DNA from: Macrostomum lignano
Lineage: Eukaryota
Direction of reading: 5' to 3'
NCBI GenBank assembly: GCA_002269645.1
Contig: NIVC01000864.1
Span: 248,001 to 312,000 of the forward strand
Length of the DNA: 64,000 nucleotides
Every line of letters starts with the position of its first letter. Positions within the stretch are counted from its first letter, which is position 1. This document shows positions 1-64,000 of the stretch, piece after piece. The notes beneath the pieces are model-generated. The model did no database searches, was not told the DNA's origin, and was given only the letters and a program-made list of their open reading frames with translations. A program made the translations under genes and the position numbers.

Positions 1-498
1 CCAAATTAGTATTCTTAAGCCTCACCCACCATTCATTCAATGTATTCATTCAATCCGCTCATAATTAATTTCTAAGCCAACCCAGTCAGTGTACTTAATT
101 GCTTTGATATCGCAAATCCAATTGCATGACTGACAAACGCTCTGAATGATAAAATTACAAATACACTAAGCATAAAATACTGAAAATAAGTTGATCAATT
201 TGTTCCAAACGCATTGAAACAATTGGCTTTTTGTTAAAATAATGCATTATCAAATATCAATAACTCTGTGCACTTCGGTTTTGCGTGGTCTGCAAATTTG
301 GCACATGAAGTTCGTGAAATCTGAAAGCAAACCAGTGTACAGTATGAGGCTGTCCGAAATCAGTGTTGCCATATTTCACATTTATGCTGAAATTGTCACA
401 GCCGCTTGAAAATACCTAAATTGTTTGAAAATTCGTCTTTGCACACGATAGTATGACATTATACGGTTAACACGATAACATACAAAGTCGGCTTGTGA

Positions 499-802
<304 letters not shown>

Positions 803-1018
803 TTCTGTCCATTTCTGACCAACTTGTAGGAAATTTATCAGAGATGGTATGATCAGTTTTTGGTATGTTTTGATCAATGTTAAGTACCTGTAAAGGGTGA
901 AAAATAGGTGTTTTCCCTATCTAATCAATATATTTTCTGCAAAGTTAGAAAGTTACTCGTAGTTACATTGTCTATGGCTGATGCATGCTGTTTATAACGA
1001 AAATCTGGGCGGATGCAA

Positions 1019-1150
1019 ATCCTATATACTAAAAATGAAAATCTTGCTTGCTTGCTTGCTTGCAATCGATAATCTCCAGAATGGCTTAACCGATTTTCAT
1101 GAGACTTGTTTCGCCTAAAATTCTTAAGATTAGGGAGAAAGTATGGTGTA
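1019..1150 (+). mobile_element. Possible 5' end of a non-autonomous Helitron/Helentron-like element
   Basis: atcctatatactaaaaatgaaa, then a (gctt)n microsatellite, then aatctccagaatggcttaaccgattttcatga. This layout resembles non-autonomous rolling-circle elements; no 3' hairpin was confirmed. Confidence 0.3.
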
Positions 1151-1398
1151 TTTATAACTGGAAAAGTGCTTTCTTTAAACAGGTATTTCTTTATCTAATC
1201 TATTCTTAATAGTGTGATGCTGCTTTTTAAAGAATTTTATATTGCATAGTATCCTATTCTAGAGTTCCTTTTTACGTACTACTACCCTTGACTTACTCGA
1301 CTTAGCTGCAGGGGGCGTCCGGCGGATGCAGCGAGAAGGCTGAGAAGACCGCCCATTCCGCTAGCCCCTGGCGACCAATGACTTCCGTTGAAGTGATG

Positions 1399-2600
1399 TC
1401 ACTTAGGGGGACCCGTCGGTCTCGCCTGCAGCGCGGTCCTCACCGGCGGTGGGGAAGAAATCAGCTCGTCCTGTGTCCCTGAGGTACCGGGCGAGCAGCG
1501 GAATGCTCTCGGGCCTGCAAACGTCGGAGAGAACCGGGTTTGGCCCGAGGTGAGTGAGCCTGGCCCTGGTGAAGACTGGGCAGTGGCAGATAAAATGCTC
1601 GGCGTTTTCACTGCCTGAGCGGCAGAAGGGGCACCGCTCCTCGGGTACTTGGCCCTGAAGGAAGCGGTGGCGAGAGAAGCAGCCATGCCCGGAGAGGGCC
1701 ATGCTAACTGCTCTGAGGTCTCTGCGGTTGAGCCTGAGGAGGGCTCTACGCAGGAGAGGAGAGGGGCAGGGGACGGCAGCGCGGGATTGCCTACAATTCC
1801 GGGTGTCGTGCCACCTGCGGAGATGCTCGGAGTCAGTCCAGCGCTTAACGCGGGAGTTGATCACCGAGGCGGGGATGGGGGCTCCCAGGCCCGGCCCCAG
1901 CAGCGCGCCGGCGGAGCCAGCCTTGGCCAGCATGTCGGCGCGCTCGTTGCCGAGGAAACCGGCGTGGCCCGGGATCCATCTGAGCTGCAAGCACGTTGAG
2001 CTGTGTGTTGCAGTTCAGGACGGACCTGGAGCTGGCGGTGCTGCGGCAGAGGTCCCGAAGGGCTGCTTGGCTGTCAGAGTGAAAAATAAATTTCTGACCG
2101 CTAAGCTGCCTTCGGCGCAGCTCTGCCGCGCAGGAGCTGATGGCAAGCACCTCGCTCTGAAAAACACTGGAGTTGAGCCCAGTGTGCTGGGAGTAGCTCC
2201 ACACCACTTCTCCCTTGAAGAAGGCGAACGCTCCGAAGCCTGAGAGACCATGCCTCATAGAGCCGTCACTGTAACAGTGGACTTCAGAATCGCTCCAGCT
2301 GTCACTCGCCTCGTGTCGAGGCTGAATAGTGACCTTATGCCTTTGGCTCAGGAGAAGGGTGGCTGGGATCGAGTCCGTGAGGATGTTGAGCCCGCCACAC
2401 TCATCGAGAGCCTTGAGGCAGAGGTCAGAGTGCGGGATAAGCGATCGCTTCTTAAAGGCCCGCACTTTTTTGAAGGCCACCCCAGCATCCAGAAGACGCC
2501 GGGTGCTCTTCGCCGCCTCTCCTTTGATATAAATATCCAGAGGAGGGGCACAGAGGAAGGCATTCATGCCTTCAAAAGGAGTAGAGGGTGGAGCGCCCAT
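1399..2600 (-). mobile_element. 5'-truncated non-LTR retrotransposon (R1/Loa-like) with RT C-terminus, RNase H and C-terminal CCHC
   Basis: RNase H motifs YSDGS, VFQSEVLAI, HSDSQAAL, WIPGHAG..GNERAD and a CPFC..ENAEHFICHC knuckle. Frameshift between ORFs 1845-2600 and 1403-1990. Paralogous to 48620-49950. Confidence 0.9.
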
Positions 2601-2730
2601 AGTCCAACCAGTTTAAGTATTCCAGTTTCCAGTACTCAAGTAGCTCCCGTTCCTGGTGATGGAAGATTAACTTTTTCACGCTATCACCCACCAGCTCCAA
2701 GGTAATGAGCTTCAATCATGCCCATCTACT

Positions 2731-3400
2731 ATGCGTCAATTTTTTGCCGAACGTTTGGCATTGTTACTTCAAGACTACCCTGAATTTGTTGCATCATACG
2801 AGACGACAGTGGAACAAATTGTGGCTGAAACTCGTTCTGATGGTGTGTATGTGCATGATTTAGTTTCAACGTTCATACATCGTGTTCTTAACGTCAATTA
2901 TAAGATCTATCAGCGAGATGATGTCAACCGCAAAACGCTTCGCTTGATTCAGACAGGACACACCGCTACTCGGTCATCTGTCACTACTCTTCGTCTCCTT
3001 TACGATCGGCACAGTAAGCATTACGAATCCCTACGTATTTTAGACCAGCAACCAGTCGAGATTTCTGGCATTCTGATGCATCAAGTCAGCGTTCTGGTAT
3101 TGAAGAGGTTAGGCGCGAGAAATATCAGCCCATGACTGCGGGCTGATGCAGACGTCATGCAGACAATGTGGTGCACTGCTTTGGCGCATGGAGACGCGAA
3201 ACTTCTGCTGTGCCAAAGGCAAGTTAAATTGCCTACTCGGACAGTGTCCCCGTTCCTAGCTGATCTTTAAACGGGGCGACATGTGATGAGCTATGAGTTT
3301 CTTGCTAACATCAGGAGTTACAACTCTGTGCTACACCTTACATCACTGGGTGCAAAGTTGAGACTGGTGCCGGGATGGAATCCCATCATAACGTGAAGGT
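2731..3400 (+). pseudogene. Degenerate Helitron fragment: OTU-like protease C-half, Cys knuckle and Rep N-terminus
   Basis: ORF 2731-3135 ends in an OTU-like LRLLY...HYESL. It is followed by CRQCGALLW..E...CCAKGK and FLANIRSYNS/FTSLGAK across frameshifts, which are Helitron Rep/Hel N-terminal signatures. Confidence 0.75.
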
Positions 3401-3906
3401 AGAATTGTTGCAGCTGCTGCAGACACTGCTTCACGAATGCAATGGATACATACATTTTATGGATACATAAAACCTTTTTCTATGAAAAAAGATGAGGTCC
3501 GTGAGATTTAATATCTTAAATCTGTGTGTCTTAATTGCAATGGTAAGTAACTTACAGACAAGTTCAATCTTAACAAACCAGCTGGAATAAATGAGTTTTT
3601 TAACTGTTGGTTAAAGTCCTTCGAAGAGGGTTGTAAGATGCTAGTTTTCCTACTAACTTTCATCTATCGTTTTTCAACTCTATTATGGCTTTCTAGCCAT
3701 AGAACTATTGCCGATAAAGCGTATTTTAAAAGCGTATTTTCTGCCTTCTATGGCTCAAGGACGAGTACAGGCCCGAGAGCAAATTTAGCGGCTTCACTTT
3801 GAGCAACTTTGCATACAAAGCCCCAGCTACGAGCTACAAAATAGCTAGTTGATTTATCAATTAGAAAATCAGTTAACCATCAAAATTTTGTCAGTCAAGA
3901 AAAACA

Positions 3907-5035
3907 ATGCGGTTAAAAAAAAGCAACTCAAACTTCTTGAAAGTTCTTCTAGCTGCTATCTGCATCCCGCTGAGTGCATCCAGCAAACTGCAGCTCACTG
4001 ATGCCGGCTACTATCGGAACATGCTGATTGTGGTGGAAGTGCCAGCAAATGGTTCGATTCCTGAGCTGCACTATTCTCAACTACTTCAAACTTTGCGGGT
4101 AAGCCATAAGGCATATTTTTACCGTAAATACATAATACCAGGGGCGTCACCATGGAAAGGGGACCAGAGGGACCCACCACCCTACTTTGTGACCCGTTAT
4201 GGAAATCAATAGTTTTACTCCAGGGGCCCCAAAATATAGCGTCTGCCGTCCCAGAATGTGTGCCTGCATGCTTGTGGTGCCAAAACGAGGAATTTAGTCC
4301 TGTGGAATTCTACCTGTAGAATTTCCCCCACCATAAAATCCATGGCGACGCTCCGGAATAACACTAAACTACTTGCTTTACCTCGCCCCAGACTGTCTTC
4401 CAAAGTGTCTCGGACATGATTGCGGAACTCACTGAGCCAGTCGGACGCCGTTTGAGCTTCAGCGACGTCAGCGTGCTGGTGCCGAATCAGCTGGGTCGCC
4501 AACTCGCCAAGATCAGCTCAGAAATGGTTCAACTGCACCAGGCCACCTGGGAACGACGAGACCATGCCGATTTTCACGTCTCACCGGACTTTTACCCGGC
4601 CGACGATGGGCCAGTTTGGGAGAAGCCTGCCTGCGGAAAGCCAGCCAAGAAGATTATGCTGGCGGCTGAAAGTCTGTTCAACCACACAAGTACTAATGCA
4701 TAAGCAGTATTTGTATGCGAACCACTCACTGTTACGCCCTCTCTATTAAATGCAACCCAATTCCACCACTCAAATATCAAAACTGATGTGTTACCCGAAC
4801 CGTTCCTCCCATGCAGTTGCCCGAGCTCTGACACTGCACTTCTCGCAATACCGCTGGGGGCTGTACATCGAAGCCCCTCTAGCCGGCCCGACGTATAAAG
4901 TACTGACACCAGAGGGTGAAGCGCGTCATCGAGTCTCCTCCTGCAGCCCGGACATTCGGACAAACCTGTTAATAGCCAGCGGACCGGGCAGCGGACTCCC
5001 CTGCGACTTCAGCGACACCGCTGTATTCCGAACCT
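3907..5035 (+). pseudogene. CLCA-like copy A: exons 1-3 (signal peptide and N-terminal hydrolase-like domain), truncated by a deletion
   Basis: Phase-compatible exons 3907-4098, 4392-4689 and 4817-~5035 with GT/AG sites. Motifs LTDAGYYRNM, RLSFSDVSVLVP, HADFHV, CGKP and YRWGLYIE match the CLCA N-terminus. Exon 3 runs directly into the 3'-flank repeat. Confidence 0.8.
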
Positions 5036-5640
5036 GTTTAACCTCTGAATACCCAGTGATTTATGATTATTCGTACTGCAATCAAACCAAATTAGTATTC
5101 TCAAGCCTGACCCACCATTCATTCAATGCATTCAATCCGCTGATAATTAATCTTAATTTCTAAGCCAGCCCAGTCAGTGTACTTAATTGCTTTGATATCG
5201 CAAATCCAATTGCTGTCAAATTGTTTTATTCTCCGATCATAAAGCTCGAATTATTAGCGTGGACGCCATCATTATCTGTTTTTGTACTGGTTTCAGTGTT
5301 GGAGCCAAACTGCCCCCCCAATCCCCCCCAATTCTCGTCAACTCCGATTAGCTGTAAATTTTCGAGCTGCGGTATTGGCATGACTAATGACTAAATATTT
5401 CGTTATGAATTTGTGCATGATGGGCAAGCGCTCAGATTGATACGAGCGTAAAATTACAAATACACTGTGCAGATATACTGGAAATCAGCTGATCAATTTG
5501 TTCCAAAAGCACTACAACAGTTGGCCTTTTGTTAAAATAATGCCTTCTGTGACCTGAAAGTAAAGTACTTTCAGAGGAAAATTGGTGAGTTACACAGTAT
5601 TGACTTCCTTGATTTAATGATCTTTACATTATGAATAGCA
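5035..5640. repeat. Dispersed CLCA 3'-flank repeat; other copies at ~1-300, ~22930-23050, ~25690-25890, ~44420-44620 and ~61320-61900
   Basis: Shared blocks such as ttagtattctcaagcctgacccaccattcattcaatgc and ggaacaaattgatcagctgatttccag occur in both orientations. Confidence 0.85.
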
Positions 5641-5696
5641 AATATAGCAATGAGATTCTCCCCCAAATACACAACTATAGCAATGAGATTCTCCCA

Positions 5697-5981
5697 TCGG
5701 TTAGTTCGCACCATCGCTTTTTGTCCTTAGTGACTAGCTTAGAAGACACACTCGAGGCTAGAATATAGACAAGACCGTTAGACAAACTGCTGGACACGTT
5801 AGCAGCGGAAATGGCAATCACTGCTATCCACATTTCAGGTACATTGAGAGCCATATACTGGCTGTAGATGTTCACCGAAGATTGGTTGGTGACAGCCATT
5901 TCCGGACAGGAGTAATACATGTAGCCGTTTAAATCGGTGCAGTTGCCTCCTGTTTCCATGTAGTGAAGACTGTAGACAGGC
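5697..5981 (-). pseudogene. CLCA-like copy B, last coding exon (part downstream of the Polinton), 3'-truncated at a satellite
   Basis: VYSLHYMETGGNCTDLNGYMYYSCPEMAVTNQSSVNIYSQYMALN is homologous to the last exons at 26035-26520, 43663-44189 and 62096-62670. Confidence 0.9.
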
Positions 5982-6020
5982 AGTAGTAGGCATTGGGGGG
6001 CTTTTGGGACAAAATTTTTC

Positions 6021-6390
6021 ACCTCCTCCATAATCTCATTAAATCCATCCATAATATCCCCAACAGAATCAGAAAAAAAGGGGGTCCTACTTGCTCCGAA
6101 AACGTCATCCATAATCCACCTAAATCCATCCATATTATCCCTGAAGAAAAAAAGGGGGGTCGCACTCGCTCACAAAACGTCCTCCATAATCCACCTAAAT
6201 CCATCCATATTATCCCTGAAGAAAAAAATTGGGTCGCACTTACTCCGAAAACGTCATCCATAATCCTTCTAAATCCATCCATATTATCCCCGACAGAATC
6301 AGTGCATAACAGGTGTCCTACTCGCTTAAAAAACGTCCTCCGTAGTCCACCCAAACCCATACATAATCCACTAACATCCACCCGGAAACA
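6021..6390 (+). repeat. About 5 tandem 74-82-bp repeats inside the left TIR
   Basis: Recurring aaaacgtc(a/c)tccataatcc..ctaaatccatccatattatccc unit. Confidence 0.9.
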
Positions 6391-6522
6391 ATCAGAAAAT
6401 AATCTGCATTCTTCTCCCCACGGGGCCCACATTCAATTTGCAATTCGCAACGCATCCCAAAGACTTTAAATTATCAGCGCAGGGTCCTTACCCATTGAAA
6501 AAAATCTAAATTCTCAATAAAA

Positions 6523-6765
6523 ATGTTTCCAGTTGTCTCTCCGGGTTCTTATTATACTCAGCCCCATCCATTGTACAAATCCAAGTACCGATGCAAACTT
6601 GAATGCAGCGAGTACATGAGAAAATATTGGCCTGGTGTTGATTTCAATGTCCCGAATACTAATCTAGCACTTAAATCTCACTGGTTTTATAAGTACATGT
6701 ATGGAGTAGTCATTAACGATTACGACAGCTACTATAACTTTGCTGAAATCATTAGACAGTTGTAG
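6523..6765 (+). CDS. 80-aa TIR-embedded Polinton ORF, function unknown
   Basis: Preceded by caataaaaATG like the other Polinton genes. Intact and Tyr/Trp-rich. Its last 14 codons and stop are duplicated in the right TIR. Confidence 0.5.
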   Translation: MFPVVSPGSYYTQPHPLYKSKYRCKLECSEYMRKYWPGVDFNVPNTNLALKSHWFYKYMYGVVINDYDSYYNFAEIIRQL

Positions 6766-6807
6766 TTTTTTTTTAGTTTAGTTTAGTTTTTTTTCTCAAT
6801 GATCAAC

Positions 6808-7240
6808 GTCAAAATCATGTGCAACATAAAGTGACTCTTATTGGTTACATTAATTTGACGAACGTTCGTAAAAATCATGTGCAGCATAAAACGGCTCGTA
6901 CTGGTTACATTTGTAAGCGATAGTAGCTTACTGATAGTAAAGCTATTTGAACATGGCGCGAATTCCTCACATGGTGGACTAGAAAATGTCGCCATGTGCA
7001 AGGGCGCATAAATAGCAGTTCCACTCAGCTGGCTAGAAGTGGAGCCGACCTCGCGTGGCTATGACTGACTGACGAGGGCAAAAAAGCCCAAAATCGGTCT
7101 CAGTCTGCCCCGCATGGTTCGATTCCCACTGATAACATTAATTTGACGAACTTTCGTAAAAATCATGTGCAGCATAAAGCGGCTCTCAGTGGTTACATGA
7201 TTTTTACGAACGTTCGTGAAAATCATGTGCAGCATAGAGA
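6808..7240 (+). repeat. Subterminal imperfect repeats (aaaatcatgtgcagcataaa / ggttacattaatttgacgaacgttcgt)
   Basis: The motif recurs at ~6811, ~6872, ~7158 and ~7219. Confidence 0.8.
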
Positions 7241-7418
7241 AAAAAGCTTGCCCAGCTCAAAGATTCCTTAACTAGCTCAAAGTATCCCTCGCCTAGCTTC
7301 ACAAACGCCCATTTAGTTCCTTGTTTAAACCCCCAGCCTTCTCAACCCCCAGCTCTTTCAGCAGTCAGCCTAGTTCTTTACTTGGCGCGTGCAATACAAA
7401 GCCCACCCCGCCCTCGGC

Positions 7419-8445
7419 AACAACAAACAACAACAAAATACGCGGCCCCGCATGCAAAGTCAGTTAGAGCAGGGCGCGTCAGATGGCGCGCCGCAGAGCC
7501 TGGGAGCGAACGAAATCCGCTCCGTTGGCAGTGTCGGGCGCCCCCAGCGTCGCACAGCAGGCAGTCCACGTATCGACGGGTTCGGGCCTGACCCCGCCTG
7601 AACGGGCCCTGCAAGGAGAGCAGCAGGACGTCCTGAACAGGTTGGGGGCAGTAGCCCTCGGCCCGGATCACGTGGCCCGCCAGTTGGAGTCGCCGTCGGC
7701 GCAGGATGGTGGACGGGCGCTGCAGCTTGGCTCGATCGTACAGGGCCTCGGTCCCGACGCTATCGTCAGCTCGAAAGGCCGCACGGAGCAGCCCTGAGTG
7801 CGCCGAGTCCAGCTGCCACTCCAGCGTAGCCGTCAGCGTCCACATCTCGGCGTTGTAGAGCAGGACGGTTTCGACCACCGCCTGCCACAGCCGAGCCCTC
7901 TGGCGGTCGGGCAGCGCTTCGGACTGGAGGACGGCTCGGATCGAACGAAACGCCGCACAGGCAAGTCCTCTGCGCCGCCGGAGGTCTTCTTCCACGTGGG
8001 GCACCAGACCGCCGAGGTAGGTGAACCGCTGGCAGCGTGCGAGCCTGGTCGTCTGCCCGTCTGCGCCGCGGCATGTCAGGTCTGCTGGGATGTCGGCCGG
8101 CACAGTCAGCACCTCGGTCTTTAGCGTGTTGACAACCAGACCGACGCTCGATGCTACCTCCACCAACCTGTCGATCTGGCGCTGGGCGCCTCCAACAGAC
8201 GAGGACAGGAGGGCGAGGTCGTCGGCGTAGCCAAGCACGCTTAGGCGCTTTTCGCCGTGGCGGCGACCGATGCGTCTGCGCAGCAGGAAGCCGTCATTAG
8301 CCGAGGGGAGTGCGGTCCGAAGCACCCAGTCCAGGAGCAGCACGAAGAGGAACGGCGCCAAAGTGTCTCCCTGCAGAACTCCTGATGAAGTGTCGGACAG
8401 GTCAGACAGGCCGTCCGCCGTCACCACAGCAGCTCGAGTATCGCA
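7419..8445 (-). mobile_element. 5'-truncated RTE-like LINE nested in the Polinton
   Basis: RT motifs GVLQGDTLAPFLF, LGYADDLAL and FTYLG. (GTT)n-type 3' tail at 7419-7435. 9-bp TSD GCCCTCGGC at 7410-7418 and 8446-8454. Confidence 0.88.
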
Positions 8446-8454
8446 GCCCTCGGC

Positions 8455-8804
8455 GCAAACCCCCAACCCCAACTTTGTCTTACCAAAAACAACGCCTTGA
8501 TTTCCTAGCAATCGACTCACGAAATCCACTGGAAGTCCCTATATTGTCTAGTCTCCTAAGCATTTCTTTGTCCCACCGATTCTTCTCCTCAGGAAAATCT
8601 CTATATTTAACGTCATGCCACATGCAGACAGAGTCTAGCTTGTTCACAGGCTCATGTCCGGGATTTGGGTTGTTGTTTTTATCCAATTGTATTTCAAGTG
8701 GATTCAAAGGCCCACAATATTTGTACCCGGGAACTGTCCAGCCTTTGTTTGGATGAGGAAGCTTTTCTATCAGTCCATGTGAATCTATTTTACCACCAGA
8801 GCAT
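8455..8804 (-). pseudogene. Polinton parvovirus-VP1u-type phospholipase A2 (PLA2X-like), frameshifted and LINE-interrupted
   Basis: SGGKIDSHGLIEKLPHPNKGWTVPGYKYCGPLNPL...PVNKLDSVCMWHDVKY contains the Ca-loop YxGP and catalytic HDxxY. The ATG at 8804 is out of frame by one base. The C-terminus ..KTKLGLGV is in another frame and probably continues past the LINE to ~7340. Confidence 0.85.
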
Positions 8805-8848
8805 TATTTTAAATTAAAATTATATTTAAAATTTTCTTTTTTTTTAAA

Positions 8849-9886
8849 ATGACAGATCAGAAACTAAAAAAACGCAACTACAGCGACAAAGGATTCTTTG
8901 TAGGAAAAAATGCAGACACCAAACTCGCAGAACTAAGTAAGGAACCAAAAGCTAAAGTAGAGAAGTGGCTCTCTAAGCAAGCAGTCTACCAAGTCTATTT
9001 CCCACCTGTTCAATTTACAAGACCTCACTTTAACATCTATAAACCCAATGAGGCACACCAAGCAGACTTATTGTTTCTCCCCAATGACTCGGGTTACAAG
9101 TATGCTCTCACAGTTATAGACATTGCCTCCCGCTATAAGGAAGCGAGACCACTGAAAACAAAGAAGTCAGAAGCAGTTGCAGCCGCACTCCAAGATATTT
9201 ATAAAAACTCACCCCTTAGTTACCCCCAAATCTTTATGACCGGCCCGGGTAAAGAATTCATGGGTGCAGTGAAATCACTTCTACATAAGTATGACGCAAC
9301 AGTTCGCTACGGAAGAACTGAGCTACACAGAGACCAGGCTTTTGTGGAAAGATTCAATTTAACTCTAGCCAAGAGGCTATTCACAAAGCAGACAGCTGAA
9401 GAGCTGAAACTAAAAAGTGGCCAGTACTATACAAAATAGACAGAAAGACTCCTCACTGTTATAGAGCAACTTAACAATGAAGTCACACGCATGACTGGAT
9501 TGAAACCGTCCCATGCAATTAAACAAGACACTGTCGAACTTAAGGCATCTCACAGAACAGACAACAACACGACAACCCCACACAACACGCACAACACAAA
9601 ACACACCTCAAACTACCCTAAGCTTCCAGGAGTTGAATCACCATACATACTGACAAGCTCTGAGTTTCTACGCTTTTTATATCTACCTGGAGAGCTAGAG
9701 AAGGACACTAAAAGAAGAGCTACAGATCCATACTTCAGCCTCGATGTACATAAAATAGACAGACATTTTACCTCCAACTCTGGAGACTACTACTTTTTAT
9801 CTCAGGCGTTTAACCCTAAATCCCCCACACGGTCATTCAATAGAGCTGAACTCCTAGTGATACCAGCCGACACAGAAATTAATTAA
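8849..9886 (+). pseudogene. Polinton retroviral-type integrase with an in-frame stop
   Basis: HQADLLFL, YALTVIDIASRY, FMT(G)PGKEF (second catalytic D reads G) and VERFNLTL. A TAG at 9437-9439 falls where KW is expected, and the frame continues TERL...LNNEVTRMTGLKP. No chromodomain. Confidence 0.92.
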
Positions 9887-9902
9887 AATATTAAAATAAA
9901 AA

Positions 9903-10343
9903 ATGACAAAGATTGGAACCAGAACCATCAATAAACTCAATAAAATCATTGAATCAAAGAAACCAGGTCTTATATCAATTAAAGGAGTCAAAGTTAAGGT
10001 TGATCCCACGAAGCAAATAGTTCAATGTAATGAGCAAAGACACAGCATCACAGATGAAAAGTCAGGAGGAATCCTACCATTAGCAGCTCTTATCCCAATC
10101 ATTGCAGGCGCTGTAAGTGCCGCAGGTGGTGTAGCTGGAGCTGTAGCAACTGCCGTTAAAGCTGGTAATGATAGAGCCCACCAGCTAGAATTGCAAAAGA
10201 TCGCAAGAGACAAAGGTATAACAATTAAGGCAGGAGATGGCTACCCCGATTTTGATGATCGTGATGATTCTGTAAGCAAGTCTGACATTGTCAAAGCCAT
10301 CATGACACTGCACAATGCTGGGTTTACAATAATGCGCATGTGA
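9903..10343 (+). CDS. Polinton small protein with an adenovirus pX/mu-like GGILPLAALIPIIAGAV hydrophobic segment
   Basis: Basic N-terminus, then SGG|ILPL..LIPIIAG..SAAGGVAGAVATAV, resembling the GG|FLPALIPIIAAAIG segment of adenoviral protein X precursors. Intact, with aaaaATG context. Confidence 0.65.
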   Translation: MTKIGTRTINKLNKIIESKKPGLISIKGVKVKVDPTKQIVQCNEQRHSITDEKSGGILPLAALIPIIAGAVSAAGGVAGAVATAVKAGNDRAHQLELQKIARDKGITIKAGDGYPDFDDRDDSVSKSDIVKAIMTLHNAGFTIMRM

Positions 10344-10466
10344 TGAGGTTTAAAACCCCACTTTATCCAGCTTCATAAACCTAACGTTACTGATGGGATG
10401 TAGAAACAGTTCAACTTTTCTATCAGGGTGGTCACCCTCAAAATGTTTTTTTATTTTAGAGACAAA

Positions 10467-13400
10467 ATGCCAAAAGCCAATCCAGCAAAAGATTTAGTCA
10501 ACAAATATTTTTCAAAAGGCGTCTCATTTCAAGACAAAAGTAATTTACTAAGAGAAGCATGCAAGCAAAAGTTTAACACCGACCCTGGTCACCTGGGAAG
10601 CTATCAAAAACAGTTGGAAATCATCAATCAATTAGAATCCAACCAGTATGCGCCTATGAAAAATCCTGCAAAGGAACACCAAGAGAAGAGTCGCAACTTA
10701 GTTAATAAATACGAAACTCTCACTGGTGAAAAAGCAAAGTACCCACAAAATAAGCAGGAACAAAAGAAATTAGAGCAATTAATCCATTTAAAGGAGTCGG
10801 AGCTTGCCATTGAAGAGATTAATTTTGCACAGAGGAAGTTTACAGAACATTACATAGAGTACACAATCCCAATTAAGGATACCACCGCAAACATCTACGA
10901 ATATAAAGACAGCATCCAATCAGTTGTTGATCACACACTCAAAACACGCAAGACCTTTAAACTACAGATATCATTCAAGATTGGTTTTATATGCCTGCAA
11001 AACCCACTGAGCATCTCGAGTATTACATGACAACAAAGGCAAAGCCATTCACCCCTACAGACACACTGGATCCTTTCCTTCAAGAAGTCACTAAGAAAAT
11101 TGAAGCGTTTACATCCAGAGGTTCCGGATGGGTCGTAGGAGGGATTCAAAGAGCGACTGTCATGGTCATGAAATATGACCCACTAAAAGCCTCCTCTTAT
11201 ATAGAGCTCCCGCAAAAGCTATCTGGCAAAAAAGCTTGCATAAATGTTAAAAATAAAGACAATTGCTGTGCCCTATGGGCAGTTCTTTCTGCACTTTTTC
11301 ATGATAGTGTCCCTCACCACCCCGAAAGAACCTCAAATTATCAAAATTATTTCAACTACTATCTCATCGAATGCGAAAAGAAGGGAATCAGGTTTGACAA
11401 AGGAGGCTTGGCGATCTCTCAAATTCCAAAGCTAGAAGAAGTGTTTAATAACAAAATTCGAATCACAGTCTTTGAATGGAATGAAAAAACTGAGAAAGTT
11501 CAACCGGTCAGATGTAGCAAAGACGTTTTAGATCCTGAGGGGAAAAGGCGGACTGAAGTGGATCTTCTAGTGATTGGTAATTTACTAGAGGAGGCTCACT
11601 ATGTTTGGATTAAAGATCTTTCAAGACTCATTCACAAGCAGTTGAATAATCATCACGAGGCTGTTGCCATCTGCCGCTTGTGCCTTAAGCATTACAGTGG
11701 ACCTGAACGCTTTGAAAAACTAACAGAGCATGAATTATCATGTGAGGATCACCCCACCAACTGCTCTCTTCCTTCAGCTGAAGAGAAGTATCTCCGGTTT
11801 AAGAACTATCACAAGATGGAGAAGCTCCCATTTGTTGTATATGCTGATTTCGAATGCTCAATCATGCCAGAGACTCAAAAACAAACTCAAACTCAAAAAC
11901 AAAATCAAGCTCAAAAACAAAATCAAACTAAAAAACATGTCCCCAATTCAGTAGCATATGCCTTTATTACCGTTACAAAAGGACTTGTTGAGTATAATTA
12001 TTTCTTTGGAGAGCAGTGTGTGGAGCAGTTTATTGCCAGAATGTTAGAGTTGCAAAGAGTGATTAGCACCCTTCAACCTGTTCCAATAACTATGTCTGAG
12101 GAGGATGAAAGCAATTTCCTATCAGCAACTCATTGCCACATCTGCAGGAAACAGTTAACTTGCTCTGATATTAAAAACCCCACCGTTAGGGACCATTGCC
12201 ACTATACTGGGAAATTTAGAGGTGCAGCGCATAACACCTGTAATCTAAAGCTAAAATCAAACATTTATGATCTAACGATATTTTGTCACAACGCAAAGAA
12301 CTATGACATGCATTTAATAGTTGAAAAAATCGGCATGATTCCAGACATACACCTTGATTGCATCGCAGAGAACAAAGAGAAGTTTAAGTGTGTTGATATT
12401 AAGTAGGATAATTCAGGTAAAGGTAAAATAAGACTGAAGGATTCATATCAATTTCTAGCTGCCAGTCTAGACGCACTAAGTAAGAATATAAAAGATGAAC
12501 AATGTACATATACAAAGATATTTACAGGTGATAACCAAGAAGCATTTAAACTCCTGAGAACCAAAGGCTTCTACCCCTATGAGAATATTACTGGTTATCA
12601 TGTTTTTGAAGAGGGACTGCCGCCACAGGAGAAGTTCTTTTCAAAGCTAACAAACTCTGGAATCTCTGACAAAGACTATGAGCACGCGAAGCATGTCTAT
12701 AATTACTTTAATTGTCAAAACTTCTTCCAATATCACCTGCTTTACCTCTACACAGATGTGTTTCTGCTGGCTGATGTGTTTGAAACCTTCAGATACACCT
12801 GGTACACAGCATATGGCCTCGATCCAGCACATTATGTGTCTCTGCCCGCCACTAGCTGGGAATCTTTGCTTAAAATGAAATGGGATCAAGACCCAGATTG
12901 GTACATTGAACTTCTTACAGACATTGATATGTACAATTTTGTCGAATCGTCAAAGCGAGGGGGGATCTCAATTTGCACCCATAGATATGCAAAAGCAAAC
13001 AATCCCTACATTGAATCTTACAATAAGGAGCAGCCCTCAAACTACATTACTTACTTGGACGCTAATAATCTCTACGGGTGGGCGATGAGTCAAGATCTTC
13101 CAGTTAGAGATTTTCGATGGCTACCCTTATCAGAACTAAAGTGGGACTTTTCATTGGCTGCCATTTATGAGGTTGATGTTTACATTCCACCAGAGCTTCA
13201 CGACTATTTCTCTGACTTTCCACCCTTCCCAGAGAACATCAAGTGCCCGAAAATAATCGAAACTCCCAATGGAACTTGGCACCTGTCAGGAACAGAAAAA
13301 GAACATACAGAGAAACTAACACAGAATCTAAACAACAAGACACGTTACAAAATTCATTACAAACTGCTTCAGTATTTTATCTCACTTGGTTGCAGGGTCA

Positions 13401-14282
13401 CCAAAGTTCACAGGGCTCTTACATTTACAGAGGAAGCGTGGATGAAACCCTACATTGATAAGAACAACCAGTTTAGGACCAAAGCAACCAACGACTTTGA
13501 CAAGGACCTCTTTAAGTTGGCCAACAACTCTGTCTATGGCAAGACTCTTGAGAATGAGCGGAAAAGAACAAACCTGAAGCTTGTTACCTCATTCAAAGAA
13601 CTCCATATCTTTAATAGCTACTTAGGTGTGATCATATTTTACAAAACCAAAGTGACGCTGCGCAAGCCGATCTATACAGGTGTCACTGTTCTCGACGAAT
13701 CAAAACGTCTGATGTACCAGTTCTTCTATGGCATGAAGCAGCAGTACAAGGATAAAATGAAACTCTTGTACACTGACACGGATAGTTTTATTATGGACAT
13801 TCAAACAGAAGACATTTATCAGGACATGCTGCAGCAAAAAGATTTGTTTGACTTGTCTGAGTATGATGAATCTTGCAGGACACAGAATGGCGATCAAGTG
13901 TTTGACGCCACTAACAAGAAAGTGATTGGGAAAAATGAAGGACGAGATTGCTGGTGACATAATCACTGAATTCATTGGTTTGAGAGCAGAATCCTTTTTT
14001 GTAAAATGTGAGTCGTCAGACCCAATTAAAAAATCAAAGGGAATTCCGAAACACGTGGTTAGGAAGGAACTTAATGAAGCTGAATACAGAGACGCCTTGA
14101 ATTGCAACAAAAAGACATCACATGAGTTCTCAAAGCTACAATCTAAAAACCATATTATTCACACAATTCAGCATAAGAAGATTGGACTGCCAGGTGCAGA
14201 TAACAAGAGATTCATTTTTGATGACAACATTAACAGTCTACCGTTCGGGCACTGGAGATTAGGTTCGGGCACTGGAGTTTAG
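10467..14282 (+). pseudogene. polB: Protein-primed family B DNA polymerase (pPolB) with an endonuclease-VII-like insert
   Basis: ExoI YADFEC, ExoII FCHNAKNYD, ExoIII TDVFLLADVF, PolA YLDANNLYG, PolB KLANNSVYGK, PolC YTDTDS and the RDHCHYTGKFRGAAHNTCN insert. Frameshifts near 11000 and 13930; in-frame TAG at 12404-12406. Confidence 0.95.
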
Positions 14283-14321
14283 ATTTAGGTTTAAGAGAAA
14301 GTTTAATAAACCTCATAAAAA

Positions 14322-14722
14322 ATGACAACAAATAACTTTCTTGAAGATTTGGCTATCGAACTGGAAATCCCAAACTTTAGAGGAATATTTATGAGGGACA
14401 CTCTGCCTGATTTTCCTCTAAGAAAAGAATGCGGCATCATGAACTTTGACACCACCGATAAGCCAGCATCTCATTGGGTTTGCTGGGTGATTGACCCCGA
14501 TCGCAAGCACAAGTGTTATTATTTCGATAGCTATGGGACGGCAGTACCAGAAGAGCTAAGAAATTATATGAAGGGAAAAAGTAATAAAAAAATTACCACT
14601 CAGACTTTATTCTCCAAGGTCTTAGCAGTGATATTTGCGGTGAGCTGTGCATGACTGTTCTGTATGCAATGACCAAAACACGAAAGACCTACAAGGAAAT
14701 TATCCGTACCTGTGTTTCATAA
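14322..14722 (+). pseudogene. Adenain-like cysteine protease (PRO), one frameshift
   Basis: FRGIFMRDTLP, SHWVCW and YYFDSYG, then after a shift in an A-run (~14585) QGLSSDICGELC. The H/D/Q/C catalytic set is present. Confidence 0.92.
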
Positions 14723-14762
14723 GGGTTCATTGTGCTTTTCTTGCCGCATTTCTTGCCGAATT

Positions 14763-15425
14763 TCATTCCGCATAATGTTGAAGAACTTTCTCGAGTTCAT
14801 TTCTCAGCTGACTCATGTCATCAGTACCGACCATGTTCAAGTTCATTCGAATTGATTGTTCATAAAGATCCTGAATGGTTTTGAACTCATCCTCTGAAAT
14901 GAACTTATCCTCGATTGCCCTTGAAATGTACCCTATGATTGATGTGTGCACCCCTTTCTCTTTTACTTGCTTCTCCTGTAGCTGCTTTAGTTTTTTTCGC
15001 CTGTTTCGCGCTAATGCTCCAGTAATTGCTGAAATAAGTCCACATGCAGCACCCACAGAACCGAGCGGGATTGCGATTGGAATTGTAATGGCTGGCAACG
15101 TTGAGACAGCTGCAGCAGACCCAGTTAGAACAGACACAGATCCGAGAGTAATATTACTGTAGTCGAAAAATTTACAGTGAGCATTGTAGCGCTTAATTTT
15201 CTTTGTGTTGTTGAAAATCTTTTTTTCAAGATCATCTCGCATTTTTTGAATCTCCACCAGTCGAAACTGCTGAGAGTTACATGAAATGATGGGGTAGAGT
15301 TTTTGCTGCTCATACTGAGGTGCACTAGGAGCTGTGGGAGCTGTGGGAGCATTCGGTGCCATTGGGTTTGGTGCTGTCGGTGTTTTAGGTTCAGACTGAT
15401 CGTATAGAGTATTTTGTTGGGCCAT
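14763..15425 (-). CDS. Conserved Polinton/adintovirus-type protein with a hydrophobic hairpin and ISxAIEDxxISEDEF tail ('GasderminX'-like)
   Basis: LYP...FRLVEI, a long hydrophobic segment, basic RNRRKKLK and ISRAIEDKFISEDEFKTI. Intact 220 aa. The family name is from memory of adintovirus annotations and was not verified. Confidence 0.6.
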   Translation of the reverse strand: MAQQNTLYDQSEPKTPTAPNPMAPNAPTAPTAPSAPQYEQQKLYPIISCNSQQFRLVEIQKMRDDLEKKIFNNTKKIKRYNAHCKFFDYSNITLGSVSVLTGSAAAVSTLPAITIPIAIPLGSVGAACGLISAITGALARNRRKKLKQLQEKQVKEKGVHTSIIGYISRAIEDKFISEDEFKTIQDLYEQSIRMNLNMVGTDDMSQLRNELEKVLQHYAE

Positions 15426-15457
15426 TTTTTCCCTAGAAAAAATAAAAAATTATAAAA

Positions 15458-16189
15458 CTACCCGCTTGAAATGACCGGACGAGCAGTAGATTCTGCTTCA
15501 TCAATAGCAATATCACGAAGATTGAGTGTTCTCTCCAGACGATCAAGCCTCCTTAGTATTTTACCCCAAGAGCTATACATTCCGTTTAGATAGCTACTGT
15601 GTGATCCATCGTTTCTCTCTAATGCTTCAAGTCTTTCATTTATTCTCACATGCAATCGAGAATAAGTAATCAGCCGTTCAATTCTGTCACCTGTTAACTG
15701 AGTCCGGAACTCTTCTAAATGCCTCACTTCAACTGTGTTGGTTGCGATGTTTTCTTTAATTCTATCATGCAATGCTGTTGACTGGTTCATGAACTCTTCT
15801 AAATTATTCACTTTAGCTGTGTTTGTGAAAACGCCTGCTTCAAGAATACGCATCCGTCTATCAGTGGAACTTCCCAGAAGATTAACTGACGATCTCAAGC
15901 CGTTGATTAGCGAGACTATCGAAGTTATTTCTGACCTTAGTTCATTAGTTGCGCTTAACAACGGCACATAAAGCTTATCACTTTCAAACTTCTGTCTAGC
16001 TACTTTAAGCCTGAGATCTTCCATGTTCATTTGCAACTGGTGCATGGAGCGCTCTAGGGCTTTCAGTCTGTTTTTATTCAGTTTGATCTCTGGGATCTCT
16101 TCATCAGTGTTAATGTAGCGCTTGTCAAGGAAGGAAGTTGTGAGAGTGTTGTTGCCTGTAGTTGACTCACCTGCAAAATTTACTGACAT
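15458..16189 (-). CDS. 243-aa coiled-coil-rich Polinton accessory protein, function unknown
   Basis: Intact ORF with aaaaATG context and heptad-like L/I spacing, lying between two recognisable Polinton genes. Confidence 0.7.
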   Translation of the reverse strand: MSVNFAGESTTGNNTLTTSFLDKRYINTDEEIPEIKLNKNRLKALERSMHQLQMNMEDLRLKVARQKFESDKLYVPLLSATNELRSEITSIVSLINGLRSSVNLLGSSTDRRMRILEAGVFTNTAKVNNLEEFMNQSTALHDRIKENIATNTVEVRHLEEFRTQLTGDRIERLITYSRLHVRINERLEALERNDGSHSSYLNGMYSSWGKILRRLDRLERTLNLRDIAIDEAESTARPVISSG

Positions 16190-16205
16190 TTTTTAAAATG
16201 AAAAA

Positions 16206-16467
16206 TTAAATTAAAATTCTTTTCTCCTTATTAATCATGACAAACTGATAGGGTTGGTTCCACTTTTCATAGCATATGTTAGCAAATTCCTCCTGTGATA
16301 TTGTTCTGTTAGAGTTCTTTGCTGGATATGTAATGTGAGCTGGGGCAATGACCTCATTATAAAACCGTTTCAGTCGATCCTGTGGTATGGTTGGGAAAAG
16401 GAGAATCAAATTACAGTTACCTCTAATTGTTTTATTTGGCAGTTCAAACCAGTTTTGGGCAATGGTT
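16206..16467 (-). pseudogene. C-terminal remnant of the A32/FtsK-like packaging ATPase
   Basis: TIAQNWFELPNKTIRGNCNLILLF...EEFANICYEKWNQPYQFVMIN matches the post-Walker-B part. Walker A and B are absent, replaced by the insert starting at 16468. Confidence 0.8.
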
Positions 16468-17510
16468 GGTTATTCGTAAGTGAGACTTTAGGATAATAGT
16501 CCGGCTCATCCGTCCCAGATCGCCACCTGAGAGGCAGATGCCGCAAAGGGAGGGACGAACGAAGCAAAGATTTCCGTCATGAGCCGGACTATTATCCTAA
16601 AGTTTCACTTACGAATAACCGAATTGTCGAATTTCAGTGGGGCCATAGACAAAAAGGGCATCGAAAGGAGAGAGGGGTTACCGAGGAGAGAGAGACATAA
16701 AGACTGAGGTGGTTTACTGGAGTTTGGGCCATAGACAACGAAGTTGCAAACAGGCTGGGGGTTAAGAGGGTGGAAAGGAAGGAGATGTGGAGAGAAAGAG
16801 AGAATAAAACGTAAATAGCTACATTCGCTTGGCCATGGAGAACCAGACGTCATATCCAATCAACTGGGGCAATCTGCCTGTCGAAAGTTTAGCCAACGTA
16901 TCTAGCAGCGAACTCAATTGGATCTCAAGACTTTCCACATCTCAGAAGGACATGAAGGATAACGAAGACTTTTGAACTTCTTGCACTTTCTTGAGACCTG
17001 GAATCGGCTGGGCATTCGATGAGCGAGATCATGGCTATCACGGGTCAAAAGTCCGAGAGCACGGTCCGGCGCTACCTGGCAGTTAAACGGGACAAGTCCC
17101 TGCAACAATGCAGCGATGCAGTGTCGCGTGCGTTGAACATGGGACAAAGCGCCGCGACCCACGGTCAAGTAACAATGCCTGCTGACATCAGCATCCAAAG
17201 TTCCATCGTGCAAGAAGCAGTGAGCGTGTCTGATGGTCGTCAGATGAACGGTCGGAATATCTTTATTATGAACAACTACACTTTCAACAATTGCAATCTG
17301 TAATGGTCTTCGGCACTATGACAATTGCGCCATATTGATACTGCACAATTAACTTTCCATAGCGCTAATCTTTTGTTGTTGGTGTTTGCTGTTTTGTTCT
17401 AAAAATAAGCGTCCATTATCCCGAGTTTGAAATCATTATCCTGAAGTTTAAGTGAAAAAATAAATAAATGTGCTCATGGTTTAACCATAGACGATTGCAT
17501 TATCCTAAAG
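16468..17510 (+). mobile_element. Non-autonomous Crypton-like tyrosine-recombinase element nested in the Polinton
   Basis: YR C-terminal box LESAGHSMSEIMAITG(Q)KSESTVRRY at ~16995-17075. 42-bp inverted repeat at 16468-16509/16579-16620. The 12-mer ctttaggataat is inverted at 16486-16497 versus 17499-17510. The right boundary is uncertain. Confidence 0.65.
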
Positions 17511-18090
17511 GCTGATTTTTGACAATGTCTATGTCCCTATCGAGAGCAAAGGTAACAAGATCTTTGTAATTTTTGAACTGAATTTTTGACGAGGGGGGTT
17601 GCAGATCTCTAGTCATGTAATTAAGTAAAGTTTTAGTGTGGGGGATTCTTTTAGTTTCTGCGCCTTTATTGATTGAAATATTTTCCGTTGTCAATTCAAT
17701 GTTGTAATCCACCGGTTCTCCGGTAATTTTTTTTCGCCAGGCGCTAATTCCAAAAATATATTTTCCATCATCCGTCACGGGGCCAAAAAAGTTATCCGTC
17801 ACTTTCATCTGCACTGGTTTTCCTGGTTGCTGAGGCTGTGGTTGTCCCGGTGAAGATGGGATTTTACTCAATGTGTTTTGCAACTGGCTCTCTTGAATAT
17901 CATCAATTGCTTCCTTCACAGTGTCGATGTTTTTCTTCGCTTCTGTGTATCCGGGTTTGTGAAATTCGGTGGCTGCTTGGACGAATTCATTGTAAGATTG
18001 TTGTTCTTTGTTGATTAGTCCGGTAACTCGTTTCTCTGCCTGCGCCAGCTTTTCTAGTTCAGAGATATGATATGAACTTTTCCGCTTCAT
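17500..18090 (-). pseudogene. Polinton accessory ORF, probably C-terminally truncated by the Crypton-like insert
   Basis: aaaaATG start and DNFFGPV..DGKYIFG..ISI..TKTLLNYM..P..FKNYK pattern. The stop codon lies within the insert's attatcctaaag motif. Confidence 0.65.
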
Positions 18091-18118
18091 TTTTAAATAT
18101 TTTTTCTTTTGTTGAAAA

Positions 18119-19414
18119 ATGAATGATCCCCTGACACCGGTTTTCTATAAGATTAACAAACCTATTTTGAGTGATGACAGCACTATTAAAGCGACACAAG
18201 TTAGAGTTCAGAGTCACGAGAACCAGAATGAAACTAATCTTGGTCCTGGCCAAACACTGACTTTCACATACAATGGTTGTTCGTCATTGGTCAGTGTCCA
18301 CAGTCTAAGAAGTGGATTCTACATGACTTTCCAATTCAAGACAAAAGGCGGAGACGATGCTGCTCATGCCAATGACGATAAGCACAATGCAAATGTGGCA
18401 TTGATCAGTAACTTCTGGGGGTACATGTTCAAAGAGTTTAGCGTGTCGAATGGAAGCACAGAGTTGGAAAGAATAGCAAACTTTGGTGTGGTCTATGATA
18501 CCCAGTGCTTGATTGAGAACCCGGATTTTATTCAGATGGGGAGCGGTGCTGGATTCATCCCCAATGAGCAGACAGAAGATGAGAATGACCCCGGTTACAA
18601 AAAGAGAAAGGAGAGATACAATTACCCTCTCGTGGCTGCAACTGATGCTGCAAGGAATGCACTGTATAGGTCCGTAGACATTTTTGTGCCGTTAAGATTT
18701 ATGAGCGGTTTCTGTAATAGTTTTAATCGACTGACAAGCAATTTTAGCTACACATTTAGACTGACTAGAGATGATCGGAACAGAGGAATTTTGTCAGGGG
18801 CCGATTATACATCGATGGAGATTAAGCTTACTGGAGTGGAGCTGTACTTAGAAATTATTGAGCCCAAGACTGCACTCAAAGCTGAATACTTGAAGGCGAT
18901 TGAGAAAGACATTGATGTTGCTTATACAGCTTATATGTGCAGAGATGAGCGGAATGACGCAAGACACAATATCTGCATTAAAGAGGGCTCCTGTAGCAAT
19001 CCAAGGTACATTATTGTCACTATGAGGAATACGACTAATGTAGGTAGATATTTTCATGGAAACGTTCGATCTGTCTAGCATGAAATCAGTGATAATTTAT
19101 ACCCTGCATTGCCACAGAATGGAGATTTCCCAGAGAACAAGATTAGTAAATTTTACAATGAACTGTCAGACCTGGCTGTCAAAGAGAATAACGGTATTGT
19201 TTTGACAACCTTGCAGTATAAAAAACTATATCCAATATTTGGTGTTGATGTGACTGCTAGACAAATGCCTACAGACAATAGCCCTGTTAACATTGTGACT
19301 AATATCGAGCGGAAAGAATTTTGTGCCGCAACGGCTGTTGATCTGTTTATTATCTACGCGTTTGAAAGGAAAATCAAGGTCAATATGATCAATAACTCGT
19401 CTAGTAAAGTTTGA
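18119..19414 (+). pseudogene. Major capsid protein (double jelly-roll, hexon-like) with one in-frame stop
   Basis: About 430 codons; SDDST...NLGPGQTLTF, ISNFWGYMF..FSV..G..LE, IFVPL..MSGFC, LELYL..I.P. TAG at 19076-19078, then same-frame continuation to 19414. Lies directly upstream of the minor capsid gene. Confidence 0.82.
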
Positions 19415-19434
19415 ATAATTTTTTTTCAATAAAA

Positions 19435-20301
19435 ATGGAAGCCATAGCCGAAAGACTAAACAACATTGTTTCACACTCTAAGGAGAGCATTCCTATTACA
19501 ATAACCGGGCGAATTAATGACTCAAACGGGATATTTGTTGAAAAATTAGAGCAGACGATTCGCCTGGATCCAGGTGCTAATTACCATGTCTATCTTAACA
19601 ACTTCACTGGTTGGTCAAACGTTCCCAATGTGACGGCAGCAAATAATAAGTTTCATTACAAATGGAAAGGAGCAGCAGCAGATCCTGTGGCATTCCCTGT
19701 GAGCACGCAAAGTGTGGATACCTACAATTACTTTCTAGAAAACGTCTTTACTAAAAGAGGCCATTTTGAGACACCTGATGCGAGTAAGCCAGATAAAAAA
19801 CTGTTCCCTGTCAAACTAACCTATGATCTCACTGTAATGAGAGTGGTCATGCAAGTTCACAAAGATGCGGATGTTGAGTTTAAAGATGACACTTGGTATA
19901 GGGAACTGGGATTCGAGAAGACAGTTTATAAGGCAGAATCCGCGGCGCGGACCGCCACTCAAGCGTCGGGGGCCGTTAGAATGGCCCGGGAAAATGTAAG
20001 CGGTTTGTTCTTAGCACCCAATATTGCAGACATTGTAAAGGGTTTGAATATTCTAATCAGAAGTAATCTTAGTCTTGATTGGGTATTTAAGGGAAAGCGA
20101 ACTAATATTTTATACAACATCTCCAACTCTGTAGCTGGAGGACAGATGCTGGTAGAGAAACCAAATCCCATGAAAAGAGTTGTATTGAGTAATAAGGAGA
20201 TTCACGAGATTGTGCTACAGTTTGAGACTGAAGATGGGGTGGGTGTTGATTTCAACGGTGAAGAGTTTGTATAACTGACGTTGATCATTGAGAGAATGTG
20301 A
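19435..20301 (+). pseudogene. Minor capsid protein (penton-like) with a premature stop near the C-terminus
   Basis: IRLDPGANYHVYLNNFTGWSNVPNVTAANNKFHY pattern and VDFNGEEF. TAA at 20272-20274 is followed in frame by LTLIIERM*, ending inside the right TIR. Confidence 0.82.
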
Positions 20302-20392
20302 GAAAAAAAACTACAACTGTCTAATGATTTCAGCAAAGTTATAGTAGCTGTCGTAAAAAATTTGTCCCAAAAGCCCCCTCATGCCTACTACT
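20276..20392 (-). repeat. Polinton right TIR (short form, lacking ~700 bp present in the left TIR)
   Basis: Direct junction ...tcgt|aaaaaatttgtcccaaaagccccctcatgcctactact joins the inner and outer TIR segments. Confidence 0.9.
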
Positions 20393-21240
20393 ACAGGCAC
20401 TTCTGTTGGCGGTAATTTTGATGCTCATAAGCGTCAGAGTGCAGCAGATATTTGGAAAACTGTCTACTCTTTGAACCGGATTGTGTGTTTGGTCACTTTG
20501 TGGCGTGAAGAATAAATGTTTCTGTACAATTCATATGTCAGCTTGTATTTCAACAATCAGCAGAGCTGCTGCAAGCGTTACACCTACCTTCTTTAGGCGG
20601 GAGTAGACCAGACGGATCTTCGACTGCAGGATTCCATTTGATTTCAAATATTTTGCTCGCGTCATTTACGTTACTTTCATAGATATCCATAACTTTTTCA
20701 GGAATAACACGACGTCTGTCAAAGTTGGTGTCCTCCGCTTGAACAGTCAAAGTGTTGATACGAGTTTGCATTCGGAACGGGTGCGTGATAAACACAGTGA
20801 CAGCGTATTGACCAGCTTTCTGTACTGCATAGAGGGGTATTATGGCGCTGTATGCTTGTTTATCTGTACGAAGAAAATGTGAGTAATACGAGTTTTAAAT
20901 CGTTATTTGAGAGTAGCAGGTTTAATACAGATACTGAATGTTTAGTCTTTACTCACTGCGACGTTGTTGGAATATACAAAATCGAGCCACAATTCTGTGT
21001 CGCCTGATTTGAAAACTGCGTGCATGCGATACTGAATTTTGGGATCTAGTAGCAGATTCACACGGACATCGATTGAAGTCATACTTGACCATTTTCACAT
21101 AGTTTGGTTTCACTTTAATGGTAGAATCTTCAGGAAACCAGAATAGCGAATTTCCGGTTAAAACTAGCTGAGCTTGTGAGGCCGCCTGTCTGCGAATCCG
21201 GCGTGCGAGACCGCAGGTTCGCCAGCGTCCACTTTCCGCT
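20393..21240 (-). pseudogene. CLCA-like copy B, upstream exons (SGKW exon, beta/FnIII exon, first 10 nt of the last exon)
   Basis: Homologous to exons of copies C, D and E. Acceptor ccaacag|aagtgcctgt at 20402. A 5-nt deletion relative to copy D in the SGKW exon shifts the frame. Confidence 0.88.
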
Positions 21241-21355
21241 CTGTTGGAGTGGCGGGTTTGAGGCAAGGCGATTTCTATTGGTTTAAGTCTAAAAGTTTAT
21301 GTAATTATGGGTCTTAGTAATTACCAACTGCCTTAATAATTTATTTCTATTTTTG

Positions 21356-21660
21356 GCTCAGGACTACGAGGTCTGCCTGCAGCTGCACAATTTTCTGCTG
21401 GCCACTCTGCAGCGCCTCGGCTTTGAGATCAACTGGGCCAAGACTCAGAGCCCAGCCACTTCGGTCACTTTCCTGGGTATGCAGATCGACACATTGACTT
21501 GAGAAGATAGACGGCCTTCGAGAACTTCTCCAGGACTGCGCCAAGTCAAAGAGCCTGCAAAAACCGAACTGGTTCTGCAAAGTTGCCAAACCCACAAAGG
21601 CCCTGCTCCGCGCGCTGCTGGAGATAACCATCGCTATTCCTGAGCAGCATCATCGAGACC
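21356..21660 (+). mobile_element. DIRS/Ngaro-type reverse transcriptase fragment
   Basis: LLATLQRLGFEINWAKTQSPATSVTFLGMQIDT, then LQK.NWFCKVAKPTKALLRALL, matching DIRS/Ngaro RT domains 6-7 and the following helix. Confidence 0.75.
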
Positions 21661-21714
21661 AAATTGATCAGGTTATTGATCAGGACCAAGGCCTCATGCT
21701 CTCTTCCTCATGAA

Positions 21715-33233: not shown

Positions 33234-34518
33234 GTCCTGCAGCAGTATGGGATTCTGTATGCTCAATGAGGTCCTGCAGCAGTATGGGATTCTGCATGCT
33301 CCATGAGGTCCTGCAGCAGTATGGGATTCTGTATGCTCCATGAGGTCCTGCAGCAGTATGGGATTCTGTATGCTCCATGAGGTCCTGCAGCAGTATGGGA
33401 TTCTGTATGCTCCATGAGGTCTTGCAGCAGTATGGGATTCTGTATGCTCCATGAGGTCCTGCAGCAGTATGGGATTCTGTATGCTCCATGAGGTCTTGCA
33501 GCAGTATGGGATTCTGTATGCTCCATGAGGTCCTGCAGCAGTATGGGATTCTGTATGCTCCATGAGGTCTTGCAGCAGTATGGGATTCTGTATGCTCCAT
33601 GAGGTCCTGCAGCAGTATGGGATTCTGTATGCTTCATGAGGTCCTGCAGCAGTATGGGATTCTGTATGCTTCATGAGGTCCTGCAGCAGTATGGGATTCT
33701 GTATGCTCCATGAGGTCTTGCAGCAGTATGGGATTCTGTATGCTCCATGAGGTCTTGCAGCAGTATGGGATTCTGTATGCTCCATGAGGTCCTGCAGCAG
33801 TATGGGATTTTGTATGCTCCATGAGGTCCTGCAGCAGTATGGGATTCTGTATGCTCCATGAGGTCCTGCAGCAGTATGGGATTCTGTATGCTCCATGAGG
33901 TCCTGCAGCAGTATGGGATTCTGTATGCTTCATGAGGTCCTGCAGCAGTATGGGATTCTGTATGCTCCATGAGGTCCTGCAGCAGTATGGGATTCTGTAT
34001 GCTCTATGAGGTCCTGCAGCAGTATGGGATTCTGCATGCTCCATGAGGTCCTGCAGCAGTATGGGATTCTGCATGCTCCATGAGGTCCTGCAGCAGTATG
34101 GGATTCTGTATGCTCCATGAGGTCCTGCAGCAGTATGGGATTCTGTATGCTCCATGAGGTCCTGCAGCAGTATGGGATTCTGCATGCTCCATGAGGTCCT
34201 GCAGCAGTATGGGATTCTGCATGCTCCATGAGGTCCTGCAGCAGTATGGGATTCTGCATGCTCCATGAGGTCCTGCAGCAGTATGGGATTCTGTATGCTC
34301 CATGAGGTCTTGCAGCAGTATGGGATTCTGCATGCTCCATGAGGTCTTGCAGCAGTATGGGATTCTGTATGCTCCATGAGGTCCTGCAGCAGTATGAAAT
34401 TCTGCATGCTCCATGAGGTCCTGCAGCAGTATGGGATTCTGCATGCTCCATGAGGTCCTGCAGCAGTATGGGATTCTGCATGCTCCATGGGGTCCTGCAG
34501 CAGTATGGGATTCTGCAT
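33234..34518 (-). repeat. 37-bp minisatellite, about 35 copies, inverted relative to 21715-22508
   Basis: Reverse complement of the same unit, with a degenerate tail to ~34595. Confidence 0.97.
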
Positions 34519-35481
34519 TCTCTCTGCAGGTCCTGCCGCAGTATGGAATTCTGCATGCACCATGGGATTCTGCATCAACCGTGGGTTTCTGCATCATAAG
34601 ATTCTGAACAATTAGATTGGGAGCACAAGAATTTCCCGCACACTGTAATTCCTAAAGGTCCGAAGAAGGGTCCGGGAAAGGTCCATTGTGGAGGGTCCGG
34701 AGCGTCGAAATAACGGACCATGAAAGGTCCGTATTTTGATGGGTCCGTATTGTAAAGTCCGTATTGCAAGGTCCGTATTTTGAAAGGTCCGTATTTTGAA
34801 AGGTCCCTATTGCAAAGTCCATATTTTTCAGATGTCCGCATTATGGGTCCGAAATATAAAAACGATTACACCCCAAAATGTATTCACTTGATCTGCAAGA
34901 CACAAAATACCCACTATTATAGGTATGAATTTTATGAATTTCCTTACCTGTAAAATTGTTCCCAATTACATTATGTGAGGCATACAATGTTGTCAGTCAT
35001 TGCTCAATTTAAGAAAAGTAAGAAGTGAAGCATTCGTAATCAACAATTGCATGTTTATGAAGGATGTTAACCAATTTAAAGTATTTTTTATGGTATATAA
35101 AGATTGATCCTAAAATATTTATTGTTGTAGTACAAAAACAGTGGTAATAATAATATTTAGTAATTATTTGTTGCACATTACACATTGCGAATAAGTGTTT
35201 GCTTTGGTCACTCAAAGAGTGAAGTTGAATATACAGACTAAAAAGCACAAACTAAATACACAGGGCAATAAATAAGCAGCCAACATCGCCGTGACCCTCT
35301 GATGACAGATAACACTCTATGATTATGATTGTGAATATGAAAATAAATATTGTGATTGTGATTAGGCTTGTGATTACGATTAATTCACAGTCATATTCAA
35401 TCGTACTAACATGAAAATGAATATAATTATTATAAAAATGAAAATGATTACAATAGTCATGTCTAGGCGTTATAAAATCAT

Positions 35482-37203
35482 CTAACGAAGTGCATCCAAA
35501 ATAGCTACTGCAGCCTTGCGGACGGCTTTCTTGCGAAGGCCCGACAGCACTTCGATTACCTCCAGAAACGCCTCTAGGGCAGGGAGGTGCTGGAGGTTGA
35601 ACGCGATGAAGACAATTACAAATGCAATTATCGAGTCAGTAACACTGTCGAATGGGATGCTCGCACCGTTGACGAAAACGCCGCACCATTTTCCATCCTC
35701 TGTCAGAATTCTGACTGGCAGTGCGTCGCGAAGAATAATAGACGGGTCGACTCGCAACCGACCGAGAAGAAGAAAGACAGCCACAGGCAGCTTGTCCTCC
35801 TCTGAAACAACTGGCAATTCCACATAATCCTTGCACAGCTTGAAATTTTTTAGCAACTGCCTTTTACTGTACACAAGCAACAAGGCGTTAATAATCCTGC
35901 TTCTCATTTCCGATGGACTTGGTGGAAGTACATAGTCAGTTTTGCTTCTGTTGTATGTCTGGATCATGAGATACGCCTCCTGCTGCAGTACTGCGATGTT
36001 TACCAGTGGCGCATATAAGGCAATTTCGTCACTAACCGTCAAATCTTGGCACCGCAATATTCGAATCGGAAACAGAGCCTGCATTTCGTTGAGAACGTCT
36101 GATATTGAAGAGTCATGATGAGTCTCGTTCAATCTCGTTCGACGAGCTTCGTGTGACGGTGGTACATCGGTATCGAACTCGCCGAAGTCAACGCTCTTCG
36201 CCATTGCACTGCCAGCATCGTCTGCATCACTATCATCATCGCCTTCTTCTTCGATCAGATCTTCGTCGTCGTTGATACGCTGCTTGTTGGCTCTTTTAGC
36301 ACGTGAAGCTATAATTTCATTGTCGTCATCATCTTCCTGGCCTTCAACTTCCTTGTACTGCCGTTTATGCCTTTGGCTCACAGTAACCGCACTTGGGCCT
36401 GCAGCAGCTGCAGCAGCATTTGGTAGAATTATACGCCGATGACCAAGTCGACCATGCTTCCGTCGCATCTCCTGAACCGTTGGGCTGCTCTTGTCGACAA
36501 AGTCGCCAACGAACCGGAGCTCTTTGAAACGCCGAATAAGCTTTTGGCGCCAAAAGCTTGAGCTCCCACTTAATGAGGTGTCCTTCAGTCCAGGATACGA
36601 AGTTACTATGGAAGTGCACACATCTGTTATCTGGCTAGATGACAGGTATGGTTCATTTGGCGACAGATAGTTCAAACAGATGTGATCGACGATGAATTTA
36701 AGGAACTTGTTGACAAACGTCGCGTTCATTTTTAAATCGGAACCCTTTTCGGGGTGCATTCGTAGATCACGAAGGGCGTTGGCGAGATCGTCCATTCGTG
36801 GAAGCGAGTACACTTCGGGCCATGGAAGTGTAGTTGCAGCCGTAGCTGCTACAGCTGGATTTGGACTCAGAGCCTGTGTGCCTCGACTCGGTGTTGTGGC
36901 AATCTCGACATTGCGTATTTCGCTTTGCTGCTTTGGTGTAGTTGAAGGTTCTACAGGGCATGCACCGCAGCTTGGAAGCAACTCTCCAGAAAGAAGGAAG
37001 TACACAGTTCTACATTCCTTTGCCACCTCCGATATTAAATCATCGTCGTCGATTTCGAAACCGTCAGAAGTGACAATGCGAACATTTTCAACATCTGCAA
37101 TGTCCAATTTTAAACAACCTTTGATGCGAAGGTCCGCCAAGGTCAGGCCAGAAGCTGGAAGGAGCTTCTTGCGCTCCTCTGAGCCGTTGCAGATTCGAAG
37201 CAT
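35482..37203 (-). CDS. EnSpm ORF2, 573 aa, with a CIDE-N-like (ubiquitin-fold) N-terminal domain
   Basis: Intact ORF. LRICNGSEERKKLL.A..LADLRIKGCLKLDI...VRIVTSDGFEIDDDD resembles CIDE-N. Acidic linker. C-terminal DSIIAFVIVFIAFNLQH resembles animal EnSpm ORF2 tails. Confidence 0.7.
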   Translation of the reverse strand: MLRICNGSEERKKLLPASGLTLADLRIKGCLKLDIADVENVRIVTSDGFEIDDDDLISEVAKECRTVYFLLSGELLPSCGACPVEPSTTPKQQSEIRNVEIATTPSRGTQALSPNPAVAATAATTLPWPEVYSLPRMDDLANALRDLRMHPEKGSDLKMNATFVNKFLKFIVDHICLNYLSPNEPYLSSSQITDVCTSIVTSYPGLKDTSLSGSSSFWRQKLIRRFKELRFVGDFVDKSSPTVQEMRRKHGRLGHRRIILPNAAAAAAGPSAVTVSQRHKRQYKEVEGQEDDDDNEIIASRAKRANKQRINDDEDLIEEEGDDDSDADDAGSAMAKSVDFGEFDTDVPPSHEARRTRLNETHHDSSISDVLNEMQALFPIRILRCQDLTVSDEIALYAPLVNIAVLQQEAYLMIQTYNRSKTDYVLPPSPSEMRSRIINALLLVYSKRQLLKNFKLCKDYVELPVVSEEDKLPVAVFLLLGRLRVDPSIILRDALPVRILTEDGKWCGVFVNGASIPFDSVTDSIIAFVIVFIAFNLQHLPALEAFLEVIEVLSGLRKKAVRKAAVAILDALR

Positions 37204-37334
37204 GAATTAGGTATGATGTGCACAACCTCAATCAGAATACATCTGGTAAGACACAGATAAAATGAATTTATAAAGCCAAGGAATTCTTGTTCATTATGAT
37301 TTTTCGGCTTTTGTCCTTGGCTTGACTTAATGTA

Positions 37335-37830
37335 GTAGTAGTAGTAGTAGTAGTAGTTAATTGGCTTGGGCAAGTAGTGCCCGTTATGTTAATAGAGTGT
37401 ATTTAATTAGATATGAATAACTTAGTGTTAACAAAAGTTGTCAATAATGGACAATACAATTTAAACAGTAGAAGTTTTTGCATTAGATCAATGCCTTTAA
37501 GTTGCTGTGAGATGGCTTTCTTCCAAGGATCAATTGGATTGTCATTGTTGTTAAAGAGACTAGTGGTAGTAGAGTTAGCTTTAAATAAGTTTTAACCAGA
37601 AAAGGAGGTACCTTTTCTTAATGATTTCAGAAATAGGAAGAATGTTGAGTTCATTGAGTATGACTTTATTGCTTGTATGTATGCTCTGGTAGATTAAGAA
37701 TTTAAGGAGAGACTTATAGAATTTCAATTGAATATTATCCAGATCCTTAATTTTTGATTGCCTGGCCAGTGGACCCCATACCTTGCAGCCATAAGTAATG
37801 ACTGTGACAACAAAATGTTTAGTGTTTTTA
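37335..37830 (-). mobile_element. 3' fragment of a LINE (L2/CR1-group-like) with a (CTA)n tail, nested in the EnSpm element
   Basis: VITYGCKVWG...LDNIQLKFYKSLL....SNKVILNELNILPI..IKKRYLLFWLKL. (TAG)n on the + strand at ~37332-37357. Confidence 0.7.
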
Positions 37831-38179
37831 TGATGTTTTTGTTTTTTTGTTGCTTTTTTCTGAACAATCTTCACTCTTCAATACTAAAAGCTGAAGCTTC
37901 AACAAGCTTAGACAGAGGATGAACCCATTTTAGGCAAGAAATGGTTCGAAAACCTGCACCATCTACATAGAACTAGCCTAGTCAAGGAAGGGCAAGCCGA
38001 CCTATCATAAAAAGGTTAGACACCTATAGGCCAGAAATCTATGTAAGGTGGAGAGCACAGTTCCTTGTGCTAGAGGCAAGGTGGCCCTTGTAATAATTTG
38101 TTATTTTATGAAGTGCAAGTGTATGCCATATTGTTATATGCTTAAATTTATCTAAAATGATACCCACTAAGATTGTAGA

Positions 38180-40735
38180 TTATTGATCAATGTTTTGGCA
38201 ATGTAGCATTGGATAATATTTTAAAGAAAGAAAAAGTTTCCCTTGATACATTAAAAATGGAATTGGCTGATGAAAAAAGTGCTGAGTAGGTTCAATAAAT
38301 ACTAAATGGTCATTATTCACAGTGCATATAAAACTGCTATAATGACAAGAAAATTTAGCATTCACTTTTTTACAAATAATTATCCACTTGTTGGAAAGTT
38401 GAATAATATGGCTAATTAATGCTAAAGCAATTCCAGTTGGTTCTAAAATTGGCAAACAATAACGGTAATTTAATGTTGGAGTCCGATATACAAACCCCTG
38501 ATATTTTAGTTCATTAGTAGAAAGACAAATAGTGCCAATAATTGAGTCTGTATCTAAATTCATGTTGTTGCATAACTCAGTTTGTTCATCTATTGTCAAT
38601 AGCATATTTAAGCTAATAGGATTTATATTATGGCTCTTAATTGTACCTGGTTCATAGTGCTTAATGATAAGTGCCTTTTGAATTTGATATTGTTTTGCAC
38701 ATGTATAGGCAGGATTTTTGAAATTTCTTGCATGCCTGTTTATATTCTTAAGCAATTGATGATGAGCTTCACCTCGCATACACCATAAGTATTTAAGACC
38801 ACTATAATAATGATAAAATTCAGGATAGTGACATATATAATGCAATTTACATTTATATTTAGGATTGAAGCCCGTGTTTCTATATATTAATTCTAATTGG
38901 CCAGAAATAAGAGATTGAAAATATTCTAAGTTTATGCTACTATCATATGGGGACAAAATTATGTCAAGAAACTGCCTGTGACAATTAAATAATATCCAAA
39001 TATCATCATCCAACTCAAACAAATGTCCAAATAAAAGTCCAAAGTATTGTAGAATAACAATTATTTGATTAGAAGTACATGGTAGATGATAATTTTGTAA
39101 GTGATATTTATTTATTGTAGGAATACTGACTTCTTTAATCAAATTTAGTTGTTTGTTTATATAGTCTATACTAATATTATGATTTTGAATAATACTTAAT
39201 AGAATAATACATATAACAACATGAGAAAACCCTTCAAACACATCATGCATTATATCAGGGGGGAAAAAATATTGAAAGTTAATATATGCTACACTTCTAA
39301 ACACAGATGGTGAAATTAAACCATTACTTAAGGATTTAAAATCTTCAATATATGATGAATTATCTCGATATTCAAATAGGAATAATGTACTTATAATTCT
39401 TCTAATCTAATGCTACAAAGCTGTTTATAACCTATAAAACAAAATCTACAAATATAACCACTTGAAAACCAAGTTTGCATACCTAACATTCTATGTATTG
39501 ATAAATTATCCCCAGTCATGAAAGCAGCAATAACAGGCATTTTTATCAAATTACTTATTTGAAATTCTTCAAAGTAAAGCTCATTCAGCTCTCTAATTAA
39601 TGGAAATAAACAAAACTGTAAACCTTTCTTTTTAACATTTGAATCATTAAATACTGTTAAAAGAAAATATAAGTCTGAAGATGAACTAAGATATTCAGGG
39701 AAATTAAGAATAGTAAAGTATACTACACATAATTTATGTTTTGTTTTGGCAGACCCAATAGGATTACATATTTCAATTTCATCTGAATAAAGTTTTATGA
39801 ATATACCATTCTTATTTGTTAACAATGGACTAATATGTTCTTCAAAATAAGTAGACTTGAAAAAAAAATTTTCTTTGTTGGTTGCATTTAAATAAGAATT
39901 TAATAATATACTTAAGCAATGTCTCATTTTTTATAATAGAACTAAGTGTTTCTTTTATTGGAATATATAGAATTTTTAATTTTGATTCTTCATCTATGAT
40001 TTCAATGGGCTCAACAAAATTAAACTTGTTTTGTAAAATTTCAAATATTTTTTTATTACTTAATAGATGCTCTAATGAAAGGTCAATCATTTCTTGCAAA
40101 TTTAATTTATTTTTATAAGAATTATAGCTGTTAACTATTGAAGGACATTCTTCTTTTAAAAATTGCTCAAATAACAAAAAATAGTCATCAGCAAACTTCA
40201 ATACTATTTCCTTAACAAGTTCACATAATTGATTAGATTTGCTTTTAGGAATTAAAAAGAAATGTCTAGACTTTAGATAAAAGTAAACAAAATTTTCAGC
40301 AAGATGTTTTCTTGTATTTTCACATAAAAAATCACTAGACATTTCAAATTCAGGGTCTTTTTTTTCATTTTCAACTTGGTTACAAATAGTAGATAATATG
40401 GCTATATCTATAGGCACAGCTTGCAATTCATTTTCTAAAGGGTTTCCTAATAAGTCTAGAGTAGGGTTATTATGAACACAATTTGGCTGTAGAACTTGGT
40501 CTTGGGAAAAATTATCAACAACACTGTTTTTGTGCATACGATAGGCATGTGCTTGTAATCCTTCAATTGTAACACTAATATGGTAACATCCCCTAACTGG
40601 ACATAAAAAATTGCTATTCCCAAAAGAATGGTATAGTTTTATATGACTTATAAGCTTAAATAAATCCTTGTGTGTATGAAGACATATACTACATTGAAAT
40701 AGTTTTGAAATTACATTTTCATCTCCATTTAACAT
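38180..40735 (-). pseudogene. EnSpm-type transposase with N-terminal C2H2 zinc fingers, at least 2 frameshifts
   Basis: CSICLHTH..H / CPVRGC; LYSDEIEICNPIGSAKTKHKL..VYFTILN; GDNLSIH; PPDIMHDVFEG; KLHYICHYP; WCMRGEAHH. Confidence 0.88.
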
Positions 40736-41254
40736 ATCCTGGACAGTGGATAAGCCTACTAAATTCGTCGTTGTGGAATGGACAACGCGTAAAAACGTTT
40801 AAAAAGCACTAATTTTTAGGTTTGATCAGAACGAATTGCACGCAACAATCTAAATGTTCGAAGTTAGTAGAGTGAAACAAAAGTTCCCAACATATTTTTG
40901 ATCTGTGTTAGAAATGCGCTTGTACCTGTTAAAAGGAATACAATATATAATTCCTTTAATTTAAGGCATTTAGAGCTTTCGATTGATGCAATTACATTTG
41001 ACGGATAATTTTATTTGTGTTTTTATGCGGCAAAAAATACGGTGGTATAAAACCTAAATTTATTTCCAGTCCGATTTTCTCTATAAAATCTCGCGTGTGC
41101 TTAAAAAAATATCATTTGAGGGCACTTGAAAAAATTTCATTCGTTTTCTCTGACCAAAAAAATCGGACCTTCAGACATGAAGGTCCGCCTTCAGGCATGA
41201 AGGTCCGCATTATGCAATTCGGACCTTATCCGGACCCATAAGATTTACAGTGCA

Positions 41255-41580
41255 GACGAATTTCCCCGCCGAGATTTTATCGCAGTGCAAATTTTCCCAC
41301 GAGCGAATTGCATGCCGAGTTTTTTCCCGCCGAGCTTTGCCCGCAATGCTTTTTTCCTGCAGCGCATTTAGCCACACGGCAGATTTTGTTTGCATTACCT
41401 TCCCATAAAGTAAGTATTAATAAAGAGATTTACACGATCAAAACGTTTTGATAGTAGTTAGTAACTGCAAATCAAATGCATATTCTTGGGGGGAAGCAAT
41501 GCAGACAAAATCTAGCTGCGAAATGCGCAGGGAAATTCCTCGGTGGGAAAAAACTCGGCTGGAAATTCGCTCGCGGGCCA
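41255..41580. mobile_element. Foldback MITE-like palindromic element adjacent to, and probably interrupted by, the EnSpm element
   Basis: Arms gcgaatt..gccgagttttttcccgccgag...cagattttgtttgcatt and aatgcagacaaaatct...ctcggtgggaaaaaactcggc..aattcgc. Confidence 0.55.
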
Positions 41581-42112
41581 TTCTCATGGACCCATTAGAT
41601 TAGCATGAAAAAATTTAATTAAAAGTTTCACTTAAAGAGAAAACAGTGGCTTTAAAATCAATAAGATATTATTACCAAGAATTACTGATTTAAAAAACAA
41701 CAAAAAGGGTTAAAGAAAAACAGCGATTAATAAAAGTACATCTTGACATTTTTTAGCTCTTTCACTACGAAATTTGCTCTCTGCTTTGACATTTGCCTCC
41801 CAAAATACAACTTGAACCTGTTTTCTAAGCCTGACCGCCCTCAGGCCCAAAGACTATTTGCCGCTTACTGCCGCTCGAGCCGCCCTGTTTTGGAGTTTGG
41901 TCTAAATGTAGTCGCTGCATAAGTCTCTATTTTATACAACATTCAAATTAATGCACGAAGCTTAAAGCCGGCAGCTCAGCAGAGCTCAGCAGAGATCGAG
42001 AGGAGCGGCTTCGCTTCGAGTTGAGTTGCCTGCCAGCCCCAGTTCATCTCTTGCAGAGCCAACGCTCAGCATAAAATTTCTGTCAACTTTTATCTGCACA
42101 GAATCCTTAAAA

Positions 42113-44189
42113 ATGAGGCTAAAAAACGTCAGCACAATCTTCATGACTTTTCTGGCTGCTTTTTGCATCCAGCTCGATGCGTCAAGCAAACTGCATCTCG
42201 CTGATGACGGCTACTATAACGACTTGCTAGTCTTTGTGCAAATATCTGCAGACGGCAACGTGCATGACAAGCAGCTGGATTCGAGGCAAGTTCCCTTTGA
42301 CCTGCGGTATCCGGTGGAATTCGACGTCAGCGCTCGCAGCAACCTCGTTTTCTCGCTGTTTCTGCCAAGCGATCCCGCCAAGGTTGGCTCTCTGCGCCTC
42401 ATGCTTCGGTCGCCGAGCGGTAGGACTTTCAATTGCTCTGGTGGCAGCAGCGCCATTTGCACAGTCGATGCTGCAGTCGGATCCGTGACGGTGCAAATTC
42501 CTGACGCTGAGGTAGAGGTGAGTTTAGCCAAATACGTGCATTGTGAGCCAATGTTCTCGCTTGCTGGAGGGGTTACTTTACGACGGCAAAAGTAGAACGC
42601 AGAAGAAAGTGAAATATTAACAGCTACTGTAACAGTGTGTTGCACTCAAACTGACTTTTAACATTCACTACAATTTAAATATGCTTTTTCAGGAGCAGAT
42701 AAGCCAAAAATAGAAATAATTATTAGGGCAGATAATTACTAAGACTAAGACTATTAAACTTTTAGGCTTAAACCAATAGAAATCGCCTTGCCTCAAACCC
42801 GCCACTCCAACAGAGCGGAAAGTGGACGCTGGCGAACCTCGCAGTCGGTCTCTCTCGCCGGATTCGCAGACAGGCGGCCTCAAACATGCATGTAGTTATC
42901 ACTGGAAACCCGTATCACTTTTTTCCTAAAAATTCTATCATTAAAGTGAAACCAAACAAAGTGAAAATGGTCAAGTATGATACTTCAATCAGTGTTGTCG
43001 TGCATCTATTACCAAGACCCCTAACTCGGCATCAGCTGTACGCAGATGTCAAATCGGGCAACACAGAAGTGGCTCGATTTTGTCTACTCGAACAACACGG
43101 CAGTGAGTTAAGACTAAACATTTAATAGCTCGATTTAAATGTTAGTCTCAAACACCGCATATATCCCACATTTGCTTCGTACAGATTCTGGAACATTTAT
43201 TGCCAAGGTACCTCTCTATGCAGTACAGAAAGCTGGCCAGTATCATGTCAATGTGCATATCACGCACCCCTACTCATCTGAACGGTCTGCCGGCACTTTG
43301 ACTGTTCAGGCGGAGGACCCCAACTTTGACAGACGTCGTATTGTGCCTGAAACAGTTACGGGGATCTATAAAAGTAACTTGAATAACGCTAGCAAAAAAT
43401 TTGAGATCAAATGGAATCCAGTCGAAGATCCGTCTGGTCTACTCACGCCTAAAGCAGGTAGGTGTAACGCTTGCAGCAGCTCTGCTGAATGTTGAAATAC
43501 AAGCTGAAATATGAATTGTGCAGAAATTTTGTTCAAGCCACTAAGTTACCAAATACACAATCCGGTTCAAAGAGTAAACAGTTTCTCAAATATCTGCTGC
43601 ACAGCCGTCATGCAAATTTCACTGACTCTGACGCTTATGAGCATTCAAATTACCTCCAACAGAAGTGCCTCTCTACAGCATTCGCTACGAAAAATCAGGG
43701 GACAGCTGCACCACTTCAAAGGGCCGTAGCTATTACTTCTGTCCGGAACTGGCTGTCACCAACCAATCTTCGGCGAACATCTACAACCAGTATATAGCTC
43801 TGAATGAGCCTCTAATGCGGGTATCAGTGATTGCCATTTCCGCTGCAAACGTGTCCAGTTTTTCTAGCAAATATTTGCATATTCATGCCAGGACGATATC
43901 GGATTATCTGCCGGTCGATGTTGACAAAAAGCAATGGTGCGGACTCAACACTACGACGAGCACATCGACCCCGCACAACTCTCTCGACCCGACAGTAACG
44001 CAAAGTTTAACGAATGACCCGAACAAGGCCAAGTCAACAGTCGACTCCACGACCAAGTCGTCGCCACGAAACTCGACGCAGGCGAAATCGTCGGCTCAAC
44101 TAAATGTGGATTTGTCGTGGCTCAGTGCGGGAACCGTCTGCTCTCTGGCTGTCCTCACGGTATCCGCACAGCAGTGGCTGATCCAGTGA
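42113..44189 (+). CDS. CLCA-like copy D: apparently intact 4-exon, 497-aa mini-CLCA lacking the hydrolase, Cys-rich and VWA domains
   Basis: Exons 42113-42517, 42814-43102, 43185-43457 and 43663-44189 sum to 1494 nt with matching phases and GT/AG sites. Signal peptide, FnIII-like exon, S/T stalk and GPI-signal-like C-terminus. Confidence 0.78.
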
Positions 44190-44624
44190 GCTCGCAGTTC
44201 CAGTCAGCAGCGATACGGGAGATGCCTTGCCGGCTCTGGGCTTGGAAACTCGCTGAATAAAGACTCCCCGTAATATCATTTTGGCAATTAGCTTTGAATT
44301 CCTCCTCCAGAAAATGCTCTTTCCGTTCCTCTGCTCGGATTTTTCAGAGACTGACGCAAATTATTAGAGTAAAAAGTACCAATAGGAAGTAGATAAACTG
44401 TATCCCGCCCCTGTTTACCCTGTGATTTACGATTATCTGTACTGAAATTAAACCTCACGCCTGACCCACCATTCATTCAATGCATTCAATCCGCTCTTAA
44501 TTAATCATAATTCCTAAGCCAACCGAGTCAGAGTGTATACTGTACTATACTAAATATTTTTATGTATTTGTACATGGTTGACAAGCGCTCAGAATGATAA
44601 AAGTACAAATACATTATTCCCTCA

Positions 44625-46050
44625 CGAAGATCCTGCAGAGTCACAAGAGCTCCTTCTGACACGACCTCTTCATGCTCCAGCTGCAGGTGCACGGCGTCAC
44701 TTGGAGGGTCTTGGGCAGCAAAACTCAGGCGAGACAAGGCATCTGCATCTACCATCAGTCTTCCCGGCACATGCTCCACCTCGTAGTCAAAAGCAGATAG
44801 CCGCAGGACCCAGCGAGTTAGTCTTGCCGACACTGTTTTAGGGAGATTTTTGCTGGGATTAAAGATGTACTTCAGTGGCTCGTGTTCAGTCTGGAGCGTG
44901 AACCTCTTCCCCAGAAGCATCTCGCGAGCTCGCTCCACCGCCCAGACAATCGCCAGCGCCTCCCTCTCAATGTTGGAGTAGTTGGCTAGTAGCGTTGGAG
45001 TAATGTTGGAGTAGTAGTACTTGTAGGTGGAGTGATCTGGCTTACCGAGAGCTCTGTCGAGACCTCGCGCTCGAGGAATTTGCTCCGGTCCTCCTGGTTG
45101 CCGAGGCCGGCGATGAGACGCATTTTGATCAGCTGCTTAGCTGGATCAACAATATCGCCCTTCAGCTTCTCGAATTCGCAGACCACCGCCTGCTCTCGAA
45201 GTCGGGCAGCGAAGCCGGCTACTGTCTTGCCCTCTCCTTGGCGCATGGACATGAAAGCCGCTCGCTCGCCAATCTGCAGCCTCTTATTGGGTTCCAGAAA
45301 CCGCACGAGGCACTCCTTGATTTCCGCCCACTTCATCTGCGAGAGCGGTTTGGGCGCGACCAGCTGCTTCACTTTGATGAGCTGTGCCACGCCAATGCAG
45401 CCAAGGAAGGCATCGGTCAACGCCAGATTGCCGGCTGTGTCATCAGTGCGATCGGTGTCCTTCACTCTTTTTGACCGCGCCTGGGCGTCAAAGACTTTGG
45501 TCCATGCCTGCAACTCCTCAATGCTGTTTAGGGGCAACGGGTCCCGTAGCTTTATGGACATCCGATGATCCTGCTTGCGACGCCAAAATGTTAGAATGAA
45601 CAAGTCGGTAGCCGATAGATTGCGAGGCGAGAAAACGAACGTGCCAAGTGCACCGTCCAACATCGTCGGACTCCTACTCCGGGTGGCCTGAGGCGATCCA
45701 GGTGCCAGACCGAACTGCGGAAAGTGTCCTGTCCTGCGGGTTATGAGAGCGGTGTTCGCCAGGAACGGTGTGCCTCGGACGCTAGTGTCGGACAATGCGC
45801 CGGAGTTCAAGTCAGAGAAAATGTCCCAGTGGCTGCGCAGCATCGGGTGCCAGGATCTGCACACTCCGCCGTACCATCCGGCTTCGAACGGTCAGGCAGA
45901 AAGGCTAGTGAGGATCATCAAGGATGGACTCAAGGCGTGAACGAAAATGGTGCCGTTCGACCACTTCCTAAAATGTTAGAATGAACAAGTGGGTAGCCGA
46001 TAGATTGCGAGGCGAGACAACGAACGTGCCAAGCGCACCGTCCAACATCG
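44625..46050 (-). mobile_element. Scrambled Gypsy (Mag-like) LTR-retrotransposon remnant
   Basis: RNase H NYSNIEREALAI..ADALSRL (44625-44990, -); gag (45000-45568, -); PBS TGGCGTCGCAAGCAGGA (tRNA-Ser-like, ~45571-45587); LTR end duplicated at ~45588-45662 and ~45974-46050; integrase core SDNAPEF/HPASNGQAER on the + strand (~45730-45945). Confidence 0.85.
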
Positions 46051-46279
46051 ATAAAATTTATTGTAAGCGAGCAACAATATCAGCCACCCCAACCCCAGAG
46101 CTAAAACAGCCACAGCGTACATTGAAGATACACACGCACGCACGGAGTTAAAATGACAAACGCAACTGCATGGAATAAAAACAACCCCAACCCCCAAGCA
46201 CGAGACCCAACAAGGAATTGGACGGGACTTAAGCAATTCGTGGACCCCAGCCACTAAGCAACTGCTCCGGCGGGAGCAT

Positions 46280-46690
46280 TTGATGCGCATTCGCCAGCAC
46301 CTGCTGTTATCAGATCCGGCAGATGCTGTTCTGTGGGCTCTCGTGCTGACGGACTGGTTCGGCATGTTGTGTTTCGATAATCTGTGCGCCCGCAAGAAAA
46401 CGGGTGAATCGGCGAGCGCGATCATGATCTCTGATGTCAAGTTCAGCCGCGCTGGTGTTACCATCTATGTAGCTAGCTCGTTCAAAGACTGTAGTTCGGT
46501 GAGCGTGTTCACACCATCCAGGTCCTGGTCATGGGCCCAAGGGGGGTCCGCCACCGCCTGCATCGTCTGTTTGGCAAAATCGGACTGGAAGCTTCCGGCG
46601 TGGTGGAGCAACATTTGATTTTGATGCTGGGCAGAGCGTGGACCACATCAAACTGCTGGGAGATTGGCGCAGCTCGGCAGTTTAGCGGTA
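46280..46690 (+). mobile_element. DIRS/Ngaro tyrosine recombinase fragment
   Basis: LWALVLTDWFGML(C)FDNL...DV.F, then FRRGGATFDFDAGQSVDHIKLLGDWRSSAV. Confidence 0.75.
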
Positions 46691-47139
46691 AATCTCTGAT
46701 GGCAATGCCGGTAACCTCGCGGCCCGTCGTTCTATGTCTGCTCGCCTTGGCTCCTATGGCTCCTATCTTTTGCTTCCTCTCTCCTCTGACTCGCCTGCTA
46801 TTTTGGAGTTTGGGGTTGCTCCCCTGTTCGTTGCTTTGTGCTCGCTGTCCTCCACGTTCTGCTGTTCTGTCTTCGTCACTTGCCTAACCCCTAAGATAAA
46901 TACACGAGTCTCGGTTTGTAAGCCGGAACATTTGCTAGTACGCTCGTATTGACAAACTACGCGTTTTCAAGTCTTCATAGTAATCACGAAAGGACGACAG
47001 TTTATTCATTGACGAAAGATTCGAAAGAGCGCGTGGTGAGTTGCATTGCCGAATATTTTTACGGTGAGTTTTCAAGTCTCTCTTCTTTAACTCACAACTG
47101 AGCCGGTCCGCAGTTTCCACACCAGAAAGGGCCGGTTTT

Positions 47140-48582
47140 CGTTGAACTTTAGTATGACATTTTTATCCGCTTCATGCGTCCGGCCAGATTTTTAAGAGTG
47201 GACCAGATCCTGGGCTCGTAGCCGTTCTCAAGGAGGAATTTGTTCCAGCGGTCCCGTCTCTCCGCTTCCAGGCTCGAGTTGATTTGCGCTTGTAGGTCCG
47301 CAATACTAGGGTCCGACGGGTTTAAGTCCAAGTGGCGGCAGGTTCGCATTGGAGTACCGCAGGGCAGCGCCATCAGCCCGCTCCTTTTCGCCTTTTATCT
47401 GGCTAAGGCTCCTGTGCACATCAATCCGACTACTAAGCTAATCGGCTACGCTGACGATCTTACCGTTGCCGCCTCGTCCCCAAGCTGCAATTCCATTGAA
47501 CAACAACTGGATCACTATCTCGCTGAACTCGCTCCGTTCCTCGAGTCGCGCAAGCTCCAGAGTTCTACATCAAAGTGTACGGCCACTCTGTTCAGTCCAG
47601 ACCAGCGCGAATACTTCTGCCAGCTTAATGTCTTCATCAACGGCTCTCCACTGCCACAGGCCGTCCATCCAAAAACTCTGGGCGTGACCTTCGACCCAAA
47701 CTCTCCTTTGCGAGACACGTCTCCATCTTTGCGGAGAAAACCCAGAAAAGAAATAGCCTGCTACGCTGCCTCGCCGGCTCATCGTGCTGCTGTTGCAAGG
47801 AACTTTTGCTGACACCTTTAAAGCTCTTGGCAGAAGTCTGCTCGACTACGCTGCGCCGGTCTGGGGCCCATCATCTCGAACTCGTCCTGGACTCGGCTTC
47901 AATCGGTCCAGAATGCAGCAATTCGCAGCATCACCGGCTGCACAGCCCTTACCTCTGAAGTGAATCTACACAGTGAAGTTCAGTTGCTTACCGTCCGCCA
48001 ACACAACCGGCTCCTTTCGCTCCAGTTCAAGCACCGCACCAGACGCCCGGAACATTCATGCCACCATCTTTCCTGTCTCCCACCTCTGCGTAGACTCATG
48101 AAAGCCTCCATCTTCACTGCTGAGCATTTTAACGCCGATTGGGTGCCGGTTCCAGCCCCGGATGTCCTTGACGCTGGCTGCAGCCTGGTATCGCGCCAAG
48201 AGGGCCCAACCCACGCAGCCAGTACAGGCCATGCTGGACAGTTTTCCACCGAACCGCGTCATTCGTGCACAACGACCTAAAATTCACCGCTCCAAAGTTC
48301 GCCTCCCCCGCCGTGTGCGGTGCACGCTGGCGCAGCTTCGCTCCGGTTTCTTCCCGCTTCTTCGCGACTTTCAGTCGAGGATCAACCCTGGCGTCGCCGC
48401 GGTTCGTCCTGCTTGCGGCGGCCTTGAGCCCCAAACGGTGGCCCACCTCTTCAACTGCCCTGCGCCTATCTGACGCAGCTTTGTCCGAGTGACTTATGGA
48501 CTAACCCGATCGAGACGTGCACCTTTCTGGAGTCAGCCGCCCTCGGCGGGCTGGGACCCCGGTCGTAGGTTAACACACACAC
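47140..48582 (+). mobile_element. I-group-like LINE, copy 1, 5'-truncated with an inverted 5' segment and (CA)n tail
   Basis: GVPQGSAISPLLF, YADDLTV and RCTLAQLRSG..C..HLFNCP. Segment 47140-47325 is inverted. Tail taacacacacac. Confidence 0.88.
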
Positions 48583-48619
48583 GTCTCAAAGGTCAAGCTT
48601 CAACCGGCGGTCATCGTCA

Positions 48620-49950
48620 GCTATCTGAGACTAAGACCGCAGCGATCATTTTCACCAGCAGGACCAAGTGGCAGATTCGGCCGCTCACGCTTTACGGAAG
48701 GGAAATCCCCTTCTGCAAGCAGACTAAATGTATTACTCTGGACCACAAGCTGAACTGGTCACCCCACGTTTAAGCAAAAGCTAAAGAAGGTCCTCGCAGT
48801 CCTCGCGCAACTTCGCAGGGCTGTCGGCACCACCTGGGGGCTCACCCCCAAGCGCTTCTGGTGGATCTACACTGCAATGGTTAGGCCTGCTATCTCGTAT
48901 GGCGGCCTAATCTGGGCTAGCACCCTGCAGATGAAGACCTGTCTAGAGGCCCTTAGGAGAGCGCAAGGGCACGCATGTCGCACGATCATGAGCGCCCCTC
49001 CGTCTGCTCCATACGATGGCCTCAACGCCTTCCTCAACATTCTTCCGCTGGACATCTTTGTCCGCAAGGAAGCGGCTAAGACTGCCCGCCGTCTAATTGA
49101 CACTGGCATTCGTATCCTGCCCCATAGGACCATGGCTAAGCGCAAGCTCCTGCCCCACGCCGACCTCTGCCTCAAAGACTTAAGAGACGGCGGCGGGCTC
49201 CACGTCTTATCTGACGGTGAACCCCGCACTCTCAACCTCTTTCAGCGCTACAAGGTCACCATCCCCTCTAGGGATGCTGCCAATGACCACAGGAATTTCC
49301 AGGAGGGCCATTGCTACACGGACGGATCCATCAAAGACGGCCGCGCCGGCTTTGGGGTCTGCATCATCATCAACGGCCGCTTCATTGCCACGCATGCTCA
49401 GCACACTAGCAGACTCTCCACGGTCTTCCAGAACGAAGTCCTTGCTATCAGCTCTTGCGCTGCAGAGCTGAACGCAAAGGGTACGAGAGGAGAGACTATT
49501 GTCATCCACTCCGATAGCCAGGCCCTTTGCTACACCACAACGAACTCCCGGACAGTTGCCGACTGCGTCCGGCATCTCAACCTCCTGGCCAGTAGCAATA
49601 CTGTCAGGCTGAAGTGGATCCCAGGGCACGCAGGGTTTCCGGGGAACGAGCTGGCGGACACCATCGTCAAGAGGGGCGGCTCTGGCTCTTTCTTTGGCCC
49701 TGCCCCCTTGGTCCCTATGCCCTCGACAGTCATCAATCGTCAGATCACCCAAAACTGCCGGCAATCCCGTGCCGCGGTTCCTCGCCCGTCTCGCAGGCTC
49801 AGAAACGTTCTTCTGAACCAAAATCGGAAGGATATTCGAGCCCTTGTCGTGACCCTTACCGGCCATGTCTACCTCGCCAGACACTCCTTCCTCCGAGGCG
49901 ACCTCGAGAGCGAACTTTGCCCTTTTTGCGAGTACGACAATGAAGATGCT
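48620..49950 (+). mobile_element. R1/Loa-like LINE RT-end and RNase H fragment
   Basis: VRPAISYGGLIW, YTDGS, VFQNEVLAI, HSDSQA, WIPGHAG..GNELAD and CPFC. Paralogue of 1399-2600. Confidence 0.88.
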
Positions 49951-52274
49951 CTGCTCAGCTCAGCACTCTTATTCTCTCCCTCCAATCTCTCCCCATCTCT
50001 GTCAAGGACTACTCAAGTAACATATACTCGTATATGGGACGCTACACTCGAACTCTATGGTAAATGTCGCCGAAAACTACACTACAGAGATAGGAGGTTT
50101 CAATTTTTTCATCACAAAAATTGTTATTGCTTTTGATAGGAGAAAGACCCAATGTTCATCTTTCGATATGTTGTGCCTTCCTTATAGCTCTATTGAGATT
50201 CATAAAGCTTATTTATTTATAGTGTATTTTTCGGCGAAAAGCCTCTGACTTTTCTGCAGCTCAAAAGAGCGCCGTTTCTAATTTCATTTGACCTGCCTGA
50301 TGAGATACCAAATTTGCTGCAAAGGCAAGCAAAGTACGCTGTGGTCTATCGAGGAGACAGGTGGTTTGCCACTGAGCCAGGAAGCCATCTTGCTCACTTG
50401 TATGACGGTTGCCAATTGGGCAACTACAAGCTTGAAGAGCGGAAGAGCAAACCAAAAATCTGCATTTGGAACATTATCCTCACCTATGAGAACAACACGG
50501 GCTTTTTCTACATTGACCACTGTTGTATCCCTGCAGCCCCCGGCCCGGCAGTAGGGTGGTCCTACAGGGTACAGTACAATCGGGTCCTTGCTAAGCCTGC
50601 GCGCGGGCGCTAGGGCGAGCACTTCCCCTGACAGTCTCGGGCGTCAGGACGCTCCCACGCAGCCTTTCCACGCGTCGGGACGCAGTGGTGCGGGCCGCCT
50701 TCAGCGAGGCGTTGGGACGCACTGGCTGGCGTAGAGGCGTAGAGGCGTACGGTAGGTATCCTACTGCCGTATCAACCCCAACTAGCTGAGTCGGCGTCCG
50801 GACACACGGACTCTCTGCCCCCCTAGGCAACCGAAAGAAAGAAGACAGGACGCGCACTTACTTAGTTGGCAGCTGTCGCTCAGGGCTCAGGAAGATGGCC
50901 TTCTTTGGTGTATTTCTTTATCAAAGGGGGTCTGTATAACTTGGGCTGTAGATAGCTCTGACAAAAACTGAATTCACAGAGAGGGAACAGTCGAGACGCG
51001 CACCGCTCCAACCCGCCGCGAGCGATGTTAAATAGCACACGCCCGCGGAGGGGGGAGGGCCATGCGCTCTCAACTCCACCACCCCACCAACCCCCCAGCC
51101 AACCCCCCCCCCCGGGGACGGCCACCAAGCCCGCCGCCGGCTCAGCCAATCACTACGCGACTGGCTGGCCGCGACCAATCGCCACGCGGGGCGAGCAAAC
51201 AAATGCCAAAACTTAAGCCTCTGGCTGCGGCAACGCAAAAAGGGGGTGAATAACAAAAACTGTAAACAACTAGTTGAGGGGTGACTCAGCCCGCTGGGGC
51301 TAGGTGCACAGGCACCGCAGAAGTGCACAACACAACACCCCGCCTCCCAACAAAAGGAAGAAGCTCATACGAGCCAGTAACGCTGATTACAGAAACAAAT
51401 GACAACGAATGACACCACAGCTGCACAACCTGCACCGCACATGGGCAAGGGGTTCAAAGCCTGCTTGACCTACATGACTGAAACCACGCGTACATGAAAT
51501 AAAACAAACAGATGAACCAATGATGACAAAAGAAATTAACGTTTGATGCCGCAAAAATTTGACCATTGACGACGCAACAAGATTTATGGAATTCCGACAC
51601 CAATGATTTCACGATGAACGACGCAAAAGGGTTTAATGATAAAGGATCAGAGCTAGTCACCGATCTCCACCGCACCGTCCCTCTGCACATCCCTGCCGAG
51701 TCGGCTGCCCTTTCTCGTCCCTGCGCCGTTGACTCTCGACACCTGGCCTGGGTCCGGGGTTCCCGCGCCGGCGTCGGTGTAACCAGATTTCAAGCTTCTG
51801 TCCGGTGACCGCTTGGCGTCCGCTGGAACCCGTTTGGCCTGGGACTATCAGCTCAGTGGAGCACGCCGCTGCTGCTCACCCGGCCGCCGCTATGGCTGCC
51901 CATTCTGGACGGCCAAGTGCTCGCCAGCCGTGCACCTCCCGCCTCCAGTCTCCCGGCTGCCTCTCTACCTAACCCTCATACCACCCGTACGGTAACCCAT
52001 CCGCATACGACTAATCCGAAAAATACGATACACCCAACCCCCGCACCAGGGACAGGGAAACGAACAACCGGACACGCCCGACAGGGCCTGCACCCCCAGC
52101 CCAACCCACACTCACACCCTACTAGCACTCGCACGCCACCACTCGAGCACAACAGCGCAGCAGCGCCTGGACCTGGCCCGCACCTAGCAGCTCGAACCGA
52201 GGGATCACCACCTTCCGCATCACTCGAGCTGCTCGCTTTAAACATTCGCGTTTCCAACCGCTCCGACGACCGCG

Positions 52275-53104
52275 TCAATTGGACCACGTCACTGAAATGT
52301 CCCGGCGCAGAAACTTGAGCACTTGAAGTGTCACCGCCGTCAGATAACGCCTCGGCTCTTCTCGCCGCACCCTAAACAGGTCAGCCAACTCCTCAAACAC
52401 GTTCACGATCTCTTCCTCCTCGCCCTTCAGCAATGCCGTTCTCAGACTCCGGTGCAGCTCCACAAATCTCGTTGTGCTCGGTAGCGGTAGCTCCTCCATC
52501 TCGACTGTCGTCGCCCCGACCGGTACCAGCTTCCAAGCCTCGACATCCGGCAGGTCCTCCCCGTCTGTCTCCATCTCTCCGACCTGGTCTGTTTCGTCGT
52601 CGCTGATAATGATGCAGTAGCCGCTGTCTGGCGCATAGCTTCGCTCGAATGACTGACGAAAACCCTGCTCCTCGGCCTCCCAGCCGGGCGGCCGACTTCC
52701 GTCGCTGACGACCGACTCACTGTCGGTATCCCCGGGTTCGTCGTCTCCACGGAAGGCGTCCGCATCCGACTGCTCGTCCTCACTCGGCATGTCCTCATCT
52801 TCCAGCCTGATCGCTTCCAGGATGTCCTCTGGCACGGGAATGTCTGACGGGGGTTGAACCTGTCTAGCCAACTCTACCGCCGCGCTGAACGAGATTGACG
52901 AATCACCGTACATGTCATACAACCACCGCCGAAATGGGCAACCGAGAATTTCATACGCGACGTTGAGGGCTTTGCATTTCTCTTCTGCGAATGCCCGGTC
53001 CGGGTGCTTGTCCGGGTGATACTTCAGGGCTTGCCGCCGATAGGCTCTCTTGATTGCAGTTGCCTCCACCCCTGGTCGATCTCCAGTTCGTCGTACAAGG
53101 ACAT
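52275..53104 (-). CDS. J-domain (DnaJ/Hsp40-type) protein, ORF3 of the Gypsy element; 1-nt frameshift in a G-run near codon 12
   Basis: MSLYDELEIDQG/VEATAIKRAYRRQALKYHPDKHPDRAFAEEKCKALNVAYEILGCPFRRWLYDMYG with HPD intact. Acidic linker and helical C-terminus; no introns. Confidence 0.85.
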
Positions 53105-53339
53105 CTATGGAGTGCCGTTTCTTGCCGTTAAAATCGCATTTTCCGCTACTAAACCTGGTCCGTGTGCCTGCCGACTCATCCACCCGCTACAACCACCTAA
53201 CCGCCGACAACCCCCAACCCGTTCAGAACCTCAGCCGATCCGGCGGTCGCCTGTGCCGAGTCGGATATCTCCTGGTGGTTAGAGTCTCCGCTGCGGCCGC
53301 TTCTAGTCCTTCCCATTCTTCTGGTGGATCAGGTCCTTC

Positions 53340-55393
53340 TCATTCTTCCGGCAGGCCACTTTGAGGCGACTCCGAGCTTCTCACGCTACCACCGACCTCG
53401 TTCTCCAGTCCTTGCTCGACCTCCGCTGGTGGTGGTCGACCACGTCGGCCTACCTGCTCAGCTTCCTCCTCTTCATCTTCTTGGCTCTGCACGTCCTCTG
53501 TCACCGCACCTCCTTCCTCCTGGCTCGCTTCGTTCGCCGCTGACCTCGACTTCTTAAAAGGCGACAGGTTGTTGAAATGTACTCTTTTGGTCTTCCTTGG
53601 ATTAGCCGGATTCTGAACTTCGTACACGGTCTCGGAAATCTTCCGCACCACTTCAACTGGTCCCTTCCAATCGACCCGGAACTTGTTCCACGTACTTTCC
53701 TGTCGTAATAGTCTTTCTGCAACTTCTGGTATGTGCCGGTCGCTTGTCGCACTGCTTCATGTGCTTGATGGAGGTGCTTTCTCAAGCCGGCCACGTACAT
53801 TGACTCGTCCAGCGGCTCTTGTGGTGCTTTGTAAGCTACATCCAGTGGTAATCGCATCTCTTGGCCGTGCAGGAGGAAGTACGGTGTGTAGCCAGTGCCG
53901 CGATGCACACTTGAACGGTACGCCATCAAGGCTGAGTCGATTAGTTCATCCCATTTGTGTGACTCTGCTCCCTCAGCGATGTAGCTTCGCAGTACTGACT
54001 TCAACGTCTGATTGAACTTCTCCACCTGCCCATTTCCACTTGGATGGTAGGCCGTGGTTCTGGTTTTCTGGATTTTCAGAAGCGTGCACAGCTCTCGCAT
54101 TACTCGAGACTCGAAGTTCCGCTCTTGGTCACTGTGAATCGAACTCGGGCAACCGTAGATACTAACCCAGTGCCCAAATATAGCGCGCGCGCCTGTTGAT
54201 GCTCGTTGGTTGCGGATTGGGATCGCTGCCGGCCATTTAGTGAACGCATCCTGCAGCGTTAAGATGTACTGATGACCTCTGGCACTCCTTGGCAACGGCC
54301 CGACAATGTCCACCATCACTCTCTCAAAAGGTTCGCCCGTTCGAATCGGCTCCAGTGGAGCTCTAGCCTTCTTCGCCAACTTCGAGCGGCCGCAGACTTC
54401 GCAGCTCCTTACGCACTCGGCGATCTCGCGGCTGATCCCGGGTCTCCAGAACCGTGCAAGGACCTTTCGCTTTGTTTTCTGCAGGCCGAAATGGCCGCCC
54501 GCCACGCCACTATGACAGTCGATCACAATCCTCTGCAGCAGACACTGTGGTAGCACAATCTGGTCCGCGCCTTTCCACCTCCGCACCAATATTCCGCCGT
54601 CCACCTTGAGCAGCTCGCACTGCGCCATGAGCGCTCTGCCCCCTGGGGTCCATCTCAGCTTCTCGCTCACGCTCTCATTTCCGCTGACCAGCTCTTTCAT
54701 CCATCGAATCTCGTCTTCCGCGTCCTGCGCTTTTACCAGTTCATGTCGCTCGTCAGCCACATTCAGCGCACTCACACCATTTGAGATCACTGGTGCAAAA
54801 TCTGAGCAGGATGGACATTCTAGGAAGCCTGCATGTCGCCGGGTCTGCCGTCTTGACAACGAATCCGCATTTCCATGACAGAGCCCGCTGCGATGCACCA
54901 CGTAGTAGTCGAATTCTGCCAGCTTCTCCAGCCACCTAGCACACTGACCTTCCGGATCCTTCAGATTGTGAATCCACTTCAAGTTGCTGTGATCCGTTCG
55001 CAAGCAAAATCTTCTTCCAGCCAGATAGTACCGATACTTGACCATGAACGTCACCACTGCCAGCAGCTCTACTCTGGTCGTGCAATAGTTCCGCTCTGCC
55101 GATGACAACGATCTTGAGCCATACGCGATAACCTTCTCACTTCCGTCCACTTGCTTCTGAGACAACACGGCGCCAACGCCAATAGATGAGCTCGCATCCG
55201 TGTCGAGAATGAACTCGCCGGCCTCGGGTCCAAAATCCGGAAACGCCATCACGTCTGTACTCGTCAGCCGCGCTTTCAAGTCCCGGAACGATCGCTCTTC
55301 GTCCGGTCCCCACTCAAACTCGACACCTTTGCGAGTCAACCTGAGCAGCGGCTCGGCAACACTCGAGAAGTATTTGATAAATCGGCGATAATA
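53340..55393 (-). pseudogene. Gypsy pol (RT end, RNase H, integrase zinc finger, core and C-terminus)
   Basis: YYRRFIK, ILDTDAS, RNYCTT..ELLAV, TDHSNL, NADSLSR, H..HFG..C..C, VDIVGPLP, HSDQERNFES, YHPSGNGQVE. Small deletion and frameshift at ~53690 before WKGP. Confidence 0.95.
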
Positions 55394-56362
55394 CTTCGGG
55401 TGTGTCATAAGTAATGTCACTGATGTGAAAACAGACGAACTTGCAATCGCAGATGAACAAAACTGTACCACTCAACAATATAGAGTCCCCCAATATCAAT
55501 CACCCTCTGGCGGTGCTCATACAGCTTGTCCACCTCAGCCTGCAGGTGTTTTTCCTCCAACTGCCATAACCAGTGCAACGCAGCCTGTTTTACCTCTTCA
55601 TGGTTTGCGAAACTCTTCTTGGAAAAGTCAGCCTTCAGCCATTTGAACAGGAATCTCTTGCAAAAGTTGAAGTCTGGGCTGTAGGGACTGTCAGAGCAGA
55701 TTCACTCGCCGCACAGGCAGAAAATTCGAAACAGCCTTCAGATGTGCAGCCGTGCGGTGTCCATCTGCCACAGAACTTCGTCCCGGTGACATGGATTTGA
55801 CCGGAGAGTGCGCCAGAGGTCTCCAGTGTGCCGGACAAAGTCGATAAAATACTGGCCATCGACCTTGATGTTCGGTGGAGTTGTGCAGATGGAGACTCGT
55901 TTGTTTGGCGTGAAGGCTACCAGCAGCATGGTCTTCTTGTCCAAGATGGACTTCCTAGTCACCATCGGCCTGGAGTCCCCAGCTCCCAGCCAGCAGCGAT
56001 TGTCTGCCTTGCTGCCCTTGCCATCCAGGTGGAGCCAGCTTTCATCCTCAGCAACCAGGCAGTTTAGGATGTCATTCAAGCCCCGGCTGCTAAACACCTT
56101 GCGGATCTGCTTGGTGCAGGCGTCATGTCGAGATTCATGATGATTTTTGTTCGCTGCATAGACGGTTTTTCATCGCGTTGCACTTGCTAAATCTGCTTGG
56201 CGTATTCTTGCGATAGCTTGGGCCATAAACAACCTATGCACGTCTCAAATGCACTGCTATTGCTTCACTAAGTATACTTTGCAGCTACACTACCCACAAG
56301 TCCATGTGCCTACATATTTTAGACAGAGGCCTGCAGTGACATTACTTATGACACACCCGAAG
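55394..56362 (-). mobile_element. Internally deleted Tc1/mariner element (969 bp)
   Basis: 29-bp perfect TIRs cttcgggtgtgtcataagtaatgtcactg (55394-55422, 56334-56362), TA on both sides. Transposase remnant LVAEDESW...KKTMLLVAF...QMDTARLH. Confidence 0.9.
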
Positions 56363-56364
56363 TA

Positions 56365-64000: not shown

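What the first reader, a model, noticed from the sequence alone, without database searches (positions are those of the whole stretch)
5976..20398. Polinton/adintovirus with both ends intact, integrated inside a CLCA coding exon
Seen: AGTAGT...ACTACT termini and a perfect 6-bp TSD (ACAGGC). The insertion lies within the first 10 nt of the last exon of CLCA copy B, and the uninterrupted site survives in paralogues C and E. Gene order is TIR-ORF > <PLA2 INT> pX-like> pPolB> PRO> <hairpin protein <coiled-coil <ATPase <unknown MCP> mCP>. Known: this is the virus-like Polinton complement with capsids. Inference: a once virion-competent endogenous virus that knocked out one member of a redundant gene family.
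Basis: partly seen in the sequence, partly recalled or inferred. Interest (0 to 1): 0.7.

Follow-up and report, generated by a model that had tools for sequence, protein, structure and literature searches.

The report
Decayed Polinton virus in flatworm genome
This is a real but thoroughly broken copy of a Polinton/adintovirus-type DNA virus, fixed in the genome of the flatworm Macrostomum lignano inside the last exon of an already fragmentary CLCA-like gene copy; it is an ordinary example of a well-known kind of element in a host where it seems not to have been described.

Summary
A 14,411-bp element (window 5982-20392) has AGTAGT...ACTACT ends and a perfect 6-bp duplication (ACAGGC). Three paralogues in the window show the uninterrupted site.

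The window is Macrostomum lignano assembly GCA_002269645.1, contig NIVC01000864.1, bases 248001-312000, shown by 100% identity over 22 kb.

All Polinton hallmark genes are present and now have named support:
- rve integrase
- family-B protein-primed polymerase
- adenain-like protease
- A32/FtsK-type ATPase (remnant only)
- double-jelly-roll major capsid protein
- penton
- parvovirus-type PLA2
- adenovirus pX-like protein

The copy is dead, because all seven core genes are broken. I count 5 in-frame stops, 2-3 frameshifts, 3 nested insertions, loss of about two thirds of the ATPase gene, and about 0.7 kb missing from the right terminal repeat. So "both ends intact" is only partly true.

However, copy B is only a 3' fragment with no first exon, a truncated last exon and an inverted 3' flank. 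A "knock-out of a working gene" is therefore not shown.

Verdict: new member of a known kind, modest interest.

The parts
5976..5981 (.). Left copy of the 6-bp target-site duplication (ACAGGC on the + strand; GCCTGT in gene orientation)
   Evidence: present once in paralogues C and E
5982..6811 (.). Left terminal inverted repeat, about 830 nt, starting AGTAGT. It contains four ~75-nt tandem repeats (6021-6378) and the 80-codon ORF listed next.
   Evidence: sibling L010 carries the reverse complement of its inner part at its right end
6523..6765 (+). Open 80-codon ORF inside the terminal repeat ('TIR-ORF'); no family match
   Evidence: Against sibling L010: 50 codons compared, 28 identical, 10 synonymous-only differences, 12 amino-acid changes. 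This is a weak hint of coding constraint.
6807..7236 (.). Subterminal array of ~60-nt repeats with palindromic cores, interrupted by a small foreign insert of about 0.2 kb
7378..8529 (-). ORF of a nested, 5'-truncated non-LTR retrotransposon fragment. The segment is G+C-rich (0.6-0.7, against 0.4 for the element).
   Evidence: RVT_1 E 3.8e-9; composition
8459..8797 (-). Parvovirus-type phospholipase A2 gene (broken: 1 in-frame stop, no in-frame ATG upstream of the domain, 3' end adjoins the nested retrotransposon fragment)
   Evidence: PF08398 E 1.6e-6, above cut-off; homologous to residues 70-162 of the 169-aa PLA2 protein of L001
8849..9886 (+). rve integrase gene (broken: 1 in-frame stop)
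   Evidence: PF00665 E 5.3e-9; a single-frame match to 100% of the 316-aa integrase of L001; stop count
9903..10343 (+). Adenovirus protein-X-like core/membrane protein gene, open (146 codons)
   Evidence: PF05829 Adeno_PX E 1.6e-7, 31.5 bits against a cut-off of 25; homologue in L001
10428..14282 (+). Protein-primed family-B DNA polymerase gene (broken: 1 in-frame stop and 1 frameshift in the conserved part; one more frameshift if the upstream 200-codon ORF is its N-terminus)
   Evidence: 16,060 representative relatives, the best about 50% identical and 1200-1300 aa long. ExoI, ExoII and motifs A, B, C sit in columns conserved in 17-20 of 20 relatives. The family profile matches a PF03175-positive polymerase at hhalign probability 97.9%, E 6e-13. 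Lesion counts.
14322..14662 (+). Adenain-like cysteine protease gene (broken: 1 frameshift)
   Evidence: Two frames against the 130-aa homologue of L001. The family profile A5 hits adenovirus proteinase 1avp at E 5.8e-5 and ASFV S273R at E 3.2e-4. Intact homologues give Peptidase_C5 at E 2.6e-4 to 0.04.
14763..15425 (-). Open 220-codon ORF with a hydrophobic hairpin; function unknown
   Evidence: homologous to the 180-aa ORF of L001 (E 3e-13)
15458..16189 (-). Open 243-codon coiled-coil ORF; function unknown
   Evidence: its N-terminal part is homologous to the 218-aa ORF of L009 (E 8e-16)
16206..17499 (-). Packaging ATPase gene remnant together with about 1 kb of foreign DNA. Only the C-terminal quarter of the gene is left and there is no Walker A motif in any frame.
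   Evidence: Matches residues 175-242 of the 264-aa ATPase of L002 (E 2e-16), which passes Pox_A32 (32.7 bits against 22.8). Foreign segment with a 42-nt hairpin and higher G+C.
17500..18090 (-). Open 196-codon ORF, divergent neighbour of the capsid gene; function unknown
   Evidence: Homologous to the 231-aa ORF in the same position in L009 (41% identity, E 7e-39)
18119..19414 (+). Major capsid protein gene, double jelly-roll (broken: 1 in-frame stop)
   Evidence: 11 homologues of 422-438 aa, up to 73% identical. Intact homologue P0001 passes PF21738 (33.8 bits against 27). Its AlphaFold model matches only double-jelly-roll capsid proteins: PBCV-1 Vp54 E 1e-10, Sputnik, SGIV, faustovirus, ASFV p72, PRD1 P3. 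Stop count.
19435..20301 (+). Penton (minor capsid) gene (1 early stop relative to homologues; otherwise full length)
   Evidence: 13 homologues of about 278 aa. Model pLDDT 57.9. Foldseek best PDB hit is the mavirus penton at E 7e-3, followed by the PBCV-1 penton and adenovirus penton base. BFVD gives 12 hits at E<=1e-3, mostly minor capsid proteins, and lower down adomavirus LO5 and a MELD-virus penton. Stop count; the stop is not shared by sibling L010.
20276..20392 (.). Right terminal inverted repeat, 117 nt, ending ACTACT. It lacks about 0.7 kb present in the left arm and in sibling L010.
20393..20398 (.). Right copy of the 6-bp target-site duplication
5678..5981 (-). Host: distal part of the last exon of CLCA-like copy B (open, but truncated relative to paralogues)
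   Evidence: tblastn of M. lignano proteins P0013, P0015 and P0017 (57-64% identity); homology to C and E stops about 200 nt in, and the flank beyond is inverted
20399..21296 (-). Host: the first 4 nt of the last exon with its acceptor (CAG at 20403-20405), plus the two preceding exons of copy B
   Evidence: splice model taken from annotated paralogue D (P0012, about 99% identical to D's exons)

Best explanation
Window 5982-20392 is an endogenous, inactivated copy of an adintovirus-like Polinton/Maverick element in the germline genome of the flatworm Macrostomum lignano.

How it got there. Elements of this kind replicate their linear DNA with their own protein-primed family-B polymerase. Their retrovirus-type (rve) integrase inserts them into chromosomes and leaves a 6-bp duplication. 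They can build an adenovirus-like particle using:
- a double-jelly-roll hexon-type capsid protein and a penton;
- an A32/FtsK-type packaging ATPase;
- an adenain-like maturation protease;
- a pX-like core protein and a PLA2 entry protein.
Here the integrase cut a GCCTGT that forms nucleotides 5-10 of the last coding exon of a CLCA-like paralogue (copy B).

What happened afterwards. The copy decayed neutrally:
- five nonsense mutations and two or three frameshifts;
- a non-LTR retrotransposon fragment next to the PLA2 gene;
- about 1 kb of foreign DNA replacing most of the ATPase gene;
- a small insert in the subterminal repeats;
- loss of about 0.7 kb from the right terminal repeat.
It can neither replicate, integrate nor form particles.

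Shown versus inferred. Shown: the structure, the duplication, the empty paralogous sites, the gene identities and the lesions. Inferred from the family's established biology: the mechanism of replication, integration and particle formation.

Polymerase class. The polymerase is of the type that Pfam PF03175 does not recognise. This fits the 'Beta' class of Starrett et al. 2021, while the virion module carries PLA2 and pX. Such mixed pairings are already reported.
For: Ends, duplication and empty sites.

Host identity: the window is 100% identical over 22,077 bp to NCBI GCA_002269645.1 contig NIVC01000864.1. Paralogue D is about 99% identical to BOX15_Mlig029287g1.

Hallmark genes:
- rve, PLA2 and Adeno_PX pass Pfam cut-offs.
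- Polymerase: 16,060 relatives, conserved family-B motifs, and a profile link to a PF03175 polymerase at probability 97.9%.
- Protease: the family profile hits adenain 1avp at E 5.8e-5.
- ATPase: the remnant is homologous to a Pox_A32-positive protein.
- Capsid protein: PF21738 on the 73%-identical intact homologue, and Foldseek hits only to double-jelly-roll capsids.
- Penton: hits to mavirus, PBCV-1 and adenovirus pentons and to giant-virus minor capsid proteins.

Synteny with relatives: the order polymerase then protease, and the unknown ORF next to capsid then penton, recur in metagenomic and IMG/VR relatives whose ORFs are intact.

Lesion counts.

The internal stops are real. Terminal stops use all three stop codons, so no alternative code is in play.

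Rough consistency check (inference). The two repeat arms differ at about 3 of about 117 aligned bases. That predicts about 4-5 nonsense mutations in about 2,850 core-gene codons; 5 are seen.
Against: - Both AlphaFold models are of low confidence (pLDDT 54 and 58, TM-scores about 0.3). The fold evidence rests on the coherence of the hit lists rather than on good superpositions, and for the penton it is only moderate.
- No hit carries the name of a classified adintovirus except weak BFVD rows, so placement inside Adintoviridae and the Alpha/Beta call are inferences.
- An OTU-like domain of the polymerase and a chromodomain of the integrase, both used in the 2024 definition of adintoviruses, were not detected by Pfam.
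- Junctions are taken from one assembly; read support was not checked.
Confidence: 0.9

Rival explanations
1. The insertion destroyed a working CLCA-like gene: copy B was expressed and functional until the element split its last exon.
For: - The three exons of B that exist are open in the expected frames.
- The acceptor CAG of the last exon is intact.
- The target lies in coding sequence.
- Exons and introns of B are no more diverged from D than those of the evidently intact copies C and E.
Against: - No counterpart of exon 1 (signal peptide plus first domain, 88-95% conserved among C, D and E) lies between B and the 3' end of C. Nor do any CLCA_N or VWA exons.
- Homology of B's last exon to its paralogues ends after about 200 nt. 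B therefore lacks the Ser/Thr-rich stalk and the hydrophobic tail.
- The 3' flank is inverted relative to C and E.
- So at least two rearrangements unrelated to the element also disable B. Their order relative to the insertion is unknown.
Confidence: 0.2
2. Assembly artefact or contamination: DNA of a free virus was joined to host sequence by the assembler.
For: - Relatives with intact genes occur as free contigs in several sequencing data sets.
- Read support was not examined.
Against: - The duplication is perfect, and three paralogues show the exact empty site.
- Host-type G+C-rich retrotransposon sequence and other foreign DNA are nested inside the element.
- All core genes are degraded. 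That is what a long-resident chromosomal copy looks like, not a replicating virus.
Confidence: 0.02
3. The copy is still functional or nearly so, a 'virion-competent' provirus.
For: - The tips of both terminal repeats are present.
- Five accessory ORFs are open, and the penton is almost full length.
Against: - Polymerase, integrase, protease, ATPase, capsid protein, penton and PLA2 each carry at least one disabling lesion.
- The ATPase has lost its Walker A region.
- The right repeat is shortened.
- The openness of the accessory ORFs is not significant. About 2.5 lesions would be expected in their 885 codons, giving a chance of none of about 0.08 (my own estimate from the counts).
Confidence: 0.01

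Closest known systems
Adintoviruses (Starrett et al. 2021, PMC8502044; Buck lab preprint 10.1101/2024.03.25.586562)
   Same: - Animal host and linear-genome architecture with terminal inverted repeats.
- Core genes: family-B polymerase, rve integrase, adenain-like protease, FtsK/A32-type ATPase, hexon-type double-jelly-roll capsid protein and penton.
- Accessory parvovirus-type PLA2 and adenovirus pX-like sequences.
- A polymerase not recognised by PF03175 fits their 'Beta' class. PLA2 fits their 'Alpha' virion module. The 2024 preprint reports mixed pairings.
   Different: - PLA2 and pX are separate genes on opposite strands here, not the fused 'PLA2X' of the paper. An IMG/VR relative, L021, does have the fusion.
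- The OTU-like and chromo domains were not detected.
- This copy is chromosomal and dead, not a free genome.
- The two adintovirus papers read here and the literature searches turned up no flatworm host.
Polinton/Maverick self-synthesising transposons (Kapitonov and Jurka 2006; Pritham et al. 2007; from my own knowledge)
   Same: - Length in the 15-20 kb class.
- 5'-AG...CT-3' ends, long terminal inverted repeats and a 6-bp target duplication.
- Polymerase, integrase, protease and ATPase core.
   Different: Nothing essential. It is a degraded member with nested insertions.
Mavirus virophage and its endogenous copies in Cafeteria
   Same: - rve integrase with host integration.
- Double-jelly-roll capsid protein plus penton. 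The best solved-structure match of the penton model is the mavirus penton 6g41.
- Cysteine protease and FtsK-type ATPase.
   Different: - Protist host and dependence on a giant virus.
- Only remote sequence relation: fold-level, E 7e-3, from a low-confidence model.
Adenoviruses
   Same: - Protease profile hits adenain 1avp.
- pX-like protein.
- Penton-base-like fold hits.
- Protein-primed family-B polymerase.
   Different: - Adenoviruses have no integrase, terminal-repeat transposition or PLA2.
- Their genome is much larger.

Membership tests
Polinton/Maverick | Terminal inverted repeats with 5'-AG...CT-3' ends | tested here: met
   AGTAGT...ACTACT. The outer 38 nt are 92% complementary and the next 54 nt 100%. 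The right arm is shortened.
Polinton/Maverick | 6-bp target-site duplication | tested here: met
   ACAGGC on both sides; present once at the homologous site in paralogues C and E
Polinton/Maverick | Protein-primed family-B DNA polymerase | tested here: met
   Conserved Exo and Pol motifs; hhalign probability 97.9% to a PF03175-positive polymerase. There is no direct Pfam or PDB sequence hit. The gene is broken.
Polinton/Maverick | Retrovirus-like rve integrase | tested here: met
   PF00665, 36.7 bits against a cut-off of 32.6; the gene has one in-frame stop
Polinton/Maverick | Adenain-like (clan CE) cysteine protease | tested here: met
   The family profile including the window's ORF hits adenovirus proteinase at E 5.8e-5. 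Peptidase_C5 reaches 21.2 bits on homologue L016, just below the 21.3 cut-off. The gene has one frameshift.
Polinton/Maverick | FtsK/HerA-type (A32-like) packaging ATPase | tested here: inconclusive
   Only a C-terminal remnant is left. It is homologous (E 2e-16) to a protein that passes Pox_A32. No Walker A motif is present in six frames.
Adintovirus / virus-like Polinton | Double-jelly-roll major capsid protein | tested here: met
   PF21738 is passed by the 73%-identical intact homologue. The window's own largest open piece scores 21.9 bits, below the cut-off of 27. All top 50 Foldseek PDB hits are double-jelly-roll capsids, with E down to 1e-10, but the model pLDDT is only 53.6.
Adintovirus / virus-like Polinton | Single-jelly-roll penton | tested here: inconclusive
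   The hits are coherent but weak: mavirus penton E 7e-3, adenovirus penton base, and giant-virus minor capsid proteins at E 1e-5. The model has pLDDT 57.9.
Adintovirus (definition of the 2024 preprint) | OTU-like N-terminal domain on the polymerase | tested here: inconclusive
   No OTU family hit in Pfam for the window's pieces or for intact relatives. Remote-homology methods were not available.
Adintovirus (definition of the 2024 preprint) | C-terminal chromodomain on the integrase | tested here: inconclusive
   No Pfam hit in the C-terminal part of the window's integrase or in L001's integrase
Adintovirus (definition of the 2024 preprint) | Hexon reciprocally recognisable by BLASTP with reference adintovirus hexons | not testable with these tools
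   No named adintovirus sequences could be retrieved.
CLCA (host gene) | CLCA N-terminal metalloprotease-like domain plus VWA domain in the same protein family | tested here: met
   M. lignano relatives P0017, P0018 and P0020 of the paralogues carry PF08434 and VWA domains. Neighbouring copy A gives a weak PF08434 hit, E 8.7e-4.
CLCA (host gene) | The interrupted copy B itself encodes those domains | tested here: not met
   B aligns only to about residues 620-860 of the 971-aa protein P0017. No CLCA_N or VWA exon lies between B and the next gene.

The most novel reading that the evidence does not exclude
The locus may be a fossil of a still-circulating adintovirus lineage of Macrostomum or other small aquatic animals. 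Relatives with fully open capsid, penton, pX, PLA2, integrase and ATPase genes occur in at least ten independent sequencing data sets, and one of them has 20x coverage. The lineage would have two unusual traits:
- a roughly 830-nt terminal repeat that carries a conserved small ORF, and therefore a gene present in two copies;
- PLA2 and pX split into separate genes.
Probability: 0.3. Interest if true: 0.45.

Novelty: new member of a known kind. Interest (0 to 1): 0.3.

Why it matters
The finding adds a free-living flatworm, and a laboratory model, to the hosts with a well-delimited capsid-bearing Polinton. The copy has exact ends, a target duplication and paralogous empty sites. This gives a clean reference for annotating the family in Macrostomum genomes, where about three quarters of the sequence is repeats (a figure from my own knowledge). 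It is also a dated example of how such elements decay. It does not change what is known about how Polintons or adintoviruses work, and the claimed gene knock-out is not established.

Tried and rejected
- Alternative genetic code as the reason for the in-frame stops. All five are TAA or TAG, but the genes' own terminal stops use TGA, TAG and TAA alike. Rejected.
- Introns as the reason for the interruptions. Homologues align straight through the stops in one frame, without gaps. Rejected.
- 'The left repeat gained a 0.7-kb insertion'. Sibling L010 carries that sequence at its right end, so the right arm lost it. Rejected.
- Direct Pfam or PDB sequence identification of the polymerase. Nothing was found; PHROGs gave only 'DNA polymerase' at E 0.006. 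The question was settled through a profile-profile link instead.
- Pfam identification of copy B's exons as CLCA. No hits. The family name comes from full-length M. lignano relatives.
- Exact look-up of ten window ORFs in the 15-billion-protein collection: none present.
- Names for the best polymerase relatives: none carry a functional name.
- IMG/VR search with the capsid protein: no relatives. With the polymerase: 14 contigs of 4-22 kb.
- tRNA and Rfam scans of the element: nothing at curated thresholds.
- Accession numbers of the data sets holding relatives: found in no paper.
- Other copies of element genes elsewhere in the window: none.
- Exon-versus-intron divergence as a test of whether B was a pseudogene. 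It is uninformative, because all paralogues show exons more diverged than introns.

Full report
OBSERVATION

The left junction reads ...ACAGGC|AGTAGTAGGCATTGGGG... and the right junction reads ...ATGCCTACTACT|ACAGGC.... The element therefore spans 5982-20392 (14,411 bp) between two copies of ACAGGC.

The repeat finder gives an outer inverted repeat of 38 nt (92% complementary). A second arm follows in which 54 nt are 100% complementary.

The window holds three further copies of the flanking gene. The left flank ends and the right flank begins at adjacent bases of copy D (43667/43666). In gene orientation:
- C and E read CCAACAG|ATGT-GCCTGT-CTACAGTCTTC, with the hexamer once.
- D reads GCCTCT at that place.
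- B reads CCAACAG|AAGT-GCCTGT-[element]-GCCTGT-CTACAGTCTTC.
This is a true target-site duplication, not a chance repeat.

SOURCE AND HOST GENE

The joined ORFs of paralogue D find Macrostomum lignano proteins only. Its exons are about 99% identical to BOX15_Mlig029287g1 (P0012).

The genomic locus of that protein (NCBI GCA_002269645.1, contig NIVC01000864.1, 280113-302189) is 100.000% identical to window 32113-54189 over 22,077 bp. The window is therefore bases 248001-312000 of that contig, and the element is 253,982-268,392.

Longer relatives of the paralogues (880-975 aa) carry the CLCA N-terminal domain PF08434 and VWA domains. Neighbouring copy A (3877-5016, + strand) gives a weak PF08434 hit. 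'CLCA-like family' is therefore justified, although the exons of B, C and D have no Pfam domain of their own.

P0012 fixes the splice model. Exon 3 ends ...AAG GCA G|gt and the last exon starts cag|AA GTG CCT.

Copy B is only a fragment:
- It aligns to residues of about 135-420 of the 497-aa short form, or about 620-860 of the 971-aa long form.
- No counterpart of exon 1 exists between B and the 3' end of copy C. That exon is 88-95% conserved among C, D and E.
- Homology of its last exon stops after about 200 nt, which removes the Ser/Thr-rich stalk and hydrophobic tail seen in C, D and E.
- The following 0.7 kb is homologous to the 3' flanks of C and E but inverted.

The sequence does not say whether the element or these rearrangements came first. 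Comparing exon and intron divergence did not help. In all paralogue pairs the exons (79-85% identical) are less alike than the better-conserved introns (up to 92-96%). That is curious in itself.

WHAT THE ELEMENT ENCODES

Left to right, with > and < marking the strand of each gene:
- terminal repeat with an 80-codon ORF (>)
- an array of ~60-nt repeats
- a nested retrotransposon fragment (<RT)
- <PLA2
- integrase>
- pX-like>
- polymerase>
- protease>
- <220-codon hairpin ORF
- <243-codon coiled-coil ORF
- <ATPase remnant with foreign DNA
- <196-codon ORF
- capsid protein>
- penton>
- terminal repeat

Named evidence for each gene:
- PLA2: PF08398 passes its cut-off.
- Integrase: rve PF00665 passes its cut-off.
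- pX-like protein: Adeno_PX PF05829 passes its cut-off.
- Polymerase: no direct Pfam or PDB sequence hit. It has 16,060 representative relatives of about 1,250 aa. ExoI, ExoII and motifs A, B and C fall in columns conserved in 17-20 of 20 relatives. A profile of the family aligns to the PF03175-positive polymerase of relative L001 with hhalign probability 97.9%, E 6e-13, 26% identity.
- Protease: a profile of the window's ORF and four intact homologues hits adenovirus proteinase 1avp (E 5.8e-5) and ASFV S273R. The homologues give Peptidase_C5 at E 2.6e-4 to 0.04.
- ATPase: a remnant only. It matches residues 175-242 of a 264-aa relative that passes Pox_A32.
- Capsid protein: 11 homologues of 422-438 aa. 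The 73%-identical intact homologue passes the double-jelly-roll model PF21738. Its AlphaFold model (pLDDT 53.6) finds only double-jelly-roll capsid proteins among the top 50 solved structures: PBCV-1 Vp54 at E 1e-10, Sputnik, SGIV, faustovirus, ASFV p72 and PRD1 P3.
- Penton: 13 homologues of about 278 aa. The model has pLDDT 57.9. Its best solved-structure match is the mavirus penton (E 7e-3), followed by the PBCV-1 penton and adenovirus penton bases. In BFVD there are 12 hits at E<=1e-3, mostly 'minor capsid protein' of giant viruses. Adomavirus LO5 and a MELD-virus penton come lower down.

The capsid result is solid and the penton result is moderate.

STATE OF THE COPY

These are counts only. 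All seven core genes are broken.
- PLA2: one in-frame stop, no in-frame ATG before the domain, and a 3' end that adjoins the nested retrotransposon fragment.
- Integrase: one in-frame stop.
- Polymerase: one in-frame stop and one frameshift in the conserved part. There is a further frameshift if the unconserved 200-codon ORF upstream is its N-terminus.
- Protease: one frameshift.
- ATPase: about three quarters of the gene is missing, there is no Walker A motif in any of six frames, and about 1 kb of foreign DNA sits in its place.
- Capsid protein: one in-frame stop.
- Penton: one early stop, which is not shared by sibling L010.

The five internal stops are TAG x3 and TAA x2. The genes' proper stops use TGA x4, TAG x3 and TAA x3, so a variant genetic code is excluded.

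Five ORFs are open: the pX-like gene, the 220-, 243- and 196-codon ORFs, and the 80-codon repeat ORF. Given the lesion density this is not significant (my estimate is P about 0.08).

Lesions outside the genes:
- The G+C-rich segment (0.6-0.7 against 0.4) with an RVT_1 ORF is a 5'-truncated non-LTR retrotransposon.
- The ~60-nt repeat array is interrupted by an insert of about 0.2 kb.
- The right terminal repeat is 117 nt, against 830 nt on the left.

Sibling L010 (ENA ERZ27309238, 780 nt) is 92.8% identical to the penton 3' end and the right repeat. It continues into the reverse complement of the left arm's inner sequence. The long repeat is therefore ancestral and the window's right arm has lost about 0.7 kb. 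L010 is itself decayed: 7 indels, 6 of them not multiples of three.

The two arms differ at about 3 of about 117 aligned bases. That predicts roughly 4-5 nonsense mutations in the 2,850 core-gene codons, and 5 are seen. This is an inference, but it is consistent with neutral decay since integration.

RELATIVES

No protein more than 73% identical to the capsid protein exists in the 5.8-billion-cluster collection. For the penton, the only closer sequence is the decayed 90%-identical fragment. Nothing points to intact siblings in M. lignano, but the genome itself could not be searched.

More distant relatives (capsid 42-47% identical) have all ORFs open. They recur in at least ten data sets with the same gene cluster: ATPase, penton, pX, capsid protein, protease, PLA2, integrase and polymerase. 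Their polymerase is the PF03175 type, whereas the window's is not.

IMG/VR holds 14 contigs of 4-22 kb with the window's polymerase type. Two of them (L015, L016) have the protease gene directly downstream of the polymerase, as here. One of the 14, L021, has the fused PLA2-pX gene.

By the definitions of Starrett et al. 2021, Alpha means a PF03175-type polymerase, Beta means a divergent polymerase, and PLA2X is typical of Alpha virion modules. On those definitions the window combines a Beta-like polymerase with a PLA2/pX virion module. The 2024 preprint already reports such mixed pairings.

KNOWN OR NEW

Polintons, Mavericks and adintoviruses are well described. The structure, the 6-bp duplication and the gene set here are canonical.

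Searches for papers holding Macrostomum or Platyhelminthes together with Polinton or Maverick returned only a handful of unrelated papers, and neither adintovirus paper I read mentions a flatworm host. The host therefore appears to be new, but only open-access papers and preprints were searched, and I could not check Repbase. The rating is: new member of a known kind.

VERDICT

- Interest is modest (0.3).

Noticed in passing
window 7051-7121 (+), inside the small insert in the element's ~60-nt repeat array: Weak match to the hammerhead ribozyme family HH9 (24.6 bits against a gathering score of 52, E about 4e-4). It has a CUGAnGAG box and stem II, but an altered GAAA box. It could be a degenerate ribozyme-bearing small retroelement, as known from other flatworms, or chance.
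   Followed up: partly
window 42702-43860 versus 20393-21358, 26316-27480 and 62470-63660: Among the CLCA-like paralogues the exons (79-85% identical) are less alike than the better-conserved introns (up to 92-96%). This suggests diversifying selection on the C-terminal domains, or gene conversion confined to introns.
   Followed up: partly
window 6523-6765 (+): An 80-codon ORF lies inside the long terminal repeat, so intact elements would carry it twice. Against sibling L010 there are 10 synonymous-only and 12 amino-acid-changing codon differences in 50 codons. It has no family match.
   Followed up: partly
window 28786-29316 (-): A MACPF (perforin-like) domain ORF (E 5e-8) lies directly upstream, on the same strand, of the VWA-like exon of CLCA-like copy C. 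It may be a separate gene or a fused architecture.
   Followed up: no
window 21714-22509 (+) and 33234-34594 (inverted): The same satellite (period about 37 nt, 95-97% identical) occurs twice in opposite orientation, once just upstream of copy B. This hints at an inversion that may have removed B's 5' part. Further arrays lie at 23157-24183 (57-nt period) and 24785-25675.
   Followed up: no
window 38000-41000: A strongly A+T-rich block (G+C 0.25-0.30 against about 0.45 around it) has three large minus-strand ORFs of 318, 179 and 408 codons. One has C2H2-like zinc fingers. It is probably a DNA transposon of a different composition class.
   Followed up: no
window 16464-17499: The foreign DNA in the ATPase gene starts with a 42-nt perfect-stem hairpin (16468-16620). 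It holds a 94-codon ORF (17019-17303, +) with no Pfam match, and a similar terminal motif recurs near its other end. It is probably a non-autonomous transposon.
   Followed up: partly
window 47089-50133 (+) and 58689-60658 (-); 53504-55471 (-); 44531-45136 (-); 52278-53186 (-); 35485-37206 (-): - Two copies of one non-LTR retrotransposon, in opposite orientation and 89-94% identical where they overlap (RVT_1 in one, RNase_H in the other).
- An LTR-retrotransposon pol (RT_RNaseH, Integrase_H2C2, rve) and a second fragment of the same kind.
- A DnaJ-domain ORF.
- A 574-codon ORF with a CIDE-N domain.
   Followed up: partly
L001-L008 (ENA ERZ21818093/4; Logan ERR12380052, ERR13065126, ERR12047043/47/48, ERR12380051): An identical 431-aa capsid protein, with a fully open adintovirus-like gene cluster, recurs in at least ten independent data sets. 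One contig has 20x coverage. This looks like a circulating virus or a widespread host-borne element, and the sample origin is unknown.
   Followed up: partly
window 10991-12406 region of the polymerase, and relatives P0035, P0037 and L015: The polymerase family carries an endonuclease-VII/HNH-like zinc-finger insert (PF02945, E 7e-5 to 3e-7) between the ExoI and ExoII motifs.
   Followed up: no

Follow-up and report, generated by a model that had tools for sequence, protein, structure and literature searches.

A DnaJ-domain third gene under purifying selection in a clade of Ty3/Gypsy LTR retrotransposons

The window, by which we mean the whole stretch of 64,000 nucleotides that was analysed, contains a frame encoding a DnaJ domain next to a Gypsy pol, and this raises the question of whether a retrotransposon lineage has made a J-protein its own third gene or has merely captured a host sequence, and what such a gene could do for the element. 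On the minus strand of the window, we found a Gypsy pol remnant (RNase H and integrase), the J-domain frame (hereafter ORF3), a polypurine tract (PPT), and an 817-nt LTR, with an insert upstream, as listed below.

55391..56365, no strand assigned: insert of 975 bp with 32-bp terminal inverted repeats, severing the Gypsy element; recognized by its inverted repeats, with no Pfam family at threshold.
53223..55393, minus strand: 3' part of Ty3/Gypsy pol (RNase H, integrase zinc finger, core, and p58-type C-terminus), identified by Pfam and a 94–96% DNA match to a full-length sister.
53105..53106, minus strand: AG immediately 5' of the ORF3 ATG, a predicted splice acceptor from its sequence and from the same layout in the otherwise unalignable leaders of sister families.
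52122..53104, minus strand: ORF3 in its natural extent (327 codons in sisters), with a J-domain carrying HPD, a helical extension, an acidic disordered linker, and a basic five-helix domain.
51338..51348, minus strand: PPT, identified by its sequence and found in the same place in full-length sisters.
50521..51337, minus strand: 3' LTR, 817 nt, TG...CA, 94% identical to the LTR of a full-length sister.

The copy of the element in the window is truncated and dead, a relic. Its pol, which matched RT_RNaseH (5.7e-32), Integrase_H2C2 (8.9e-15), rve (2.5e-8), and Integrase_p58_C (5.1e-9) in Pfam, is missing its 5' part and carries two lesions, a deletion of about 62–64 nt that shifts the frame at 53688/53687 and a premature stop codon at 53342-53340. 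The first-pass annotation had placed ORF3, co-oriented, between the end of pol and the PPT and LTR, and this was correct as to the RNase H-integrase part, the PPT (51348-51338), and the LTR (51337-50521), but the stop near 53340 that it took as the end of pol is premature, the true one, by the position in sisters, being at 53225-53223, 118 nt ahead of the ORF3 ATG. The annotation was right about an ATG at 53104 and about a break of the frame in a G-run, the exact run being 53072-53069, and the frame as assembled is open for just 26 codons from this ATG. No indel was found at the G-run among the sequencing-run rows listed, with which an assembly error and a real break are both compatible. A second break is the early stop at 52277-52275, which had been read as the natural end of the ORF; the frame of the sisters continues to a stop corresponding to 52124-52122 (327 aa). 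The match to a full-length sister stops at 55393, the edge of the 975-bp insert, which we take to be mariner-like by its motifs. The 5' half of the element was found neither in the window nor in the remaining 2.5 kb left on the contig, and only the 3' LTR is present; the element had been rightly assigned to Ty3/Gypsy, but its copy in the window is the 3' half alone. A TATA-like box (51034-51029) and a splice-donor-like site (50861-50856) lie within this LTR, and a scan of it for a heat-shock element (HSE), allowing up to one mismatch, gave none.

A DNA search of the 764-Mb genome with the window copy yielded six full-length matches at 94–100% identity, which constitute family A. The ORF is therefore not single-copy; a single copy was one of four findings named in advance as refuting an ORF3 that belongs to the family, along with near identity to a host DNAJ gene, lack of ORF3 in other members, and neutral decay. 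Four of the family A sisters were read end to end; they are 8.5–9.0 kb long, with the order PBS, gag, pol, ORF3, and PPT between LTRs that are 98.9–99.8% identical, and the fifth (C615) also has both LTRs. The copies on C5015 and C1138 share flanks and hence represent one insertion held twice; the C5015 copy has a 43-nt insertion in pol relative to the window copy. ORF3 was open for 327 codons from the ATG in three of the six family A copies (three of five sister loci) and for 270, 184, and 26 codons in the others. The elements qualify as Ty3/Gypsy in several respects: CCHC knuckles occur in Gag; the pol frames, 1541 and 1573 codons long, encode integrase downstream of RT and RNase H; a PBS follows the 5' LTR and a PPT precedes the 3' LTR; and the sisters have paired TG...CA LTRs with target duplications of 4 bp. 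The PBS presumably reads tRNA-Lys-like, and placement in the Gmr1/Osvaldo cluster would be our guess.

ORF3 homologs also lie downstream of pol in other families of one clade, at least seven of them, or at least eight when family A is included. In a protein search, a J match lay downstream of pol at 14 of the 20 loci inspected, the others being five host DNAJ genes and one locus without pol. The families are A, B/B2, C/C2, D/D2, E, G, H, and T, in addition to fragments F (56–59% identical to A), for which an upstream pol was sought and none found. Representatives of B–E were 22–36% identical to A, and HPD was mostly intact across families. Stop-free ORF3 matches amounted to 21 of 22 in family B and 14 of 14 in family C, and 17 family D matches spanned the whole protein without a stop; these counts are lower bounds from a possibly redundant assembly, with genomic context read for some copies. 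In an integrase tree of 27 of the 28 loci (L075, having no integrase match, was left out), six elements without ORF3 were separated from the other 21 at 100/100. The J-domain was absent from 6 of the 21, namely one family D copy with other DNA after pol, one H-like element, and four loci (L099, L100, L104, and L112) that form a subfamily nested in the clade as the sister group of family T and have nothing homologous to ORF3 downstream of pol. This pattern requires four changes; with the root placed at the six ORF3-less elements, these would be a single gain followed by three losses. An RT tree concurred but for L092, which has an unrelated remnant as its pol and was placed with the outgroup. 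The expectation that other members might lack ORF3 thus held for one full-length subfamily of the clade, but not for the other families, which carry ORF3 after pol. The LTRs of the ORF3-less L100 are 98.9% identical, so ORF3 may be dispensable or supplied in trans; the Gag of this subfamily is close to that of family T. Rearranged copies were also observed: the H-like L096 (G000:C109), with LTRs 99.3% identical, has lost the J part of ORF3 and kept its TatD-like end; L097 (G000:C1500) is an apparent recombinant, with gag and RT 93–96% identical to family A, an integrase 65% identical, and a degenerate J remnant; and L073 (G000:C20), of family E, has a 3.35-kb tandem duplication (99.6%) spanning pol and the start of ORF3.

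The ORF3 proteins have a common build of a J-domain, an acidic linker, and a basic five-helix domain. The annotated J-domain was confirmed by Pfam (DnaJ, E 4.9e-14 in the window frame and 1e-12 to 6e-18 in families A–E) and by a predicted model that matched solved J-domains with an rmsd of 1.0–2.5 Å in most top rows. In the model of the natural family A protein, a confident J-domain with a helical extension (about residues 1–110, with a pLDDT of >90 over 1–100) is followed by a disordered acidic linker (118–202) and a confident C-terminal domain; in families A–D, the net charge is −23 to −33 in the linker and +9 to +15 in the last 125 residues. HPDK is invariant in all 10 aligned full or near-full proteins, which are 21–45% identical, and this invariance makes recruitment of host Hsp70 the likely activity of ORF3, whose product is probably a J-protein of class C. 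The HPD motif is lost in family T, where ORF3 is still open, and in helix III a column that is Phe in host J-domains is Cys in family A, Ala in E, and Ser in P0125.

The acidic linker and helical tail had been described as unlike class A/B Hsp40s, and this agrees with our results, since only DnaJ (plus Chromo in family D) passed Pfam and the C-terminus is all-helical; a class A/B Hsp40 was rejected, there being no G/F-rich region, zinc-finger region, or beta-sandwich C-terminal domain. An env-like ORF3 was likewise rejected because none of the six proteins examined has a transmembrane or signal segment (19-residue hydropathy maximum of 1.08–1.49, N-terminal maximum of ≤0.75, and 0–1 sequons). 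Folded alone, the C-terminal domain gave a five-helix bundle with a pLDDT of 90, for which Foldseek returned no match at E 0.001 or better in the PDB or a viral library, and Atlas scores were below 0.9. Several cobalamin-binding cap-domain chains matched it at a VIA Z of 7.0–7.7 (rmsd of 2.3–2.6 Å over 76–80 residues), which is below the level trusted for helical bundles, and Pfam and PDB sequence searches gave this likeness no support. The domain was seen only in element-type proteins, its 63 matches in the genome being element loci wherever inspected. Two kinds of domain are added in particular families. The family D linker contains a chromodomain (L069:7209-7391; Pfam Chromo, 1.4e-12), also present in P0123 and P0269, whose best PDB matches are Swi6, CBX1, CBX5, and HP1 (E 1.8e-10 to 3e-8). 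Its cage, by the positions that we take to form it, is incomplete, with Tyr and Trp kept and Val in the third position, against Phe or Tyr in HP1 and Swi6. Families G, H, and T have an added TatD-like domain, which scored under the Pfam cut-off in T and over it in an H piece.

ORF3 is under purifying selection. Between the A1 and A2 subfamilies, over 327 ungapped codons, dS was 0.12 and dN was 0.030, resulting in an omega of 0.25 (p 3e-6), with 11/9/29 differences by codon position and omega values of 1.45 and 1.11 in the other two frames; in the same comparison, omega was 0.19 for pol and 0.10 for gag at a dS of 0.12–0.13. Neutral decay was thus contradicted and, with the copy number above and the host comparison below, three of the four refuting findings failed outright, indicating a family trait and not a one-off capture. 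Among deeper family pairs for which dS was estimable, omega was 0.06–0.27 for the whole ORF3 and 0.05–0.17 for the J-domain, values that are near saturation and come from trimmed local alignments, which bias omega downward. Two family E pairs were weak (omega 0.43, p 0.07; omega 0.23, p 0.014), and the family D chromodomain had an omega of 0.24. That ORF3 is a host-gene fragment carried passively, with no role for the element, appears very improbable: its loss in one subfamily and its breakage in half of the family A copies are as expected of such cargo, but constraint on par with that of pol, the open frames in families B, C, and D, and the lack of a close host source stand against it, and the deeper-pair values refute it unless the constraint comes from host-side use. 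It is also improbable that the five-helix domain does the work, with a J-domain that has lost the ability to activate Hsp70 and serves as a scaffold or decoy. The open ORF3 of family T without HPD and the replaced helix III Phe in A, E, and P0125 would suit this reading, as would the J-domain alone, which was not significantly constrained between A1 and A2 (omega 0.38, p 0.14, 11 changes), but it is opposed by the invariant HPDK and by the low J-domain omega in the deeper pairs.

To what extent the gene occurs elsewhere, and where it came from, was addressed by a protein search of 1.84 billion representatives. Matches extending past the J-domain were proteins labelled Macrostomum lignano and P0002, P0003, P0123, P0125, and P0126. 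P0002 is at most 46% identical to anything in the genome and P0125 has no match there at E 1e-25, indicating that the ORF3 gene exists outside this assembly; metagenome scans for the pol context of P0002, P0003, P0123, P0125, and P0268 gave nothing. A recent host DNAJ retrocopy, the first-pass annotation's alternative to a gene of the element, was rejected because the ORF3 J-domain is 36–53% identical to the best of 15 non-element J-domains. In 17 J-bearing frames at 16 host loci, the match to the ORF3 profile was confined to positions 2–86, and the sole host J-protein matching into the extension helix, with the lowest score of the set, was that at L088:6263-6814 and L120:2331-2876, a gene that we take to be DNAJC9-like. 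This gene may be regarded as a weak lead to the donor; a J-domain tree did not resolve the donor gene. A record from ENA, P0122 (679 aa), has six tandem J-domains and is unrelated to ORF3 outside the J-domain.

As to how ORF3 would be expressed, an AG lies 0–1 nt ahead of the ATG in seven of the nine representatives having an ATG (A, F, B, B2, D, D2, and E; not C or T), against a background of 0.13–0.20 per site, and the 60 nt upstream of ORF3 average 26% identity between families. At all four G and H loci (L080, L082, L091, and L101), there is no ATG at the expected start, where AG is followed by TG; these families were left out of the count, since their start was placed just after the AG and hence provides no test. 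Because the donor-like sites in the G and H LTRs come after an A, a splice to this acceptor would create an AUG and an N-terminus shared with the other families. A donor-like site was found 140–200 nt past the TATA-like box in six of six LTRs tested, compared with 7–28% of windows, this interval having been chosen post hoc. These features suggest a spliced subgenomic RNA, running from an LTR donor to an acceptor at the start codon, as a candidate source of ORF3; in Drosophila gypsy, the env start codon is made by splicing. No RNA run was listed as covering the window. Contigs from putative RNA runs cover one family A and one family D element, ORF3 included; they contained no joint from the LTR or leader to the ORF3 acceptor, which is neutral either way because contigs drop rare forms. 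An 84-nt splice-like joint in the family D leader was rejected as an intron, as it consists of seven 12-nt repeat units with 14 ambiguous letters. Scans of the LTRs of J-bearing families for an HSE gave no perfect site and one single-mismatch site, in family B. One outgroup Gypsy element, which lacks ORF3, has a perfect three-unit HSE in its LTR (L114:96-108, oriented).

With respect to function, we lean toward the view that the add-ons of the sister families, the HP1-type chromodomain and the TatD-like domain, point to chromatin or silencing over Gag. Our preferred reading, held tentatively and at somewhat less than even confidence, takes the selected third gene of this Ty3/Gypsy clade to encode a class C J-protein whose role would be to direct Hsp70 onto chromatin-bound complexes, thereby keeping the element active. 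The protein would be made from the spliced subgenomic RNA; its basic domain, aided in family D by the chromodomain, may bind DNA, nucleosomes, or silencing proteins; and HPD would then trigger ATP hydrolysis by Hsp70, loosening a repressive complex. Chromatin-bound silencing complexes are favoured as the client because branch D gained and kept an HP1-type reader, because of the acidic linker and basic tail, and because chromatin-tethered J-proteins, SUVH1/3-DNAJ1/2, counter silencing in plants, as described in the available text of PMC10396365. Several findings count against this reading: the chromodomain occurs in branch D alone, is absent from the family of the window, and has Val as its third cage residue; the helix III Phe is replaced and HPD is lost in the families noted above; a subfamily without ORF3 has recent LTRs; and the TatD-like add-on in G, H, and T would suit RNA or cDNA handling equally. 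The HPD loss in family T and the ORF3-less subfamily weigh on every functional reading alike. A more specific version, which is possible and about which we are more doubtful, regards ORF3 as a modular Hsp70-targeting platform, in which a J-domain and a private five-helix domain, with a grafted chromodomain or TatD-like domain, would dismantle heterochromatin silencing complexes, the protein coming from a spliced RNA whose start codon is made at the junction in some families.

Only a little less favoured, though in our view still unlikely, is that ORF3 brings Hsp70 to the element's own nucleoprotein for Gag assembly, uncoating, or disassembly of a post-integration complex, much as auxilin does for clathrin. 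The J-domain and the five-helix domain are the only parts common to all families, and the confinement of the latter to element loci is as expected of a client within the element; even the chromodomain might serve integration targeting, in which the chromodomains of chromoviruses take part. This reading is weakened by the ORF3-less subfamily, which retains a family-T-like Gag and recent LTR pairs, and by the chromodomain being a second, independent add-on that reads more easily as nuclear. More improbable is an action on small-RNA silencing, in which ORF3 would divert Hsp70 from Argonaute/PIWI loading or handle element RNA. A C. elegans J-protein links HSP70 to a specific Argonaute according to the accessible part of PMC11194074, and the TatD-like domain in G, H, and T parallels the DEDDy ORF3s of rotifer elements in that of PMC5408684, but the HP1-type chromodomain would be left unexplained.

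Returning to the preferred reading, Hsp70 directed to chromatin, we compared it with known systems. A J-domain that a mobile genome supplies so that host Hsp70 is led to a particular complex is known from viruses, as in the polyomavirus T antigens and the cellular J-protein inserts of pestiviruses; the likeness is one of design, not drawn from sequence comparison, and those are DNA and RNA viruses, whereas an LTR retrotransposon with a stand-alone ORF3 is concerned here. The host J-protein DNAJC9 is reportedly chromatin-linked. SILENZIO, which silences, binds HSP70 according to the available text of PMC8616336. As in this case and that of SUVH1/3-DNAJ1/2, a reader module could take the J-domain to chromatin, as the J-domain and chromodomain build of family D suggests. 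The systems in the same parts of those sources differ in being encoded by the host, with reader and J-protein as separate chains; family D has both in one element-coded chain, known from its sequence.

Among retrotransposons, the first-pass view that Gypsy third ORFs are normally env-like proved too narrow, in that the Juno/Vesta LTR retrotransposons of bdelloid rotifers have non-env ORF3s (GDSL esterase and DEDDy exonuclease) in the accessible text of PMC5408684. As in the present elements, their third ORF is specific to particular families, lies between pol and the 3' LTR, lacks transmembrane segments, and has been gained and lost along the pol tree; they differ in their cargo, which here is a J-domain co-chaperone with a helical domain ("DnaJ" and "chaperone" do not occur in that text), and in that, for them, no significant deviation from neutrality was seen within genomes, in contrast to the clear selection on ORF3 here. 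Plant LTR retrotransposons with additional sense ORFs (PMC7264820) and an orchid Ty3/Gypsy element with an AlkB-type demethylase ORF (PMC12786077) similarly carry, in the portions available, an additional conserved ORF downstream of pol, which a spliced RNA sometimes encodes; that of the orchid counters host control. Unlike the present case, neither of these portions mentions DnaJ, and a chaperone role of plant env-like proteins is a proposal there. Heat-responsive LTR retrotransposons of Macrostomum lignano, likely the host of the present elements too, are linked to heat shock via HSEs in their LTRs (PMC12801592, in part), which distinguishes them from the J-bearing families, whose scanned LTRs have no perfect HSE; DnaJ, Hsp40, and ORF3 are absent from its main text, and in the portion of its supplements available DnaJ occurs solely on transcript-cluster rows. 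A search of the openly accessible literature for DnaJ or J-domain in Gypsy, LTR, or retroelements gave no relevant report among the titles listed. The J-domain third gene appears to be a new type of cargo in an arrangement, the extra ORF after pol, that is already known. The extra genes of LTR retrotransposons mark the host steps that limit such elements, and a J-domain that selection has maintained in at least eight families and that has homologs beyond the assembly indicates that access to Hsp70 matters to these elements, with the independent gain of an HP1-type chromodomain tying this need to chromatin. An element-coded reagent makes it directly testable whether chaperones help or hinder retrotransposition and, if the host is the transgenic model flatworm, localisation, interactor, and knock-down studies are feasible.

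The remainder of the window contains other repeats and frames. Two frames at 56352-57592 (plus strand) have no Pfam match and, by motifs, presumably represent a broken transposase of the P-element/THAP9 type. A second, unrelated Gypsy remnant lies at 44528-45891 (minus strand; a gag-like frame, with RT_RNaseH at 4e-17), and broken pieces of non-LTR retrotransposons, with RVT_1 and RNase H matches, lie at 47222-50136 (plus strand) and 58935-60450 (minus strand). The ORFs at 43641-44189 (plus strand) and 62096-62701 (minus strand) are related Ser/Thr-rich frames with a hydrophobic tail, and a Pfam scan of one gave none at the cut-off. Inverted arrays of 37-nt units at 21566-22642 and 33086-34535, about 11 kb apart, are 96% complementary, and 26225-27917 is duplicated at 62379-64000, 36 kb away, with 94–99% identity.
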